Source of the DNA: Macrostomum lignano
Lineage: Eukaryota
Direction: 5' to 3'
Assembly: GCA_002269645.1 (NCBI GenBank)
Contig: NIVC01001978.1
Coordinates: forward strand, 62,001 to 126,000
DNA: 64,000 nt
In this document: positions 1 to 64,000 of the stretch, piece after piece
Numbering within the stretch: position 1 is the first letter of the stretch
Layout of the letters: every line of letters begins with the position of its first letter
Program-made: the position numbers and the translations under genes
Notes under the pieces: model-generated
What the model was told of the DNA's origin: nothing
What the model saw: the letters and a program-made list of their open reading frames with translations, nothing else
Databases searched by the model: none

Positions 1-1295
1 TTAGAGAGACTGTGTAATGCCTGACAATTAGAGAGTCTGTGTAATGCCTGACAATTAGAGAGACTGTGTAATGCCTGACAATTAGAGAGACTGTACATGC
101 CTGACAATTAGAGAGACTGTGTAATGCCTGACAATTAGAGAGACTGTGTAATGCCTGACAATTAGAGAGACTGTACATGCCTGACAATTAGAGAGACTGT
201 GTAATGCCTGACAATTAGAGAGACTGTGTAATGCCTGACAATTAGAGAGACTATGTAATGCCTGACAATTAGAGAGACTGTGTAATGCCTGACAATTAGA
301 GAGACTGTGTAATGCCTGACAATTAGAGAGACTGTGTAATGCCTGACAATTAGAGAGACTGTGTAATGCCTGACAATTAGAGAGACTGTGTAATGCCTGA
401 CAATTAGAGAGACTGTGTAATGCCTGACAATTAGAGAGACTGTGTAATGCCTGACAATTAGAGAGACTGTACATGCCTGACAATTAGAGAGACTGTGTAA
501 TGCCTGACAATTAGAGAGACTGTGTACATGCCTGACAATTAGAGAGACTGTGTAATGCCTGACAATTAGAGAGACTGTGTAATGCCTGACAATTAGAGAC
601 TGTGTAATGCCTGACAATTAGAGAGACTGTGTAATGCCTGACAATTAGAGAGACTGTACATGCCTGACAATTAGAGAGACTGTGTAATGCCTGACAATTA
701 GAGAGACTGTGTAATGCCTGACAATTAGAGAGACTGTGTAATGCCTGACAATTAGAGAGACTGTGTAATGCCTGACAATTAGAGAGACTGTACATGCCTG
801 ACAATTAGAGAGACTGTGTAATGCCTGACAATTAGAGAGACTGTGTAATGCCTGACAATTAGAGAGACTGTGTAATGCCTGACAATTAGAGAGACTGTGT
901 AATGCCTGACAATTAGAGAGACTGTGTAATGCCTGACAATTAGAGAGACTGTGTAATGCCTGACAATTAGAGAGACTGTGTACATGCCTGACAATTAGAG
1001 AGACTGTGTAATGCCTGACAATTAGAGAGACTGTGTACATGCCTGACAATTAGAGAGACTGTGTAATGCCTGACAATTAGAGAGACTGTGTACATGCCTG
1101 ACAATTAGAGAGACTGTGTAATGCCTGACAATTAGAGAGACTGTGTAATGCCTGGCAATTAGAGAGACTGTGTAATGCCTGACAATTAGAGAGACTGTGT
1201 AATGCCTGACAATTAGAGAGACTGTGTAATGCCTGACAATTAGAGAGACTGTGTAATGCCTGACAATTAGAGAGACTGTGTAATGCCTGACAATT
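1..1295. repeat. 27-bp tandem minisatellite (TTAGAGAGACTGTGTAATGCCTGACAA), with 25-bp variants; probably intronic in B9D2
   Basis: Direct periodicity; the ORF track shows 9-aa repeats (LSNCQALHS). Confidence 0.95.
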
Positions 1296-1429
1296 AAAAA
1301 GCCAGGACCGCTGTACATCCTGTGTGTGAGTGCGTGCCTCCACGTGTGTGCATGATGATGTATTCGAATACTACTGTACTACATGTAGCTCACGGCGAGT
1401 CTTCGGAATGGGCAGAATTGTGCTGCTTG

Positions 1430-1880
1430 AGGGGACCAGGGACTTTAGCACCAGGGTCTTTTAGCACCAGGGGCTTTTAGCAACAGAGGCTTTTTATCAG
1501 GACTTTAGGACTTTAGCACCAGGGTCTTTTAGCACCAGGGGCTTTTAGCAACAGAGGCTTTAGCACCAGGGGCGCCAGCACCAGGGGCGCCAGCACCAGG
1601 GGCGCCAGCACCAGGGGCGCCAGCACCAGGGGCGCCAGCACCAGGGGCGCCAGCACCAGGGGCGCCAGCACCAGGGGCGCCAGCACCAGGGGCGCCAGCA
1701 CCAGGGGCGCCAGCACCAGGGGCGCCAGCACCAGGGGCGCCAGCACCAGGGGCGCCAGCACCAGGGGCGCCAGCACCAGGGGCGCCAGCACCAGGGGCGC
1801 CAGCACCAGGGGCGCCAGCACCAGGGGCGCCAGCACCAGGGGCGCCAGCACCAGGGGCGCCAGCACCAAGGGGCTTTAGC
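1430..1880. repeat. 15-bp tandem repeat (CAGCACCAGGGGCGC) with degenerate left edge
   Basis: About 20 perfect copies at 1560-1865; 5-aa periodic ORFs. Confidence 0.95.
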
Positions 1881-1947
1881 CATACATGCCATATCATTTA
1901 AACGTCTTATACAGAACGGACACGATATCTATTTTTAAAAATCGCAG

Positions 1948-2238
1948 GTGTTCCACTACGACTGGGCCGGGCGCAGCTCATTGGTCGGCTACGGCTTCGC
2001 TCACGTGCCGTCGCAACCCGGCCTGCACAAAATCGACTGCGTCACTTGGCGCCCAACCGGCTCGTTCATGGATGAGGTCAGCTCAAAGTTTGTCGGCGGA
2101 GGAATCCAATTGAAACGACCCGACCTCGTCTACGAGTTGCACGACCGACGCAATGTGCACTCGACCGCCGGCGGCAAGGTGCACCTGGAGCTCAGCGTTA
2201 TTCTGCGCAACTTTGACAAGTTCGGCGTTGAGTGCTAA
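1948..2238 (+). CDS. B9D2: B9 domain-containing protein 2 (ciliary transition zone), terminal exon
   Basis: Acceptor ...ATCGCAG|GTG at 1947/1948. Peptide VFHYDWAGRSSLVGYGFAHVPSQPG...TWRP...FVGGG...AGGKVHLELSVILRNFDKFGVEC* matches the known B9D2 C-terminus (…GYGFCHVPSSPG…FVGGG…LLRNFDRYGVEC). Upstream exons lie outside the window. Confidence 0.92.
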   Translation: MFHYDWAGRSSLVGYGFAHVPSQPGLHKIDCVTWRPTGSFMDEVSSKFVGGGIQLKRPDLVYELHDRRNVHSTAGGKVHLELSVILRNFDKFGVEC

Positions 2239-2902
2239 GAGTTCACATAGTTTTCAAGCACAAAATCTCATTTTAAGACAATGATCGGTCGCATTGGGTG
2301 AACACAGAATTGCCTGTTTCTTAGCTATTGAACTTCCAGATAACAAAGCGAGTCATTGAGGAAGGGAAAATGCATCTTCTGTGACAACTTTCGTGTGTAT
2401 CAAAAAGTTTCGATTCATAGCTATCAAGTATTCTCTGGGAATAGACAATATCTCTTTTTACTCTCTTTCAGTGTCGATCATTGCAAGTTGCTAAATATTA
2501 TTTGTCAAATTTGACACAATTCCTGTCCGTATCATTATATATTATATTATATGTAATGTTAATGTTCGGATTTAGGCTTAACTAATGTAGATTTGGCATA
2601 TTAAATTACTACACAAAAATTCATGCTTAGTTGTACTTTTAAAAGCTGTATTTTTGTTTTAAATGTACTCTATGGTATTTTCTATTAAGCGGTAGCGTTG
2701 CAACACCTGCCATGGCGGTAAGTAAACCGTTTGTCAAAATCATTCCTTAATTTTGTGATTTGGAGCACTCCTGAAGTGAAGCGATTCATTTAAGCTTATT
2801 TGCGTATAAATATATATACCTGAATAAATATGATGTCGTACTGAATGGACTGCCTTTTAAACAATAATTATGAAAGTCTCTTTTCTATTTTTGAAGCTTC
2901 AA

Positions 2903-3190
<288 letters not shown>

Positions 3191-3210
3191 ATTGATCATA
3201 CATATGGTAT

Positions 3211-3325
3211 GAGTCCACCGTGACTGCTGAGTACTCTACTGCTACCTTCTCCGAGTCCACCGACCGCTGAGTACTCTACTGCTACCTTCTCCGAGTCCAC
3301 CGACCGCTGAGTACACTAATGCTAG
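3211..3325. repeat. Short ~40-bp tandem duplication (GAGTCCACCGACCGCTGAGTACTCTACTGCTACCTTCTCC), ~2.7 copies
   Basis: Direct inspection. Confidence 0.7.
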
Positions 3326-3739
3326 ATCCACAGGTACTACTAGCTGCACCACCAGTGGCAGTGATGCTGAACTGATTTATAGAATGGCCTCCTGCGCAGT
3401 AGCGACTCGGTGCTTTCGGAGCAGTGCTTTGATAACTTATGTGAGGACTCATTTTACGTTCAGAACTGTTTCGAAAAGAAATTTTTTTATTTTAAATAAT
3501 AGTAAATCAAATCTTAAGCTTGCACGAGAAAAGATTGCCTCGGCACTCTAAATTGTGTCTTTTAGACCGTATCTATAACAAAATATTATCTGTAAGTACA
3601 GAAGTTAAACTCTCATGGCCGTAGCGTGCCACTGTTGCGTAACAGTGCTAGGGCGTAAACGCGCGATGCCGGCGCACGTGGAAGAAGGCTAAGGCGAGAG
3701 CAAGGAAAGAGATAAGGTAGTACACTACACCTGCTGACT

Positions 3740-4430
3740 ATGATGGATTCTTACACCCGCTGGATCAAGGCCACTCCCGTCATGGACTTCCTCGCATCCT
3801 GGATTGCCCGCTTCGGACCACCGCTCACATTAATTAACGATCAAAGGTACACAGTTCCGAGCCGAGCTCATGCAAACCCTGGCGCAGCACCTGGTAATTC
3901 ACCATATCCAAACTTCGGCATATAACCCGCGAGCCAACGGCGTCGTCGAACGCGTTCATAGAACGTTGAAGATGGGCCTAAAAGCGCGCGCGGAAAATGC
4001 TGGTTGAGCCAACTGCCTCTCATACTTGTACCCCTTGGAATGCGTATCTTCGCAGACGAAAAGGGATCATCGCCTTTCTCACTTGTTACTGGAGAGCAAC
4101 TCATGGTTCCGCAAGTAGTAGCCGACACTTCGACTCTGACCGAGCTATCAACTCAGCTCCATCAACTGTTTTTCCACTACCGCCTACCGCGAACTCGTCC
4201 AGTCCCCACCAACATGCCGACCGCGCTGCATGGACTCCTGCACACACGTGTGGCTACGGTTGGATCGCTACGCTACCGCCGCCGCCACCGGAGACCCTTC
4301 CCAGAGCCTACTATTCCGTCTAATGATTCTCCAGACGCTAATACTCGTTTAAGAAGTTCTCGCCCTGTTAGATTTGCCTCCCAGCCGTCTATACAATACT
4401 TTACACCATCTGCAGTCGTCCCCTGACAAT
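3740..4430 (+). pseudogene. Degenerate Ty3/Gypsy integrase fragment
   Basis: Frameshifted pieces read DSYTRWIKATP...WIARFGPP..LINDQ and YNPRANGVVERVHRTLKMGLK...WLSQLPL...SPFSLVTG, i.e. rve core motifs. A purine tract GGGGGAGAG follows near 4536. Confidence 0.8.
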
Positions 4431-4762
4431 TAGATTCTAGAAAAGCAACACCATGACACTGCTGTTACCCATGTACGTGGTGCAACATTTCCTTCCTGTT
4501 GATTCTTTCTTTTAATCCTGGATGTACTCCGTTTTGGGGAGAGTTATTACATCGTTGTAGTTGTTTTTTTCCTTCGTTACCTTTCCGATCTGCCGAGTAC
4601 ATTGACAGCTCTGTACGCTGCTAGTAAGACCACCAATCTACATGCATATTTTAAGACAAAAAGTATACTCGCTTCAGAGCGCTATTAACCAAAACAACTT
4701 AATTCTCTTGTAGCAACCATGTAGCTACAGATGACGCGCAGTTTTTATAGTGCAGCAGCGAA

Positions 4763-5052
4763 CTAGACACGACCTCCATGCAGACACGACCTAGACACGA
4801 CCTCCATGCAGACACGACCTAGACACGACCTCCATGCAGACACGACCTAGACACGACCTCCATGCAGACACGACCTAGACACGACCTCCATGCAGACACG
4901 ACCTAGACACGACCTCCATGCAGACACGACCTAGACACGACCTCCATGCAGACACGACCTAGACACGACCTCCATGCAGACACGACCTAGCTAGACACGA
5001 CCTCCATGCAGACACGACCTAGACACGACCTCCATGCAGACACGACCTAGAC
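4763..5052. repeat. 28-bp tandem repeat (CTAGACACGACCTCCATGCAGACACGAC)
   Basis: About 10 copies. Confidence 0.93.
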
Positions 5053-5908
5053 ATGATCTATATGGTCGCTGCTGCTGGATAAAGCCGAAAGACGACAGCT
5101 CCTTTTGAAAAATCCTTTTTTTCGGTTTTTTAAAGCCCGATAATTTTTATACCGTCAGCGCCCATTTATTTTACACCAATCTCAAACATCAAGAAAATTG
5201 CAAAAATCATTTTTCAGATTTGAAAACTAAAACCAAGGCTTAGTGGCCAAAATTTATAAATAGTATATTTAGTAACTGATTTTGAGTTTATGTATTTATT
5301 AGTCAGATTAAATATAGTAGAAAATAGATCGATATAAATAATTAATGGAGTAGCTATAGGTTTTTTAAAATTGAAAACATTACTAATTACATTAGAATAC
5401 ATTACATTAGAAGGATGATTTTTCCTTCTTTGAATCGGAACTTCACTAGAAACGTTGAATTCAATGAAATAATAATCGGTTTTATGTATTAGTACTACTA
5501 CGAAAATTCTAAACTAATATCAATAGTAGGACTAACGCAAAGAAAAAACTTGGTTAGCTTATCGAACTAATTAAAATAAATTACGAATAACGATACCAGC
5601 TCTGGTTAGGTAAAATAAAGTTTAAATAGAAGTGAAAGAATAAAGTCGCGTGAAAAAAGATTTTGTCTTATTTAAATTGTTATTTTTTTTTGTTTTTTTG
5701 CGTAGCAATACGAGCGTATGACACCAATTATAGACACCTCCACTATTCGTTAATTCAATCTACTTTTGCTATTTAAAAAAAATCGAATTCAGCAGCACCA
5801 GCTAGAGGCTCGTCAAAACTTTTCAGACTATTTTACAAGTATCTATATCGTATTTCGTATTGTACGTGAAAATCATACAGCGGAGCTGTTGTTTACATAT
5901 TATTACAC

Positions 5909-6821
5909 TTTAGCGACTCGCAAAATGAAATGGCGCGAGAGAAAGTAAACTTTTATTTTTCACAATCGCATATAAATACTGCGCGACAGAGAGGCATGGG
6001 GAGGTGCGCATAGTCCGTGCCAGACCCTGCGGCTTAGCGCGCCGGCCGTCTGGGTGCACCCACCCCCCGGGCAGGGTGAGTCAGGCCGATTGAGTGCAGG
6101 TGCACTGCCCGCGCCTACAGCGGGCTGGTCTGGCCGCCACACAGCTCCCCCCAGCACCGAGCTATGCATCGAGAGTTGTCGGGCGACACCGGCGAGGCGG
6201 CTGGCGGCGGCTGGGGAGGGCAGCGGCGGGCTGGTCTGCTGTCGAAGGGCGGCCAGCTGAGGCCGCGGGACCGGCGGCAGGCGGCTGGCCCGCTGTTGTC
6301 GGGACAGCTCGAAGGTGCCGAGCAGTCGCTCCTTCAGCCTCTTGTACTTTTCTTCCCTCGGCGGATTCTCCAGCGCGTCGATGAGCCGCTCGGCGGTCTG
6401 CTGATCGAGCGCCGCGATGACGTGGCTGTACTTCGTGTCGTCATCGGAGATCTTCCGCAGAGCGAATTGAGCTTCGGCCTGAACAAACCAAATACGAGGT
6501 TGAGATGCCCAAAACGTGGGCAGTTTGAGTGCAACGGCTGACTCCGTAGTCATTCCTCAGCTACGGCTGGGGTTGTCGGGCTCACCAATTTAGCGACTCG
6601 CAAAATGAAATGGCGCGAGAGAAAGTAAACTTTTATTTTTCACAATCGCATATAAATACTGCGCGACAGAGAGGCATGGGGAGGTGCGCATAGTCCGTGC
6701 CAGACCCTGCGGCTTAGCGCGCCGGCCGTCTGGGTGCACCCACCCCCCGGGCAGGGTGAGTCAGGCCGATTGAGTGCAGGTGCACTGCCCGCGCCTACAG
6801 CGGGCTGGTCTGGCCGCCACA
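5909..6821 (-). mobile_element. Miniature (TRIM-like) non-autonomous LTR retrotransposon: two 233-bp LTRs, PBS, truncated gag, PPT, 4-bp TSD
   Basis: LTRs at 5909-6141 and 6589-6821 appear identical by eye. TSD ACAC at 5905-5908 and 6822-6825. PBS (minus) TGGTGAGCCCGAC resembles the complement of the tRNA-Trp 3' end. PPT GGGGGGAG lies beside the left LTR. Confidence 0.9.
6142..6553 (-). pseudogene. Truncated Gypsy-type gag N-terminal domain inside the miniature LTR element
   Basis: MTTESAVALKLPTFWASQPRIWFVQAEAQFALRKISDDDTKYSHVIAALD...KYKRLKERLL is the LPxFW...WFxQxEAQF gag motif; the ORF runs on into the PPT/LTR. Confidence 0.8.
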
Positions 6822-7261
6822 ACACCTTTCCAGACTTATTTCGACAAGCCAACATCCTATTCACCTCCGGCAGTACAATAATTTAGACAGTGTATTGTTT
6901 CTCAAACTCGATTGACTATAGCAAAATTCCAACTCAAATTAGACTTTTAATGCAACATTTAAATGGAAACTTAAATGGTGTTCTGAAATACCTAAGTTCT
7001 AAATTCTAAGGTAGAATAATATAATATTGAGATGTCTATAAATTGGGTATCTCGTTTTGCTAAAAAATGGGAAAAAAGGTAAACTGCCATATCATATAAA
7101 TAATCAGTCTTAAAAATTATTGAATAAATAATTAAGTATAACTCACGTGCAGCAAAACCAGACAAAAGAGAAATGTGCCGCCTCCACCACCGTTGATTGC
7201 GATTAAAATCGATTAAAATCAACTGACCACTCACAAAAATTACAGTCTCAACGATTAAACG

Positions 7262-9458
7262 TCAGTTTTTTCTAATGGGACGCTTTGTTCCGCTCTGCAA
7301 GTTGGTCTGCTGGCCTTGAAGGAAGTCCAGCTCGTAGGTTTCCGGCCGCCCTGGAAACTGGACTCTCGCTTTGCAGCTGCCAGAGCCACTCGTGTAGGCT
7401 ACATATGCCTGCTGAATTTGACGCTGTACTAAGCTTTCAAATGGCTGCCAGATGCCGTTCTCGTTTTGGTACTGCCAAGTAGTGCTGACGCTGACGTTGA
7501 TGTCCACTTTCTGACGTTGGATAGACCGAACGTAACCAGTTTTCGCGTTCCTCTGTGTGTTAGCCGAGAAGTTCACAGTGTACGGTTGCGGAGTGTCGTC
7601 TATGTAACGCCTAATAGGCGGTGTGGTGAACTGCGCCGGTCCGCTGTGCATTCTGTACGCATCGTATTGCGATTCAAGCAAGCGATTAAATTCATCCGTG
7701 TAGGGTTCAAATCCGCCGCCATCTTTCTGCCAGTGCCACCGAAACGGAGATCGCCAGTTGTCGTTTTCAAATGATTCGGATATTTGAGACTGGTTGGCTA
7801 CTGGCTTAATGAAGTCCAATCGAGGAGTTGATGAGTCAAAGTACACCACTAAGACAGGCAAATTAAAAGACTTTGAGCCGTCTGTTGGGTTTTTAACCAC
7901 ATAGCAAAAGCCTTGTCTGTGTGTAATCGGACCTCCGTTCAAGAGAAAAGCGACGATCATCGCGCCGCAGTTTCTCGAGTAACCTCTAGAGATGCTGGGA
8001 GTCACTCCGAAATACTCTCCCGGGCCGCAAGCTTGGCCCGACCTCCTTTTAGGATCGAATCCCGAGTGGCAGATTTGTCTCAGTGCCTCACTGCTGCTTC
8101 CGTGAAAGGCGAAGATACCGTCTGACTCGTGCAATATGCCCCGATTCAGTGACAACAAGCCGCGGTGAAAAGTTTTGTACGCGGGAATTGGAGGATTGCT
8201 AAGCAGTCCAGGGTTGACGTCGATCGCACAGATCGGTGGCATGTCGGCAGGCCAGTTCTGTCTGACATAGACTTCTGCTGCTTTAATCAGCCGAGAAACT
8301 GGTTCCTTATCTGTAGATGCTTTTTTGAACTCTGAGCAGCTCAAACCTCTATGCATTACATCGTCTGCAACCTTGCAGTCAACACACACCCAGTGTTCAC
8401 AGCAAGCGCAACTTTCGTACGAGCCTTTATTAACGAATCCATGGCAGTCTTTAATGATACAGCGAGCAAGTTTCATTGAAGGATCCTGAGCCACATGCTG
8501 AGCAACCTGACGTATTGCAAGCTTCTCAAAGTTGTCACCAGTGAGTTTGCGAATTTCTCCTATGGTGATTGGTGTCTGGCATTTCGGACAGCAGATTGAG
8601 GCTGCAGAGACGCTTTGGAGCCAGTTTTCAATGCACTTGCAGTACGGGTGTCCGCATATGAAGAAATTTTCGACTGCTGCCTTTGATCTGCAGATAACGC
8701 ACGTCTTTTGGCTAAGTTTATTTTTGCTTCCAAGTTCAGCAACGAGATCGTTCACCTCTTTCTCGCAATCTGAAAGAACCGAAGAATCTTTTCTAGCAAA
8801 TAGCTCAATCTCCGAGGTGTGGAACAGAAACTTGATGAAGCAACGTTCGTCCCATTTTCGTTGCAGCGCCTTCAATTTGGAGTCTCCGGCAAGCCCATTT
8901 CGTAACAGCTGGGCAGTCGCAGCATTCAGAGGTATCAGACGGTAGCGGCTCTCGATTTTCGTGAACTCGTCAGCAATTTTTCGCATGAGAGAGCCTTGGC
9001 TTACTTTCGAACCAAATACCCGGAAGTTCCAATCGTCTCGGAATTCGCACACCAAATTGAGTTCCTTGGCCCAGGCATCGAACAGACCAGTCTTCTTGAT
9101 TTCGTAGAAAAGTGTTTTCTCTTTGTTGGATACGTGCCGAATAGTTATTGAGGAGAACAGACTTCGGAGCTTGTTCGCTACCAATTTTATCTTGTCATGC
9201 TGCGGACCGGACAGTCGGATTTCTAATGTTTTGTCAGGCTTCGGAACGCTCGCACTCTTTACAGTGGGATCGCCAGACCGCTCAATGAGGCTGTTTAGGT
9301 CCGGAAAAAGGTCAGGATGGCTGATGAAAACAGATTCAGTCCATTCCGCAGAGCAGCCAGCGATTGAACCTGCACGAATCTTGTTGTAAAATTCGACTGC
9401 ATGTTTTGATTCGCTAAACTTGACAAAAATAGTTCCGGAATAGTTGTACGAGTAGTTT
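7262..9458 (-). CDS. C-terminal part of helicase fusion gene: RRM-like, RING, IBR, PARP-type ADP-ribosyltransferase domain, two WWE domains
   Basis: Frame is open from ~9458 (NYSYNYSGTIFVKF, RNP1-like). RING CVIC..CGHPYCKC..CPKC; IBR CIIKDC..CACC..CVDC..H..LSC; ART FHGS..GFD..GPGEYFG..S.GY; WWE FRWHWQKDGGGFEPY and TWQYQNENGIWQPF. Confidence 0.82.
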
Positions 9459-10083
9459 TATCTTCCCAAGGCTTTATTTCAGGTGAAACCTGTTTAACGA
9501 AGGTTCCGCCGTTCTTTTTACTATTAAGACTAATAGAAAACGGTCCGATGTTGCACAAAACTGTACTCAATGATTTCATCAGATTGTCGCGCTCTGTTTC
9601 ACTGTTTAGTGTTAAAAGCGCCCTCGAAGCCCCGATTCCCGGTGGAGCTGGAGCACGTGACAAAATGCGAATCGAGTCTACGGTGTTCAAACGTCCTGAT
9701 TTCCTAATGAGACCTTTCACATCAGACTCTGTCCAATTTGCTGGCATATTCGAAATTAAGACTTTAAAATTTTCCTGGCGCCGTCTGCGCTTATTGGTGT
9801 GATGGATCTTTGCAATCGAGTCACTGTGTGCTCGAATAGTCTCCTCTTCAAAGCCGCTGGGAGCGGATATCAGAAGTTGAGCCAGTCCTTTGTCACTTTC
9901 AGCTGAGTCTGTGGCAACTTCGTTCTTCGATGATGGCACTTCTTTCTCAGTACGATTCGAAGTACAAATATATACCTCTTTTACTTGAAGGCCACATAGA
10001 AATGTAGCTCTGAACCCCTTCGTTTCAAGCACATGTTGTTCTTGTAAATATGTCAGCTTCGAATTGTCAATTAAAGACTTCAG
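9459..10083 (-). CDS. Middle segment of the same gene (RRM-like), in frame with the helicase ORF past a single TAG
   Basis: TAG at 10086-10084 is followed in the same frame by LKSLIDNSKLTYLQEQHVLETKGF...; FKVLISNMPANWTESDVKGLI is RNP2-like. A 1-bp loss in the A-run at 9456-9459 joins it to the C-terminal part. Confidence 0.7.
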
Positions 10084-13000
10084 CTAGGAACGAAGTTCGG
10101 AACTTTCCGAAGCTCTTGCGTAGACATCGATGCTTGCTTCATCCGCATTGTGCGACAGTACAATCCACCTTCGTTGTTCTTCCGAGATCTGTGACGATTC
10201 TTCATTGATTTTCGAATTGACTGTCTTAAACAAGTTCGAGCTCGCATTGGCCTCCGTAAATATCTTTTCTAAAGGATGCGACCTTCTATCAGACACAGTC
10301 GTCGGATCTTTGAGTGGGTGCAGCCCATCCACGATGTACATACCGGACACCATCTGCCTAACTCGTACTGCAACGAAGTACTCACAGTCCTGGGGGCGTT
10401 GTGCAAACACCGATGTGTTCGAAATCCTAGCTCGGATATTTGAGTCAACAATCTTCATGCCCTCTGACGGCAGATGCTTTACCAACAGACATGTCACCTG
10501 TTCCGGAATCACCTGCTCGAGACAGCTTCCAACAGCTTGAATTGGGTCTTCATAGCTGCTCTCAACCTTTTGAAGCTCTAAGTACCATTTACTTTTCTTT
10601 ATAGCCTTCAAGAAAGAGGTTCGCGACTTCTCAATGTGCTCCATGACCTTGTTATTGAGCCTGTTTGAGTTGCTGTGTCCAACCCGACATGACCTACAAC
10701 TATTCTGGAACTTTTTTGCCACTTTTCCGCAGCTTTTGCACCTTCCGTTGATCAATTTTCCGGCGTTAGACCACGAATCATAGACACTGACTTCGTAGAG
10801 AATGTCGCTTTCGTGAGCAAATGCTTCTAATGCTCTTTTCTGCAGTCCCTCTTTCTTCTCCTTGTCGCGTCCAAGGAAGAATATACTGCCAGGGGCTGTG
10901 AGGATGCAGGCAACCGTAACCGCCAATTCTAACTGACCGAAGGGCTGGTGAGCCCTGATTATGAAAGCACTCAAACGTGGATCGAGCCCGAGTTCTGCAA
11001 ACAGTTCACCTGCATTTGACAGCGACTCAACTCCGGACAGGCATCCAAGATCCATCAAAGTTTGGTACGAGTGAATCAGCATTTCTTCATTTGGCTTGTC
11101 CAGAAATGGAAACTCGAGCGGCTTTAACTTTAGTTTGATCAACAGCAGAACGACCAGATCCAACGAGGACCGCAGAATTTCGGGAACAAACTCAGCGCTC
11201 TTTAAAACGTCCTCAGAGTACAGCCGAACACAGTGACCTGGTGCAGTTCGTCCCGCTCGACCCTTTCTCTGGTTGGCGGCTGACTGCGAAATCTGCCGCA
11301 GCTCCAACACTGTGATGCGCCTCTTTGCGTCAAAGCGTGACTCCTTCGCCAGACCGGAGTCGACCACCAACCTGACTCCGTTGATTGTCAGTGACGTCTC
11401 AGCAACATTAGTGCAAAACACCACTAAGCGATCGGAGTCTTGACTCGGCTTGAAGTCCAGAACCTTGACCTGCTCCTCCCGAGGAAGAGACCCGTACAGA
11501 GGCAGTGCCACGCAGTTGTCTTCCGTCTGCTGCTGCTGAAACGCCTTGATGGCCTGCTGGATTTCCCGCTCTCCGGGCAGAAAGACGAGCGCATAACCGT
11601 CGCTGTGGTCTCGCAGCGCTTTAATCAGACTTGGCACCAGATGACTTTTGATAAACACATCCGGGTTTGAATCAAAAGCCGGAGGAATGTACTGCAGTGA
11701 GACATCGTACATTCTTCCTGGAATGTCAAGGACGCCGCAGTTGAAGAAATCTCGAAACAACTGTGGATCGATCGTGGCCGATGCTATCACAACATAGAAA
11801 TTGTCAGGTCTCTTGATGCGAATGAGCTTGGCAAGTCCAAGAACAATGTCAACATTCAGCGATCGCTCGTGAGCTTCATCGACGATTAGCACTGACACAT
11901 TGTCCAATGATTCATTGCTTTGGCAATACCGAATGAGACACGACTCTGTCATGAACATTATGCCAGAGCCTGGTGCACTGTTCTCGCCACCGACTTTGTA
12001 CCCGACTGACTCTCCGACATCGCATCCGTCGAATTCTTGGGCCACTCGATGCGCAATCGAGACCGCCGCCATCACGCGAGGCTGTGTGCAGATAACAAGG
12101 CCTCCGAAGCACTCCGCTGCGTACTGCGGCAGCTGGGTGGTCTTTCCACTTCCTGTCTCTGCCCTTACAATCAGAACTTTTTCATTTTGAAGCCGTTCAA
12201 GGAACTGTTCTCGATAGTTCAGTACTGGCAAGCGGTTCGCTTCTCTGTCAATTCTTCGCTGGTGATCCGATTTAAGCGCTGAGCTTCTCTGAAGCGGCGC
12301 CTTCGAAACGCTACTCATACCTGGGTGTAAACCTGCACAATCTCTGTTCCTGCAGTCGCTTCCTTGAGTACACGGTTTGGGGCGTCTCGGAGAGTGCGAG
12401 CAATCGCAAGCGACATCGCGACAGGCTAGACCGTTGGGGCAAGGGTTCCAAGCCTCGGGATGTAGGCATTCGCAAATGTGATTCCAACACCGGTCTCCGT
12501 ACTTGCAGGGACTGCATCGACCAGGCGGATGCACCAATGCGCAATTGAAGTCGTCGCACGACTCGCCCCAATCGCAAAATTGCCTGCTCCGGTTTTTCGG
12601 ATGAAGCCATGGACAGAAGGGCAGCTTGCAACGATCTCTCCGCTTGCATTTTTTACGTCTACCAGCTTCGTGCAGTTTCTCGCACTCATACTCAGTGCAC
12701 AGCTTTCCCTTCTCGCATAGCTCTCTAGAAGCTGGGTGCAGTTTTTTGCAGTCAAATTTCAGGCACTTGGCTCCTTCTTCGCAAGGATTCTCACGAGATG
12801 CTGGGTGCAACTTTGGACAGTCGAAATCCTGACAGTCCTCGGCGAATTCGCAAGCCTGACGCTTCTCGGAGTGCAGGAAGCTGCACTCAAATTTGGTGCA
12901 CTTATCGCCGAATTGACAGCGCTTTGTGCGACCAACTGGGTGGCTCTTCGTGCAGTCGTACTGGTCGCAATCCACAGAGCACTCGTTTGGATCAGAGAAA

Positions 13001-14046
13001 TCGCTTCCCCAGCCTTGTGGGTGCCCAAAAAAGCAGCAGGAATCCTCGCATAACTCGGATAACGGACAGTCTAAGTGCTGGAAGCGGCATTCTGATTCGT
13101 ATCGACAAGCTCCGAATCGAAAGAGATTGCACAAGACCAGTCTGCGACCCACGCTACGACCAATCTGCGTTTTAACGTTCGCAGGGTGACCCAGGCAACA
13201 CTCATCATCGTCGCAATCTTCTTCCATCGGACAAGACATATGAATGTGCTTACAGTCATTGTCAAATTTACATGTGCCCAAAATATTGTACTTGCATAAA
13301 ATGCCTTTATCATGATTGGTAGTCTCACTCTGGGTAGTGCTCACGGAAGACTGCGAGCTTGAGGCCTCGGCGCCGAGCATCTCAGTTTGCTGGCGTAGTG
13401 TGTCTCCATGCAATCTAGAACGATCTTCAGTACGACGGTCAGCTTTGAAAATCAGTTTACACTTCACTACAAATTTGTTATTGCCTATTTTGAAATTGTC
13501 ATACTCCCGTATAAACTTGTGTGCCTCAGACTCGGAAAGGTCATTTAGAAAAGCGCACCAGGCAGTCTTGTCACGCTGCTTCGACTCTGGGAGCACCACA
13601 AATTTCTCGGCGCTCTGCTTGAATGTCGCGGCCAGAAACTTGGTCGATGCATTTGGCGGAAGTCCCGATAATTCCACGGTGTATATCAAAGGCTGCGGTT
13701 GGGTGGCCTTGCCTTTATTATTGTCACTTCCCTTCAATTTTGACGAGCTTGTTTTGCATCCTATAGGGTGCTTTCCACCGGGAAATGTTTTATTATTCCA
13801 TCTTTCCTGAAAACTTTCTGCCTCGCTTTCCGTGAGTCCATTTAGATAAGCGCACCAGGCAGTCTTGTCCCGCTGCTTGGGCTCGGGAAGAATCACGAAC
13901 TGACCTGCCGACTGTCGGAACCGATCGACTAGGCTCTGACTGGACACGCCGGGTGGCAGGCCAGTAATCTGCACGCTGAAGAGTTCCTGTGGACTGCTGG
14001 TGGCTTGTCGTCGCACTCCTGAGGCGGCGCCCCTCGGACGCTGCAT
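10084..14046 (-). CDS. N-terminal part: 2 RRM-like repeats, 14 CCCH zinc fingers, DEAH-box (HrpA/Prp-type) RNA helicase with HA2/OB region
   Basis: Helicase motifs AETGSGKTTQLPQY, CTQPR, DEAHERS, SAT, FLPGE, TNVAETS, QRKGRAGR. Tandem C-x5-C-x4-C-x3-H fingers plus two C-x7-C-x5-C-x3-H fingers. Confidence 0.9.
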   Translation of the reverse strand: MQRPRGAASGVRRQATSSPQELFSVQITGLPPGVSSQSLVDRFRQSAGQFVILPEPKQRDKTAWCAYLNGLTESEAESFQERWNNKTFPGGKHPIGCKTSSSKLKGSDNNKGKATQPQPLIYTVELSGLPPNASTKFLAATFKQSAEKFVVLPESKQRDKTAWCAFLNDLSESEAHKFIREYDNFKIGNNKFVVKCKLIFKADRRTEDRSRLHGDTLRQQTEMLGAEASSSQSSVSTTQSETTNHDKGILCKYNILGTCKFDNDCKHIHMSCPMEEDCDDDECCLGHPANVKTQIGRSVGRRLVLCNLFRFGACRYESECRFQHLDCPLSELCEDSCCFFGHPQGWGSDFSDPNECSVDCDQYDCTKSHPVGRTKRCQFGDKCTKFECSFLHSEKRQACEFAEDCQDFDCPKLHPASRENPCEEGAKCLKFDCKKLHPASRELCEKGKLCTEYECEKLHEAGRRKKCKRRDRCKLPFCPWLHPKNRSRQFCDWGESCDDFNCALVHPPGRCSPCKYGDRCWNHICECLHPEAWNPCPNGLACRDVACDCSHSPRRPKPCTQGSDCRNRDCAGLHPGMSSVSKAPLQRSSALKSDHQRRIDREANRLPVLNYREQFLERLQNEKVLIVRAETGSGKTTQLPQYAAECFGGLVICTQPRVMAAVSIAHRVAQEFDGCDVGESVGYKVGGENSAPGSGIMFMTESCLIRYCQSNESLDNVSVLIVDEAHERSLNVDIVLGLAKLIRIKRPDNFYVVIASATIDPQLFRDFFNCGVLDIPGRMYDVSLQYIPPAFDSNPDVFIKSHLVPSLIKALRDHSDGYALVFLPGEREIQQAIKAFQQQQTEDNCVALPLYGSLPREEQVKVLDFKPSQDSDRLVVFCTNVAETSLTINGVRLVVDSGLAKESRFDAKRRITVLELRQISQSAANQRKGRAGRTAPGHCVRLYSEDVLKSAEFVPEILRSSLDLVVLLLIKLKLKPLEFPFLDKPNEEMLIHSYQTLMDLGCLSGVESLSNAGELFAELGLDPRLSAFIIRAHQPFGQLELAVTVACILTAPGSIFFLGRDKEKKEGLQKRALEAFAHESDILYEVSVYDSWSNAGKLINGRCKSCGKVAKKFQNSCRSCRVGHSNSNRLNNKVMEHIEKSRTSFLKAIKKSKWYLELQKVESSYEDPIQAVGSCLEQVIPEQVTCLLVKHLPSEGMKIVDSNIRARISNTSVFAQRPQDCEYFVAVRVRQMVSGMYIVDGLHPLKDPTTVSDRRSHPLEKIFTEANASSNLFKTVNSKINEESSQISEEQRRWIVLSHNADEASIDVYARASESSELRS

Positions 14047-14347
14047 ACTGCAATGTGTAAAATATGCTGTTTTTATTTAGATAGATGGACGTTATTTCAA
14101 TGCATAAGTAACTAATTCAAAAAAATTGGTCTTCTTTAGAGTCACACTCATATATACACAAGATAAGCCACTCATTAACCACGTACTCGTATGTGGACAT
14201 TAAAAGTTAATGTGAAAAAAATGCAACTCGCGACAACAAAGTTGTCAACTACTACTGAACTCAATTTCGTCAGTAGTCTCTGCAGTGCATGCACCATTCT
14301 TAGTTCGATTGAATAGCATTTTATTTAACTTATTTGCATGCATGTCT

Positions 14348-14650
14348 GAATTACAAGGGAGGGATGCTGCAAAATTTTCGGACTAAAGCCTGCCATTATG
14401 GAAATTTTCGTCTGATTTGGTTGAAATTTGAAACTGAGAAACAACAGGAAACGGTGAAGGGTGACACAGGTGACACCAGCAGCGAGTCGCGGAGATGCTC
14501 AAAAAATCGGGTGCGGCCAAGAGCATGAACACCAAAGGCATGGCGAACCTCATCGAAGGTCTGCGCTGCCGTTTTGCCTAATTGCCTTGCCGTTGGCATG
14601 CCATGATGAAGTGGCACTGGCTCTGCTTTGATCCGAACTCAGCATCTATA
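14348..14650 (-). pseudogene. Mariner-like transposase N-terminal (HTH) remnant
   Basis: LGKTAAQTFDEVRHAFGVHALGRTRFF resembles the mariner HTH; a TA-CAAGGG... TIR-like sequence sits at ~14350. No partner TIR found. Confidence 0.5.
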
Positions 14651-15375
14651 GGTGGCTGAACTCTTTTGTCTACTACAAACACACAGTCATAGCAATTAGC
14701 ACGAACTTGAAGTGAATATTTTGTTTATGGTCAAACTCCAAATGAATAGATTTTCAGCTCCATCGTACAAAAATTCCCTTCCACTGAGATAACTGCGAAG
14801 GCTGTCTCAATCGGATCTATGGTTAGAAAATATAAGATCTAGCTATCTCTTACACTCGATTTTCTGACTAATTTGATACGAAAATAATACTTTGAGCAGT
14901 TAACTTTAAGAAGTTGTGATATACATATAATACACGCGCTACCTGTAAACGTGTTACCTCAGATGTTACTTTATAGCCTCTCTGCTATTTCCAGGGAATT
15001 TTTCACTTAACCCTTGTGCAAGTACATCTACCAATGCATACATGCGCACAAATGTGTGCTCACTTGCATTTTCAGATTAGGCTGTACACAAATACTGTGC
15101 TTGTGCTCGACTTCTTTTACAGTGCGGGAATGAAAGACGCCATTCCTAGGGCAAGTCAACGAACATGGAACTAAATGACTGAGAGCTGCGCGCTAGGATC
15201 CAGGCCAACCAAAAACCATATGCGAAAACGTTCAAAATATACAAAAAAGCGCGAAAGCTATAAAAGACGACTCAATTGGTGGCCACCAAAGGCACAGACG
15301 AGACGAAATATAATAAAAGATGAGTATTGTACATGTAAACGCGTCGCTATACTTGTTTTGTTATTCAAATACATG

Positions 15376-15632
15376 CAGGGGCGTTGTCATGTATGAATCT
15401 TTTTGTGAGGGGGGGGGGTTGGCAAAGCAAAAATTTTACATGTACATGTACATGTCTAAATTCCTACATGTACATATATTTTGAGAATCTCTGGTGCTAT
15501 ATTTTGGCACCCCGAAAGCAAAATTATTTATTTCTACCACAATGGGTCTCAAGGTGGGGTGGGAGGCACAAAGCATTGGCATGCCCCCCCATATGTAGCT
15601 ATGTGTCCCTCCTGTCCCCCCCCACGCCTCTG
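15376..15632. mobile_element. hAT-superfamily MITE (257 bp)
   Basis: Ends CAGGGGCGT / ACGCCTCTG (1 mismatch); 8-bp TSD AATACATG at 15368-15375 and 15633-15640. Confidence 0.8.
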
Positions 15633-16479
15633 AATACATGGACTCAACAACCGCTGCTTGAGCCATGTAAGCCCAGGAAAAGTGCTCACAGCGGAGCGGG
15701 AAAAACGGCGTATAGGGATTTGAAATTAGCAAACAATAAGATCATTAAAAGGTCGTCAGAGGTACATGCAAAGCCAAAGCTAAAAGACTGGAAACAGAAC
15801 TTAGAGATAAGGCACCTAAGTAAAATAAATTAAAAGAACGGCAAGAAAGTGAAATAAAGTATAGATATGATAAGAATTTAACTCGATCTACCTCTACTTG
15901 TGATCTCGGACCGAAGCTATCCAAAGAGACAAGCTCTCTAGCTCTAGACAAGCCTAGCTGCGAACGCGTGGCACAGAAGACACGCAGCAAATGCTTTGGG
16001 GGTTGCCTATAACAACGGTTGTTATAGGCAATATAATTGCTTTTGCACTGTGCCTATGAAGTTGTTGTTGACTATATAAAATACACTGCCTTGAATAACA
16101 TTAGGTTACTGAGAATTTTCACTTTTTGAGACATGAGTCTCGCACTCAATAGGGCCTTTTACAGTCCAGTGTGTTTGAAAGTCTTTCTGTCAATGTATAG
16201 GCAGATCAAAGATAGCAGGAAAATATAAAACTTGTAATCCTTAGTATTAAATCTGAAGAAATAATTTGAAAATCACAAATCAACATCGGATCAGGGGACG
16301 GCCGGTCTCAGATGATATTTTTTTATCATTTTTCAAGACAGGTTATCAGAATTATGAGGTCAAGGCCTATATTGTTCTCGTTGTCTCAGACGCTTGACAG
16401 CTCTGACAGCTATGCGTTTTACCCCTAAAAGTACTTTGGGATCCGTGATTATCAATTTCTCTTCATCGTATTCACTTTC

Positions 16480-17860
16480 TATTTAATGAGACCTTTCTAG
16501 TGCATATTTTTTAATTTTAGTGATTCCTACGCGAAAACCCATAAATAATAACGTAGCCATTTTGAGTGATTTATGTGAGCACCTGGCGTATTTTTGTGAT
16601 CCCGAGAGAACTGGTGTGATCTTTTGATCACGGGTGGCAACAGGCTCCACGTACCAATAAAAGAATTCGGCATCAGTTCTAACAAATCGGCTCCACCAAT
16701 CAGCGTCGATGTGTTCCATTTTAACAAACTGCGGTGCAGTTGGCGCTAACTTAAACCGCTCCGGCCTCCGGTACCTCGATTCCTTCGAGTTGCGTTAGTT
16801 CGACCGTTGTTTCTTGATCCTCGGATTGCGAAATCTCCCCTCATCATCAAGGACGTCTTCCCCAGTCGACATCATCGAAGCTGATCACTAACACATCACT
16901 AAATGTGTTAACACGTCGACAGATAGCGATGATGTAGATGCATTGTCACTTTCGGAGATCGTTAGACTAATATTTAACTTACTTTAGCCGCTTAACTGCC
17001 TGTGACCGCGCCAAAGCGCCAGTCTGGCACTTAATGTGCATGCTTAACATAATGATTTCTTAGATTGTCTGATTGACTGGGAACTGTGCCGCTTCCGGTC
17101 CACCGTGACCTCTGCCTCTAGATTTAGCCGCTCATCTCAGCTGGCATTGCGAAAAAGAAAGAAAACGCTAAGTCTTTAACTTCCAGATTTAACTTTCTCA
17201 CTTAATCCGCAATCCTAAACACTTTAGATTGAGTTAGAGCAAATTGCTACTTTTAATATTAACTGACACTTCTGCCTCGAGATTGGCACACAAAAGCAAG
17301 TAAGCAAAAGCGCAAATCCTTATCACCTAGGGAGGGGTCAGTCAAAGGGTGCACCCAGTTAAGCGGGTCAAGGAGAGCCTCTCACCAAACCAATCAGAGG
17401 ACCTATCTGCCGGTAGCCAAGGAATCCACAGAGACCGAAGCGCTCAGACGGGATGCTGCTGCTGATCTTGACTGACGATCGCCGCCGCTACTCTTTACTT
17501 GCCGAAGGTCGGTGCTGCTTTCGGTTCGCGGCCGGGAAAGACTGGTGACGCCTCCCGAGGGAAAACTTAGCTGCTGAAGCTGAAGCTGCCGGGGGAAGGG
17601 GGCTCAGATGCCGAAGGGGCAGCCAGAACAAGATACCAGCAAGTCCGGAAACACTCGAAGGGTCGGGAAAGCAGCCGGTTACTCGAGCGCGGGTCGAGTT
17701 GCCGCCTTTTATAGCTCTCGCGCGCGCGGCCGATTTGTTATACCGCACGCCGAATTTACTGATTGGCTGAGAGCTTTTGTTAAAATAGGCGCCGAAATTT
17801 CTGATTGGTCGAGCCGGAGGCAGTTAGGTCGACTCTGATTGGCTGAGCTCAAGACCTCAA
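16480..17860 (-). mobile_element. Probable decayed LTR retroelement 5' region (promoter, putative PBS, degenerate gag)
   Basis: Minus strand: three CCAAT boxes (~17760, 17805, 17838) and TATAAAAG (~17712), then TGGTGAGAGG near 17387, then a broken ORF with RPERF...DADWWSRFV (gag-like PExF...WxxRF). Confidence 0.35.
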
Positions 17861-19326
17861 AACCTACCCCACCAGGTGGCCTTCAGACCCCAGGGAAGTT
17901 GACAGGTGCGGTCATAAATCATAAGCAAAACATAATAAATGTCACTTGTCTAGACATCCTGGCGCCAAAAGTGACAGCAAAACGCCCATAAATCAAAGGA
18001 GAAAGCAACAGAGCGAGTGGGGAGAAAGCTGGAAAGATCTCTTTGACCCAGACAAGCTGGAGCCAAAAGTGACAGCTAGACGGCCATAAATCCTCGAAAA
18101 CAGTAAAAAAAGCCACAAATCTGGGGTTAAGAACGAGGTTGAAAACGTTCCTTCCAGACTTAGTGTCGCCTGTCTAGACTGTTTGAGGTCAATCCATCTC
18201 AAACCCAGACAGTCTGACCTTCAAATGTGCGTAAAAAATCCAAAATTAGAATCCTAAGAGAAGTACATTGAGTTTCTAACATAACTAATAGTAATAGCAT
18301 AAAATAGTATAGAACTTAGCCTAGATGAGAGAATGGAGAGAAATTCCTAAGCTAGCCTACTGACAGCAGGGGAAAAGCGCATCGAAGCAAAATGTGCGGT
18401 TCTAAGATTAAAAAAAGGTGCGTCCTCATCACAATCTTTCTTATTTATCCATGTACATGTACATGTAATAGTACATACATATAGGTACCCATAGGCTCGC
18501 TGACTACCCCTGCACAAGTCCCCTCTGTCCCTGCATGGCCATGCAATGCGATCAAGTCCCAGCAGTATCTCTTCATCAATCGGCTATGACTTCGAGAATG
18601 ACAGCAAAGACACTAGTTAGCAGGTGCTAAGCCCCTTCTATAGTATAGAGCTATATTAAATTTAATAATAGCGCCGAAATTAAAATGAAACGAAAATTGC
18701 TCAGATTTCTCGAGTCCATGGAGCCATGACTAGTCGAGTCCATGCCACCGTGGACCCATGGTCTAGTCGCGTATTTTTCCTGCAGTGGAATGACTGACTG
18801 TTAGGGAACTGTTAGTGGACTGTTAGTGGACTGTTAGTGGAATGAATGACTGCTGTTAGGTGATGGGTGGGGCGCGAGGGACAAAACACTGGCATTGGCA
18901 GTCTCCTTTCCCAATTTCTCTCCGGTGGTAACATCGCTAATATTTTAAGTCAACTTAATAAAATGTATCAATTATCAAAGTACATGTACGTCGAAATCGA
19001 CATCGAGGCAATTAAAACCGTAATTATAAATTCGATTTTAACAAATGTATTTTTTTGCAGCAAATAACGATAGTATTTTGTGTTTCTGCTTTTAGAAAAG
19101 TTTTTTAATAAAGCCTTCTATAAACGTTTACTTTTAAACGCTTTGATAATAAAGCAAAAATGAGTCTGTAAATTTTGAACAGCGCATTCAGAAAGAATTT
19201 TTTTAGTGCAACAGGGTAAGTATAGCGCTAGCTGTAGGCGGAAAAGACTCTGTTGTATTGTAGTAGTGGAGGTTGACTAGTAATTGTATTTCATTTTCTA
19301 CTTTCTGCGGCGTTGAAATCTATAAA

Positions 19327-19366
19327 ATGAAACTTAAAAGGTTTCTTTTGAGATATTTCCCTCCAG
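19327..19366 (+). CDS. DAW1: Dynein assembly factor with WD repeats 1 (WDR69/ODA16), exon 1
   Basis: MKLKRFLLRYFPP(G) then GTACG donor; the known DAW1 N-terminus is MKLKSLLLRYYPPG. Confidence 0.9.
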
Positions 19367-20064
19367 GTACGTTTTTTGAATCATCGCTTATCTGATAGAT
19401 TATTTTCTGGCACAGAGGTCTCGCTCCTTATCTGTCTAATAATGTGTAGGCAATTATTAATGCTGTTTTTATTTAGTCTACTAATATGTTTAGCTAGTAA
19501 TTATAGTACTTACAAAAATTTGCACATTTTACCAAGTTTGACTACGATATGTTATTGTTAATGTCAGTGAGTTGATTGATTTTAGGCGGTAGGCCTACCA
19601 TGACAATATGTTGCTTAGCTAGTTATGCAAAATATCTGATAATCGCGGTTTAAAATAACAAAAGAATCATAATATTGAGCTTAACTTTCAAAATATGGGA
19701 AATGGCTTGTATTGAGCCATACATATGTAATGTCACTTAATGAGTTAAGCATTTTAAAGTTATAGTAACCCTTTTGGTATTTAATTTTTTAGAAGGGCTG
19801 TCCAAAAAGTAGTGTTAATTTTCATTATATCTTTTTTTGATGATCCAAACAATATCATTTTGCACAAATTTATAGTGGCAACTGTTTTCTTTATATAACC
19901 TTTAACACCTTATTGAAATAAATTCTCAAGTCCATGTATGCATGCCAAGCATCACACACTTTGTGGGCCAAGTGCACGAAGCATAAAACAATTTGCGAGC
20001 CGAGCATCCTACAAGGGATGCTATATCAGGCATGTATTATATGCTCCAATTGGACTATTCCCTA

Positions 20065-20750
20065 GTGTTTCCATGCTTTTTGGTGATGTGCTTTTTGGTG
20101 CCCAGCATTTTGGTGCCCCAGTTTGGTTTTTGGTGTCTCAGTTTATGATGCCTAAATACTTGTAATAAAAAAGTAATCTGATGATAAATATAATAAATAC
20201 TTGACAAAATTTTTTTTCTTCCTAAAGAAAGAAGTACCCATTTTGTTAAACTGATGTGTTTCTTAAACTTAAAAAATCCATTTGATTTAATTGCAAGCAT
20301 TTGCTATATCCTGTATATACAAGGCTGCACTTAGCATGCATGTTAAGATTAAGAAGACTTAGTTAGGTAAAGATGAAATCTATCAACTATGTTACATGTA
20401 TAATTTTGATAGAAATTATGAAGTGTGACAAATCCATTTTAGTATTGATTTCTTTAGTCACATGCATGATCAAGTTTTTCTTGGGAAATTGAGTGGAGAC
20501 AAAATTTAGAGGAAATGAGAGACTTTCTTTAAAATTAAAACAGCAGGTCAGCTTAACAAAAGGAAGAATAATGGAAACACCTTATTGAAAGAAGTATTGC
20601 AAAGCACTTATTGCTAATTATTAGGGCTCACCTTTCTATTTTTTTGTGACCAATTCCACTTTATAATTTAGGCACTGGAAAGCAAACTGGGGAAACTGGG
20701 GCACCAAGATGCCAGGCACCGAAAAGCATAGGCACCAAAACGTGTGGATA
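20065..20750. mobile_element. Degenerate MITE/foldback element in DAW1 intron 1
   Basis: Imperfect ~60-bp inverted repeats (…TTTTGGTGCCCCAGTTT at ~20065-20125 vs AAACTGGGGCACCAAG… at ~20692-20750) built from GGYGCC subrepeats. TSD not identified. Confidence 0.55.
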
Positions 20751-21409
20751 CCTTTCCTAGAAGCATTCCAAATATATAGTTCAAATCAGAATTGGAAACT
20801 TGATAATTTGAATACCAAATAATCACTTTGATATAAGGGCAAAGATTTTGAGTAAGTCAATATTTGAGTATTGGTATTGTGGCTCATAAATGAAAAGAAA
20901 AATTTAGGGATAAATAAGAATTAAAGGATTCATGACTGAGATGTTTGTATTTAAAAAGTTAAGAGTTTTAGGGGATGTAGATTTTGGCTCATAAATAAGG
21001 AAATTTAGGATGGGATAACACATGGCATGTCTTAAAAAAGGCAGCGGTTGTTGAGAAATTGCAGGCACATTGTGCTCAGATTGAGTAGTAAGGCTTTAGA
21101 AGGCTTTAGGGCTTTAGGAGCCTAGGAGGCTTTAAGAAAAATGGAGCATTAAAAATCAAGTTTATGACACATGGATTCACGATGCTAATTTTTAGAAAAA
21201 AAGTAAGAAAAAACAAAATAAATTAAATAAAGAAACTGCAATTGGCACCAGCTAAAGAAGCTTTTTTAAGCTAGGAAAATTTATGGCTATTTAAAACACC
21301 ACACTATGTTCTATTTTTTATTTGTTAAAACAAAATGAATTATTACATAGTTTTGTTTTAATTATATACATGCAATGAAGCAAAAATTTGTAAGCACTTT
21401 GTTTGATTT

Positions 21410-21602
21410 CAGTGGCGCAACCAGGGGGGGGGCGGGGGGGGGGCGGTCGCCCCCCCCTTAGGCGGGGGACCGAAAAAAAATCAAAGGGGGGACCAAGCGA
21501 ATTTTCGCCAAAAACAGAGCCACCCCTCCGCCGCCCCCCCCTCCCGGGACTTTACCCTCAGAATCCGCCCCCCCCCTTGAAAAATTTCTGGTTGCGCTAC
21601 TG
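21410..21602. mobile_element. hAT-superfamily MITE (193 bp) in DAW1 intron 1
   Basis: 15-bp TIRs CAGTGGCGCAACCAG / CTGGTTGCGCTACTG (1 mismatch); 8-bp TSD TTTGATTT at 21402-21409 and 21603-21610. Confidence 0.9.
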
Positions 21603-21918
21603 TTTGATTTAGAACAATGGTTAATATAGACTATATTTTTATACTATTATTACCATAGATTAGTATCATTTTGATTGCCAATATGCAAATTTTCTACAAG
21701 TGCAATACTATTTGCTATATACATGGTTAGTATTTGGAAATTCTAAGACACTAATCTAATAACCTAATGAATCCTCCTAAAACACTGGCTGGCAAACTCC
21801 AGCCCATGGACCACATGTGGCCCGCAAAGCCTCTCTATCTGGCCCTCGTGTTCTTTGAAACTTCAATATAGAAATGTGGGCCTCTGTGTTTTTGTCTCTT
21901 CTTAGATCTCTTCGATCA

Positions 21919-24900
21919 CCTTTCTCTTCTCTTCTCCTCTTCTTTTCCTCTCCTTCCTCCCCTCCCTTCCCTCCTCTCTCCTCTCCTTCCTCCCCTCCCT
22001 TCCCTCCTCTCTCCTCTCCTTCCTCCCCTCCCTTCCCTCCTCTTTCCTCTCCTTCCTCCCCTCCCTTCCCTCCTCTCTCCTCTCCTTCCTCCCCTCCCTT
22101 CCCTCTTTCCTCTCCTTCCTCCCCTCCCTTCCCTCCTCTCTCCTCTCCTTCCTCCCCTCCCTTCCCTCTTTCCTCTCCTTCCTCCCCTCCCTTCCCTCCT
22201 CTCTCCTCTCCTCTTCTCTTCCTCCTCTTTCCTCTCCTCTTCTCTTCCTCCTCTCTCCTCTCCTCTTCTCTTCCTCCTCTTTCCTCTCCTCTTCTCTTCC
22301 TCCTCTTTTCTCTCCTCTTCTCTTCCTCCTCTCTCCTCTCCTCTTCTCTTCCTCCTCTCTCCTCTCCTCTTCTCTTCCTCCTCTTTCCTCTCCTCTTCTC
22401 TTCCTCCTCTTTTCTCTCCTCTTCTCTTCCTCCTCTCTCCTCTCCTCTTCTCTTCCTCCTCTCTCCTCTCCTCTTCTCTTCCTCCTCTCTCCTCTCCTCT
22501 TCTCTTCCTCCTCTCTCCTCTCCTCTTCTCTTCCTCCTCTTTCCTCTCCTCTTCTCTTCCTCCTCTCTCTCTCTCTTCTCTTCCTCCTCTCTCCTCTCCT
22601 CTTCTCTTCCTCCTCTTTCCTCTCCTCTTCTCTTCCTCCTCTCTCCTCTCCTCTTCTCTTCCTCCTCTCTCCTCTCCTCTTCTCTTCCTCCTCTTTCCTC
22701 TCCTCTTCTCTTCCTCCTCTTTCCTCTCCTCTTCTCTTCCTCCTCTTTCCTCTCCTCTTCTCTTCCTCCTCTTTCCTCTCCTCTTCTCTTCCTCCTCTTT
22801 CCTCTCCTCTTCTCTTCCTCCTCTTTCCTCTCCTCTTCTCTTCCTCCTCTTTCCTCTCCTCTTCTCTTCCTCCTCTTTCCTCTCCTCTTCTCTTCCTCCT
22901 CTCTCCTCTCCTCTTCTCTTCCTCCTCTTTCCTCTCCTCTTCTCTTCCTCCTCTCTCCTCTCCTCTTCTCTTCCTCCTCTTTCCTCTCCTCTTCTCTTCC
23001 TCCTCTCTCCTCTCCTCTTCTCTTCCTCCTCTCTCCTCTCCTCTTCTCTTCCTCCTCTTTCCTCTCCTCTTCTCTTCCTCCTCTTTCCTCTCCTCTTCTC
23101 TTCCTCCTCTTTCCTCTCCTCTTCTCTTCCTCCTCTTTCCTCTCCTCTTCTCTTCCTCCTCTTTCCTCTCCTCTTCTCTTCCTCCTCTTTCCTCTCCTCT
23201 TCTCTTCCTCCTCTTTCCTCTCCTCTTCTCTTCCTCCTCTTTCCTCTCCTCTTCTCTTCCTCCTCTCTCCTCTCCTCTTCTCTTCCTCCTCTTTCCTCTC
23301 CTCTTCTCTTCCTCCTCTCTCCTCTCCTCTTCTCTTCCTCCTCTTTCCTCTCCTCTTCTCTTCCTCCTCTTTTCTCTCCTCTTCTCTTCCTCCTCTCTCC
23401 TCTCCTCTTCTCTTCCTCCTCTCTCCTCTCCTCTTCTCTTCCTCCTCTTTCCTCTCCTCTTCTCTTCCTCCTCTTTCCTCTCCTCTTCTCTTCCTCCTCT
23501 CTCCTCTCCTCTTCTCTTCCTCCTCTTTCCTCTCCTCTTCTCTTCCTCCTCTCTCCTCTCTCTTCCTCCTCTCTCCTCTCCTCTTCTCTTCCTCCTCTTT
23601 CCTCTCCTCTTCTCTTCCTCCTCTTTCCTCTCCTCTTCTCTTCCTCCTCTCTCCTCTCCTCTTCTCTTCCTCCTCTTTCCTCTCCTCTTCTCTTCCTCCT
23701 CTCTCCTCTCCTCTTCTCTTCCTCCTCTCTCCTCTCCTCTTCTCTTCCTCCTCTTTCCTCTCCTCTTCTCTTCCTCCTCTTTCCTCTCCTCTTCTCTTCC
23801 TCCTCTCTCCTCTCCTCTTCTCTTCCTCCTCTTTCCTCTCCTCTTCTCTTCCTCCTCTTTCCTCTCCTCTTCTCTTCCTCCTCTTTCCTCTCCTCTTCTC
23901 TTCCTCCTCTTTCCTCTCCTCTTCTCTTCCTCCTCTTTCCTCTCCTCTTCTCTTCCTCCTCTCTCCTCTCCTCTTCTCTTCCTCCTCTTTCCTCTCCTCT
24001 TCTCTTCCTCCTCTTTCCTCTCCTCTTCTCTTCCTCCTCTTTCCTCTCCTCTTCTCTTCCTCCTCTTTCCTCTCCTCTTCTCTTCCTCCTCTTTCCTCTC
24101 CTCTTCTCTTCCTCCTCTTTCCTCTCCTCTTCTCTTCCTCCTCTCTCCTCTCCTCTTCTCTTCCTCCTCTTTCCTCTCCTCTTCTCTTCCTCCTCTTTCC
24201 TCTCCTCTTCTCTTCCTCCTCTCTCCTCTCCTCTTCTCTTCCTCCTCTTTCCTCTCCTCTTCTCTTCCTCCTCTTTCCTCTCCTCTTCTCTTCCTCCTCT
24301 TTCCTCTCCTCTTCTCTTCCTCCTCTCTCCTCTCCTCTTCTCTTCCTCCTCTTTCCTCTCCTCTTCTCTTCCTCCTCTTTCCTCTCCTCTTCTCTTCCTC
24401 CTCTTTCCTCTCCTCTTCTCTTCCTCCTCTTTCCTCTCCTCTTCTCTTCCTCCTCTTTCCTCTCCTCTTCTCTTCCTCCTCTCTCCTCTCCTCTTCTCTT
24501 CCTCCTCTTTCCTCTCCTCTTCTCTTCCTCCTCTTTCCTCTCCTCTTCTCTTCCTCCTCTTTCCTCTCCTCTTCTCTTCCTCCTCTCTCCTCTCCTCTTC
24601 TCTTCCTCCTCTTTCCTCTCCTCTTCTCTTCCTCCTCTTTCCTCTCCTCTTCTCTTCCTCCTCTCTCCTCTCCTCTTCTCTTCCTCCTCTTTCCTCTCCT
24701 CTTCTCTTCCTCCTCTTTCCTCTCCTCTTCTCTTCCTCCTCTTTCCTCTCCTCTTCTCTTCCTCCTCTTTCCTCTCCTCTTCTCTTCCTCCTCTTTCCTC
24801 TCCTCTTCTCTTCCTCCTCTCTCCTCTCCTCTTCTCTTCCTCCTCTCTCCTCTCCTCTTCTCTTCCTCCTCTCTCCTCTCCTCTTCTCTTCCTCCTCTTT

Positions 24901-24936
24901 CCTCTCCTCTTCTCTTCCTCCTCTCTCCTCTCCTCT
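21919..24936. repeat. ~3-kb pure polypyrimidine/polypurine tract, 26-bp unit, in DAW1 intron 1
   Basis: No A or G seen on the + strand over the interval; period 26 (TCCTCTTTCCTCTCCTCTTCTCTTCC). Confidence 0.95.
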
Positions 24937-25127
24937 GGTCCTCCTCTTCTTTGTTCCCTTGGCGACCATTGCCCTAAAATAACCAATTTTCCAAAATGCC
25001 ACATACTTTTCCATTTCTACCTGATTAATCTATTTATGATAAAATATTTCTTTGCAAGTCTGCATGTTATGACTACTTGTTTAAGTTTAGATAATATTTA
25101 ACTTACATAAAAAATCCGGTTTTGTAG

Positions 25128-25200
25128 GAATTATTCTTGAATATGAACAAGGTGGTCAGCTGAAAACCAAAGCGCTTGATTTGCTCGATCTAACGCCTCA
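25128..25200 (+). CDS. DAW1: DAW1 exon 2
   Basis: TTTGTAG|GA...CA|GTGAGT; [24 protein letters not shown]. Confidence 0.9.
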
Positions 25201-25276
25201 GTGAGTACCAATTTTAACTTTTTTGCCTGCAGAATAATTACTAAAATATATCAATTTCATTATTCTTTTGTTTCAG

Positions 25277-25421
25277 TTCCAATGTAGACAGCATCATAGA
25301 GGAGATTGTCCGCAAGGAGCCGCTCATCACGGACAAGCGGGTTCCTCAGCTGCGCGAGTTGGTTGGCAAACTGCAGAAAAAACTGGCCGAGGTCTATGAC
25401 AGCCAGTTCTCCCTGTTCAAG
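25277..25421 (+). CDS. DAW1: DAW1 exon 3
   Basis: TTTCAG|T...AAG|GTGAGG; SNVDSIIEEIVRKEPLIT...LQKKL...FSLFK. Confidence 0.9.
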
Positions 25422-25451
25422 GTGAGGCCGGCTGGCGGCTGATACCCCTTC

Positions 25452-26005
25452 AAGACAGACACAATGATAGACAGAAGGCAGACACAATGTCAGACAGAAG
25501 ACAGACACAATGGCAAACAGAAGACAGACACAATGGCAAACAGAAGACAGACACAATGGCAGACAGAAGTCAGTCACAATGGCAGACAGAAGACAGACAC
25601 AATGGCAGACAGAATGGCAGACAGAAGGCAGACACAATGGCAGACAGAAGGCAGACAGAAGACAGACACAATGACAGACAGAAGGCAGACACAATGGCAG
25701 ACAGAAGGCAGACACAATGTCAGACAGAAGGCAGACACAATGGTGCAGACAGAAGACAGACACAATGACAGACAGAAGGCAGACACAATGGCAGACAGAA
25801 GGCAGACAGAAGGCAGACAGAAGACAGACAGAAGACAGACACAATGGCAGACACAATGGCAGACAGAAGACAGACACAATGGCGGACAGAAGGCAGACAG
25901 AAGGCAGACAGAAGACAGACACAATGGCAGACAGAAGGCAGACACAATGGCAGACAGAAGACAGACACAATGGCGGACAGAAGGCAGACAGAATGGCAGA
26001 CACTT
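25452..26005. repeat. ~23-bp purine-rich tandem repeat (AGACAGAAGGCAGACACAATGGC) filling DAW1 intron 3
   Basis: Direct periodicity. Confidence 0.9.
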
Positions 26006-26099
26006 TTGCATTAATCTGAGCCAATCCATCTTATTAGAAGCTAAACACCGAAAGCAAACAATTCAACCTACAATCAATTTTTCCAACCGCAATGTCCAG

Positions 26100-26699
26100 G
26101 TGCTGCGAGCCCACATCCTGCCATTGACAAACGTAGCCTTCAACAAGAACGGCACGGAGTTCATCACCGGCTCCTACGATCGAACCTGCAAAGTGTGGGA
26201 CACCGGATCTGGCGAGGAGAAATTCACACTAGAAGGTCATCGCAATGTAGTTTACGCCATCGCCTTCAACCTGCCCTACTCTGACAAGATTGGCACTGGT
26301 AGTTTTGATAAAACTGCCAAACTGTGGTCTGCCGAGAGGGGCACACTGCATCACACGTTTCGCGGTCACACAGCTGAGATTGTCACTCTGCAGTTTAATC
26401 CCACCTCTACTATGCTGGGCACTGGCTCAATGGATACTCAAGCTAAGCTGTGGGACGTTGAGACCGGAGTGGAGCTGTGCACATTGAACGGGCACACAGC
26501 CGAAGTGATCGGGATGCAGTTTAGTCAGCAAGGCTCGGACGTTCTAACGGCTAGTTTTGATCACACAGTCTGCCTGTGGGACTCGCGCAGCGGCAAACGA
26601 ACTCAACAGTTGGTCAGTCATACAGCTGAGATCTCCGCCGCCGTGTTCAACTGGGATGCCACTCTGGTGGCTACCGCGTCTATGGACAAGAAAGTCAAG
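26100..26699 (+). CDS. DAW1: DAW1 exon 4 (WD40 repeats)
   Basis: [50 protein letters not shown]..; donor AAG|GTGAGT. Confidence 0.95.
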
Positions 26700-26789
26700 G
26701 TGAGTTCCACATGTTCGATGTGGGGGCTGCTGTGAGGGATAGGGGTCATATAGCGGACAGGTGGGCAACAAAGGTAAATCAATTCTAAA

Positions 26790-27715
26790 TCTCATCCCGC
26801 ATTTCATCTCCAATCTCACCTCCATCTCATCTCCAATTTCACCCCCATTTCATCTTCAATCTCACCTCCGAGATTCTCTTCTCCAATCTCACCTATATCT
26901 CATCTCCAATCTCACCCAAATCTCACCTCCATCTCATCTCCAATCTCACCTCCATCTCATCGCCAATCTCACCTCCATCTCATCTCCAAGTTCACCCCCA
27001 TTTCATCTCCAATCTCACCTCCAATCTCTTCTCCACTCTCACCTATATCTCATCTCCAATCTCACCCAAATCTCACCTCCATCTTATCGCCAATCTCACC
27101 TCCGTCTCACTCCAAATCTTATCTGCATCTCATCTCCAATTGTATCTCAATCTCATATCTAATCTCACCTCCATCTTATCTCCAATCTCAACTTTATGTC
27201 AACCCAAATCTCATCTGCATCGTATCTCTAAACTTAAAAAATCGTACCTCCCGTCTTACCCTAAATATTTTCTGCTTCTCATCTCTAACCTCACCTGCAT
27301 CTCATCTCCAATATCACCTGCATCTCATATCCAATCTCACCTGCATCTCATATCCAATCTCACCTGCATCTCAGCTCCAATCTCACCTGCATCTCATCTC
27401 CAATCTTACCTGCATTTCATCTCCTATCTTATCTTAATCTCATCTTTAATCTCACCTCCATATAATCTCCAATCTCACCTTTATGTCGCCCCAAATCTCA
27501 TCTGCATCGTATCTCTAAACTCCAAAAATGGTACCTCCCGTCTTACCCTAAATCTCACCTGCATCTCATCTCCAGTCTCACCTGCATCTCATCTCCTATC
27601 TAATCTCCAATCTCACTTCCAACCCACCCCAAATCTCACCTTCACCTTCATCTCCAATCTCACCTCTATCTCACTTCCTTTCTTATCCTCAAATCCTACT
27701 TCCATCTCACCCCAA
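26790..27715. repeat. Degenerate ATCTC-based repeat filling DAW1 intron 4
   Basis: Recurrent ATCTCACCTCCATCTCATCTCCA units. Confidence 0.85.
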
Positions 27716-27722
27716 ATGTCAG

Positions 27723-28115
27723 GTGTGGGACGTCCGCCAAGGCCGAGTCATGCAGACCCTGGGCGGTCACGAGGACGAGGTGCTGGACGTGGCCTTCGAC
27801 TTGCCCGGTCACCGCCTCGCCTCGGCCAGCGCGGATGCCACCGGCCGCTGCTGGGACATCCGCGGCAGCTTCCGGTTGCTATGCAAACTTGAAGGCCACG
27901 AAGGCGAAGTCAGCAAGGTGTGCTTCAATCCGCAGGGCACCAGGCTGCTGACTGCGTCAGCTGATAAAACTGCCAGACTGTGGGACTGCGAGACCGGTAA
28001 GCAGACTCAAGCTCTGGAGGGACACACTGACGAAATATTTAGCTGCGCTTTCAACTACGAAGGCAATACGATTATTACTGGCAGCAAGGACAACACCTGC
28101 CGGGTGTGGAAGTGA
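27723..28115 (+). CDS. DAW1: DAW1 exon 5 (terminal); spliced protein 416 aa
   Basis: [62 protein letters not shown]. Exon phases sum in frame (40+73+145+600+393). Confidence 0.95.
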
Positions 28116-29012
28116 TGGCCCTGTGTGTTTTGGGACTGAAATTTAATTCAATTCAATATTATTTACGTGTTTTAAAGTAATTTTCTAAATTATAGTAGCA
28201 ATTTGCTTTTTCGCTACTAATAGTAGTTTAACGCTCGCTCGCTCGCCTATAAATCTAATAGAGATAGTAGCGAAGTCAATGGAGAGCATTTTTTGTTTTA
28301 ATCTTTAGTGTTTTACTGTAAAGTAGTTTTTTTCCGGAATTGATTTGGAAATTAAAACAAGATAAATTACAAACTTTTATTAACGTTGTTCTTTAGTTAT
28401 TCTTTATTGTAGTCAATTGTGGAAAACTAAAATAAATTATGAATTGAACTATTTGGCTTATCAGTTTAAGCACCAATTTGTATCGCTAAATTCAATTCGA
28501 TTTCACTTCAATTAATATGTTCCGCCCTTTTCACTGAAATTTTCCTCTTTATTAAAGTTTACAACAGCTAAACTACTCTAATGATAATAATTGTGGCCTT
28601 TATTCTAATTACTTAATCTTTATTCATTCCATTTTTCGTCTTAGAATTTTTTTAGAAGATTTTATTGATAACACAATAACGAAGGATTTGGGTTCCGTCC
28701 AATGCTGTGAACAAATTTATTTAGGAATTTTTGTTTGCTTTCTTGTGCCTTGCTTTAATTTCATTTTATCTTCTTTAATAGTAGCTTTTAATATACATGT
28801 AACTCTGCCGCTTAAACCTTTTGTTATTGTGAAAACCCGAAATACAAATATATATGTAACCTATGTTGGCTAGTGACTTGCTTGGCAATAAATTAAAACA
28901 GTTATATGAGACAAATGTTCTATTATTTAACCCCTATATTGTGCTTGAAATGCAATACAAAAAACTCACTCCTGTGTAAGCCTTCGCAGAGACCTTAAGC
29001 AGCAATAAACAT

Positions 29013-30785
29013 CTCCTGAAGTGGCCATTAGAGACCTCCTGAAGTGGCCATTAGAGACCTCCTGAAGTAACCATTAGAGACCTCCTGAAGTGACCATTAG
29101 AGACCTCCTGAAGTGGCCATAGAGAAGTCCTCAAGTGGCCATTAGAGACCTCCTGAAGTGACCATAGAAACCTGAAGTGATCATAGAGAACTCCTGAAGT
29201 GACCATAGAAACCTGAGGTGACCATAGAGAAGTCCTGAAGTGACCATAGAAACCTGAGGTGACCATAGAGAAGTCCTGAAGTGACCATAGAGAACTCGTG
29301 AATTGGCCATTAGAGACCTCCTGAAGTGGCCATTAGAGACCTCCTGAAGTGGCCATTAGAGACCGCCTGAAGTGGCCATTAGAGATCTCCTGAAGTGGCC
29401 ATTAGAGACCTCCTGAAGTGGCCATTAGAGACCTCCTTAAGTGGCCATTAGAGACCGCCTGAAGTGGCCATTAGAGATCTCCTGAAGTGGCCATTAGAGA
29501 CCTCCTGAAGTGATCATTAGAGACCTCCTGAAGTGGCCATTAGAGACCTCCTGAAGTGGCCATAGAGAAGTCCTGAAGTGGCCATTAGAGACCTCCTGAG
29601 ATGGCCATTAAGAGACATTCTGAAGTGGCCATAGAGAAGTCCTGAAGTGGCCATTAGAGACCTTCTGAAGTGACCATCAGTGACCTCACCATAGAGACCT
29701 CCTGAAGTGACCATTAGAGACCTACTGAAGTGGCCATTAGAGACCTCCTGAAGTGGCCATTAGAGACCTGAAGTGACCATAGAGACCTCCTGAAGTGACC
29801 ATAGAGACCTCCTGAAGTGACCATAGAGATCTCCTGAAGTGGCCATTAGAGACATCCTGAAGTGGCCATAGAGACCTCCTGAAGTGACCATAGAGACCTC
29901 CTGAAGTGACCATTAGAGACCTCCTGAAGTGACCATTAGAGACTTCCAAAGTGACCATTAGAGACTTCCAAAGTGGCCATAAAGACCTTAAGTGGCTATT
30001 AGAGACCTGAAGTGACCATCAAAGGCCTCCCGAAGTGGCCATAAAGACCTAAAGTGACCATAGAGACCTCCTGAAGTGACCATAGAGAAGTCCTAAAGTA
30101 GCCATTAAGAGACCTCTTGAAGTGGCCATTGAGAAGTCCTGAAGTAGCCATTAAGAGACCTCCTGAAGTGGCCATAGAGAAGTCCTGAAGTTGCCATTAG
30201 AGACCTCCTGAAGTGACCATCAGTGACCTCACCATAGAGACCTCCTGAAGTGACCATTAGAGACCTCCTAAAGTGGCCATTAGAGACCTGAAGTGACCAT
30301 AGAGACCTGAAGTGACCATAGAGACCCCCTGAAGTGACCATAGAGAAGTCCTGAAGTAGCCATTAAGAGACCTCCTGAAGTGGCCATAGAGATCTCCTGA
30401 AGTGACCATTAGAGACTTCCAAAGTGGCCATAAAGACCTAAAGTGACCATAGAGACCCCCTGAAGTGACCATAGAGACCTCCTGAAGTGACCATAATGAC
30501 CTCCTGAAGTGACCATGAGACCTCCTGAAGTGACCATAGAAGACTTCTGAAGTGACCATAGAGACCTCCTGAAGTGACCATAGAAGACTTCTGAAGTGAC
30601 CATAGAGACCTCCTGAAGTGACCATAGAGAACTCCTGAAGTGACCATAGAGACCTCCTGAAGTGACCATAGAGAACTCCTGAAGTGACCATAGAGACCTC
30701 CTGAAGTGACTATAGAAGACTCCTGAAGTGACCATAGAGACCTCCTGAAGTGACCATAGAAGACTCCTGAAGTGGCCATAGAGAA
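29013..30785. repeat. ~19-23-bp tandem repeat (GAGACCTCCTGAAGTGGCCATTA)
   Basis: Direct periodicity, intergenic. Confidence 0.92.
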
Positions 30786-30914
30786 CTGAGGCACTACACA
30801 GACCTGGAGAATGCACTTTCTAATCCTGAATTTGTCATCAAAGCGACTACTTTAAAAAATCTCCAAAAACTGTCTGAAATCGCATTTTCTGATTAACACA
30901 TACAATCTGTCTCC

Positions 30915-31360
30915 ATGGAAACGCAACAACAACAGCCGCAACAGCATCAGCCTCTATTAATATTCACCTATGGCACATTGAAATCCGACCAACCGAACTG
31001 ATTCAGAATGCAACAAATCGGCGCTAAATTATTGGGCACTGCGAAAACCGTGAAGCCCTATCCGTTAGTGATTGCGTCAGAGTATAACATACCAGCTCTG
31101 TTGGACTATCCGGGTATGGGTCATCGAGTTCGGGGCGAGTTGTACGCTGTTCGAGACTCGACTAGAGTTGACGAATTCGAGGGACACCCTGAGCAGTACA
31201 GACGGGCTAAAATTATCGTTGAACTCATTGAATTGGCTAAAACTCCTGGAGCAGAGTCTGAGTTCGGGGCTGGCATTGGCGGTTCAGGATCTATCGAGTG
31301 TGATTGCTATTTTCTGCAGAGACCTAGGGAGCACCTGTTGTTGCTGCCCACTGTGCCCAG
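30915..31360 (+). pseudogene. GGACT: Gamma-glutamylaminecyclotransferase-like paralogue 1, exon 1 (in-frame TGA at 30999-31001)
   Basis: LIFTYGTLKSDQPN*...GTAKTVKPYPLVIASEYNIPALL..PGMGHRVRGELY..DEFEGHP..Y; donor CCCAG|GTCAGT. Confidence 0.8.
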
Positions 31361-31419
31361 GTCAGTTCAGGCTTGGTTTGGCGTTAGATTGAGTCAATCT
31401 GCCAGTGGAAGAAAAATTA

Positions 31420-31815
31420 AGTGGTGATGGAGTGAGAATGAGAAATCTATTGAATATAGAGTGGCCAGGGTGTGAAAGACAGAGTGGTGATGAGAGAGAG
31501 AGAGTGAGTGATGAGAAGCAGAGTGAGTGGTGAGAGGCAGAGTGAGTGGTGAGAGGCAGAGTGAATGGTGAGAGGCAGAGAGAGTGGTGAGAGGCAGAGT
31601 GAATGGTGAGAGGCAGAGTGAGTGGGGAGAGGGAGAGTGAATGGTGAGAGGGAGAGTGAATGGTGAGAGGCAGAGTGAGTGGTGAGAGGCAGAGTGAATG
31701 GTGAGAGGCAGAGTGAGTGGTGAGAGGCAGAGTGAATGGTGAGAGGGAGAGTGAATGGTGAGAGGGAGAGAGAGTGGTGAGAGGGAGAGAGAGTGGTGAA
31801 GGGGAGAGAGAGTGG
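31420..31815. repeat. 19-bp purine-rich repeat (GAGAGGCAGAGTGAGTGGT) in the GGACT-1 intron
   Basis: Direct periodicity. Confidence 0.88.
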
Positions 31816-31873
31816 CAAATATATCCCAGGAGGGCACAGCAAGATAACAGCCAAGTCTTACTTGTTTTCTCAG

Positions 31874-32012
31874 GTATTACGACGGCGTCCTGGGTCTGCC
31901 GTTTATGCCCAGAATCATTGGCCCCAGCGCCATCAACCGGCGTCAAGAGATCATGGCTCAAATGCAGCATCCCAAAGGATGCGACCGTGTGGAAGAAAGT
32001 GCAACTTCCTGA
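31874..32012 (+). CDS. GGACT: GGACT-like paralogue 1, exon 2
   Basis: TTTTCTCAG|G; (R)YYDGVLGLPFMPR...ATS*. Phase 2 matches exon 1. Confidence 0.7.
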
Positions 32013-32084
32013 CGTCTTTTGGTTGGCATATTTGTTTGTTTTGTCGCTTTTGCCATGCAAAAACTGTATTATTATTTGGTGCCC

Positions 32085-33345
32085 CAAATTTCTTTTTTAG
32101 CCCCCCAACTGTCTTCATTTGACGCCCCCAAGTGTCTTTGTTTGGCGCCCCCCAACTGTCTTCATTTGGCGCCCCCAACTGTCTTCATTTGGCGCCCCCA
32201 ACTGTCTTCATTTGGCGCCCCCAACTGTCTTCATTTGGTGCCCCAACTGTCTTCATTTGGCGCCCCCAACTGTCTTCATTTGGCGCCCCTAAGTGTCTTC
32301 ATTTGGCGCCCCTAAGTGTCTTTGTTTGGCGCCCCCAACTGTCTTCATTTGGCGCCCCCAACTGTCTTCATTTGGCGCCCCCAACTTTCTTCATTTGGTA
32401 CCCCCAAGTGCCTTTGTTTGGCGCCCCCAAGTGTCTTTGTTTGGCGCCCCCAAGTGTCTTTGTTTGGCGCCCCCAACTGTCTTCATTTGGCGCCCCCAAC
32501 TGTCTTCATTTGGTGCCCCCAACTGTCTTCATTTGGTGCCCCCAACTGTCTTCATTTGGCGCCCCCAACTGTCTTCATTTGGCGCCCCTAAGTGTCTTCA
32601 TTTGGCGCCCCAACTGTCTTCATTTGGCGCCCCAAGTGTCTTTATTTAGCGCCCCCAAGTGTCTTTATTTAGCGCCCCCAACTGTCTTCATTTGGTGCCC
32701 CCAACTGTCTTCATTTGGCACCCCCCAACTGTCTTCATTTGGCGCCCCCAAGTGTCTTCATTTGGCGCCCCCAACTGTCTTTATTTAGCGCCCCCAAGTG
32801 TCTTTATTTAGCGCCCCCAAGTGTCTTTATTTAGCGCCCCCAAGTGTCTTTATTTAGCGCCCCCAACTGTCTTCATTTGGTGCCCCCAACTGTCTTCATT
32901 TGGCACCCCCCAACTGTCTTCATTTGGCGCCCCCAAGTGTCTTCATTTGGCGCCCCCAACTGTCTTTATTTAGCGCCCCCAAGTGTCTTTATTTAGCGCC
33001 CCCAAGTGTCTTTATTTAGCGCCCCCAACTGTCTTCATTTGGTGCCCCCAACTGTCTTCATTTGGTGCCCCCAACTGTCTTCATTTGGTGCCCCCAACTG
33101 TCTTCATTTGGTGCCCCCAACTATCTTCATTTGGCGCCCCCAACTGTCTTCATTTGGCGCCCCCAACTGTCTTCATTTGGTGCCCCCAACTGTCTTCATT
33201 TGGCGCCCCTAAGTGTCTTCATTTGGCGCCCCAACTGTCTTCATTTGGCGCCCCCAAGTGTCTTCATTTGGTGCCCCCAACTGTCTTCATTTGGTGCCCC
33301 CAACTGTCTTCATTTGGCGCCCCCAACTGTCTTCATTTGGCGCCC
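32085..33345. repeat. 21-22-bp tandem repeat (TTGGCGCCCCCAACTGTCTTCAT)
   Basis: Direct periodicity. Confidence 0.93.
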
Positions 33346-33744
33346 TAACAATCATCTAAAATCCCAGTCAATATTACACAGCAAACATTTCTTGTTTTAA
33401 AGCTTCAATCGAATTTTTTAAACACAAGTTTATATCAAGCTGCTTCCACATCAAACTGGGTATCACTGCTTTTGTTATATTCAGATGCTCAATCTAGAAT
33501 CGGAACATGTAAATTCTGATATTCTAAATATCTGTGTTATTCTTGTAAATCAGATTTGTGCTATTTTTTCATATTAACATACGATTTCTACCGCTGCCAT
33601 TATATCGAAGAATGTTTTTACATGGTTGAAATTTTGTTTGCAAAATAAACGGTTTAACTACTTAAAGTGGAGAAAAGCTAGTTGCTTGGTTGAAAAAATC
33701 ATGTTCATTAACTTCTTCCTGATGGTAGAATTAATTCAAGAATA

Positions 33745-36700
33745 TTCACAATCTAGAACCTTCACAATCTAGAATCTTCACAATCTATAATTTTCACAAT
33801 CTAGAATCTTCACAATCTAGAACCTTCACAATCTAGAACCTTCACAATCTAGAACCTTCACAATCTAGAATCTTCACAATCTAGATTATTTACAACCTAG
33901 AATCTTCACAATCTAGAACCTTCACAATCTAGAATCTTCACAATCTAGAACCTTCACAATCTAGAATCTTCAAAATCTAGAACCTTCACAATCTAGAATC
34001 TTCACAATCTAGAACCTTCACAATCTAGAATCTTCACAATCTAGAATCTTCACAATCTAGAACCTTCACAATCTAGAACCTTCACAATTTAGAATCTTCA
34101 CAATCTAGAATCTTCACAATCTAGAATCTTCACAATCTAGAACCTTCACAATCTAGAATCTTCACAATCTAGAACCTTCACAATCGAGAATCTTCACAAT
34201 CTAGAACCTTCACAATCGAGAATCTTAACAATCTAGAACCTTCACAATCTAGAATCTTCACAATCTAGAACCTTCATAATCTAGAATCTTCACAATCTAG
34301 AATCTTTACAATCTAGAGCCTTCATAATCTAGAATCTTCAAAATCTAGAATCTTCACAATCTAGAATCTTCACAATCTAGAGCCTTCATAATCTAGAATC
34401 TTCAAAATCTAGAATCTTTACAATCTAGAGCCTTCACAATCTAGAATCATCACAATCTAGAGCCTTCACAATCTAGAATCATCACAATCTAGAACCTTCA
34501 CAATCTAGAATCTTCAAACTTCACAATCTAGAATCTTCACAATCTAGAACCTTCGCAATCTAGAATCTTCAAACTTCACAATCTAGAATCTTCACAATCT
34601 AGATTCTTTACAATCTAGAATCTTCACAATCTAGAATCTTCACAATCTAGAATCTTCACAATCTAGAATCTTCAAACTTCACAATCTAGAATCTTCAAAC
34701 TTCACAATCTAGAATCTTCACAATCTAGAATCTTCACAATCTAGAATCTTCACAATCTAGAATCTTCAAACTTCACAATCTAGAATCTTCACAATCTAGA
34801 ACCTTCACAATCTAGAACCTTCACAATCTAGAACCTTCACAATCTAGAATCTTCACAATCTAGAACCTTCACAATCTAGAATCTTCACAATCTAGAACCT
34901 TCACAATCTAGAATCTTCACAATCTAGAACCTTTACAATCTAGAATCTTCACAATCTAGAATCTTCACAATCTAGAACCTTTACAATCTAGAACCTTCAC
35001 AATCTAGAACCTTCACAATCTAGAATCTTCACAATCTAGAACCTTCACAATCTAGAATCTTCACAATCTAGAACCTTCACAATCTAGAACCTTTACAATC
35101 TAGAACCTTCACAATCTAGAATCTTTACAATCTAGAACCTTCACAATCTAGAATCTTCATAATCTAGAATCTTCAAAATCTAGAATCTTCACAATCTAGA
35201 ATCTTTACAATCTAGAACCTTCACAATCTAGAACCTTCATAATCTAGAATCTTCACAATCTAGAATCTTTACAATCTAGAGCCTTCATAATCTAGAATCT
35301 TCAAAATCTAGAATCTTCACAATCTAGAATCTTCACAATCTAGAGCCTTCATAATCTAGAATCTTCAAAATCTAGAATCTTCACAATCTAGAATCTTCAC
35401 AATCTAGAATCATCACAATCTAGAGCCTTCACAATCTAGAATCATCACAATCTAGAACCTTCACAATCTAGAGTCTTCACAATCTAGAATCTTCACAATC
35501 TAGAACCTTCACAATCTAGAATCTTCAAACTTCACAATCTAGAATCTTCACAATCTAGAACCTTCACAATCTAGAGTCTTCACAATCTAGAATCTTCACA
35601 ATCTAGAATTTTCACAATCTAGAATCTTCACACTTCACAATCTAGAATCTTCACAATCTAGAACCTTCGCAATCTAGAATCTTCAAACTTCACAATCTAG
35701 AATCTTCACAATCTAGAATCTTCACAATCTAGAATCTTCACAATCTAGAATCTTCAAACTTCACAATCTAGAATCTTCAAACTTCACAATCTAGAATCTT
35801 CACAATCTAGAATCTTCACAATCTAGAATCTTCACAATCTAGAATCTTCAAACTTCACAATCTAGAATCTTCACAATCTAGAACCTTCACAATCTAGAAC
35901 CTTCACAATCTAGAACCTTCACAATCTAGAATCTTCACAATCTAGAACCTTCACAATCTAGAATCTTCACAATCTAGAACCTTCACAATCTAGAATCTTC
36001 ACAATCTAGAACCTTTACAATCTAGAATCTTCACAATCTAGAATCTTCACAATCTAGAACCTTTACAATCTAGAACCTTCACAATCTAGAACCTTCACAA
36101 TCTAGAATCTTCACAATCTAGAACCTTCACAATCTAGAATCTTCACAATCTAGAACCTTCACAATCTAGAACCTTTACAATCTAGAACCTTCACAATCTA
36201 GAATCTTTACAATCTAGAACCTTCACAATCTAGAATCTTTACAATCTAGAATCTTCAAAATCTAGAATCTTCACAATCTAGAATCTTCACAATCTAGAAC
36301 CTTCACAATCTAGAATCTTTACAATCTAGAACCTTCACAATCTAGAATCTTCACAATCTAGATTCTTTACAATCTAGAATCTTCACAATCTAGAATCTTC
36401 ACAATCTAGATTCTTTACAATCTAGAATCTTCACAATCTAGAATCTTCACAATCTAGAATCTTCACAATCTAGAATCATCACAATCTAGAATCTTCACAA
36501 TCTAGAATCTTCACAATCTAGAACCTTCACAATCTAGAATCTTTACAATCTAGAACCTTCACAATCTAGAATCTTCACAATCTAGATTCTTTACAATCTA
36601 GAATCTTCACAATCTAGAATCTTCACAATCTAGATTCTTTACAATCTAGAATCTTCACAATCTAGAATCTTCACAATCTAGAATCTTCACAATCTAGAAT

Positions 36701-37285
36701 CATCACAATCTAGAATCTTCACAATCTAGAATCTTCACAATCTAGAACCTTCACAATCTAGAATCTTTACAATCTAGAACCTTCACAATCTAGAATCTTC
36801 ACAATCTAGATTCTTTACAATCTAGAATCTTCACAATCTAGAATCTTCACAATCTAGATTCTTTACAATCTAGAATCTTCACAATCTAGAATCTTCACAA
36901 TCTAGAATCTTCACAATCTAGAATCTTCACAATCTAGAATCTTCACAATCTAGAACCTTCACAATCTAGAATCTTCACAATCTAGAATCTTCACAATCTA
37001 GAATCTTCACAATCTAGAGCCTTCATAATCTAGAATCTTCACAATCTAGAATCTTCACAATCTAGAATCTTCACAATCTAGAATCTTCACAATCTAGAAC
37101 CTTCATAATCTAGAATCTTCACAATCTAGAATCTTTACAATCTAGAGCCTTCATAATCTAGAATCTTCACAGTCTAGAATCTTCACAATCTAGAACCTTC
37201 ACAATCTAGAACCTTCACAATCTAGAATCTTCACAATCTAGAACCTTCACAATCTAGAATCTTCATAATCTAGAATATTCACAGC
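33745..37285. repeat. 16-bp tandem satellite (TCTAGAATCTTCACAA), ~3.5 kb
   Basis: About 220 copies by length/period, most with a TCTAGA core. Confidence 0.96.
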
Positions 37286-37447
37286 CTAAAATCTTCACTA
37301 AATTACTTGCTATAAATTACTTTAAGATGGAGAATTTTATAATCTGTTAAACGAAGCTGTACATAACTCAAGGTTAAAATTTCTGATATCATTAACAACA
37401 TGCACTTTCATGCCTTATCTAGGGAACTTCTAACTGTCTCCTGCACA

Positions 37448-37687
37448 ATGTCCTCAGACAAGCATCTGGTATTCGTGTATGGCACACTGAAGCGCGATAA
37501 TTTTAATCATCGCCTGTTAACCGACGCCGAATTTATTGGAACCGCGGTTACTAAGGAGCCTTATCCTCTGGTGATTGCCAGTCGGTATAATATTCCATTT
37601 TTGCTTCCCTATGCCGGTCAGGGTCACCGGGTTACTGGGGAGGTCTACAATGTCAACTCTGAGCAGTTGAAGAACCTGGATTATCTG
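37448..37687 (+). CDS. GGACT: GGACT-like paralogue 2, exon 1
   Basis: MSSDKHLVFVYGTLKRDNFNH..GTAVTKEPYPLVIASRYNIPFLL..GQGHRVTGEVY..LDYL|GTAAGT. Confidence 0.9.
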
Positions 37688-37874
37688 GTAAGTCTGGGTT
37701 CAAATAAAGGATCTTTGATAAGAATCGTCGAAAATAATACTTGGACACTCAAATGAAAAGTCATGAAGCGCTTTTGACGGGTGATAATTTTTAGTCCATT
37801 CGAGTAATAGCTCGGCAGGCAGACAAAAAAGTGCGCAGCAAACCAACGAAAAAACACCTCAATCTTTATTTTAG

Positions 37875-38600
37875 TCTAGTCTAGTCTAGTCTAGTCCAGT
37901 TTAGTTCTAATTTACGCTCGTAGTATAGTTTTAATCTAGTCTTGTCTGGTTCTAATCAAGTCTAGTCAAGTTCTTATCTAGTCTAGTCTAGTTCTAAGGT
38001 AGTCTAGTCTAGTTCTAATCTAGTATAGTCTAGTTCTAATCCAGTCTAGTCTAGTTCTAATCTACTCGTAGTATAGTTTTAATCTAGTCTAGTCTGGTTC
38101 TAATCAAGTCTAGTCAAGTTCTTATCTAGTATAGTCTAGTTCTAATCTAGTCTAGTCTAGTTCTAATCTAGTCTAGTCTAGTTCTAATCTAGTCTAGTCT
38201 AGTTCTAATCTAGTATAGTTTTAATCTAGTCTAGTCTGGTTCTAATCAAGTCTAGTCAAGTTCTTATCTAGTCTAGTCTAGTTCTAAGTTAGTCTAGTCT
38301 AGTTTTAATCTAGTCTAGTCTGGTTCTAATCAAGTCTAGTCAAGTTCTTATCTAGTCTAGTCTAGTTCTAAGCTAGTCTAGTCTAGTTCTAATCTAGTAT
38401 AGTCTAGTTCTAATCCAGTATAGTCTAGTTCTAATCCAGTCTAGTCTAGTTCTAATCTAGTCTAGTCTAGTTCTAAGCTAGTCTAGTCTAGTTCTAATCT
38501 AGTCTAGTCTAGTTCTAATCTAGTCTAGTCTAGTTCTAATCTAGTCTAGTCTTGTTCTAATCTAGTATAGTCTAGTTCTAATCTAGTCTAGTCTAGTCTG
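37875..38600. repeat. (CTAGT)n-derived repeat in the GGACT-2 intron
   Basis: TCTAGTCTAGTTCTAA units. Confidence 0.9.
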
Positions 38601-38889
38601 CAGACTAGATTTGACTTGAAGTTCCGACTGGAAACCCCTGCGGGAAAACCTTGGCGGGAAAACCTGCGGGTAAATCTCGTGCTCCCGCAAAACTGGCTGA
38701 AAGCTAACTTACAAGAGATATTTGTGCAAGGCCCTGAAGACCCCGAAAAACCGGGTGGCCGAACCCGAACCCCAAACACAGCGATGGACGCGTCTGGGGC
38801 AAAGAGTGGCGACTTTTCAAAGTTGCGGAGTATAAGTTATTTAGTTGTCATTTACTAATGTTCTGAACTCACTTATTTATCTTTAACAG

Positions 38890-39159
38890 GAAATGCATCC
38901 ACACGTTTACGAGCGTCGAGAAATGATTGTCAACCTGACCCAGTCCAGTGCAGCGGTGGACACATCCTGCTTGAGCTATTTTCTAGTGCGATCTCTGCCT
39001 AAACTGCTTGAGCTGCCTCATCTTGACTGCTTTGTTGACGGAGTCAATGGTCGATGGTACGTGAATCCGCAGCTACGGACTGGCGAACCGTTTCGATTCG
39101 AAGTGCAGCTGCCGCCGGAGGGCACTCAAGAAGAAGTTGAGGCTTGGAAGAAGCTTTAA
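38890..39159 (+). CDS. GGACT: GGACT-like paralogue 2, exon 2 (169 aa total)
   Basis: TTTAACAG|GAA; EMHPHVYERR..CLSYFL..LLELPHL..NGRWYV; phase 0 junction. Confidence 0.85.
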   Translation, partial: EMHPHVYERREMIVNLTQSSAAVDTSCLSYFLVRSLPKLLELPHLDCFVDGVNGRWYVNPQLRTGEPFRFEVQLPPEGTQEEVEAWKKL

Positions 39160-39697
39160 CTGTAGGAGGGTTTTCAACTAGCTTTAGGCAGAGAGCTGAG
39201 GCACTTCACGAGTTTGCAGTTACTAATTTTCATGCCAAGTTAACTGTTTTTAGTAAGCAACTATTAGCAATTTTCAGATTTAGATGTCTTTATTGAACTG
39301 CCTTTCCTTTTCAAATACATGACAACAAGAAAACAATTTGAATTGCGTGAAACTTCCACAAATCTGACCATTCACGCGTAGAAGATTTATTAATATCGTG
39401 TTTCAATTATTTAACCGATTCAATATAATGTGCGCTATTTTTTTTACAAACAGTTCTCGTCAGCCAAAGTTTCTGATCAGCTCGGCCAAATTAAATCAGT
39501 ACAAAACTAGCAATCTAGTGCCCCCCTTCGGGGCGCTCAATAAGCAAGGGCAAAAAATTATTTCTGCGAATCCTATTTATATTTGCCTTGAAATCTCAGC
39601 AATTCCCCCAGTAAGCCTTGACATCTCAGCAATTCCCCCAGTAAGCCTCGATATCTCAGCAATACCCACAATAAGCCAATTAAATTAGTACAAAAAG

Positions 39698-40160
39698 TTG
39701 GCGCCACTATCTCTTACATGTAGGTTGCCGCCACTATCTCTTACATGTAGGTTGGCGCCACTGTCTCTTACATGTAGGTTGGCACCACTGTCTCTTACAT
39801 GTAGGTTGGCACCACTGTCTCTTACATGTAGGTTGGCACCACTGTCTCTTACATGTAGGTTGGCGCCACTGTCTCTTACATGTAGGTTGGCACCACTGTC
39901 TCTTACATGTAGGTTGGCGCCACTGTCTCTTACATGTAGGTTGGCACCACTGTCTCTTACATGTAGGTTGGCGCCACTGTCTCTTACATGTAGGTTGGCA
40001 CCACTGTCTCTTACATGTAGGTTGGCGCCACTGTCTCTTACATGTAGGTTGGCACCACTGTCTCTTACATGTAGGTTGGCACCACTGTCTCTTACATGTA
40101 GGTTGGCGCCACTGTCTCTTACATGTAGGTTGGCACCACTGTCTCTTATTATGGCGCCAC
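39698..40160. repeat. 27-bp tandem repeat (AGGTTGGCRCCACTGTCTCTTACATGT)
   Basis: About 16 copies. Confidence 0.94.
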
Positions 40161-40722
40161 TATAACGCCAATGTCTTATATTTAATTGCTATATAGTTTC
40201 ATTTCAAGTTACAATCAGAAGCTACTAAAATTACTTAATTCAATCTTGTGGAAAGGCCCAGATAAAACTGTATAATTAGGTAGTTTCAGTTTCAGCATGA
40301 AGCACTCGTTGCCCAGAAAGAAAGCAACGCTCTTCTGCAAAACACGTGACGAAACTCTCAAGGCCAAAGCACTGTATGTACGAGCTTACGTACAATTAAT
40401 TCAAGCCTAAAACACACAAATTGCGCAAAAAAGATTTTCAATTTCCTGGTCGCGGCAGGCATGTACATTTAAGGCCTATTTGCAATGCATGTTGGCAACT
40501 CTCTTACCCATGGCCGCCACGACTGCTATGTAAGATTGTAGATAAGGACTTGCAGTGCAATATGTTTATATATTATGCATAGGCCCACACTGCATGCATT
40601 CAATAGGGTGACAAACCATTTCCACAACCAAATAGCTTTACTGCGAGCAGCTCAAGAAAATGCTTGCCGAAATTCAACCGCAATAGCATTTCAATTTCTT
40701 AATTGAATAGAAACAGGGGAAG

Positions 40723-40875
40723 ATGTCAATCAAACGATTGTCAAATTGTCTGCTATTGTCCAGCAGCCTGTTCGTGCTGGGATCCGTCTGTCTGCTGGTC
40801 CTGTACGCTGTCCTCACCTTTAGTCCCGGACATCATTTCCATTGCTGCCAGCCTTCAGGTCTCAGCTTTGCTCAG
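40723..40875 (+). CDS. Tetraspanin-like four-TM protein, exon 1 (TM1)
   Basis: Hydrophobic LLLSSSLFVLGSVCLLVLYAVLTF; donor CAG|GTGAGG. Confidence 0.65.
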
Positions 40876-40984
40876 GTGAGGCTGAGGGGGGGGGTACCGT
40901 GGCTCTGTTTTGTTACGAATGCTGTTATCATCTAACCTCTCCTAATTTTTGTTGAGTTTCCTATGTTGCACAGGTTCGAGCTGT

Positions 40985-42500
40985 ACATCTCTCTCTCCCA
41001 TTACCCTCCCTCTCCACTTCTCTCTCCTTTGTCTCCATCCCTACCCACTTCTCTCTCTTTTGTCTCCATCCCTCTCCACTTCTCTCTCCTTTGTCTCTCT
41101 CCTTTGTCTCTCTCCCTCTCCACTTCTCTCTCCTTTGTCTCTCTCCTTTGTCTCTCTCCCTCTCCACTTCTCTCTCTTTTGTCTCCATCCCTCTCCACTT
41201 CTCTCTCCTTTGTCTCTCTCCTTTGTCTCTCTCCCTCTCCACTTCTCTCTCCTTTGTCTCTCTCCTTTGTCTCTCTCCCTCTCCACTTCTCTCTCTTTTG
41301 TCTCCATCCCTCTCCACTTCTCTCTCCTTTGTCTCTCTCCTTTGTCTCTCTCCCTCTCCACTTCTCTCTCCTTTGTCTCTCTCCTTTGTCTCTCTCCCTC
41401 TCTCTCTCACTTCTCTCTTTGTCTCTCTCCCTCTCCACTTCTCTCTCCTTTGTCTCTCTCCTTTGTCTCTCTCCCTCTCCACTTCTCTCTCTTTTTTCTC
41501 CATCCCTCTCCACTTCTCTCTATTTTGTCTCCATCCCTCTCCACTTCTCTCTATTTTGTCTCCATCCCTCTCCACTTCTCTCTCTTTTTTCTCCATCCCT
41601 CTCCACTTCTCTCTCCTTTGTCTCCATCCCTCTCCACTTCTCTCTCCTTTGTCTCCATCCCTCTCCACTTCTCTCTCCTTTGTCTCTCTCCCTCTCCACT
41701 TCTCTCTCCTTTGTCTCTCTCCCTCTCCACTTCTATCTCCTTTGTCTCCATCCCTCTCCACTTCTCTCTCCTTTGTCTCCATCCCTCTCCACTTCTCTCT
41801 CCTTTGTCTCCATCCCTCTCCACTTCTCTCTCCTTTGTCTCCATCCCTCTCCACTTATATCTCCTTTGTCTCTCTCCCTCTCCACTTCTCTCTCCTTTGT
41901 CTCTCTCCCTCTCCACTTCTCTCTCCTTTGTCTCCATCCCTCCACTTCTCTCTCCTTTGTCTCCATCCCTCCACTTCTCTCTCCTTTGTCTCCATCCCTC
42001 CACTTCTCTCTCCTTTGTCTCCATCCCTCCACTTCTCTCTCCTTTGTCTCCATCCCTCTCCACTTCTCTCTCCTTTGTCTCCATCCCTCTCCACTTCTCT
42101 CTCCTTTGTCTCCATCCCTCTCCACTTCTCTCTCCTTTGTCTCCATCCCTCTCCACTTCTCTCTCCTTTGTCTCCATCCCTCTCCACTTCTCTCTCCTTT
42201 GTCTCTCTCCCTCTCCACTTCTCTCTCTTTTGTCTCCATCCCTCTCCACTTATATCTCCTTTGTCTCCATCCCTCTCCACTTCTCTCTCCTTTGTCTCCA
42301 TCCCTCTCCACTTCTCTCTCCTTTGTCTACAGCTCCTTCTTCACTTCTCTCTCTCCCTTCTCTCCATCATTCTCTACTTATCTCTCTCTTTTGTCTGTCT
42401 CTCTCCATTTCTCTCTCCTTTTTCTCCTTTACTCTCCACTTATATCTCTCCTTTGTCTGCCTCCTCAACTTCTCTGTCTCCTTTCCGTCCCTTCTCTCCC
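40985..42500. repeat. CT-rich tandem repeat (CCCTCTCCACTTCTCTCTCCTTTGTCTCCAT) in tetraspanin intron 1
   Basis: Direct periodicity of ~31 bp. Confidence 0.9.
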
Positions 42501-42543
42501 TATCTCCATCATACCCAAACCTTCAACCCCATCATCATCACAG

Positions 42544-42939
42544 GCCAGCTCGGTCGCTCTCCTCCTGCCTCTGCTACTGGCCCTGGCGGGCATATTCGGC
42601 TGGACTTCGCTGCGCACCGGCCGAGTCCAAGCGACTCTGCTACACCTGGGCGCCTTGCTGCTCCTTGCCGGGACCTCCCTGTTCCTCGGTGCCGCCTGTT
42701 TCGCCGGTCGCGACTCTGCTCTGCGAGTCGTTGAACGCAATTTTCAGCTTGTACGCGACTGTCGCACAGATTGGCTGGTGGACCGTCTGCAAACGGAATT
42801 GAACTGTAGCGGATGGAATTTCACCACGGCGCATCGGTCGGTGTGTCCGCAATCGCCTTCTGCTGGCGCCGCTGGAGTCCTTGGAGACAAGGATGGCAAT
42901 GGATCGGTTGTAACGCCTGCTGTGACTCAAAAGAACTTG
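42544..42939 (+). CDS. Tetraspanin-like protein, exon 2 (TM2, TM3, start of large extracellular loop)
   Basis: VALLLPLLLALAGIFG; LLHLGALLLLAGTSLFLGAAC; DRLQTELNCSG (cf. LQxxLxCCG); CACAG|GCC and TTG|GTGAGC. Confidence 0.7.
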
Positions 42940-43019
42940 GTGAGCTGCTTCTGAGTCTGCTTCTGAGTCTACTTCTGAGTGTTTTTATTGCTTTTTTCTT
43001 CAAGTTGTTTTCATCAACT

Positions 43020-45320
43020 TTGACTCCTCTTCTGGCCTCCTCCTGATTCCCCCTGACTCTTGTGGCCTCCTCGTGATTCCCCCTGACTCTTGTGGCCTCC
43101 TCGTGATTCCCCCTGACTCTTGTGGCCTCCTCGTGATTCACCCTGACTCTTGTGGCCTCCTTGTGATTCCCCCTGACTCTTGTGGCCTCCTCGTGATTCC
43201 CCCTGACTCTTGTGGCCTCCTCCTGATTCCCCCTGACTCTTGTGGCCTCCTCTTGATTCCCCCTGACTCTTGTGGCCTCCTCGTGATTCCCCCTGACTCT
43301 TGTGGCCTCCTCCTGATTCCCCTTGACTCTTGTGGCCTCCTCCTGATTCCCCCTGACTCTTGTGGCCTCCTCCTGATTCCCCCTGACTCTTGTGGCCTTC
43401 TTTCTGATTCCCCTTGACTCTTGTGGCCTCCTCCTGATTCCCCCTGACTCTTGTGGCCTCCTCCTGATTCCCCCTGACTCTTGTGGCCTCCTCCTGATTC
43501 CCCTTGACTCTTGTGGCCTCCTCATGACTGTCCCTGACTCTTGTGGCCTCCTCGTGATTCCCCCTGACCCTTGTGGCCTCCTCGTGATTCCCCGACTCTT
43601 CTGGCCTTCTCGTGATTCCCCCTGACTCTTGTGGTCTCCTCCTGATTCCCCCTGACTCTTGTGGCCTCCTCGTGATTCCCCCTGACTCTTGTGGCCTCCT
43701 CGTGATTCCCCCTGACCCTTGTGGCCTCCTCGTGATTCCCCGACTCTTCTGGCCTTCTCGTGATTCCCCCTGACTCTTGTGGCCTCCTCCTGATTCCCCC
43801 TGACTCTTGTGGCCTCCTCGTGATTCCCCGACTCTTGTGGCCTCCTCGTGATTCCCCCTGACTCTTGTGGCCTCCTCCTGATTCCCCCTGACTCTTGTGG
43901 CCTCCTTGTGATTCCCCCTGACTCTTGTGGCCTCCTCGTGATTCCCCCTGACTCTTCTGGCCTCCTCCTGATTCCCCTTGACTCTTGTGGCCTCCTCCTG
44001 ATTTCCCCTGACTCTTGTGGCCTCCTCCTGATTCTTCCTGACTCTTGTGGCCTCCTCCTGATTCCCCCTGACTCTTGTGGCCTCCTCCTGATTCCCCCTG
44101 ACTCTTGTGGCCTCCTCCTGATTCCCCTTGACTCTTGTGGCCTCCTCCTGATTCCCCCGACTCTTGTGGCCTCCTCATGACTGTCCCTGACTCTTGTGGC
44201 CTCCTCGTGATTCCCCCTGACCCTTGTGGCCTCCTCGTGATTCCCCGACTCTTCTGGCCTTCTCGTGATTCCCCCTGACTCTTGTGGTCTCCTCCTGATT
44301 CCCCCTGACTCTTGTGGCCTCCTCGTGATTCCCCTGACTCTTGTGGCCTCCTCGTGATTCCCCCTGACCCTTGTGGCCTCCTCGTGATTCCCCGACTCTT
44401 CTGGCCTTCTCGTGATTCCCCCTGACTCTTGTGGCCTCCTCCTGATTCCCCCTGACTCTTGTGGCCTCCTCGTGATTCCCCGACTCTTGTGGCCTCCTCG
44501 TGATTCCCCCTGACTCTTGTGGCCTCCTCCTGATTCCCCCTGACTCTTGTGGCCTCCTCGTGATTCCCCCTGACTCTTCTGGCCTCCTCCTGATTCCCCT
44601 TGACTCTTGTGGCCTCCTCCTGATTTCCCCTGACTCTTGTGGCCTCCTCCTGATTCTTCCTGACTCTTGTGGCCTCCTCCTGATTCCCCCTGACTCTTGT
44701 GGCCTCCTCCTGATTCCCCCTGACTCTTGTGGCCTCCTCCTGATTCCCCTTGACTCTTGTGGCCTCCTCCTGATTCCCCCGACTCTTGTGGCCTCCTCCT
44801 GATTCCCCCTGACTCTTGTGGCCTCCTCCTGATTCCCCCTGACTCTTGTGGCCTCCTCCTGATTCCCCTTGACTCTTGTGGCCTCCTCCTGATTCCCCGA
44901 CTCTTGTGGCCTCCTCCTGATTCCCCCTGACTCTTGTGGCCTCCTCCTGATTCCCCCTGACTCTTTTGGCCTCCTCATGACTGTCCCTGACTCTTGTGGC
45001 CTCCTCGTGATTCCCCCTGACCCTTGTGGCCTCCTCGTGATTCCCCGACTCTTCTGGCCTTCTCGTGATTCCCCCTGACTCTTGTGGCCTCCTCCTGATT
45101 CCCCCTGACTCTTGTGGCCTCCTCGTGATTCCCCCTGACTCTTGTGGCCTCCTCCTGATTCTTCCGGACTCTTCTGGCCTCCTCCTGTTTCCCCCTGACT
45201 CTTGTGGCCTCCTGATTCTTCCGGAATCTTCTTGCCTCTCCTAATTCCCCCTGACTCTTCTGGCCTCCTCCTAATTCCCCCTGACTCTTGTGACCTCCTC
45301 CTGATTCTTCCCGATTCTTC
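43020..45320. repeat. 30-bp tandem repeat (GACTCTTGTGGCCTCCTCCTGATTCCCCCT) in tetraspanin intron 2
   Basis: 10-aa periodic ORFs; higher-order blocks start at ~43525, 44178 and 44978. Confidence 0.94.
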
Positions 45321-45459
45321 TGACTTCGGATATTAAATAATCTTGAAAAACACATTTTCACGCTTGATGAACCGCAGAAAAATGCTAATCCCTAAGTCTG
45401 ATTCTTCAATGAATTTCATAATAAATGCCTTCACCCTTACGGTTACTAAACGGATTCCC

Positions 45460-46100
45460 CCAAAGAATCCCTCGAATGGATTTCCCAACGGATTCCCCTA
45501 ACGTATTCTTCAAATGGATTCTCCCAACGGTCTCCACTAAACGGATTCCTCAAACGGATTCCCCAAACGGATTCCCCTAACGGATTCCTCTAACGAATTC
45601 CCCTAACGGATTCCCCTAACGGATTACCCAACAGATTCCCCTAACGGATTCCCCTAACGGATTCCCCTAACGGATTCCCCTAACGGATTCCCCTAACGGA
45701 TTCCCCTAACGGATTCCCCAACATATTCTCCAAACGGATTCCCCTAACGGATTCCCCTAATGGATTCCCCTAACGGATTACCCTAACGGATTTCCATAAT
45801 GGATTCCCCAACAGATTCCCCTAACGGATTCTCCTAACGGATTCCCCAGCATATTCCCCAAACGGATTCCCCAAACGGATTCCCCTAACGGTTTCCACTA
45901 ACGGTTTCCCCTGACGGATTCCCCTAACGGATTCCCCTAACGGATTCCCCTAACGGATTCCCCTAACGGATTCCCCAACAGATTCCCCTAACGGATTCCC
46001 CTAACGGATTCCCCTAACGGATTCTCCAACAGATTCCCCTAACGGATTCTCCAACAGATTCCCTAAACGGATTCCCCAAACGGATTCCCCCTAACAGATG
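45460..46100. repeat. 13-bp tandem repeat (AACGGATTCCCCT) in tetraspanin intron 2
   Basis: Direct periodicity. Confidence 0.92.
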
Positions 46101-46259
46101 CCCCAATTGATTTCCTACAGATTTCCTATGGATTTCTTTCTGATTTCTACAAATTCCCCTGCTTGATTCCTCACCAAATTTCCCAACAGATTCCTGTTTA
46201 TATTGTAATCTCCCACAAAATTCCTCGAACTCCAACGTGCGCATATAACAACTCCGCAG

Positions 46260-46697
46260 CCCCCTGCCACCCATCAGCCGGTCTCCGGCCCGTGCCGCGA
46301 ACCCGTCACTCGCCTATCAGGCAGACTGGCTGGTGCAGCGCTCGCCTCCGGCCTAGCCCTGGCCCTGCTGGCCGCGGCCACTCTGGCCTGCCAATGCACC
46401 TACCAGTGGCGCATCAGCGACCCCGACAGGCGTCGGCAGATTGGCCAAGAGCGGCTGGAACTACGACGTCGGAGGCTGACGCAGCAGACGCGCAATAATA
46501 CTGCAGTTGACAATAGTGGAAGTGTAAATAGTGATAATACAGCAACAGCAACAGCTGACAGGAATTCCGCAGGACCATCAGCTGCTCAAGTTCATCGACA
46601 GCCGCCGAAACGACGAGCACCGGAGAGGCCGTCGGCGGCTCCGACGGTGGTGGCCGGCAAAACCGATTTGTTATTATTTGACGATGGAGAGGTTTAA
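46260..46697 (+). CDS. Tetraspanin-like protein, exon 3 (GPC, TM4, long C-tail); 328 aa total
   Basis: CCGCAG|CCC CCT...; PVSGPCREPV..LAGAALASGLALALLAAATLAC..; in frame to TAA at 46695-46697. Confidence 0.65.
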   Translation, partial: PPATHQPVSGPCREPVTRLSGRLAGAALASGLALALLAAATLACQCTYQWRISDPDRRRQIGQERLELRRRRLTQQTRNNTAVDNSGSVNSDNTATATADRNSAGPSAAQVHRQPPKRRAPERPSAAPTVVAGKTDLLLFDDGEV

Positions 46698-46835
46698 ATG
46701 AGTATAGAACTTGTACTTCCATAGCATCGGGGATTCACCAGCTGAGTCAGGATGCTTTTTGTAACAATATGATTTCAATGCCGAATATTCATTATCGAGA
46801 CGACCAACATTCTTATATAGAACTTCACCTCGCAG

Positions 46836-47008
46836 GCAGTGGCGCCAGCCTAAAAGACAGTGGCGCCAACCTCACAGACAGTGGCGCCAACCTAAGAGAC
46901 AGTGGCGCCAGCCTAAGAGACAGTGGCGCCAACCTAAGAGACAGTGGCGCCAACCTAAGTACAGTGGCGCCAACCTAAGAGACAGTGGCGCCAGACTAAG
47001 AGACAGTG
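46836..47008. repeat. 21-bp tandem repeat (AGAGACAGTGGCGCCAACCTA); reverse complement of the 39.7-kb array core
   Basis: Direct comparison. Confidence 0.88.
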
Positions 47009-47020
47009 ACACAAATTGTT

Positions 47021-47094
47021 CCGAGAGGGTCGAGAATCGAACCCCAGACCTTTCAGTCGTAAGTCTGACGCTCTAAACACCAAGGCTACAAACC
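47021..47094 (-). pseudogene. tRNA-derived pseudogene or SINE head (Val-TAC-like loop)
   Basis: A-box-like TAGCCTTGGTG, B-box GGTTCGATTC and loop CT-TAC-GA, but the anticodon and acceptor stems do not pair well. Confidence 0.55.
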
Positions 47095-47731
47095 CCTCAA
47101 ATATCGGCTTAAATACACAATGAATGTTTTAATCCGCATAAATTAAAAAAATACAGCTATAAACAGCTTGAACGGCTTTTCCTAATAAGCTGGCGTTTAA
47201 AGTGCGACCTCGCGGAAATATAGCTGTGCCTTTTGCTGATGTGACTTAAAATAAACTAAAACTTCTAATATACTACTTGATTTACTTGCATAAAATGCGT
47301 TGATCGGTTTGCTTGTGAATTCTGTATTCTGTATACGGTCGTAATTGCAATTTGTATTATTTTTTTTCATTTAATAGCTGATATAGTTTATCTCGAAAGC
47401 CTAAATTGTTAAAGTTAATTTAATAACAGCTATCTAATTGATCTATACTTTAAAATTGTGCTAATAAAAGTTAAAAATGAACTATTAATCGACCATTTAA
47501 TAATTTAAAAAAATGCCTTAATACGTTTTAAACAATACATATCGTTCTTTAAAATGTTAGATTACAAATTTAACTAATATAATAGAGAATAAGGGGTTCA
47601 ATTTGTTGCTTTGTAAGCAATGAAACAGGGAGATTAAAATGATTCAAGTTTTTAAGACGCAAAAGAGGCTGAGAGAAAAAATTACTTCGAACAAAGGTTA
47701 CCTTACTGAGAATTTTTTAACGAAAAAGTTT

Positions 47732-47803
47732 CTCCCCGACCGGGAATCGAACCCGGGCCTTCCACGTGACAGGCGGAGATACTGACCACTATACTATCGA
47801 GGA
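47732..47803 (-). tRNA. trnD: tRNA-Asp (GTC)
   Basis: TCCTCGATAGTATAGTGGTCAGTATCTCCGCCTGTCACGTGGAAGGCCCGGGTTCGATTCCCGGTCGGGGAG; acceptor, anticodon and T stems pair; T5 Pol III terminator just downstream. Confidence 0.95.
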
Positions 47804-48049
47804 GTTACACTAACGAGTATAGTTGGGTGCTTTTACATTTGATAGGCCGGGTGCAGGTAATGTGGAGTCTGCAAGAATAAAACAACATTGCCACTGTATC
47901 TATTTTTGCTCTAAGCATTCTACATCCATTAGATTAAAATGTCTAAGGTCTAAGCTAAGCTAATCAAAGTATGATTGCCATTGTCGCCTACCTTAATTTT
48001 TACAAGTCGCTCGGATTCGGTGCATCATCGAGTCCTTGACGTTGACACC

Positions 48050-48710
48050 TAGCTGCGAGACTCGCCAAAGGTGGTGTCAATTGCCTTTGTAGATTTCTGC
48101 AAAGCTTTTCAAATTGACTCTGTCATCCGGGCGGCCATTGCCTGGCTCCTTCAGCAACATGGAGATGGAGTTCCTCAGCTGCTAGTCCAGGCGATCATGG
48201 ACCTCCACAGCTCGTCCAAGGCTTATGTTCAGACAAACCACGGCCCTATATCTGAATTTGCCACCACCTCCGTCCGGGGTCATGCAAGACGATACCTTAT
48301 CCCCGTTTCTATTTGTCATCCTGATCAACTACGTCATGCGGCTGGCTCTGTGTGACGAAGACGGCTATGAAGTGGTGCCTCGCCAACGTAGACGACATGG
48401 CGTTGACCTGCTGCAGCCCCGAAGCTGCGCAGAGGGGAAGCTCGTGGGGCTCCACATTAACCACGGCAAGACAGAGGTGCTGCATGTTGGCATTGCCAGT
48501 TCTCCACCACTGTTTCTACCGGACGGCAACACCATCGCCCCGTGCAACCAGTTCCAGTATCTGGGCGTCCTTGGTCACTGACCCGGATGCCATTGTCAAC
48601 AAGCACAAGCAGCTACATGGCGTCGCGGGCCTCCCACCTTCTCCGCTCTTCAACTGCCGGTTCGCCACCGACAGCCTGAAGGTCGCCCTCTTCCGCTCAG
48701 AACCTATAAG
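48050..48710 (+). pseudogene. Decayed non-LTR retrotransposon reverse-transcriptase fragment
   Basis: Across frames: FVDFCKAF.DSV, GVMQDDTLSPFLF, LANVDDMAL, GLHINHGKTEVL, FQYLG. Confidence 0.8.
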
Positions 48711-49351
48711 CTAAGATTTAAGAAGTATTATTTGGTCATTTTACCTGTTTCAAAAATCATTTTGAAAATATCTGTCAAAATTAAATGAAATGACAGACAA
48801 AAAAGTTAAAGTATAACGTATAGTTTCGAAAAAACTTTACTTTAGTTAGTATTTCGTAATTGCCTAATTTGAAATTGAATGCTTACTTTTCTGTTTATTT
48901 TAATACGGTGTACGGTGCTACGTGTACATAAAGTAACATTTTTTGAGTTATACAGGCAGTTAACTAATAGTAATAATTAATATACATTTAAATGCACTTG
49001 CATGGTAAGTTACTGATGGTAACCAATGGCAACCAAAATTGGCAAAGCTGCAGTAAGCGCTTTGTTAAAATCTCTGGCTTGAGAGACAATGGAAAGAACG
49101 CGCTTAAATACTACTTATACGTTATCATCAGAATACGAAATATCATTACAATAAAAAAGGTAGCATGGAAGGATGATGAAGAATGAAAGAGTTAAGGACA
49201 GGGTAGAAGGGGCACCACATGGATGGAAGCACAGGGTAGAAAGGGCACTTTAATGAGCGACAAGGAGAAATACCTGTATGAGGCATATTAAGGCAACGTA
49301 AGACGGAAGAGAAAGATCTAGAAAATACATGCTTTGACAAATATCAGTCGA

Positions 49352-50308
49352 TCATCTGCGCTGATTGCTCTTGACCTGCCTTGGACGACGACTTTTGATG
49401 CCACCGCCGCTGCGGCTTCCGCCACCACCCGTTGAAGAAGGCACTGAGGCAGCGACGGATCGGTCCGAGACGACCACTGATCGAATCTGCAGCCCGGGCG
49501 CCGGTTGTCGGTGCGACAGACGCAGCAGCTCGGCGCTGGAAATTGGGGAAGCGGCAACAACCGCCGCCTCGGCCGCCGCTTCCCAACGGGACAATCGTTC
49601 ACGGAATCGATTGTAATTGAAGGACAGACTGAGCTCGTCTGGTTCGATAATGTCTACGGGACCAACATGGACGTGGGTAGCCGTTGAAGAAGCGACATCT
49701 GTCTCCAGCATTAGCGCCGAACCGTTTCGATCAGTGAGCTGCTGGCGAAGAACTACTGGGCCGTCGCGCTCGACGCTGTCAACAGACGATGCGACGGTTG
49801 GCGGAAGAATCGGCAGTGATCGACGCAGGCTGGCAATTGACGAAGCTGCAGCAAATCTCTGCTGGTCCTTGCGATCCCGATAGGTCGCGCAACTGTCTGG
49901 CGGAGGCGTCTGGACTTCGAGCCGGCTCGATGTTGGCGCAGGCGATTGCTCTGCTGGGGTAGCTGCCGCCGCAGGCGCCCCCGCTCGCACTCGAAGCGGT
50001 CCCAGACGCCGAGCCCGCATTACGGTCAGCAGATTCTTCTGTGTCAGCAGCGGGCCAGCTGTAGCTCGATGTTCAACTCGAAACGCTGGATACGGACCCG
50101 AGCAGTTGTCCCAGCCAGTTCGCATCGCTACCAGCTGGCTGCCGTCAATCGCTGACAAGCCGCTGTCATCGGATACTATCGGACCTTGACAGCCGTGTCT
50201 GTCAAACAGGCGCTGAGACTGGTCTCCTAGTAGCAGAGACTGGAGTAGCATCTCTTTTAGACAGTCGCTGTACCGCGGATTGTACAAGCAATTGTTGCCG
50301 TTCTGCAT
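49352..50308 (-). CDS. Hypothetical protein (318 aa), no recognised domain
   Basis: ATG-to-stop ORF in a GC-rich island with AT-rich flanks; Ser/Ala/Pro-rich; not repeat-derived. Confidence 0.45.
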   Translation of the reverse strand: MQNGNNCLYNPRYSDCLKEMLLQSLLLGDQSQRLFDRHGCQGPIVSDDSGLSAIDGSQLVAMRTGWDNCSGPYPAFRVEHRATAGPLLTQKNLLTVMRARRLGPLRVRAGAPAAAATPAEQSPAPTSSRLEVQTPPPDSCATYRDRKDQQRFAAASSIASLRRSLPILPPTVASSVDSVERDGPVVLRQQLTDRNGSALMLETDVASSTATHVHVGPVDIIEPDELSLSFNYNRFRERLSRWEAAAEAAVVAASPISSAELLRLSHRQPAPGLQIRSVVVSDRSVAASVPSSTGGGGSRSGGGIKSRRPRQVKSNQRR

Positions 50309-51064
50309 AGCGTTCTGTTTCGTATTTTTTTAGTCGAGACAAGTTCTACAGCACTAAGTCATTATCGCATTGGAGAAGGCTAACACAGTTTTCTTGTCTT
50401 TCACCGCAGCTCTGAATTGCGTGTGTCCACCGCTTTGCTTCTATTTATTTAATTTAGCAGGGAGCAGCAATTATCAGTTATATATAGTCCTCGCTCCCTC
50501 TCTCTCTCCCATCTGAGATTGTGTTTCCTGTAGGCTGTAAACGAAGCACTCTTTCACTGTATAGTGGCAACCGTTTCCTTTGAATATAGTCGTCCTACAC
50601 TCACTCTACAGCCCTGTCTCGCTCTCTGTGCCCCAGCATCCATGCAGTTACGCTCTGGTATATAAACCCCTCTTGACTGTCCGCTCTGCCGGCCTGTCTC
50701 TCTTGGCCCTTCTCTGTTCTCGTCGCTTCATTTACCTCTAACCTTACCCAAAGCCCATATTCACGGGCCAGACCAAGAACGCATTATTTCGACTGGCGTT
50801 CGTTGTTGTTTTTAATTGCCAAGACCAAAAGCCCCAGAGGCCGCGCCAGGAGAGCAGAGCACGTATCCCTCACTCCACTCGCTAGAGCCAATGGCGACAA
50901 GTTGAAAAGAGCAAGTCAAGCACAAATAAAAACAATATGCGTATACTTTACTTTGAAGTAGTATATCTTGCGATTCAGTTGTAATTTAGGATATAAAGCT
51001 TGCTCGCGTACCCCGGGTTCCACTGCTCTTTCGTTCCAACTGTTTTTTATCCCCTTCATCTCCA

Positions 51065-51371
51065 ACCCTTCCTCAGTCCTTCATTCGCTCTGATCTCCGA
51101 CCTTAATTCCTCCTTCATTCACTCTGATCTCCGCCTCTAATTCTTCCCTCATTCACTCTGATCTCCGCCTCTAATTCTTCCCTCATTCACTCTGATCTCC
51201 GCCTCTAATTCTTCCCTCATTCACTCTGATCTCCGACCTTAATTCCTCCTTCATTCGCTCTGATCTCCGACCTTAATTCCTCTCTCATTCACTCTGATCT
51301 CCGCCTCTAATTCTTCCCTCATTCACTCCGATCTCCGCCCCTTTCTCCTTCATTCACTCTGATCTCCGCCC
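51065..51371. repeat. 34-bp tandem repeat (CATTCACTCTGATCTCCGCCTCTAATTCTTCCCT) abutting the Maverick terminus
   Basis: About 9 copies. Confidence 0.9.
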
Positions 51372-51900
51372 AGTAGTAGGAAAGTGGTACCCTCTACCGC
51401 CATCGCACGGGATTGGCCGGGGCACCCGGCCAATGAGGGGAGAGGGCCCCCAAAGACGCCTACCCCGACCCCAGACCCACCACCGCCACGCACCCACCCC
51501 CGACCCCAGACCCAACACCGCCACGCACCACCCCCGACCCAAACCGGGCCCCCAAAGATGCCCACCCCGACCCCAAACCGGGCCCGCCAAAGACGCCCAC
51601 CCCGACTCCAAACCAACCACCGCCGCACCTACCTCCGACCCCAAACCGGGCCCCCCAAAGATGCCCACCCTGACCTCAAACCGGGCCCCCTCCTGTCCTG
51701 CACCCCATCCCATACCAAGGCCCTTTACTGTCCTGCACCCCATCCCATACCAAGGCCCCCTCCTATCCTGCGCCTTGCTCCATCCCATATAGCAAGGTCC
51801 TTCTATCCTGTACTCTAACCAAAACCAATTCCCCCCTCCTAATTCCTAAACCCAGTCTTATTACCTGTCTCACTTACCGCCTTTAAAGCTAGCCAAGGCA
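51372..51900. repeat. Candidate left terminal inverted repeat of the Maverick (GC-rich, internal CCCCGACCCCAAACC repeats)
   Basis: Starts with AGTAGT, the typical Polinton end, exactly where the 34-bp array stops. Partner TIR is not in the window, so the inner boundary is approximate. Confidence 0.55.
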
Positions 51901-52043
51901 AAACCCTCATTCCATGCTTTGGTTGTACTCTATCTTGCTGTGGCGGGTACAGCGTGAGGTCTTTAGATCTAGAACGCTAGAACGCCGCAAGAAGGTCCCG
52001 CCACCTCCTGTTACGTTGATGGCTGAGACTTTGTTAAGGCCTG

Positions 52044-52270
52044 AGTTCCTGCGAAAGGGCTGCTGTGTGGGGGTTGGATTCGGGGTTCGGATTGGTTATT
52101 GCTATGGAGCGCGAGCTGGTTTCTAAATGGCTGAGTGGTCCCCGGAAGGGCTCTTGATTTGCCAATAGTTCCTGCCAGAGGGCTGTTGTGTGGGGTTGGA
52201 TTCGGGGTTCGGATTGGTTATTGCTATGGAGCAAGAGCTGGTGTTACTTACCAACTCCCGTCGTATATAA
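52044..52270 (+). promoter_or_regulatory. Duplicated ~77-bp element with CCAAT (ATTGG) boxes followed by TATATAA
   Basis: Repeats at 52044-52120 and 52167-52242; TATATAA at 52264-52270, upstream of the plus-strand ORF. Confidence 0.5.
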
Positions 52271-52319
52271 TCTCGCGCACAGCCGGAAGGAAAGCTCACA
52301 GTTTTTGACAGTGAACAAA

Positions 52320-53020
52320 ATGAACTTCAAGACATTATCGAACAGATTTCGAATCGGCGTCAGGTCGCACTCGAAGTGCATCAGCATCAAAAAGTGGTAA
52401 AAATTTGCCGAAGAGTATCGACCAGGTCTGCCTGGCATGGAGCTCACCATCCACCAGTTTTGCCACTTGGGCAGCCTGAAGGAACGACTGGAAGAGTTTG
52501 CAAGAAAGTGTATCGATGCGCAATGCCTTCTGGGCGGCAACAGGCAAGTGGTTGTGCAAAATGGCGTAATCACACTCTGGCGCCTTCCAACTGTACTCGG
52601 ACCGCCGGTGCACCTAAGGCAACTAACGCCTTACCGCTTCCTACAACACTTTGGCGCGAAGTCTCGGCTCAAAAGCAATGGGTCCTAGACAAAATTGACA
52701 AGCGAGAGCCTCCGGTCGAGCCACCGATCGGCAATCCATGGTGGATGGGATACCACCCTACGGAGCCTGAAGAGTGTGCAGCATGGGCAGCAAGGCTTAC
52801 ACTCGACCAACTGATGCAAGTACCTGACAGGCAGCCGGCAGAGTGGGACCACCACTGGGAGGCCTTCCAGGTAGTTCAGGCTGAATTTAGAAAGAGATTT
52901 ACATTCGAAACTCTGGAAGAGCCACCAACAGCTGAGAAGAACCAACAGCCTTCATTCCACCAGCCACCAATGAAGCGACGCGCAATGCATGAAGCGACAA
53001 CTGGTCATTTCGTCAATTAA
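52320..53020 (+). CDS. Maverick accessory ORF of unknown function (interrupted; start uncertain)
   Basis: Overlapping ORFs 52376-53020 and 52437-52688 can be joined through the A-run at 52399-52403; Trp-rich C-terminus; AATAAA at ~53252. Confidence 0.4.
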
Positions 53021-53443
53021 CTTTTTTTAATATAGTTTTGAACCATAATACTGATCATGCACTGTTGTATATATTGCTTTGTCAATACTGGCCATAATAT
53101 TGCCCCATCATGCTTTGATTCCTGGCGATAATTCTGTTTTTGTAAATTACGCGACGGGCCTTAATACTGCCCTTCCATTCTTCGTAAACTTTTTTGTGCT
53201 AAAACGAGCTTTAAACATGTAATTTTATGCTTTGCAATCCATGGACCTGCCAATAAAATAAACAAAACAAAAAACATTTCATTTTCGTAAGCATTGTTGC
53301 ACAAACACTATAGTCGCATTCGCGTTTATTTTTTCTTATCTTTTGTACACAAAAAATACAGAAGTAAAGTTACAGCAAAAATATTATTATTATTACTCAG
53401 TGCATAGGCAGATCTCACTACTACTGTTATGCCGTAGAGGAGC

Positions 53444-54040
53444 TCAATCAGAGTCCAGCAAAGTAGGTTCGGATGCTTGGTCTGCATGCAAAATGCGGGA
53501 GAGGGCATCAGCTGCAGTCTGAGCCTCAACGACGCTGCGAGCGCCAGCTATTATACAACGATACGAATGAAACAAAATCAACTTTACAGAGGCATTAAAC
53601 TTGAGCACAAGTCCGTTAAACATTTCCGGCTCGTAGGTGGCCCGATGCGGCCATTTAGACTTGACTTCCCCCAACCGGAGTAGATGCCGACCCGCGAAAA
53701 AGGCCGTCACAGAGGTAATAGTCTTGATGCGAATCTGGGGCAGACTGGTCAATCGCAAGAAGTCCTGGTCAATCGCAATATTCTCCGTCTCTGCGAGAGC
53801 TTCCTCCATGCTTTTGGCTCCATAGACAGACACTTGTCCGGTCGGATACACCAGCGCGGTTACTCGATGCTGCCCGCTCTTCATCACCACTGCCAGTGTT
53901 CGAGGATGAACCAGGCGATGGCGGATTGTGTGATACTGAGGCAGATGAAGAGTCAGGAAATTCGATAGTTGAGGCAGACCCACCCGGGTCGCCAGGTCGG
54001 CTCCTGTCACGATGTTTGTCACGCAAATTGTTGCGACCAT
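53444..54040 (-). CDS. TBP: Element-encoded divergent TATA-binding protein (TBP-fold) homologue, 198 aa
   Basis: Two TBP repeats: VTNIVTGADL...HPRTLAVVM..RVTALVYPTGQVSVYGAKSMEEA and YEPEMFNGLVLK..VKLILFHSYRCIIAGARS..EA..A. Intronless; minus-strand AATAAA at ~53325. Confidence 0.85.
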   Translation of the reverse strand: MVATICVTNIVTGADLATRVGLPQLSNFLTLHLPQYHTIRHRLVHPRTLAVVMKSGQHRVTALVYPTGQVSVYGAKSMEEALAETENIAIDQDFLRLTSLPQIRIKTITSVTAFFAGRHLLRLGEVKSKWPHRATYEPEMFNGLVLKFNASVKLILFHSYRCIIAGARSVVEAQTAADALSRILHADQASEPTLLDSD

Positions 54041-54042
54041 CT

Positions 54043-54533
54043 TTAGACAATCGAGAGAAACGCCAGTGCCTGCTGCAGATCGCTACTTTTATAGACCCGT
54101 AGCCGCGAGGCCGCAGCCAATCAGCGTACAGCGCCACCTTGGCCAGGGCGCAGGGTAGCACGTACTTCGAGGCACTCGGAAAGGCCAGGTGTGCGAGGTC
54201 GTAGACAGGCTGTAGCAGCAGACGCGACAGGAACTGGCACTTGACATCCCCCTTGCTGAATATCGGGCCTTGCAAGTGGGAGATATCGCTCCAGAGACAA
54301 GAGTAGGGTCGGAACCCACTCCTGTCCCAGTCTAGACCGTGCCGCTTATTGGTGAGCCAGTAGCAGGTTCGTCGCTGTCCTCGATCAAAGAGCTCAAAGC
54401 TGTGCGGCGGCTGGTAGCAATAGTAATGAGCCGTCGTTTGACCGCATGCAAACTCAACCCATGCAATTTCCTTAATCACAAAGTCCTCTGTTTTGTAGAG
54501 GTGCGGAAATCCTTCAAAATCAATGACAATCAT
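54043..54533 (-). CDS. DEDD/DnaQ-like exonuclease-fold accessory protein
   Basis: IDFEGF...FVIKEIAW...HYYCYQPP...TCYWLT...HGLDWD..G...KCQFL...CA; ATG at 54533. Restoring one A at 54087-54090 gives a natural stop at 54045-54043 instead of the 53769 end in the ORF track. Confidence 0.55.
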
Positions 54534-55126
54534 CTTGGCCACTTGATCCACTTGCCGTATCCTTTCTGAGACTGAGTCTTCTTATAGCCTTGCAGTCGAG
54601 GTTTTTTAGGACTGGACTTTTCTTCCCGAGGCTTTTCCAGCAATTTTGTAGTGTTCAGACCAACTGCAGACAGAGGCACGTGGTTTTCTTGAAGACACGT
54701 AACAAACTCATTAATCCCATTCGGTGGCTGAAGGTACTTAGAGTACGTATCTTTAACTATGAAATGCAGCAGGTCCACGATATTTGAGTTGTACAACGGT
54801 TTACCATTGACAGAAACTTCATACGTATCATCTATGCTAATCGACTTGCACTTTACGGTTATGAAGCTAATCAATGCCTGCAGACGATGATGCCATTTCT
54901 GATTCACCGTCAGATATAAAACCTCCTTCCACTGCGGTTCTTTGTGAATTACTGGAGGCTGTTCTTGGGTCGCACTTGCCTGCAGCTGCTGCACGCAACG
55001 CTCGTCCCTAATCTTGCGCAACTGTTTTTCCGCCTCTAGCTCGGGTTCACAGACTGTCTCCATGCCCCTCTGATTCACAAGTGCCTCATACTGCAACCGG
55101 GGTACCAGTATCATTTCCTTGTACAT
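54530..55126 (-). CDS. Conserved Maverick hypothetical protein
   Basis: MILVP..YE.L...; NSNIVDLL; PNGINEF...L.ENHVPLSAVG; terminal WIKW. These motifs are typical of Polinton unknown ORFs. Confidence 0.65.
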   Translation of the reverse strand: MYKEMILVPRLQYEALVNQRGMETVCEPELEAEKQLRKIRDERCVQQLQASATQEQPPVIHKEPQWKEVLYLTVNQKWHHRLQALISFITVKCKSISIDDTYEVSVNGKPLYNSNIVDLLHFIVKDTYSKYLQPPNGINEFVTCLQENHVPLSAVGLNTTKLLEKPREEKSSPKKPRLQGYKKTQSQKGYGKWIKWPR

Positions 55127-55418
55127 GTCTTTTTATACAGGTGAGAATCAGAGGAAGACAACGAAGGATATGCGGGTGTGAGAGATTGCGCCGAGCCTCT
55201 TTCACACTTTTGCTTTGTGCAACAAGCCGGAGAGTATTTCGATATCGCCTGAGTCTCCGCTTCAAGCTATCTTCACAACAAACTTTTCCTGCTAGTAGAT
55301 TTATAATACACTCAACCAAAAAGCAAATGGTGCTTTTATTTGCATAGGTAAGTATGCAGCGACGCAAGGATATAGTGCCCTCACAAAAGACAGTTATTAG
55401 TGCAATGTGTTTATCCAT
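55086..55418 (-). CDS. Conserved small basic Maverick protein
   Basis: CFLVECIINLLAGKV...KRRLRRYRNTLRLVA...K.ARR.L, the ECxxNxLxGxV family seen beside Polinton ATPases. Confidence 0.65.
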   Translation of the reverse strand: MDKHIALITVFCEGTISLRRCILTYANKSTICFLVECIINLLAGKVCCEDSLKRRLRRYRNTLRLVAQSKSVKEARRNLSHPHILRCLPLILTCIKRHVQGNDTGTPVAV

Positions 55419-55448
55419 GTTTAACTCAGTGCAGATACTGAGCCATTC

Positions 55449-56104
55449 TTATAGATAAACTCGCTGCGGGGCCTCATCGGGGAGAAAATTGGCTCTCAGG
55501 CGCAGTTCATGGGGCGAAGCGGGGTGAAAATCAAGCAGCAGATAGCGCTGATCTCCATCTCGCACCAATCGATCCATCAGTTCTACTAGCAGAGTGCGCC
55601 GTTTGGGAAAGCATTGCTGACTTAAAGCTTGGACCGCAGAGGCGTCTCTGGGGTTGAACAACACAATGTAGGTGCAATTTATGCTAATTGTGCGCCACTC
55701 TCTGCCTTTGAAAAATAGATTTTGCGTGATGAGAATGACAAAGCAGGGCTTGTGGTGGGCCTCACGGGTGAACAGATGTCGTAGCTCTCGACTTGCAGCT
55801 GCTTCATCCAGTAAATCGTCAATCACAATCAGGTCATGGGGCTGCAGATCCAAATTCGATAATCCTTCACATACTTGCACTCCTAGCCGCCGCAGAGTCG
55901 CGTGGAGTTCCGGCTGCGGGCATCCGTGATACCAAATCATCCGCTTGGGAGGTTGGTCGAACAGAAGCAGTCGTTGGGACAGCAACCGCAAACAGAATGT
56001 TGATTTTCCCGCTCGAGAAGGGCCGAAACCATCATGCAGCCTCCCATCCGCAGTCTGGAATCAAACACCTTGCAACTGATTTTTGAGTCTGAGTATGATT
56101 GCAT
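55449..56104 (-). CDS. FtsK/A32-like DNA packaging ATPase (1-bp frameshift at 56023-56024)
   Basis: VFDSRL..CMMVS(G)PSRAGKST Walker A after restoring one G; LIVIDDL Walker B; LFTREAHH..VILITQNLF; RTISINC.YIVLFNPRD. Confidence 0.9.
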
Positions 56105-56534
56105 CGTTTTGAGCCACAGCTGCCGGGTGCAAAACCTTGATGAACAAGGCATTATATGACATTCTCTTATGTAGTCGATGGATCAAGTAAAAAATGCAAT
56201 ACCAGCCGCATAGAGTTGACGAACTGGGCTGAACAGGGACCGTATTCCATTGCAGCACCATCCGCGTCGGTTTAGTTTTCTTTAACCAGCTCTTCATATT
56301 TTTACTCAAGCCTCCCAAAGAGTTGAAAATTTCACAATGCACTTTACTTGTTACTACTCCAGCAATCCAGTGACCGCACTCATCATTCCATGGCTCATAC
56401 AAAATGAAACAGCAGGGTCGGCAGGTTGAATCGAAAAATGGTGTCACTGTTCCAACTGTAAAAATTCCGCAATAGGCATCCCACACAGCTGTGGGGCAGC
56501 GAGAAATGAACGCTTCCAACTCTTCGGAATTCAT
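56061..56534 (-). CDS. Adenain-like cysteine (maturation) protease
   Basis: GHWIA (His), EIFNSLG (FDSxG-like), VQPSSSTLCGWYCIFYL (Gln/Cys). Confidence 0.9.
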   Translation of the reverse strand: MNSEELEAFISRCPTAVWDAYCGIFTVGTVTPFFDSTCRPCCFILYEPWNDECGHWIAGVVTSKVHCEIFNSLGGLSKNMKSWLKKTKPTRMVLQWNTVPVQPSSSTLCGWYCIFYLIHRLHKRMSYNALFIKVLHPAAVAQNDAIILRLKNQLQGV

Positions 56535-57801
56535 GCTCTGCGATAATCCAGCAGCACATCCCTCTCTTTAGTGATTTCCATGCATGAATCATACACGCAC
56601 AAGCAGATGAGTGTGACTGGCTGTGCGAGAGCGTTGGAAAAGCGAATATCCAGTCGTAGTTGACCCTGCCTATGACCAAACCAGCTGCCTACTTCATCGC
56701 CACTTGGACTAAGGTCAAACGCAAGCAGATAGGCACTATCTCGATATTCATCAAAGCTCATGCAATAGTTTCCACCGAGACTGCGGGCAAACTGCAAAAA
56801 TTCGGATGAGTGCTGCTGCTGTGGTTCTATGGGCTGCCCAGTAATTGGCTCTCCATTGACAAACAGGCTTAAACTATTCAATCCAAATGCTTGGAACCAA
56901 AACGGGTTGTGGTGCAGAGATCCATTGAAAGCTGTCTGGCTGACCATTCCAAGGAGCACAAATTTTGGCAGCTGACCATGCGTGATTGAATCGAGACTCT
57001 TGTTTCTTGTCCCAACAGAAAATGTGAATGTCTGAAGCTCTCTTCTATCAAAGTGGTAGAGAGCATTACGCTGTGAGAGCCCCTGTTCATGTGCGAGAGC
57101 CACTGTTGGGTTTACTCGGAGACGCCTCAAAAGCAGAATAGCATTGTCGACTTCAATACGATATTGAACTCCATTATTGGGTACCATCAACGAAAAGCGC
57201 TGCAATGCCGGGTCAATTTGACCTGCAGGCTGATTTGGTTTAGCAGATACTGCCGGATTGAGAAAATGTCTGAAAACAACGGGCCGGCATATTGCACAAC
57301 AGCAGAAGCTTCATGCAATCTCGCACGATTTGTGAATCCATGATTTTGCTCCCCAATGGTGTCACTCTCTCCAGCGGTGTCTGGATAATAACCTGCGGCC
57401 GCCAGTTCTTGAAGCTGGTTGGCATTGCTGCTGGTCAGCACTTGAAGCATTGCTCGATATGGGTAGAGCTGGTCCCCACCACTCACAACCCGCTGGTTGA
57501 GTTTTACAGTGACATCACGAAACAGGCTGGCAAGCGGGAGATTCGATAGTCCGACATGGGCATCATCTTCATTAGTCAGCTCTGCATTGTTTATCACACG
57601 AGTTATCCGGCAAGTGACTTGCAGCACTGTGGCGTGCAGATCGGTGTAGTCCTCAGAGGAGGCATGGCAGTCGAATTCAATCGGTGCATCAGGAGTCGTG
57701 AGACTGCCGATGGGATGAAAGTCCATGAAGTGAGACCTATCCACTCCAATTTCATGCGTCATTGGCTCAAACAGGTTGAGCCGTGGATTTGTCCGATACA
57801 T
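56531..57801 (-). CDS. Major capsid protein (double jelly-roll type); 1-bp frameshift at 57193-57196
   Basis: LNLFEPMT..HPIGSLT..APIEF..DYTDL..T.L.V..RI; LASLFRDVTV.LN; YPYRA; GQLP..VLLGMV..AFNGS...NPF.F; L.AFDLS; G.LRL.IRF...L. Confidence 0.88.
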
Positions 57802-58070
57802 TATGAGAGTGAATCGAGCACTCGGTTGACTGTTTTTAACGGTATCTTGCGCTTTTTTGTGGGCACTGGCTTGCTCTTCTTTGGTTTGATTTTTGGCGTC
57901 TTCTTTTGTTTTCTTTTTTTCTGCGATGGAGGTGGTATGCGGGAAAGGAGAACTGCATTTTCATGAGTCTCAGGGGGCAGTCGAGATAGCAGCGATGTGG
58001 GATATCCGTGTCCATGAGGAAGTTTGAAGCAACTTCCTCGATAAAACTCGGTCACTTGTCGAATGTCCAT
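57801..58070 (-). CDS. Small Lys-rich protein, candidate virion core/DNA-condensing protein
   Basis: FYRG...GHG..S.L..L N-terminus; QKKRKQKKTPKIKPKKSKPVPTKKRK basic tract. Confidence 0.55.
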   Translation of the reverse strand: MDIRQVTEFYRGSCFKLPHGHGYPTSLLSRLPPETHENAVLLSRIPPPSQKKRKQKKTPKIKPKKSKPVPTKKRKIPLKTVNRVLDSLS

Positions 58071-58834
58071 GACTCACGCAGCTCAAAAGTCAAGACTGTG
58101 GGCCCAAAGAGTAATCGAATGGATTCGATGCAGTTGATCGGTCGTAGCCGTATTTGCATGTGTGTTAAGCGGTGGTTTGCTGCTATTGGGAAGAATAGCT
58201 TATTCTTATAGATGAGTTCCGACCGGTGACCCTGCAAAAGACCACCAATATTCAAAGTCTGCAGTGCTGGAGTAAACTGATTTCCAATACAGCGCGGGCT
58301 AATCTGATCGCACTCAACAAGCAGCAAATCTGTATTCCAGGCCGGGTTCATGCCAGGTCGTTCAAAGCAACCTGCCTGCTCGCTATAGGTTGTCTGCGCA
58401 GCACCAAAAATTTTCCCCAGCTGGCTGTTTTCTGGAAAGATAAATCTCCCACAGATCCCAGCCATTTGATAGTATACATGATGGCTAACTGAATCAAGGG
58501 TAAATTTAATTAGATGCACATTTATAGGTGTTTCGCCAATTCCAGACTCATCAAAATCTTTCACAATCAGTAGGGTATTTACTGCATCAATCAGCTCATT
58601 CAAGTCATTGTAGCGCCCTGCTGGAATTTCAGCACATTGCATTGAACCCTCAAGCTGATAATATAGCGACAATGGATGAGGGATGGTGTAGATGCAGTTG
58701 ATAAAACTGATTCCAAGCAGAGCCAACTCATAATCCAAAGCAGAATCCAGCAGCACAGGATGCAGCAGCTCAGCAGTAAAGTTGGCCGGGTCATCATCGG
58801 GGCCGGACATTACCTGAAATCTTTGCCTTTTCAT
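58052..58834 (-). CDS. Minor capsid (penton-like) protein
   Basis: ANFTAELLHPVLL..DYELALLGISF; IPAGRYN.L.ELI..VN; LLVECDQI; position between integrase and MCP. Confidence 0.75.
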   Translation of the reverse strand: MKRQRFQVMSGPDDDPANFTAELLHPVLLDSALDYELALLGISFINCIYTIPHPLSLYYQLEGSMQCAEIPAGRYNDLNELIDAVNTLLIVKDFDESGIGETPINVHLIKFTLDSVSHHVYYQMAGICGRFIFPENSQLGKIFGAAQTTYSEQAGCFERPGMNPAWNTDLLLVECDQISPRCIGNQFTPALQTLNIGGLLQGHRSELIYKNKLFFPIAANHRLTHMQIRLRPINCIESIRLLFGPTVLTFELRESWTFDK

Positions 58835-59805
58835 ATTTTTCTTAAGTCTTTTTCGTCAATCCAACTGGGTTTTTCTGAATCGCGCCACTGAACCAAATAC
58901 CGAATCTTTCCACTCTTCAGCTTCTTAATGTTGAGAACCTTGTCGATGATCCACAGCTTCTTGTTTCCAGTCACTTGCTGCATTTCCGGCTCGTAAAACT
59001 TGCCTTCCAACTCTTCTCCTCGGGCATCGATCAGAGTGTACATGTATGGATAATGCTTGGGGTGGAGGGACTTGACTTCAAATACTTCCTCACTCCATCC
59101 CCTTGTGTATCCCTTGGTGAATGGGTTGGTCGGATTGCGAAGAGAGATTCGCACCATCATTCCTGCCTTGAACTTTGGTCTGGAGACCTTTTCACGAGTC
59201 TCAGGAAGCTTCCCATCGTAGAGCCGGTGCCAAATTTCCATCTCGTTTGACTTGTCGACATCAACTGGTCGGCTTTGAATACTCCGATGAATACTATGGT
59301 TGTAGGCCTTCACTAGGGGCTGAAGCACATCGGTCCAGGTTAATGTTGACTTGTGACGGAAGTACCGCCACATTCGGGATTTCAGTGTGAGGTTCCATCT
59401 CTCAATGACTGCGCATTTCTGGTCACTACTTGATGTGAATGCATGAATTTTGTGGTTTACGCAGAGGGCTCGGAACTGGGTGTTGCAAAACTCTTTTCCG
59501 CGGTCGGTCCGAACTGCTCGTGGGCATCCAGGGTGAGCTCGATTTAGGATCGCTTCGAATCCGGCTGCAACCTCCTCGGCTGTCTTGCGGCGCACCGGCT
59601 GAGCCCAGGCAAACTTGCTGAGCACATCGATGCAGCATAAAATGTATCGCATGCCGCCATTGTACTTGGCGAACGGCAGCATTTCAACCAGGTCCAGTTC
59701 CCACTGGTCATCCATGCCCCGCACCACAATCGGTGCTCGACGAAAGTTTTTGCGTTTATCTCTATGCAGTGTGTAGACATCTTGGTCTTGTAGCCACGTT
59801 TTTAC
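58831..59805 (-). CDS. Maverick rve integrase with C-terminal chromodomain, exon 2
   Basis: VKTWLQDQDVYTLH..RKNF; WELDLVEM; IDVLSKFAW; TDRGKEF; AVIERWNLTLKSRM; YNHSIH..I; KFKAG..VRIS; KGY..GWSEEVF; G.FYE.E.Q; IDKVL..YLVQW..SWI. Confidence 0.93.
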   Translation of the reverse strand, partial: VKTWLQDQDVYTLHRDKRKNFRRAPIVVRGMDDQWELDLVEMLPFAKYNGGMRYILCCIDVLSKFAWAQPVRRKTAEEVAAGFEAILNRAHPGCPRAVRTDRGKEFCNTQFRALCVNHKIHAFTSSSDQKCAVIERWNLTLKSRMWRYFRHKSTLTWTDVLQPLVKAYNHSIHRSIQSRPVDVDKSNEMEIWHRLYDGKLPETREKVSRPKFKAGMMVRISLRNPTNPFTKGYTRGWSEEVFEVKSLHPKHYPYMYTLIDARGEELEGKFYEPEMQQVTGNKKLWIIDKVLNIKKLKSGKIRYLVQWRDSEKPSWIDEKDLRKI

Positions 59806-59900
59806 CTTTAGTGTGAAAACTGGAAATTGCTAGCAACTAAAAACCTAAGCTGGAATTTTCTAGAAAATCATTGGTTTAGGAGTATATCGTATATACATAC

Positions 59901-60038
59901 CTGCCCTACACTAAACTTGGGCCCGTGCTGTTTGTGCAACTCTCGATTTAATGCCTGATAGCCGCCATAGCTGCCCGGCCTACTGCAGTCGAAATAAATA
60001 CCTGGCAGAAGGTTGGAAATTGCCTTTTTCTTTTTCAT
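59901..60038 (-). CDS. Maverick integrase exon 1
   Basis: MKKKKAISNLLPGIYFDCSRPGSYGGYQAL...GQ then GTATGT donor; a 95-bp phase-0 intron (59806-59900) joins it in frame to exon 2. Confidence 0.85.
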
Positions 60039-60149
60039 TTTACCAAATTTCTAGTACCTATCATTTTCTTATGCCAAACACCCGGCTTGAAAAAAAAAAA
60101 CTACCCACCCCCACCCATTTCTGCGGATTTAGCGTTTCTAGCCTCTGTT

Positions 60150-60465
60150 GTGCACGAAAAAGCATGCATGTTTGCACAAAATACATACATTTCAATGGGA
60201 ATTTTTACCCGAATGTGTGCACAAAAAACCTCGACACTTTGCATACTTTTTAACACTGTGCACGAAAACTTGCATACTTGTGCACAAAATACATACATTT
60301 CAATGAGGATTTTTACTCGGACCTGTGCATGAAAATTGACGCATGTTGTCAAAAAATTCACGCCGTATTGAATACTTTTAATCACTGGACGAAAACTTGC
60401 CCACTTGTGCATAAAACACATGTATTTCAATGGGGATTTTTAACCTTTTTAAGTGCATGAAATTT
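60150..60465. repeat. Three imperfect ~110-125-bp repeats with GTGCAC palindromes in the pPolB-integrase spacer
   Basis: TGTGCAC-AAAA...ACATTTCAATG.GGATTTTTA recurs at ~60150, 60257 and 60385. Confidence 0.7.
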
Positions 60466-60870
60466 TACATTGTTTTACACGAATTAATTTTACACAAAAA
60501 CTAGTATCTCGATTTGAATTTAGTTTGTTTTATACATTATTTTATCGACAGTTTTAAACCCTTTTTACTCGTACTTTATGAAAATAAATGAATAAAAAAT
60601 TTTCTTTTTACCAACCTCAACTCAAACTAACATGTATACATTTCGTGTTTATTAAAAAAAGTGCCATAATTCCTCGTTAGTAATTAAAAATCAGCAAATG
60701 AAATGTACAAAAATGCAACGCACACATTGACAGTATTATAGGCCAAAACATTATGATTATATTAAAAATGGTATCAATGGTATTTTTATTATCTAGACAG
60801 CAGAATAAAACAAAACATCATCGTTATTATCAATAAACAAGGTAGGTACGAGTTTCGTATTCAGAAAAAT

Positions 60871-63800
60871 CTAGTCAAACGGGCAGGGTCGCTTTCGCTT
60901 CTCTGCCTCTAGACGCCAGTGGCCGTAGGGTAGGCTCTGATTTGCCGCGAGCCATGCCCTCTTGTCCTCCCAAAACGAGAGTGCGCGTTTCAAGGTGGCA
61001 GTGGTAAACAACTCATGATGCTCACTGGCAATACGACGCGTCAGCCAGGACTTTTCTTCCATTTTCATCAAAGTTTCGCAGTAGTCGGCGTGGCAGATTT
61101 CATTTTGCACTACAGATCGCTGCACACCCTTAGCACGACGCTTGTCCTTGGAGGAGTTTACTGCAGCGAAGGAATAGAGCTTGGGTCGCAACAGGATCCA
61201 CTCATAAAAGTTCGCTGTACCATCGCTCTCATCCTTTACACAGCCTAACCTTGCTTTGCGTTCGCAAGTATACAAGCAATGGTCCTTGGGATAATTAGAG
61301 GTGTCCAGCAGCTCCATTTCGCACAGTTTAGGCAGAAACCATCGCTCGCCATCAGCATTCTTTAAGTGGAGGAAGAAAGAGTCAGTGTCACCGCCGAGCA
61401 GACTGAGGCTCGCACACGGTAACTGATTGACCAGCGGAAGCAGCTTATCATACCACAAGCTGTACATAATGAGTTTGCTGTTATCAAGGACACACTGTCC
61501 GATGTACACCGGTTTGTTGAGCTCGACTGTTGTCTTGCGCATGTGGACGAGAACAAGATTCTCATTAAATATCTCTTGATCTTCAAAGTTAGGTTTAGCT
61601 GCGAGCTTCTCCAACTTCTCTGCTGAGTTGACCAGGCGGTAGTCGACGCGTTTGCGCACGTTCTCCATGGTCTTTCCAAACAGAGAGTTGTTCAGCAGCT
61701 TATTATAATCCTTTTCAAACTCATTTTTGGCTTGTGCACGCCGCTCACTATTACGTCGAATGTAAGGCTCGAGTACTGCTGCTTGCTGAAAGCGAACAAT
61801 GCAGTGGACAGTACGCAGCCTAAGACCTAGACGGAGATAAAACTGTAGGATTCTGGCGTGTACAACATAGCTGGTTTTATCAAAGCATGTCAACATCAAC
61901 TTGTCGCCTCCTGAATTATATCCTCCGCAAGAGAGCCTCTGTCTAGAAAGTAGTTCCCAGAGCTGCTGCTGATGCGGCGGCATCCATTCCCATTGAGGCT
62001 GCGCCTTCTCTGGAGCAAGGGGCAAGTCTGATGTCTTGTCGTGCAACTCTGGGGGTAATGGAGATCAACCTTTAGCAGGTATCCAACATCGCCCTCTGGG
62101 TCAAACTCATCCCTGATCCATCTCTCAACCTCATTGTTTGGTGGTACAGTGTCAAGCATTGGAACCCACACCATGGCAGTTTGGTGGACAAGGCGTGTCC
62201 GTAGAGGTTGTTGGCGTCGATGGGGATAAGATAGGTTTGAGGTTGATGCGAATCATACAGCTCACCGAGTCCGGGATGGTTGGCTTTGGCTCTGTGTGTG
62301 TTGACAAATGTCATACCACCACGAGTACCCTCTTCAAATAAGCTGTACAACTCTGGACATTGCAGCAATTCAAGCTCCAATTTACAGTACTTAAGCGCTG
62401 CTTCGAAAGACATTCCCGGCGTCGTTATAAAATGCACTGGGTCTAGCCCATCCGAAGTGAGGCTCATTCGACGAAACGCCTCGAACACATCGGCGAGCTG
62501 GCGAATGTCCATTTCTAGGTATGCAAGCATGTAGTCGCGCAGTGTCTTACATCCAAACTCTCTCCAGGCACGCTGGGCAGTTGCATAGTCCTGATCATTG
62601 CAAGGCTCATTGTTCAAGTCGTTAGCAAAAGCTTCTTGGGATGGGAGCTGTTGCTCATCTAAATTCGAATCACTAGTTACATAGGAATAGGGGAACACCC
62701 CCTTTCGCAGTAGGACTTCGGTGGAGGCGAGTGGATATCGCTGCTGCATCTCCATCGTGTAGTGACAGTCTACCGGGGTTAGATTGCGCACTAATTGAGC
62801 AAGACTCGACGCCATGAATTGGAAAGAGTCGAGAAAACGCAGACGCATGAATTTTGGCACCAAGCGATCTTTAGATGAGTCATAGACCGACTCAATAGGT
62901 ATACGGGCCTCTAGAGTCATGTAACGCTCCTTTGTTTGTGCAATGACACTTAGTTCCCAATGTTTCATACGACCGATCACCGTGCTGCACAACAAGTGTG
63001 AATCATAACCTCGGAAATTGTGAAAAAAGATTGGAAGAAAGTCGCGCTTGAGAACAGCTGACTCATTACACGACGGGCATGCAGCACCCAAAAACTTGCC
63101 ATTGAGATGATCATGATGAAAGTGGCGATCGTCATCAAGAACTTTCTCGCACAAGCAGCAATGAGTGGCAGTCTGGAACTGCTCTTCCTCCTGGACAGAG
63201 CGATTGGCAGGGTAATGACTATGTCGCGCATTCCACTTGTATGCTGCAATGGCGACAGCCTCCAGTACCTGTAGGAAGTGCATCATGCACTCATCCGACT
63301 TTGAAAACAGCTGCATAGGACGTTCGGAGAGTGGAGGCCCAGCTACGTCACTTCTTTGGACAATAAGGAATCCGGCAGCGGCTGGAAGGTGGTGTGCAGT
63401 CTTAAAGGTAACACAGCCATCTAGCTCATCGTCTATGGGGGACATCATTGCTTCAAAATCTGCATAGATGACATGAGGTGGGGAGAGTGTTTTGTGCCAT
63501 GCCTTGAATCGTAGTGTTTTATCCTTTGGCATCACCTCCTCCATGCTATCCTTACGGCCAATGCACCGCCGTCTATGAACGGATAGAGACTCAACCGTCC
63601 GGAACTTGCCTAGACAGCGATCGCACCAACGATATCTATGCGCGTCATGACTGTTCATTAGACGATCTAGGTTAGCAATAGCACACCAATGGTTGCCGGC
63701 ATCAGTGGTAACCAATAGAAGCAGGATCAATCGATGAGGTCGCCATTCGTGAATGAGATCTGCTGGGGCTGGGCGTAAGCACTGGGCATGGCCGTTAGTC

Positions 63801-64000
63801 CAGTTGAAGGCCGAGATAGCCAATCCTGGATTGTTCTTTTCCACTCGACCCAGGTCATTCACGTTGGCAGGGAAAGGAACGTTGTCCCAACGGAGTTCGT
63901 CTTCCCACTCCCGGAAAGTGAAGCGTCGCAAAGGCTTCTCACTGCTGACACGGTCTGCGTGCAATGCAGACAGAACGGCATATTTCAGACAGTCGTTCCC
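60871..64000 (-). CDS. polB: Protein-primed family B DNA polymerase (5' end outside window; 1-bp frameshifts at ~62157 and 62051-62055)
   Basis: YADFE (Exo I), HNFRGYDSH (Exo II), endonuclease-VII-like C..C...HDH..G..LG.AC..CN, DANNLYG, KLLNNSLFGK, GDTDS, LGCVKDE, LRPKLYS, KRRAKGV. Confidence 0.95.

What the first reader, a model, noticed from the sequence alone, without database searches (positions are those of the whole stretch)
7262..14046. Giant RNA-sensor/effector fusion: RRMs + 14 CCCH fingers + DEAH helicase + RING-IBR + ADP-ribosyltransferase + 2 WWE
Seen: all domain motifs lie in one ~2,260-codon, apparently intronless frame with only two lesions. Established: RRM-DEAH-HA2-RING-IBR-RING proteins exist (plant DEAH11/12 type). 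CCCH+WWE+PARP is the architecture of the antiviral ZAP/PARP12/TIPARP group, WWE domains bind ADP-ribose, and RING+PARP pairing is seen in DTX3L-PARP9. Here a PARP-like domain with H-Y but no obvious catalytic Glu (mono-ART-like) occupies the place of RING2. Inference: a single-chain innate-immune or RNA-surveillance enzyme that couples RNA recognition and unwinding to ubiquitination and ADP-ribosylation. I know of no characterised protein with this full combination.
Basis: partly seen in the sequence, partly recalled or inferred. Interest (0 to 1): 0.82.

Follow-up and report, generated by a model that had tools for sequence, protein, structure and literature searches.

The report
Giant RNA helicase–RING–PARP–WWE fusion gene
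The window holds a flatworm (Macrostomum) copy, broken in two places, of a real 2,260-codon single-exon gene that joins RNA-binding domains, an RNA helicase, half of an RBR ubiquitin-ligase module, a PARP-type ADP-ribosyltransferase and two ADP-ribose-reader domains; this protein family is found in many protists and bdelloid rotifers, and I found no study of it.

Summary
On the minus strand, 14046..7265 is one reading frame of about 2,260 codons. It has exactly two lesions: TAG at 10084-86 and a 1-bp-short T-run at 9425-29.

Profile, PDB and AlphaFold/Foldseek checks support these domains, in order:
- two N-terminal RRMs
- 13-14 CCCH fingers
- a DEAH helicase with all motifs present
- further RRM-like domains
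- a possible tandem KH-like pair (weak fold match)
- RING1 and IBR
- a shortened PARP12-like ART with no catalytic Glu
- tandem WWE

There is no RING2/Rcat; the ART sits in its place.

A tandem paralogue in Macrostomum lignano is 95% identical and has neither window lesion. Its only lesion is a 1-bp-short C-run elsewhere. dN/dS between the two copies is 0.27 (95% CI 0.22-0.33), and all other indels are multiples of three. The gene is therefore real and constrained, but this copy may be a young pseudogene or may carry assembly errors.

The architecture is not unique. At least 275 clusters at 50% identity match the C-terminal module. Full-length relatives occur in Rhizaria, metamonads, stramenopiles, a diplonemid, Amoebozoa, many bdelloid rotifer paralogues and Macrostomum. 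All carry automatic names only, and I found no paper describing the family.

The most likely function is RNA-triggered ADP-ribosylation coupled to ubiquitin signalling, probably in defence. That function is inferred, not shown.

The parts
7262..14046 (-). Whole gene: about 2,260 codons, single exon, from ATG 14046 to stop 7262-7264, interrupted by the two lesions listed below
   Evidence: 95.3% identical over 7.27 kb to a second copy in M. lignano contig NIVC01000353.1.
13762..13977 (-). RRM 1 (aa ~24-95)
   Evidence: Pfam RRM_1, best stretch aa 27-90; whole-protein E 1.1e-5, 25.6 bits against cut-off 20.7.
13462..13686 (-). RRM 2 (aa ~121-195), an internal repeat of RRM 1
   Evidence: The repeat is visible in the sequence. 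It contributes to the summed Pfam RRM_1 score. Rotifer P0212 aligns from aa 111 onward.
12325..13296 (-). Array of 13-14 CCCH zinc fingers (aa 251-574): two C-x8-C-x5-C-x3-H, the rest C-x5-C-x4-C-x3-H
   Evidence: Regular-expression scan. Pfam zf-CCCH is only weak at 0.031. A comparable array in Paulinella P0021 aligns over this region.
11017..12249 (-). DEAH/RHA helicase core (RecA1 and RecA2): motif I GSGKT 12139-12153, Ia 12076-12087, II DEAH 11869-11880, III SAT 11773-11781, V 11392-11412, VI QRKGRAGR 11248-11271
   Evidence: Pfam DEAD 4e-10 and Helicase_C 1.4e-12. Motifs located. Family profile against PDB: Prp43/DHX15 about 1e-123, HrpA 3e-113.
10087..11016 (-). Helicase C-terminal auxiliary region (winged-helix/ratchet; an OB-like part is not shown by sequence), with a conserved C-x2-C...C-x2-C zinc ribbon at 10687-10740
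   Evidence: PDB profile matches run to about profile position 520-550. HA2_N is detected only in P0021. Zinc ribbon located; two of its four Cys are invariant across the four aligned members.
10084..10086 (-). Lesion 1: in-frame TAG, which is AAG (Lys) in the paralogue
9514..9771 (-). Third RRM-like domain (beta-alpha-beta-beta-alpha-beta; about aa 1426-1511 of the joined protein)
   Evidence: AlphaFold model with pLDDT 72-88 in this stretch. Foldseek best hits are DND1, U2AF65 and HuR RRMs, E 3.5e-4 to 2e-3.
9425..9429 (-). Lesion 2: frameshift, a T-run of 5 where the paralogue has 6. It lies inside a probable fourth RRM-like unit (..GTIFVKFSESKHAVEFYNKI..)
8729..9157 (-). Two alpha/beta units that weakly resemble tandem KH domains (aa 10-152 of the 640-aa ORF)
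   Evidence: AlphaFold pLDDT about 77-91. Foldseek hits to IMP3 KH1-2, FBP KH3-4 and Krr1 at E 4e-3 to 1e-2; bacterial secretin N-domains score similarly. This assignment is weak.
8579..8701 (-). RING1 (C3HC4; CVIC..CGH..CKC..CPKC)
   Evidence: Zinc ligands located. Family profile against HOIL-1 RING1-IBR 2.4e-8 and HOIP 1e-6.
8336..8461 (-). IBR (C6HC), with ligands nearly invariant in the family
   Evidence: (RNF31 IBR 1.7e-7). Pfam IBR is recorded for relatives P0003, P0005, P0006 and P0008.
7835..8299 (-). PARP-type ADP-ribosyltransferase domain, shortened. H361-G362, Y391 (GEYFG) and S399..Y402 are invariant. The third triad position is F426 or invariant C427 (FCYVV), with no Glu. It lies where RING2 would be.
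   Evidence: Pfam PARP 26.4 bits and 28.4 in the paralogue. Profile against PARP12 3e-8. Foldseek PARP12 and PARP10. Invariant columns.
7265..7753 (-). Tandem WWE domains
   Evidence: Pfam WWE 1e-25, two stretches. Profile against the DTX1 WWE pair 4e-11. Foldseek DTX1, ZAP WWE1-2, TRIP12 and HUWE1.

Best explanation
**What it is (shown).** This is one copy of a tandemly duplicated, single-exon Macrostomum gene for a protein of about 2,260 aa. Domain order:
- RRM x2
- about 14 CCCH fingers
- DEAH/RHA helicase with a zinc-ribbon insert
- RRM-like domains
- a possible tandem KH-like pair
- RING1 and IBR
- a compact PARP12-like ART without the catalytic Glu
- WWE x2

It belongs to an old, patchily distributed, uncharacterised eukaryotic family. 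That family shares the layout of the 'Helicase' subfamily of RBR ubiquitin ligases, but the catalytic RING2 is replaced by ART plus two WWE domains. The window copy carries a nonsense codon and a 1-bp homopolymer deletion. It is therefore either a very young pseudogene or mis-assembled. The gene as such is under purifying selection.

**How it most likely works (inferred).**
1. The RNA-binding arrays and the helicase select and load onto particular RNAs or RNPs.
2. This positions the ART to mono-ADP-ribosylate a bound protein or a phosphorylated RNA end.
3. The adjacent WWE pair reads the ADP-ribose.
4. RING1-IBR recruits a ubiquitin-charged E2, so the marked target, or the enzyme itself, is ubiquitinated.

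The probable setting is RNA surveillance or defence against viruses and transposons.
For: **Single constrained gene.**
- The paralogue ORF is continuous across both window lesions.
- dN/dS is 0.27, bootstrap 95% CI 0.22-0.33. Differences by codon position are 71/55/174. All other indels are 3, 6 or 12 bp.

**Domains.**

**Predicted competence.**
- The helicase has all conserved motifs.
- Invariant family residues align with the H and Y of the PARP motifs (FHGT, GxGxYF) and with the PARP12 SxxY motif. From my own knowledge these residues contact NAD+.
- The zinc ligands of RING1 and IBR are conserved.

**Family and layout.**
- At least 275 clusters at 50% identity with E<=1e-30.
- At least 30 representatives carry helicase, RING1-IBR, ART and WWE; most also match the putative KH region.
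- Taxa come from five supergroups.
- The link to helicase-RBR proteins comes from P0237 and the published Helicase RBR subfamily (PMC2904391).

**Hints of a conflict role.**
- Dozens of bdelloid rotifer paralogues, and tandem copies in Macrostomum.
- Variable N-terminal RNA-binding arrays.
- Swappable C-terminal effectors: a Pol-beta nucleotidyltransferase motif in several protist members and two metagenome representatives, and LSDAT/SLOG in rotifer P0212.
- Structural look-alikes of the C-terminal module in the giant Bodo saltans virus.

**Precedents, from review PMC8883491.**
- PARP10, PARP11 and PARP15 ADP-ribosylate RNA 5'-phosphate ends.
- The RNF146 WWE domain allosterically activates its RING.
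- RING-DTC and DTX3L-PARP9 link ubiquitin and ADP-ribose.
Against: - No expression, activity or phenotype data exist for any member.
- The window copy cannot make the full protein as it reads.
- Without RING2 the module cannot use the RBR thioester mechanism. Whether RING1-IBR alone promotes ubiquitin transfer is unknown.
- The ART lacks Glu and has a shortened acceptor-loop region, so it could be a pure NAD+/ADP-ribose binder, like the inactive PARP domain of ZAP.
- dN/dS shows no sign of an arms race between the two copies.
- Gene neighbours in eukaryotes say little about function.
- The KH assignment is weak.
Confidence: 0.6

Rival explanations
1. This copy is a dead or truncated gene. The TAG and the frameshift are real, so the locus yields at most a 1,320-aa RRM-CCCH-helicase protein or nothing. 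Only the paralogue, if any copy, makes the full fusion.
For: - Two independent disabling changes occur within 660 bp.
- A base substitution creating TAG is not a typical long-read assembly error.
- A ~910-bp insertion with a gag-like DUF7041 ORF sits just after this copy (the matching 3' flank ends at 6822; the gene's stop is 7262-7264). It is absent after both copies in L001.
- Recently duplicated genes often lose one copy.
Against: - The frameshift is a homopolymer length difference, the commonest assembly error. The paralogue's only lesion is of the same kind: CCCC against CCCCC.
- The last 1,806 coding bases are identical, apart from one synonymous change, to the tail of copy 1 in the other assembly, with no indels.
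- dN/dS of 0.27 means most of the divergence accumulated under constraint.
Confidence: 0.5
2. The ART domain is catalytically inert. It serves only as an NAD+/ADP-ribose-binding or scaffolding module, as in ZAP/PARP13 or plant RCD1. The protein is essentially an RNA-guided RING E3 or adaptor.
For: - There is no catalytic Glu.
- The domain is about 165 aa and lacks most of the acceptor-loop region.
- The Pfam score is borderline.
- RCD1-type WWE-PARP proteins are reported to be inactive (PMC2964712).
Against: - H, G, Y and S..Y are invariant across 16 divergent members, as are R381, Q384, E390 and C427. That pattern suits an active site better than a scaffold.
- Human H-Y-I/L PARPs are active mono-ARTs (PMC2964712; PMC8883491).
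Confidence: 0.25
3. It is a housekeeping RNA-processing factor (splicing, ribosome biogenesis or poly(A) RNA handling), not a defence protein.
For: - The helicase core is as similar to Prp43/DHX15 (1e-123) as to anything else.
- From my own knowledge, the C-x5-C-x4-C-x3-H finger spacing is that of the poly(A)-binding protein Nab2/ZC3H14.
- The Macrostomum copies are under purifying selection.
Against: - No relative from fungi, plants, vertebrates or ecdysozoans appeared among the named hits, while dozens of paralogues occur in bdelloids.
- Effector domains are swapped between paralogues.
- Housekeeping factors are rarely lost or expanded in this way.
Confidence: 0.15
4. The helicase part and the RING-ART-WWE part are two separate genes, as the public annotation implies: it calls only a 1,263-aa helicase.
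For: - The M. lignano annotation stops at 1,263 aa (P0020).
- No gene is called on the downstream 1,050-codon ORF.
Against: - P0020 ends in out-of-frame sequence caused by a 1-bp-short C-run. Once that is corrected, the frame runs on for 1,050 codons to the WWE end.
- Full-length single proteins exist in at least 10 genera.
- Two rotifer genes are exact single exons: 6,570 nt for 2,189 codons plus stop, and 6,456 nt for 2,151 codons plus stop.
Confidence: 0.03

Closest known systems
'Helicase' (Plant I) subfamily of RBR ubiquitin ligases (Arabidopsis DEAH11/DEAH12 type; environmental example P0237)
   Same: - A DEAH helicase is followed by a long linker (which looks RRM-like by eye), then RING1-IBR near the C-terminus.
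- The window protein matches the P0237 helicase (36% identity, 3e-85) and RING1-IBR (28%, 6e-5).
[quoted passage not shown] The distribution here is similarly patchy.
   Different: - There is no RING2/Rcat and so no catalytic cysteine. An ART and two WWE domains follow the IBR instead.
- This family adds N-terminal CCCH and RRM arrays.
- The link rests on one uncharacterised environmental protein. I could not obtain the Arabidopsis sequences.
ZAP (PARP13) / PARP12 / PARP7 / PARP11: CCCH-WWE-PARP proteins (PARP clade 3E)
   Same: - The same three kinds of domain are present.
- The ART is closest to PARP12, PARP10, PARP14 and PARP15 by profile and by fold.
- The tandem WWE resembles ZAP WWE1-2.
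- The catalytic Glu is replaced, as in clade 3E (PMC2964712).
   Different: - The order is ART then WWE-WWE, not WWE then ART.
- The fingers are mostly C-x5-C-x4-C-x3-H and number 14 rather than 4-5.
- A helicase and RING1-IBR lie between the fingers and the ART.
- The third triad residue is F or C, not I, L, Y or V.
- The acceptor-loop region is shortened.
Deltex (WWE-WWE-RING-DTC), DTX3L-PARP9 and RNF146-tankyrase
   Same: - A RING is combined with an ADP-ribose reader and an NAD+-using activity.
- The best WWE match is the DTX1 tandem WWE: 4e-11 by profile and 9e-8 by Foldseek.
- These systems give the mechanistic precedent for ADP-ribose-dependent ubiquitination and for ubiquitin-ADP-ribose conjugates (PMC8883491).
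   Different: - There is no DTC domain and no macrodomain.
- Here the writer (ART), reader (WWE) and E2 recruiter (RING1-IBR) sit on one chain with an RNA helicase.
DEAH/RHA helicases (Prp43/DHX15, Prp22/DHX8, bacterial HrpA)
   Same: The RecA1-RecA2-winged-helix core has all motifs present. PDB profile E-values are 1e-123 to 1e-113.
   Different: - The family has a zinc-ribbon insert.
- The C-terminal OB region is not recognisable by sequence.
- Large N- and C-terminal extensions are present.

Membership tests
RBR (RING-between-RING) E3 ligases | RING1 with C3HC4 zinc ligands | tested here: met
   All eight ligands are present at aa 162-202 of the 640-aa ORF. Family profile against HOIL-1 2.4e-8 and HOIP 1e-6.
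RBR (RING-between-RING) E3 ligases | IBR (C6HC) directly after RING1 | tested here: met
   Ligands at aa 242-283 are nearly invariant in the family. RNF31 IBR 1.7e-7. Pfam IBR is recorded on four relatives.
RBR (RING-between-RING) E3 ligases | RING2/Rcat with the catalytic cysteine | tested here: not met
   After the IBR come two helices and then the ART fold. There is no further Cys-rich segment in the window or in any relative, including Paulinella P0021. The protein is therefore not an RBR in the strict sense.
Helicase subfamily of RBR ligases | DEAH helicase N-terminal to the RBR, with specific similarity in both parts | tested here: met
   P0237 matches the helicase at 36% identity (3e-85) and RING1-IBR at 28% (5.6e-5). 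It is the best non-family hit of the family profile, at 492 bits against about 440 for HrpA. This rests on a single comparator and no ML tree.
PARP / ARTD ADP-ribosyltransferases | ART fold with the NAD+-binding His, Tyr and Ser..Tyr | tested here: met
   H361, Y391 and S399..Y402 are invariant. Profile against PARP12 3e-8. Foldseek PARP12 and PARP10. Pfam 26.4 bits against cut-off 26.7 in the window copy and 28.4 in the paralogue.
PARP / ARTD ADP-ribosyltransferases | Catalytic Glu of the H-Y-E triad (needed for poly-ADP-ribosylation) | tested here: not met
   The strand reads FCYVV. The equivalent residue is F426 or the invariant C427. The register is ambiguous by one residue because no model coordinates were available. 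At best the domain is mono-ART-like.
PARP / ARTD ADP-ribosyltransferases | ADP-ribosyltransferase activity | not testable with these tools
   This needs a biochemical assay.
ZAP/PARP12-type (clade 3E) PARPs | N-terminal CCCH fingers, then WWE, then a C-terminal PARP domain | tested here: not met
   The WWE pair follows the ART. A helicase and RING1-IBR intervene. The finger spacing differs.
WWE domain proteins | WWE fold with the signature recognised by Pfam | tested here: met
   Pfam 1e-25, two copies. DTX1, ZAP, TRIP12 and HUWE1 by fold. Ligand binding was not tested.
DEAH/RHA helicases | Motifs I-VI including DEAH, plus a winged-helix/ratchet extension | tested here: met
   Motifs located. 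PDB profile matches to Prp43 and DHX15 cover profile positions 13-550. The OB fold is not detected by sequence.
Deltex family | RING followed by a DTC domain | tested here: not met
   Only the tandem WWE resembles Deltex. No DTC appears in Pfam, PDB or fold results.

The most novel reading that the evidence does not exclude
RING1-IBR-ART-WWE2 is a new kind of hybrid catalytic module in which an ADP-ribosyltransferase has taken the place of the RBR catalytic RING2. The E2~ubiquitin held by RING1-IBR and the NAD+ held by the ART would be brought together on an RNA selected by the helicase. The product would be an ADP-ribose-linked ubiquitin mark on a protein or on an RNA end. In this reading, the invariant Cys at the former Glu position and the invariant Glu next to the active-site Tyr belong to a new active site. 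The family would then be an ancient eukaryotic RNA-directed immune effector, predating ZAP/PARP12 and Deltex-PARP9.
Probability: 0.15. Interest if true: 0.9.

Novelty: new variant of a known kind. Interest (0 to 1): 0.62.

Why it matters
Crosstalk between ADP-ribosylation and ubiquitination (RNF146-tankyrase, Deltex/DTX3L-PARP9, ubiquitin-ADP-ribose conjugates) and ADP-ribosylation of RNA ends are recent findings, drawn from a handful of mammalian proteins that act as separate partners. This family puts an RNA selector, a motor, an ADP-ribose writer, an ADP-ribose reader and an E2 recruiter on one chain. It spans most eukaryotic supergroups.

- It offers a natural experiment on how these activities are wired together.
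- It asks what an RBR module does once its catalytic RING2 is replaced.
- It is a candidate for an old RNA-directed defence system in protists and in invertebrates that lack interferon.
- Macrostomum (RNAi by soaking, transgenesis) and bdelloid rotifers are workable systems for testing it.
- On the practical side, the M. lignano annotation truncates the gene to a 'helicase'. Frameshift-tolerant annotation is needed to see the architecture.

Tried and rejected
- **Two separate genes or introns.** Rejected. The paralogue is open across both lesions, and the rotifer genes are exact single exons.
- **Pfam on the window protein alone.** It missed RING, IBR, HA2 and the mid-region domains. Family profiles and AlphaFold were needed.
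- **The helicase is specifically HrpA-like or of bacterial origin.** The word-indexed searches suggested this. It is not supported: PDB profile scores for Prp43/DHX15 (417 bits) exceed HrpA (383 bits). The earlier ranking reflects how candidates were chosen.
- **The N-terminal RRM pair is unique to Macrostomum.** My first BLAST table suggested this. It was withdrawn because rotifer P0212 aligns from aa 111.
- **HMMER's alignment of FCYVV to the PARP14 segment 'HSLIV'.** I judged it a local artefact, for three reasons:
  - From my recollection of the PARP10, PARP12 and PARP14 sequences, their last strands (LPTHLITC, YPEYVIQY) line up with LPVLVVYF here.
  - FCYVV then falls on the Glu-bearing strand.
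  - The AlphaFold strand order agrees.
  The register is still uncertain by one residue.
- **Exact look-up of the window's 1,320-aa product.** It is not on record, so I could not tell whether another assembly shares the TAG.
- **Relatives in IMG/VR viral contigs.** None found. There are only structural look-alikes in Bodo saltans virus proteins.
- **Literature.** Six completed searches (a seventh was rejected) and the 2010 PARP survey gave no description of this architecture. The Aravind 2015 review of ADP-ribosyltransferases is not held, so prior mention there cannot be excluded.
- **Rough NJ tree of the helicase region.** It places Macrostomum next to the bdelloid clade, consistent with vertical descent in Spiralia. 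It has no support values, and the intended DHR1 and HrpA outgroups dropped out at the coverage filter.

Full report
**1. What is in the sequence**

The minus strand between 14046 and 7262 holds three adjacent long open stretches:
- 14046..10087 is 1,320 codons from the first ATG after an upstream stop.
- A TAG sits at 10084-10086.
- The same frame continues 10083..9298.
- A second frame is open from 9457 to the stop at 7262-7264 (731 codons).

Reading the overlap puts the frame change at about 9430. Joined, the product is about 2,260 residues.

**2. Source and a second copy**

The N-terminal half is 93% identical to the Macrostomum lignano protein BOX15_Mlig016460g2 (P0020, 1,263 aa). The window is therefore from this flatworm or a very close relative. 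I fetched the encoding contig (L001 = NIVC01000353.1:567517-591308) and aligned it.
- A complete second copy lies at L001 9979-17237, 95.3% identical over 7.27 kb.
- The tail of another copy lies at L001 1-2258, 99.5% identical. Its last 1,806 coding bases differ from the window by one synonymous change and no indel.
- In the complete copy the TAG is AAG (Lys) and the T-run has six T, so both window lesions are absent.
- That copy's only lesion is a C-run one base shorter than in the window (CCCC against CCCCC at window 10396). This is why the public annotation stops at 1,263 aa with out-of-frame residues, and why the following 1,050-codon ORF, running from the helicase tail to the last WWE, is unannotated.
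- Every other indel between the copies is 3, 6 or 12 bp.
- Nei-Gojobori dN/dS over 2,252 codons is 0.27 (dS 0.107, dN 0.029), with a bootstrap 95% CI of 0.22-0.33. Differences by codon position are 71/55/174.
- dS is uneven along the gene: 0.03 in the helicase core and the ART, and 0.17-0.19 in the RRM and CCCH parts. This suggests gene conversion between copies.

The gene is one constrained, intronless unit. Whether the window copy is a fresh pseudogene or carries assembly errors cannot be decided here. The homopolymer indel is a typical assembly error. The A-to-T change that makes TAG is less so.

**3. Domains, N-terminus to C-terminus**

- **RRMs.** Two repeats at aa ~24-95 and ~121-195 together pass the Pfam RRM_1 threshold: 25.6 bits against 20.7, E 1.1e-5.
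- **CCCH fingers.**
  - Thirteen fit C-x5-9-C-x4-6-C-x3-H between aa 251 and 574, plus one C-x3-C-x4-C-x3-H variant (the variant was read by eye).
  - Two are C-x8-C-x5-C-x3-H and the rest C-x5-C-x4-C-x3-H. From my own knowledge, that spacing is typical of Nab2/ZC3H14.
  - Pfam support is weak: 0.031 here, and Nab2-like 0.0025 in P0021.
- **Helicase.**
  - Pfam DEAD and Helicase_C both hit.
  - Motifs I, Ia, II (DEAH), III, V and VI are present, and motif IV (FLPG) is visible in the translation.
  - The family profile matches Prp43, DHX15, Prp22 and Prp16 at about 1e-123 and HrpA at 3e-113, through the winged-helix/ratchet region.
  - A conserved C-x2-C...C-x2-C ribbon is inserted at aa 1103-1120.
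- **Linker.**
  - An AlphaFold model of 215 residues after the TAG is poor for the first 100.
  - It gives a confident beta-alpha-beta-beta-alpha-beta unit (pLDDT 72-88). The best structural matches for that unit are RRMs: DND1, U2AF65 and HuR.
  - A further RRM-like unit appears to span the frameshift.
- **C-terminal 640 residues.** The model used 16 aligned family members and has mean pLDDT 82.
  - Two alpha/beta units at residues 10-152 weakly resemble tandem KH domains (Foldseek E 4e-3 to 1e-2).
  - RING1 (aa 162-202) and IBR (aa 242-283) have all zinc ligands.
  - The family profile hits HOIL-1 RING1-IBR at 2.4e-8, HOIP at 1e-6 and the RNF31 IBR at 1.7e-7.
- **ART.**
  - After two helices comes an ART domain of about 165 residues. 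Its best matches are PARP12, PARP10, PARP14, PARP15 and ZAP (profile 3e-8; Foldseek).
  - H361-G362, Y391 in an invariant GEYFG, and S399..Y402 are invariant. So are R381, Q384, E390 and C427.
  - The strand that carries Glu in PARP1 reads FCYVV, so the triad is H-Y-(F or C). The register is uncertain by one residue because model coordinates are not exposed.
  - The segment between this strand and the preceding one is about 20 residues shorter than in PARP10, PARP12 or PARP14.
- **WWE.** Two domains end the protein: Pfam 1e-25, DTX1 tandem WWE 4e-11, and Foldseek matches to DTX1, ZAP WWE1-2, TRIP12 and HUWE1.
- **No RING2.** No Cys-rich RING2 exists anywhere after the IBR, in this protein or in its relatives.

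**4. The family**

A HMMER search of 1.84 billion cluster representatives with the C-terminal profile found 275 clusters at E<=1e-30.
- Local BLAST of the joined window protein against the retrieved sequences shows at least 30 representatives with helicase, RING1-IBR, ART and WWE. Most also match the putative KH region.
- Subsets have an N-terminal CCCH array or a C-terminal Pol-beta-type nucleotidyltransferase motif (GGxVRD...DxD).
- Named sources:
  - Rhizaria: Paulinella micropora
  - Metamonada: Chilomastix, Kipferlia, Carpediemonas, Paratrimastix
  - Stramenopiles: Pedospumella, Aphanomyces, Lagenidium
  - Diplonemids: Namystynia
  - Amoebozoa: Pelomyxa
  - Animals: dozens of paralogues in the bdelloid rotifers Adineta, Rotaria and Didymodactylos
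- All names are automatic: 'RNA helicase', 'Poly [ADP-ribose] polymerase', 'HrpA-like RNA helicase' or 'hypothetical protein'.
- Two rotifer genes I inspected are also exact single exons.
- One rotifer paralogue (P0212) keeps the RRM, CCCH, helicase and linker part but ends in LSDAT/SLOG domains.
- A rough NJ tree puts Macrostomum beside the rotifer clade.
- The best hit outside the family is P0237, a helicase with a complete RING1-IBR-RING2. It aligns to both the window helicase and its RING1-IBR.
- This matches the published 'Helicase' RBR subfamily, which is described as ancient and repeatedly lost in animals (PMC2904391).

**5. How it probably works**

Shown by sequence or model:
- The parts needed for RNA binding, ATP-driven RNA remodelling, zinc-dependent E2 recruitment and ADP-ribose reading are present and conserved.
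- So are the PARP H, Y and S..Y motif residues, which from my own knowledge contact NAD+.

Inferred: RNA recognition by the finger, RRM and helicase part positions the ART. The ART then mono-ADP-ribosylates a bound protein or a phosphorylated RNA end. The WWE pair binds that mark, and RING1-IBR brings in E2~ubiquitin.

Precedents, as summarised in PMC8883491:
- RNA-end MARylation by PARP10, PARP11 and PARP15
- WWE-dependent activation of RNF146
- RING-DTC and DTX3L-PARP9 chemistry

A defence or surveillance role is suggested by the lineage-specific expansions, the patchy distribution, the domain swapping and the viral look-alikes. Nothing here tests it. The Macrostomum copies show purifying, not diversifying, selection. 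I put the anatomical and family statement at about 0.9 and the mechanism at about 0.4.

**6. Comparison and novelty**

- It is not an RBR in the strict sense, because there is no Rcat.
- It is not a ZAP/PARP12-type PARP, because the domain order and finger type differ.
- It is not a Deltex, because there is no DTC.
- It is best described as a variant of the helicase-RBR layout that has acquired a PARP12-like ART and a Deltex- or ZAP-like WWE pair.
- I found no paper describing it. One relevant review could not be read.

The family is already abundant in sequence databases. The novelty lies in recognising and interpreting it, not in its existence. The specific window copy is damaged.

**7. Verdict**

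This is a real and interesting gene family, correctly spotted. Interest is moderate to high (0.62) rather than 0.82, for three reasons:
- This copy is interrupted.
- The architecture is widespread and already deposited.
- The proposed function is untested.

Noticed in passing
window 52000-64000 (minus strand): A Polinton/Maverick-like element. It has a protein-primed family-B DNA polymerase split into two ORFs (62072-63964 and 60871-62046; PF03175), an rve integrase (58831-59727, 2e-13), and a weak Ulp1-like protease (56061-56534). Several neighbouring ORFs have no Pfam match.
   Followed up: partly
window 5912-6821: A stretch of about 910 bp just downstream of the gene is absent after both copies in L001. 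It holds a gag-like DUF7041 ORF (5960-6553, 9e-23), so it is probably a retroelement fragment inserted at this copy.
   Followed up: partly
window 1-1296, 4751-5059, 21800-25100 and much of 25-45 kb: Long tandem arrays are present. Judging from offsets between BLAST hits, there is a unit of about 27 bp at 1-1296 and one of about 28 bp at 4751-5059; the latter also follows each gene copy in L001. A purine-rich array of about 3.2 kb (GC skew -1.0) and many other low-complexity arrays produce spurious long ORFs.
   Followed up: no
window 25980-26735 (+): A 250-codon WD40-repeat exon (five WD40 repeats, 2e-41). By recollection it looks like a dynein-assembly WD-repeat gene, but I did not test that.
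   Followed up: no
window 1-5911 against L001 17230-23366: The DNA downstream of the gene is colinear (about 97%) with the DNA downstream of copy 2 in L001, including a B9-C2 domain gene. Yet the gene's own tail is nearly identical to copy 1. The window locus therefore looks like a one-copy haplotype, homeologue or recombinant of the two-copy array.
   Followed up: partly
P0212 (Adineta steineri, 2,091 aa): This rotifer paralogue has the same RRM, CCCH, helicase and linker part (32% identity to window aa 111-1665) but ends in LSDAT/SLOG domains instead of RING1-IBR-ART-WWE. The sensor half is combined with alternative effector halves.
   Followed up: partly
P0021, P0030, P0049, P0052, P0047, P0071, P0080, P0001, P0046, P0062: Several protist members and two metagenome representatives carry an extra C-terminal domain with a Pol-beta nucleotidyltransferase motif (YGGFVRDWV..ANDID) after the WWE pair. 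The Macrostomum protein lacks it. Pfam has no match for it.
   Followed up: partly
L002 (Adineta vaga) and L003 (Adineta steineri): The rotifer homologues are single-exon genes. Their immediate neighbours are an RdRP gene (A. vaga) and a NYN-domain RNase with a faint RRM (A. steineri). Both are RNA-silencing or RNA-decay themes, and this may be coincidence.
   Followed up: no
BFVD hits A0A2H4UTH7 and A0A2H4UVQ9 (Bodo saltans virus): Giant-virus WWE and PARP proteins match the C-terminal model over 350-600 alignment columns (E 7e-16 and 2.5e-13; about 16-19% identity). No sequence relatives were found in IMG/VR contigs.
   Followed up: partly
window 10687-10740: A C-x2-C..C-x2-C zinc ribbon is inserted in the helicase C-terminal region. 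It is present across the aligned family members, with two of its four Cys invariant. I am not aware of it in Prp43 or DHX15.
   Followed up: no

Follow-up and report, generated by a model that had tools for sequence, protein, structure and literature searches.

TAAG-core boxes about 30-60 bases before the capsid, packaging and integrase genes of TBP-encoding Mavericks suggest a possible private, herpesvirus-like late-gene switch

The window, that is, the whole stretch of 64 000 nucleotides of Macrostomum lignano DNA that was analysed, contains an element whose far end lies outside it; subterminal tandem repeats were found at 51043-51828. The predicted gene content (a protein-primed DNA polymerase B, an rve integrase, a double-jelly-roll capsid protein, and an ATPase and a protease that are supported by gene order) is that of a Maverick/Polinton and is shared with the adintoviruses. 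The genes described here are on the minus strand. The polymerase gene (60871-64000; Pfam DNA_pol_B_2, E = 2e-7) is broken near 62000-62070 and its start lies beyond the window. The integrase (58831-60038; Pfam rve, E = 3e-13) has a chromo-like tail and is encoded by two exons (59901-60038 and 58831-59805), which are colinear with the intronless integrase of another Maverick family, family B. The 95 nt GT-AG intron between them (59806-59900) keeps its donor in 14/14 and its acceptor in 16/16 covering copies and points to nuclear Pol II. In assembled contigs from four presumed RNA runs there was no joint at this intron and no start information, and one contig crosses the intron unspliced; these were counted neither way. 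Next to the integrase gene are a probable minor capsid gene (58052-58834; no Pfam match), so named from its position, and a small basic ORF (57801-58070) that we take from position and composition to be core-like. The major capsid gene (56531-57801) is split in the window copy by a frameshift near 57190; no PDB match was obtained for its product by sequence, and the family B homologue matches double-jelly-roll clusters of the Atlas at 0.97-0.98. The ATG of the cysteine protease gene (56061-56534; weak Peptidase_C48/C5 matches, below the Pfam cut-off) overlaps the capsid stop. The packaging ATPase gene (55449-56104, with an inferred start codon at 56104) is frameshifted near its 5' part in the window copy, and its relatives gave only weak Pox_A32 matches, below the cut-off. 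ORFs U1 (55086-55418) and U2 (54530-55126) have no assigned function. They are followed by an ORF with a nuclease-like N-terminal part, here called EXO (53769-54533; no Pfam match), whose look-alikes in the Atlas are unnamed and for which a Maelstrom-domain cluster at 0.86 is a lead only, and by the TBP gene (53444-54040), the product of which has 198 aa and two repeats.

The first-pass annotation had reported five minus-strand sites of a recurring variant TATA motif, YATAAGAA, and all five were found where it placed them: CTATAAGAA, a 9-mer, at 54579-54587, 55446-55454 and 58203-58211, CATAAGAA at 60066-60073 and CTATAAAAG at 54086-54094. Its distances to the start codons (35, 35, 53, 53 and 140 nt) were reproduced on recomputation. 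Its list was incomplete, as the sites at 58839-58846, 58922-58929 and 56164-56171 add to it. The variant site CATAAGAA (60066-60073) is intergenic, 35 nt 5' of the integrase ATG, and the 8-mer is identical in 14/14 covering copies of the family (20 copies were fetched); family B has its own motif at the comparable position in 9/12 loci, with unlike flanks. Two minus-strand sites precede the minor capsid gene. ATTAAGAA (58922-58929; 11/11 covering copies) is within the integrase gene, 95 nt 5' of the minor capsid ATG, and CTTAAGAA (58839-58846) is at the 3' end of the integrase gene, with the first in-frame minor capsid ATG 12 nt and the second 36 nt downstream. The latter site is also found in family B and in 10/11 covering copies of the window family, and it is weak as sole evidence because conserved L-R-K codons overlap it. 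On the same strand, TATAAGAA at 58203-58210 (11/11 covering copies) lies 140 nt 5' of the core-like ORF and has a family B counterpart at -149, and the major capsid site position (57901-57908, about -107) is degenerate in the window copy, with the site present in 5/5 other copies inspected and at -104 to -110 in family B. CATAAGAG (56164-56171, minus strand; 15/15 covering copies) is located within the protease gene, 67 nt 5' of the likely ATPase start. TATAAGAA recurs on the minus strand at 55446-55453 (18/18 covering copies), 35 nt 5' of U1, where its TAA serves as the stop codon of the ATPase gene, and at 54579-54586 (20/20 copies), within U2 and 53 nt 5' of EXO. Between 53301 and 61000 the core TAAGAA occurs seven times on the gene strand and not at all on the opposite strand. 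The earlier suggestion that every gene has a promoter motif did not hold: in 9/9 elements tabulated no family motif stands within 110 nt of the protease gene, and U2 mostly lacks it too (in the window, at 30-110 nt). The site before the TBP gene had also been misread as a variant; TATAAAAG (54086-54093, minus strand), 53 nt 5' of the TBP ATG and present in 20/20 copies, is a canonical TATA box and a candidate host-read, early promoter. Canonical TATATAAT precedes a plus-strand ORF at the other element end (52264-52271, plus strand) and is found at -96 of the polymerase gene start beyond the window. The TBP gene of family B itself has a variant box.

Chance occurrence was estimated by calculation and shuffling. 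CTATAAGAA is present in three copies against 0.028 expected in 10.7 kb and YATAAGAA in four against 0.33; neither result was reached in shuffles (0/500 each). The motif had been selected post hoc and some 9-mer occurs three times in 76% of 500 coding-block shuffles, so that the window by itself is no proof beyond chance, and the single-window estimate was rejected as such. In an unbiased word search per element TAAGAA ranks only second in the window, and no TAAG word came out on top for lineages L168 or L208. When the window was combined with five family B elements TAAGAA was the top unbiased hexamer. In family E the first rank went to TATAAG, over three elements whose strand biases were 7:0, 10:0 and 6:1.

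Two further TBP-encoding Maverick families are present in the same genome, and three more lineages were obtained from metagenomes. Over 61 genes of six lineages the fixed 4-mer TAAG was found at 31/1830 positions 31-60 nt before start codons and at 34/10980 positions at 111-290 nt (odds 5.5, p = 1e-10), the distance bins and family patterns having been picked after the data were seen; at 6-30 nt there is no clear excess (p = 0.10). The recurrence proposed in the first-pass annotation extends to other copies and to distant families, in which the motif is enriched and its position kept, with the difference that what is conserved is a TAAG core, in TATA register, and not YATAAGAA. As in TATA-type promoters, an oriented 8-mer stands at a fixed distance upstream of genes; no initiator consensus was seen at +25..+35 over 59 sites.

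Coding and termination constraints in compact arrays (a TAA-G stop context, L-R-K and Y-K-K codons), together with chance, might produce a similar pattern, and thrice-repeated 9-mers are indeed common by chance. Of 59 upstream sites, 11 were scored as stop codons (the window U1 site being a twelfth) and 24 as coding, but about 23 are intergenic, the coding ones occupy both non-stop frames and the enrichment is still 4.1-fold without the eight stop-coincident matches. The family B integrase site is preserved in unalignable non-coding DNA, and equally compact elements without TBP have no TAAG peak. Free motif columns vary at 0/20 in family B compared with 1343/2222 third positions; the corresponding values for family A (1/30 and 288/2032) do not differ significantly (p = 0.11). 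An origin in constraint and chance is already largely refuted, and we give it almost no weight.

In baculoviruses the same four letters stand ahead of structural genes, and TAAG is the start site of the viral RNA polymerase (PMC9786725). The polymerase of a nudivirus- or baculovirus-like helper might then start inside the motif, the invariant core of which equals the late start motif of AcMNPV (PMC9786725); (A/G/T)TAAG fits most sites. This likeness, drawn in the first-pass annotation, is disfavoured by the spacing, which peaks at 31-60 nt and fits a TATA box, and by the out-of-frame ATGs tolerated directly behind the motif, as at 60066 and 55446. Out-of-frame ATGs occur at 9/1180 positions at +9..+28 from the motif and at 2/1348 beyond +33 (p = 0.03), which would fit starts 25-35 nt downstream of the motif. 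Moreover, each family has its own letters at motif positions 1, 2, 7 and 8, the integrase intron is of spliceosomal type, and initiation by a helper polymerase leaves the association with TBP, which the elements examined encode, unexplained. We consider it very unlikely. A LEF-8 search of the own genome gave no match, and the control was silent too. Virophages and Polinton-like viruses, in whose small Polinton-like genomes an upstream motif is likewise repeated, have been described as sharing promoter motifs with giant viruses. Those motifs depend on the helper virus. Family C of the M. lignano genome resembles the helper-dependent Polinton-like type; the TBP families do not.

Across lineages the motif and an element TBP tend to occur together. 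A TAAG-core 8-mer of their own was found in five of the six TBP lineages (YWTAAGA in the window family, CTTAAGAA, TATAAGYA, TTTAAGC and YGTAAGAA). Non-canonical TAAG is enriched (p < 0.01) in 5/6 lineages with TBP versus 1/11 in which no TBP was found (Fisher p = 0.005), TBP absence being judged on partial contigs; because the lineages are related and the backbone of the integrase tree is unresolved, the 5/6 do not amount to six independent events. L168 has a TBP and a weak motif (3/10 genes, p = 0.07), and L146 has a TAAG excess with no TBP found. Small protein-primed polymerase families at C173, C558 and C1263 were left out, as the stretches fetched for them matched neither capsid nor TBP. 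In IMG/VR no relative turned up with the TBP alignment or with two capsid alignments, and the integrase alignment gave four loci.

The window protein matches Pfam TBP (E = 1e-18), and its model (pLDDT 81.5) matches TBP structures in Foldseek (E = 2e-13, TM 0.70). For the family E TBP the profile E value to PDB TBPs is 4e-9 and the Foldseek E value 5e-8, but the TM is 0.4. Both proteins match the two-repeat saddle fold. Judged by its residues, the window protein is a divergent TBP that departs from the canonical DNA-contact set (four Phe, two Asn, V122, T124 and T215): in yeast numbering it has F99P, F116Y, V122S, T124Y, N159T, P191N and T215A, and keeps F190 and F207. Among element-type TBPs V122 is replaced in 21/21 and F99 in 19/21, and F190, F207 and the acidic stirrup are kept in 20/20; the fold is retained and the DNA-reading face altered. 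From the two-fold symmetry of the protein we assume that V122 contacts position 6; a literature search for V122 together with TATAAG gave no match. Residue P191 was tried as a determinant of position 1 and rejected (it fits families A, B and E and fails for L220). In L220 and L208 the motif is YGTAAGAA, at -34 to -37, and the TBP carries I194N, V203T and L205C. In yeast, the altered-specificity mutant TBPm3 (I194F, V203T, L205V) recognises a TATA box with G at position 2 (PMC1636458). L220 and L208 share V203T with it, alter I194 and L205 too and have G at position 2 of the motif, but have N at 194 and C at 205 and differ at many other positions; their specificity is a prediction.

The boxes might instead be real promoters of a weak TATA variant that is read by the host TBP, with the element TBP acting as a decoy, a repressor, a TAF or Mot1/NC2 sink, or being a mere co-traveller. 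G at position 6 can be accommodated by wild-type TBP (PMC1636458), and PDB entries 1qn5, 1qna and 1qn3 are, by their titles, crystal structures of it with the G(-26), T(-30) and C(-25) variants; because it tolerates such single changes, TATAAGAA, the commonest form in the window, may be host-read. The loss of F99 and N159 could make the element TBPs weaker DNA binders, and L168 combines a TBP with a weak motif. On the other hand, CTTAAGAA and CGTAAGAA depart from the canonical box at three positions, and the G2 motif accompanies changes at the TBPm3 residues. At the same distance, lineages in which no TBP was found have canonical TATAWA (clear in 4/11, borderline in a fifth) and not TAAG. Of 17 upstream regions of host H3 genes, seven have TATAAA/TATATA and none has TATAAG, but one gene group (3/17) has TTTAAG at a TATA-like place. 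Reading by the host TBP alone is, on balance, unlikely.

The closest known parallel is found in beta- and gamma-herpesviruses, whose late promoters (TATT) are read by the viral TBPs ORF24/BcRF1/UL87 (PMC7498053, PMC6541308). In both systems a TBP is virus-encoded, structural genes have very small promoters with a modified TATA box, and other genes have canonical TATA. The Maverick TBP differs in being a stand-alone protein of ~190 aa that is recognisable by Pfam and has neither the Pol II-binding N-terminal domain nor a known partner complex; the core is TAAG instead of TATT, and the Maverick system is known from sequence alone. By analogy it would work like the herpesviral vPIC-type late system and is not a member of it. 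The herpesviral TBP acts in a six-protein complex (PMC7498053), and the element TBP could likewise read the boxes and recruit another machine (Pol III factors, or an element complex with EXO, U1 or U2) and not TFIIB/Pol II alone. EXO adjoins TBP in A, B, L203, L168 and L184, and family B also encodes PC4, but EXO is found in TBP-less lineages as well, the acidic stirrup is retained, and T runs in the genes and the intron would speak against Pol III; we regard such recruitment as highly improbable. Figure legends mention a TBP-like gene of related MELD viruses (PMC8502044, 10.1101/697771); the main texts of these two papers lack the word 'promoter' and describe no motif or TBP function. TBP and TATA do not occur in PMC8097293, PMC10748475 or 10.64898/2026.06.19.733378.

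We put at roughly two in three the probability that the late-gene core promoter of these elements is a variant TATA box preferentially read by the element's own TBP, giving a one-protein early-to-late switch that works via host Pol II. The observations behind it are the motif, its position, strand bias, conservation and family-specific form, and its co-occurrence with the TBP gene; from them we infer promoter function, start sites, element-TBP binding, TFIIB/Pol II use and early-late order. The host TBP would first transcribe the canonical-TATA genes (polymerase and TBP in the window family). The element TBP would then bind the TAAG-core boxes, mostly in the tail of the upstream gene, and recruit host TFIIB and RNA polymerase II. 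Short-leader mRNAs beginning ~30 nt downstream of the box would encode the integrase, capsids, core protein and ATPase, and the box-less genes (the protease and often U2) would be carried on the upstream transcript. At slightly better than even odds, several deep Maverick lineages run such a one-protein late switch, each with a natural TBP whose altered specificity is for a TATA variant of its own (TATAAGYA, CTTAAGAA, TTTAAGC or YGTAAGAA), TBP and box changing together between families.

These results bear on how animal Mavericks express their capsid and packaging genes and on whether a helper virus is required. Pairing a private TBP with its private TATA variant would be a concrete, testable answer: late transcription would be autonomous and carried out by host Pol II, a solution convergent with that of the beta- and gamma-herpesviruses and apparently achieved through one small protein. 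If TBP and box do change together between lineages, viral late transcription would have a third route, next to viral RNA polymerases and the herpesvirus complex. The elements would then have a virus-like expression cascade that is autonomous, and their TBP-TATA pairs would form an orthogonal set. The recognition of TATA by TBP is among the most conserved contacts of eukaryotes. A natural series of TBPs, each fitted to a different box and one of them echoing TBPm3, would be a rare resource for the study of TATA reading and for possible orthogonal transcription tools, and the motif helps to recognise true starts and to sort the genes of these elements into classes.

The element in the window is a Maverick with pPolB, an rve integrase and a TBP, and this copy is damaged in the polymerase, capsid and ATPase genes. 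The five sites at which the first-pass annotation placed a variant TATA motif, and their distances to the following ATGs, matched on recheck. Its 9-mer occurs three times against 0.028 copies expected by chance. The 9-mer was chosen post hoc and some 9-mer is present three times in 76% of shuffles of the coding block (n = 500), so the window alone leaves the motif undecided. The common core, TAAGAA, has seven copies within 53301–61000, all of them on the gene strand.

A TBP search of the same genome gave 151 matches, and 20 copies of the window's family (family A) were retrieved. All covering copies keep the box of the integrase (60066; 14/14), core (58203; 11/11), ATPase (56164; 15/15), the ORF U1 (55446; 18/18) and the nuclease-like ORF EXO (54579; 20/20); the minor capsid boxes are kept in 11/11 (58922) and 10/11 (58839). 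The major capsid box is degenerate in the window and intact in the five of five other copies inspected. A TAAGA box is thus carried by the integrase, both capsids, core, ATPase, U1 and EXO. Variable columns number 1/56 in the motif versus 775/6837 elsewhere (p = 0.018); for free columns, 1/30 versus 288/2032 third positions is not significant (p = 0.11). The earlier proposal of a short promoter for every gene fails for the protease and the ORF U2, which have no box. Nor is the motif before the TBP gene a variant: this box (54086; kept in 20/20 copies) is canonical, and canonical boxes (TATAAAAG, TATATAAT) precede TBP, the polymerase and the plus-strand end genes.

The protease start overlaps the capsid stop (56531–56534) and U2 overlaps U1 (55086–55126), which suggests coupled translation or trans-splicing for these box-less genes. 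In both family A and family B, the tail of EXO runs into the TBP gene in a different reading frame. Look-alikes of the EXO ORF (53769–54533, minus strand) are unnamed arthropod clusters (0.95–0.96), with Maelstrom-domain proteins (0.86) as a lead only. The stretch that separates polymerase from integrase holds three imperfect 57-nt repeats (60151–60442), a possible enhancer or origin, immediately 5' of the integrase box. To the left of the element, the host DNA at 33585–37000 and 40900–45400 contains blocks of simple repeats and a long tandem array with a 16-bp unit.

Family B, another Maverick family of this genome (20 loci), shares the gene order of family A at about 35% identity in TBP and about 55% in integrase. 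When words were counted without bias in the window together with five B elements, themselves related to each other, TAAGAA came out as the top hexamer and CTTAAGAA as the top 8-mer. Family B has one box each before integrase, minor capsid, core, major capsid, ATPase, U1, EXO and TBP; positions in B versus A are −149 versus −140 (core), −104 to −110 versus −107 (capsid) and −46 to −58 versus −53 (EXO). Across 16 copies, 0/20 free motif columns vary versus 1343/2222 third positions (p = 1e-8). The non-coding integrase box is present, between unlike flanks, in nine of the 12 loci with a located start (13 tried). The enrichment and positional conservation that the first-pass annotation had set as its test are seen in family A copies and in family B. 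A PC4 coactivator domain gene of family B (L049:8188–8949, minus strand; Pfam E = 4e-6) has a canonical TATA box upstream; no PC4 gene was seen in the window.

Before 61 hand-listed genes from six lineages, counts of the fixed 4-mer TAAG per 10-nt bin are 3, 3 and 3, then 10, 8 and 13 at 31–60 nt, then 0–5; the peak is still 4.1-fold after removal of eight stop-coincident matches. The 59 in-window sites scored (24 intergenic, 24 coding, 11 stop) follow family patterns picked after viewing and include five from L201, a TBP-less element. From +9 to +28 the elements tolerate out-of-frame ATGs, which become scarce past +33 (p = 0.03, for sites that are not independent). The spacing peak and the ATG pattern suit a TATA box that directs transcription from around +30 better than they suit the baculovirus late promoter to which the first-pass annotation pointed, where the start lies inside TAAG (PMC9786725).

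Of the 17 distinct sequences upstream of host H3 genes, seven have TATAAA or TATATA, one group of three has TTTAAG and none has TATAAG. A host H3 variant, ARKSMGA (L138, L140, L141), has CCAAT and TTTAAGGG in place of a canonical TATA box. H3 genes lie within ~3–6 kb of pPolB matches on three contigs (L133, L134, L139; G000 C2786, C3085, C4430), possibly in elements carrying or targeting histone genes.

Family E of the same genome has another gene order, and its capsid is about 30% identical. A short ORF without a Pfam match is nevertheless a TBP by profile (E = 4e-9), with a fold match of TM only 0.4. TATAAG ranks first among its words, mostly in the form TATAAGYA, and shows strand ratios of 7:0, 10:0, 6:1 and 8:1 in four elements. 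A deoxynucleoside kinase and a dUTPase accompany TBP and polymerase (L091:1112–1546, 6574–7260; L107–L112); the TBP frames run 5' of the first ATG, which is therefore provisional (another start or an intron). In family C, an AT-rich Polinton family of the same genome (L082–L083, L085–L086), no TBP was found, and many ATGs directly follow TATAAA or TTAAAAA, an arrangement reminiscent of poxvirus and giant-virus late promoters; an Adeno_PX-like match lies below cut-off, and helper-virus dependence may apply. Small capsid-less pPolB elements (L094:1300–2750, L097:1460–2870) have 7–10 TAAGAA on one strand of a repeat-like region before the polymerase.

An integrase profile search supplied four viral loci along with the 80 best of 255 metagenome loci; five of these 84 have a TBP. 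The box is TTTAAGC in L203 and its relative L217, and YGTAAGAA in L220 and L208 (gene-proximal copies mostly at −34 to −37); TBP-bearing L168 has a weak motif. Association was scanned in 32 elements, each 6 kb or longer (shorter loci excluded), from 17 integrase lineages, using fixed patterns at −33 to −62. With TBP absence called on partial contigs, non-canonical TAAG showed enrichment (p < 0.01 for the best member) in 5/6 TBP lineages versus 1/11 without TBP found (Fisher p = 0.005), and canonical TATAWA in 0/6 versus 4/11 plus a borderline fifth (Fisher p = 0.10). TBP elements occupy four deep branches of an integrase tree with an unresolved backbone, and their TBPs form no clear single clade; one or several origins of the TBP-bearing state would both fit.

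The window TBP adopts the TBP fold in its predicted structure. Residues follow yeast numbering, anchored on N69. A100, P191, I194, V203 and L205 then fall on residues named in PMC1636458. V122 is replaced by S, T, Q or R in all 21 element-type TBPs aligned (five being proteins without retrieved gene context) and F99 by P in 19. F190, F207 and the acidic stirrup, which binds TFIIB, are retained in 20/20 element TBPs. Of the two repeats, the N-terminal one, responsible for recognising the box's 3' half (PMC1636458), is the more altered; G at position 6 is the sole departure common to all variant boxes, and we infer that V122 faces it. In L220 and L208, G at position 2 is paired with I194N, V203T and L205C, the three positions of the yeast altered-specificity mutant TBPm3; this is the sharpest TBP–box match. 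Weighing against it, G at position 6 and single changes at positions 2 and 7 are accommodated by wild-type TBP (PMC1636458; titles of PDB entries 1qn5, 1qna and 1qn3), and a residue–box correlation at P191 breaks down in L220. The main rival, that host TBP reads the motif as a weak box, we regard as unlikely.

The family A integrase has a 95-nt GT–AG intron (59806–59900, minus strand), deduced from colinearity with the intronless family B integrase and from ends conserved in all covering family A copies; no spliced integrase was seen among the assembled contigs checked. The intron points to nuclear Pol II. TBP genes of related elements are named in figure legends (PMC8502044, 10.1101/697771); the literature covered, chiefly main-text passages of non-subscription papers, yielded no description of the variant motif or the TBP–box pairing. 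The motif is very probably a real promoter element. The reading we favour, at a probability of roughly two in three, is a two-class promoter system, which would resemble herpesviral vTBP at TATT late promoters in its mode of working (PMC7498053, PMC6541308) but is not a member of that system. Early genes would use canonical boxes, and the structural and integration genes would use the variant box, read by the element's own TBP.
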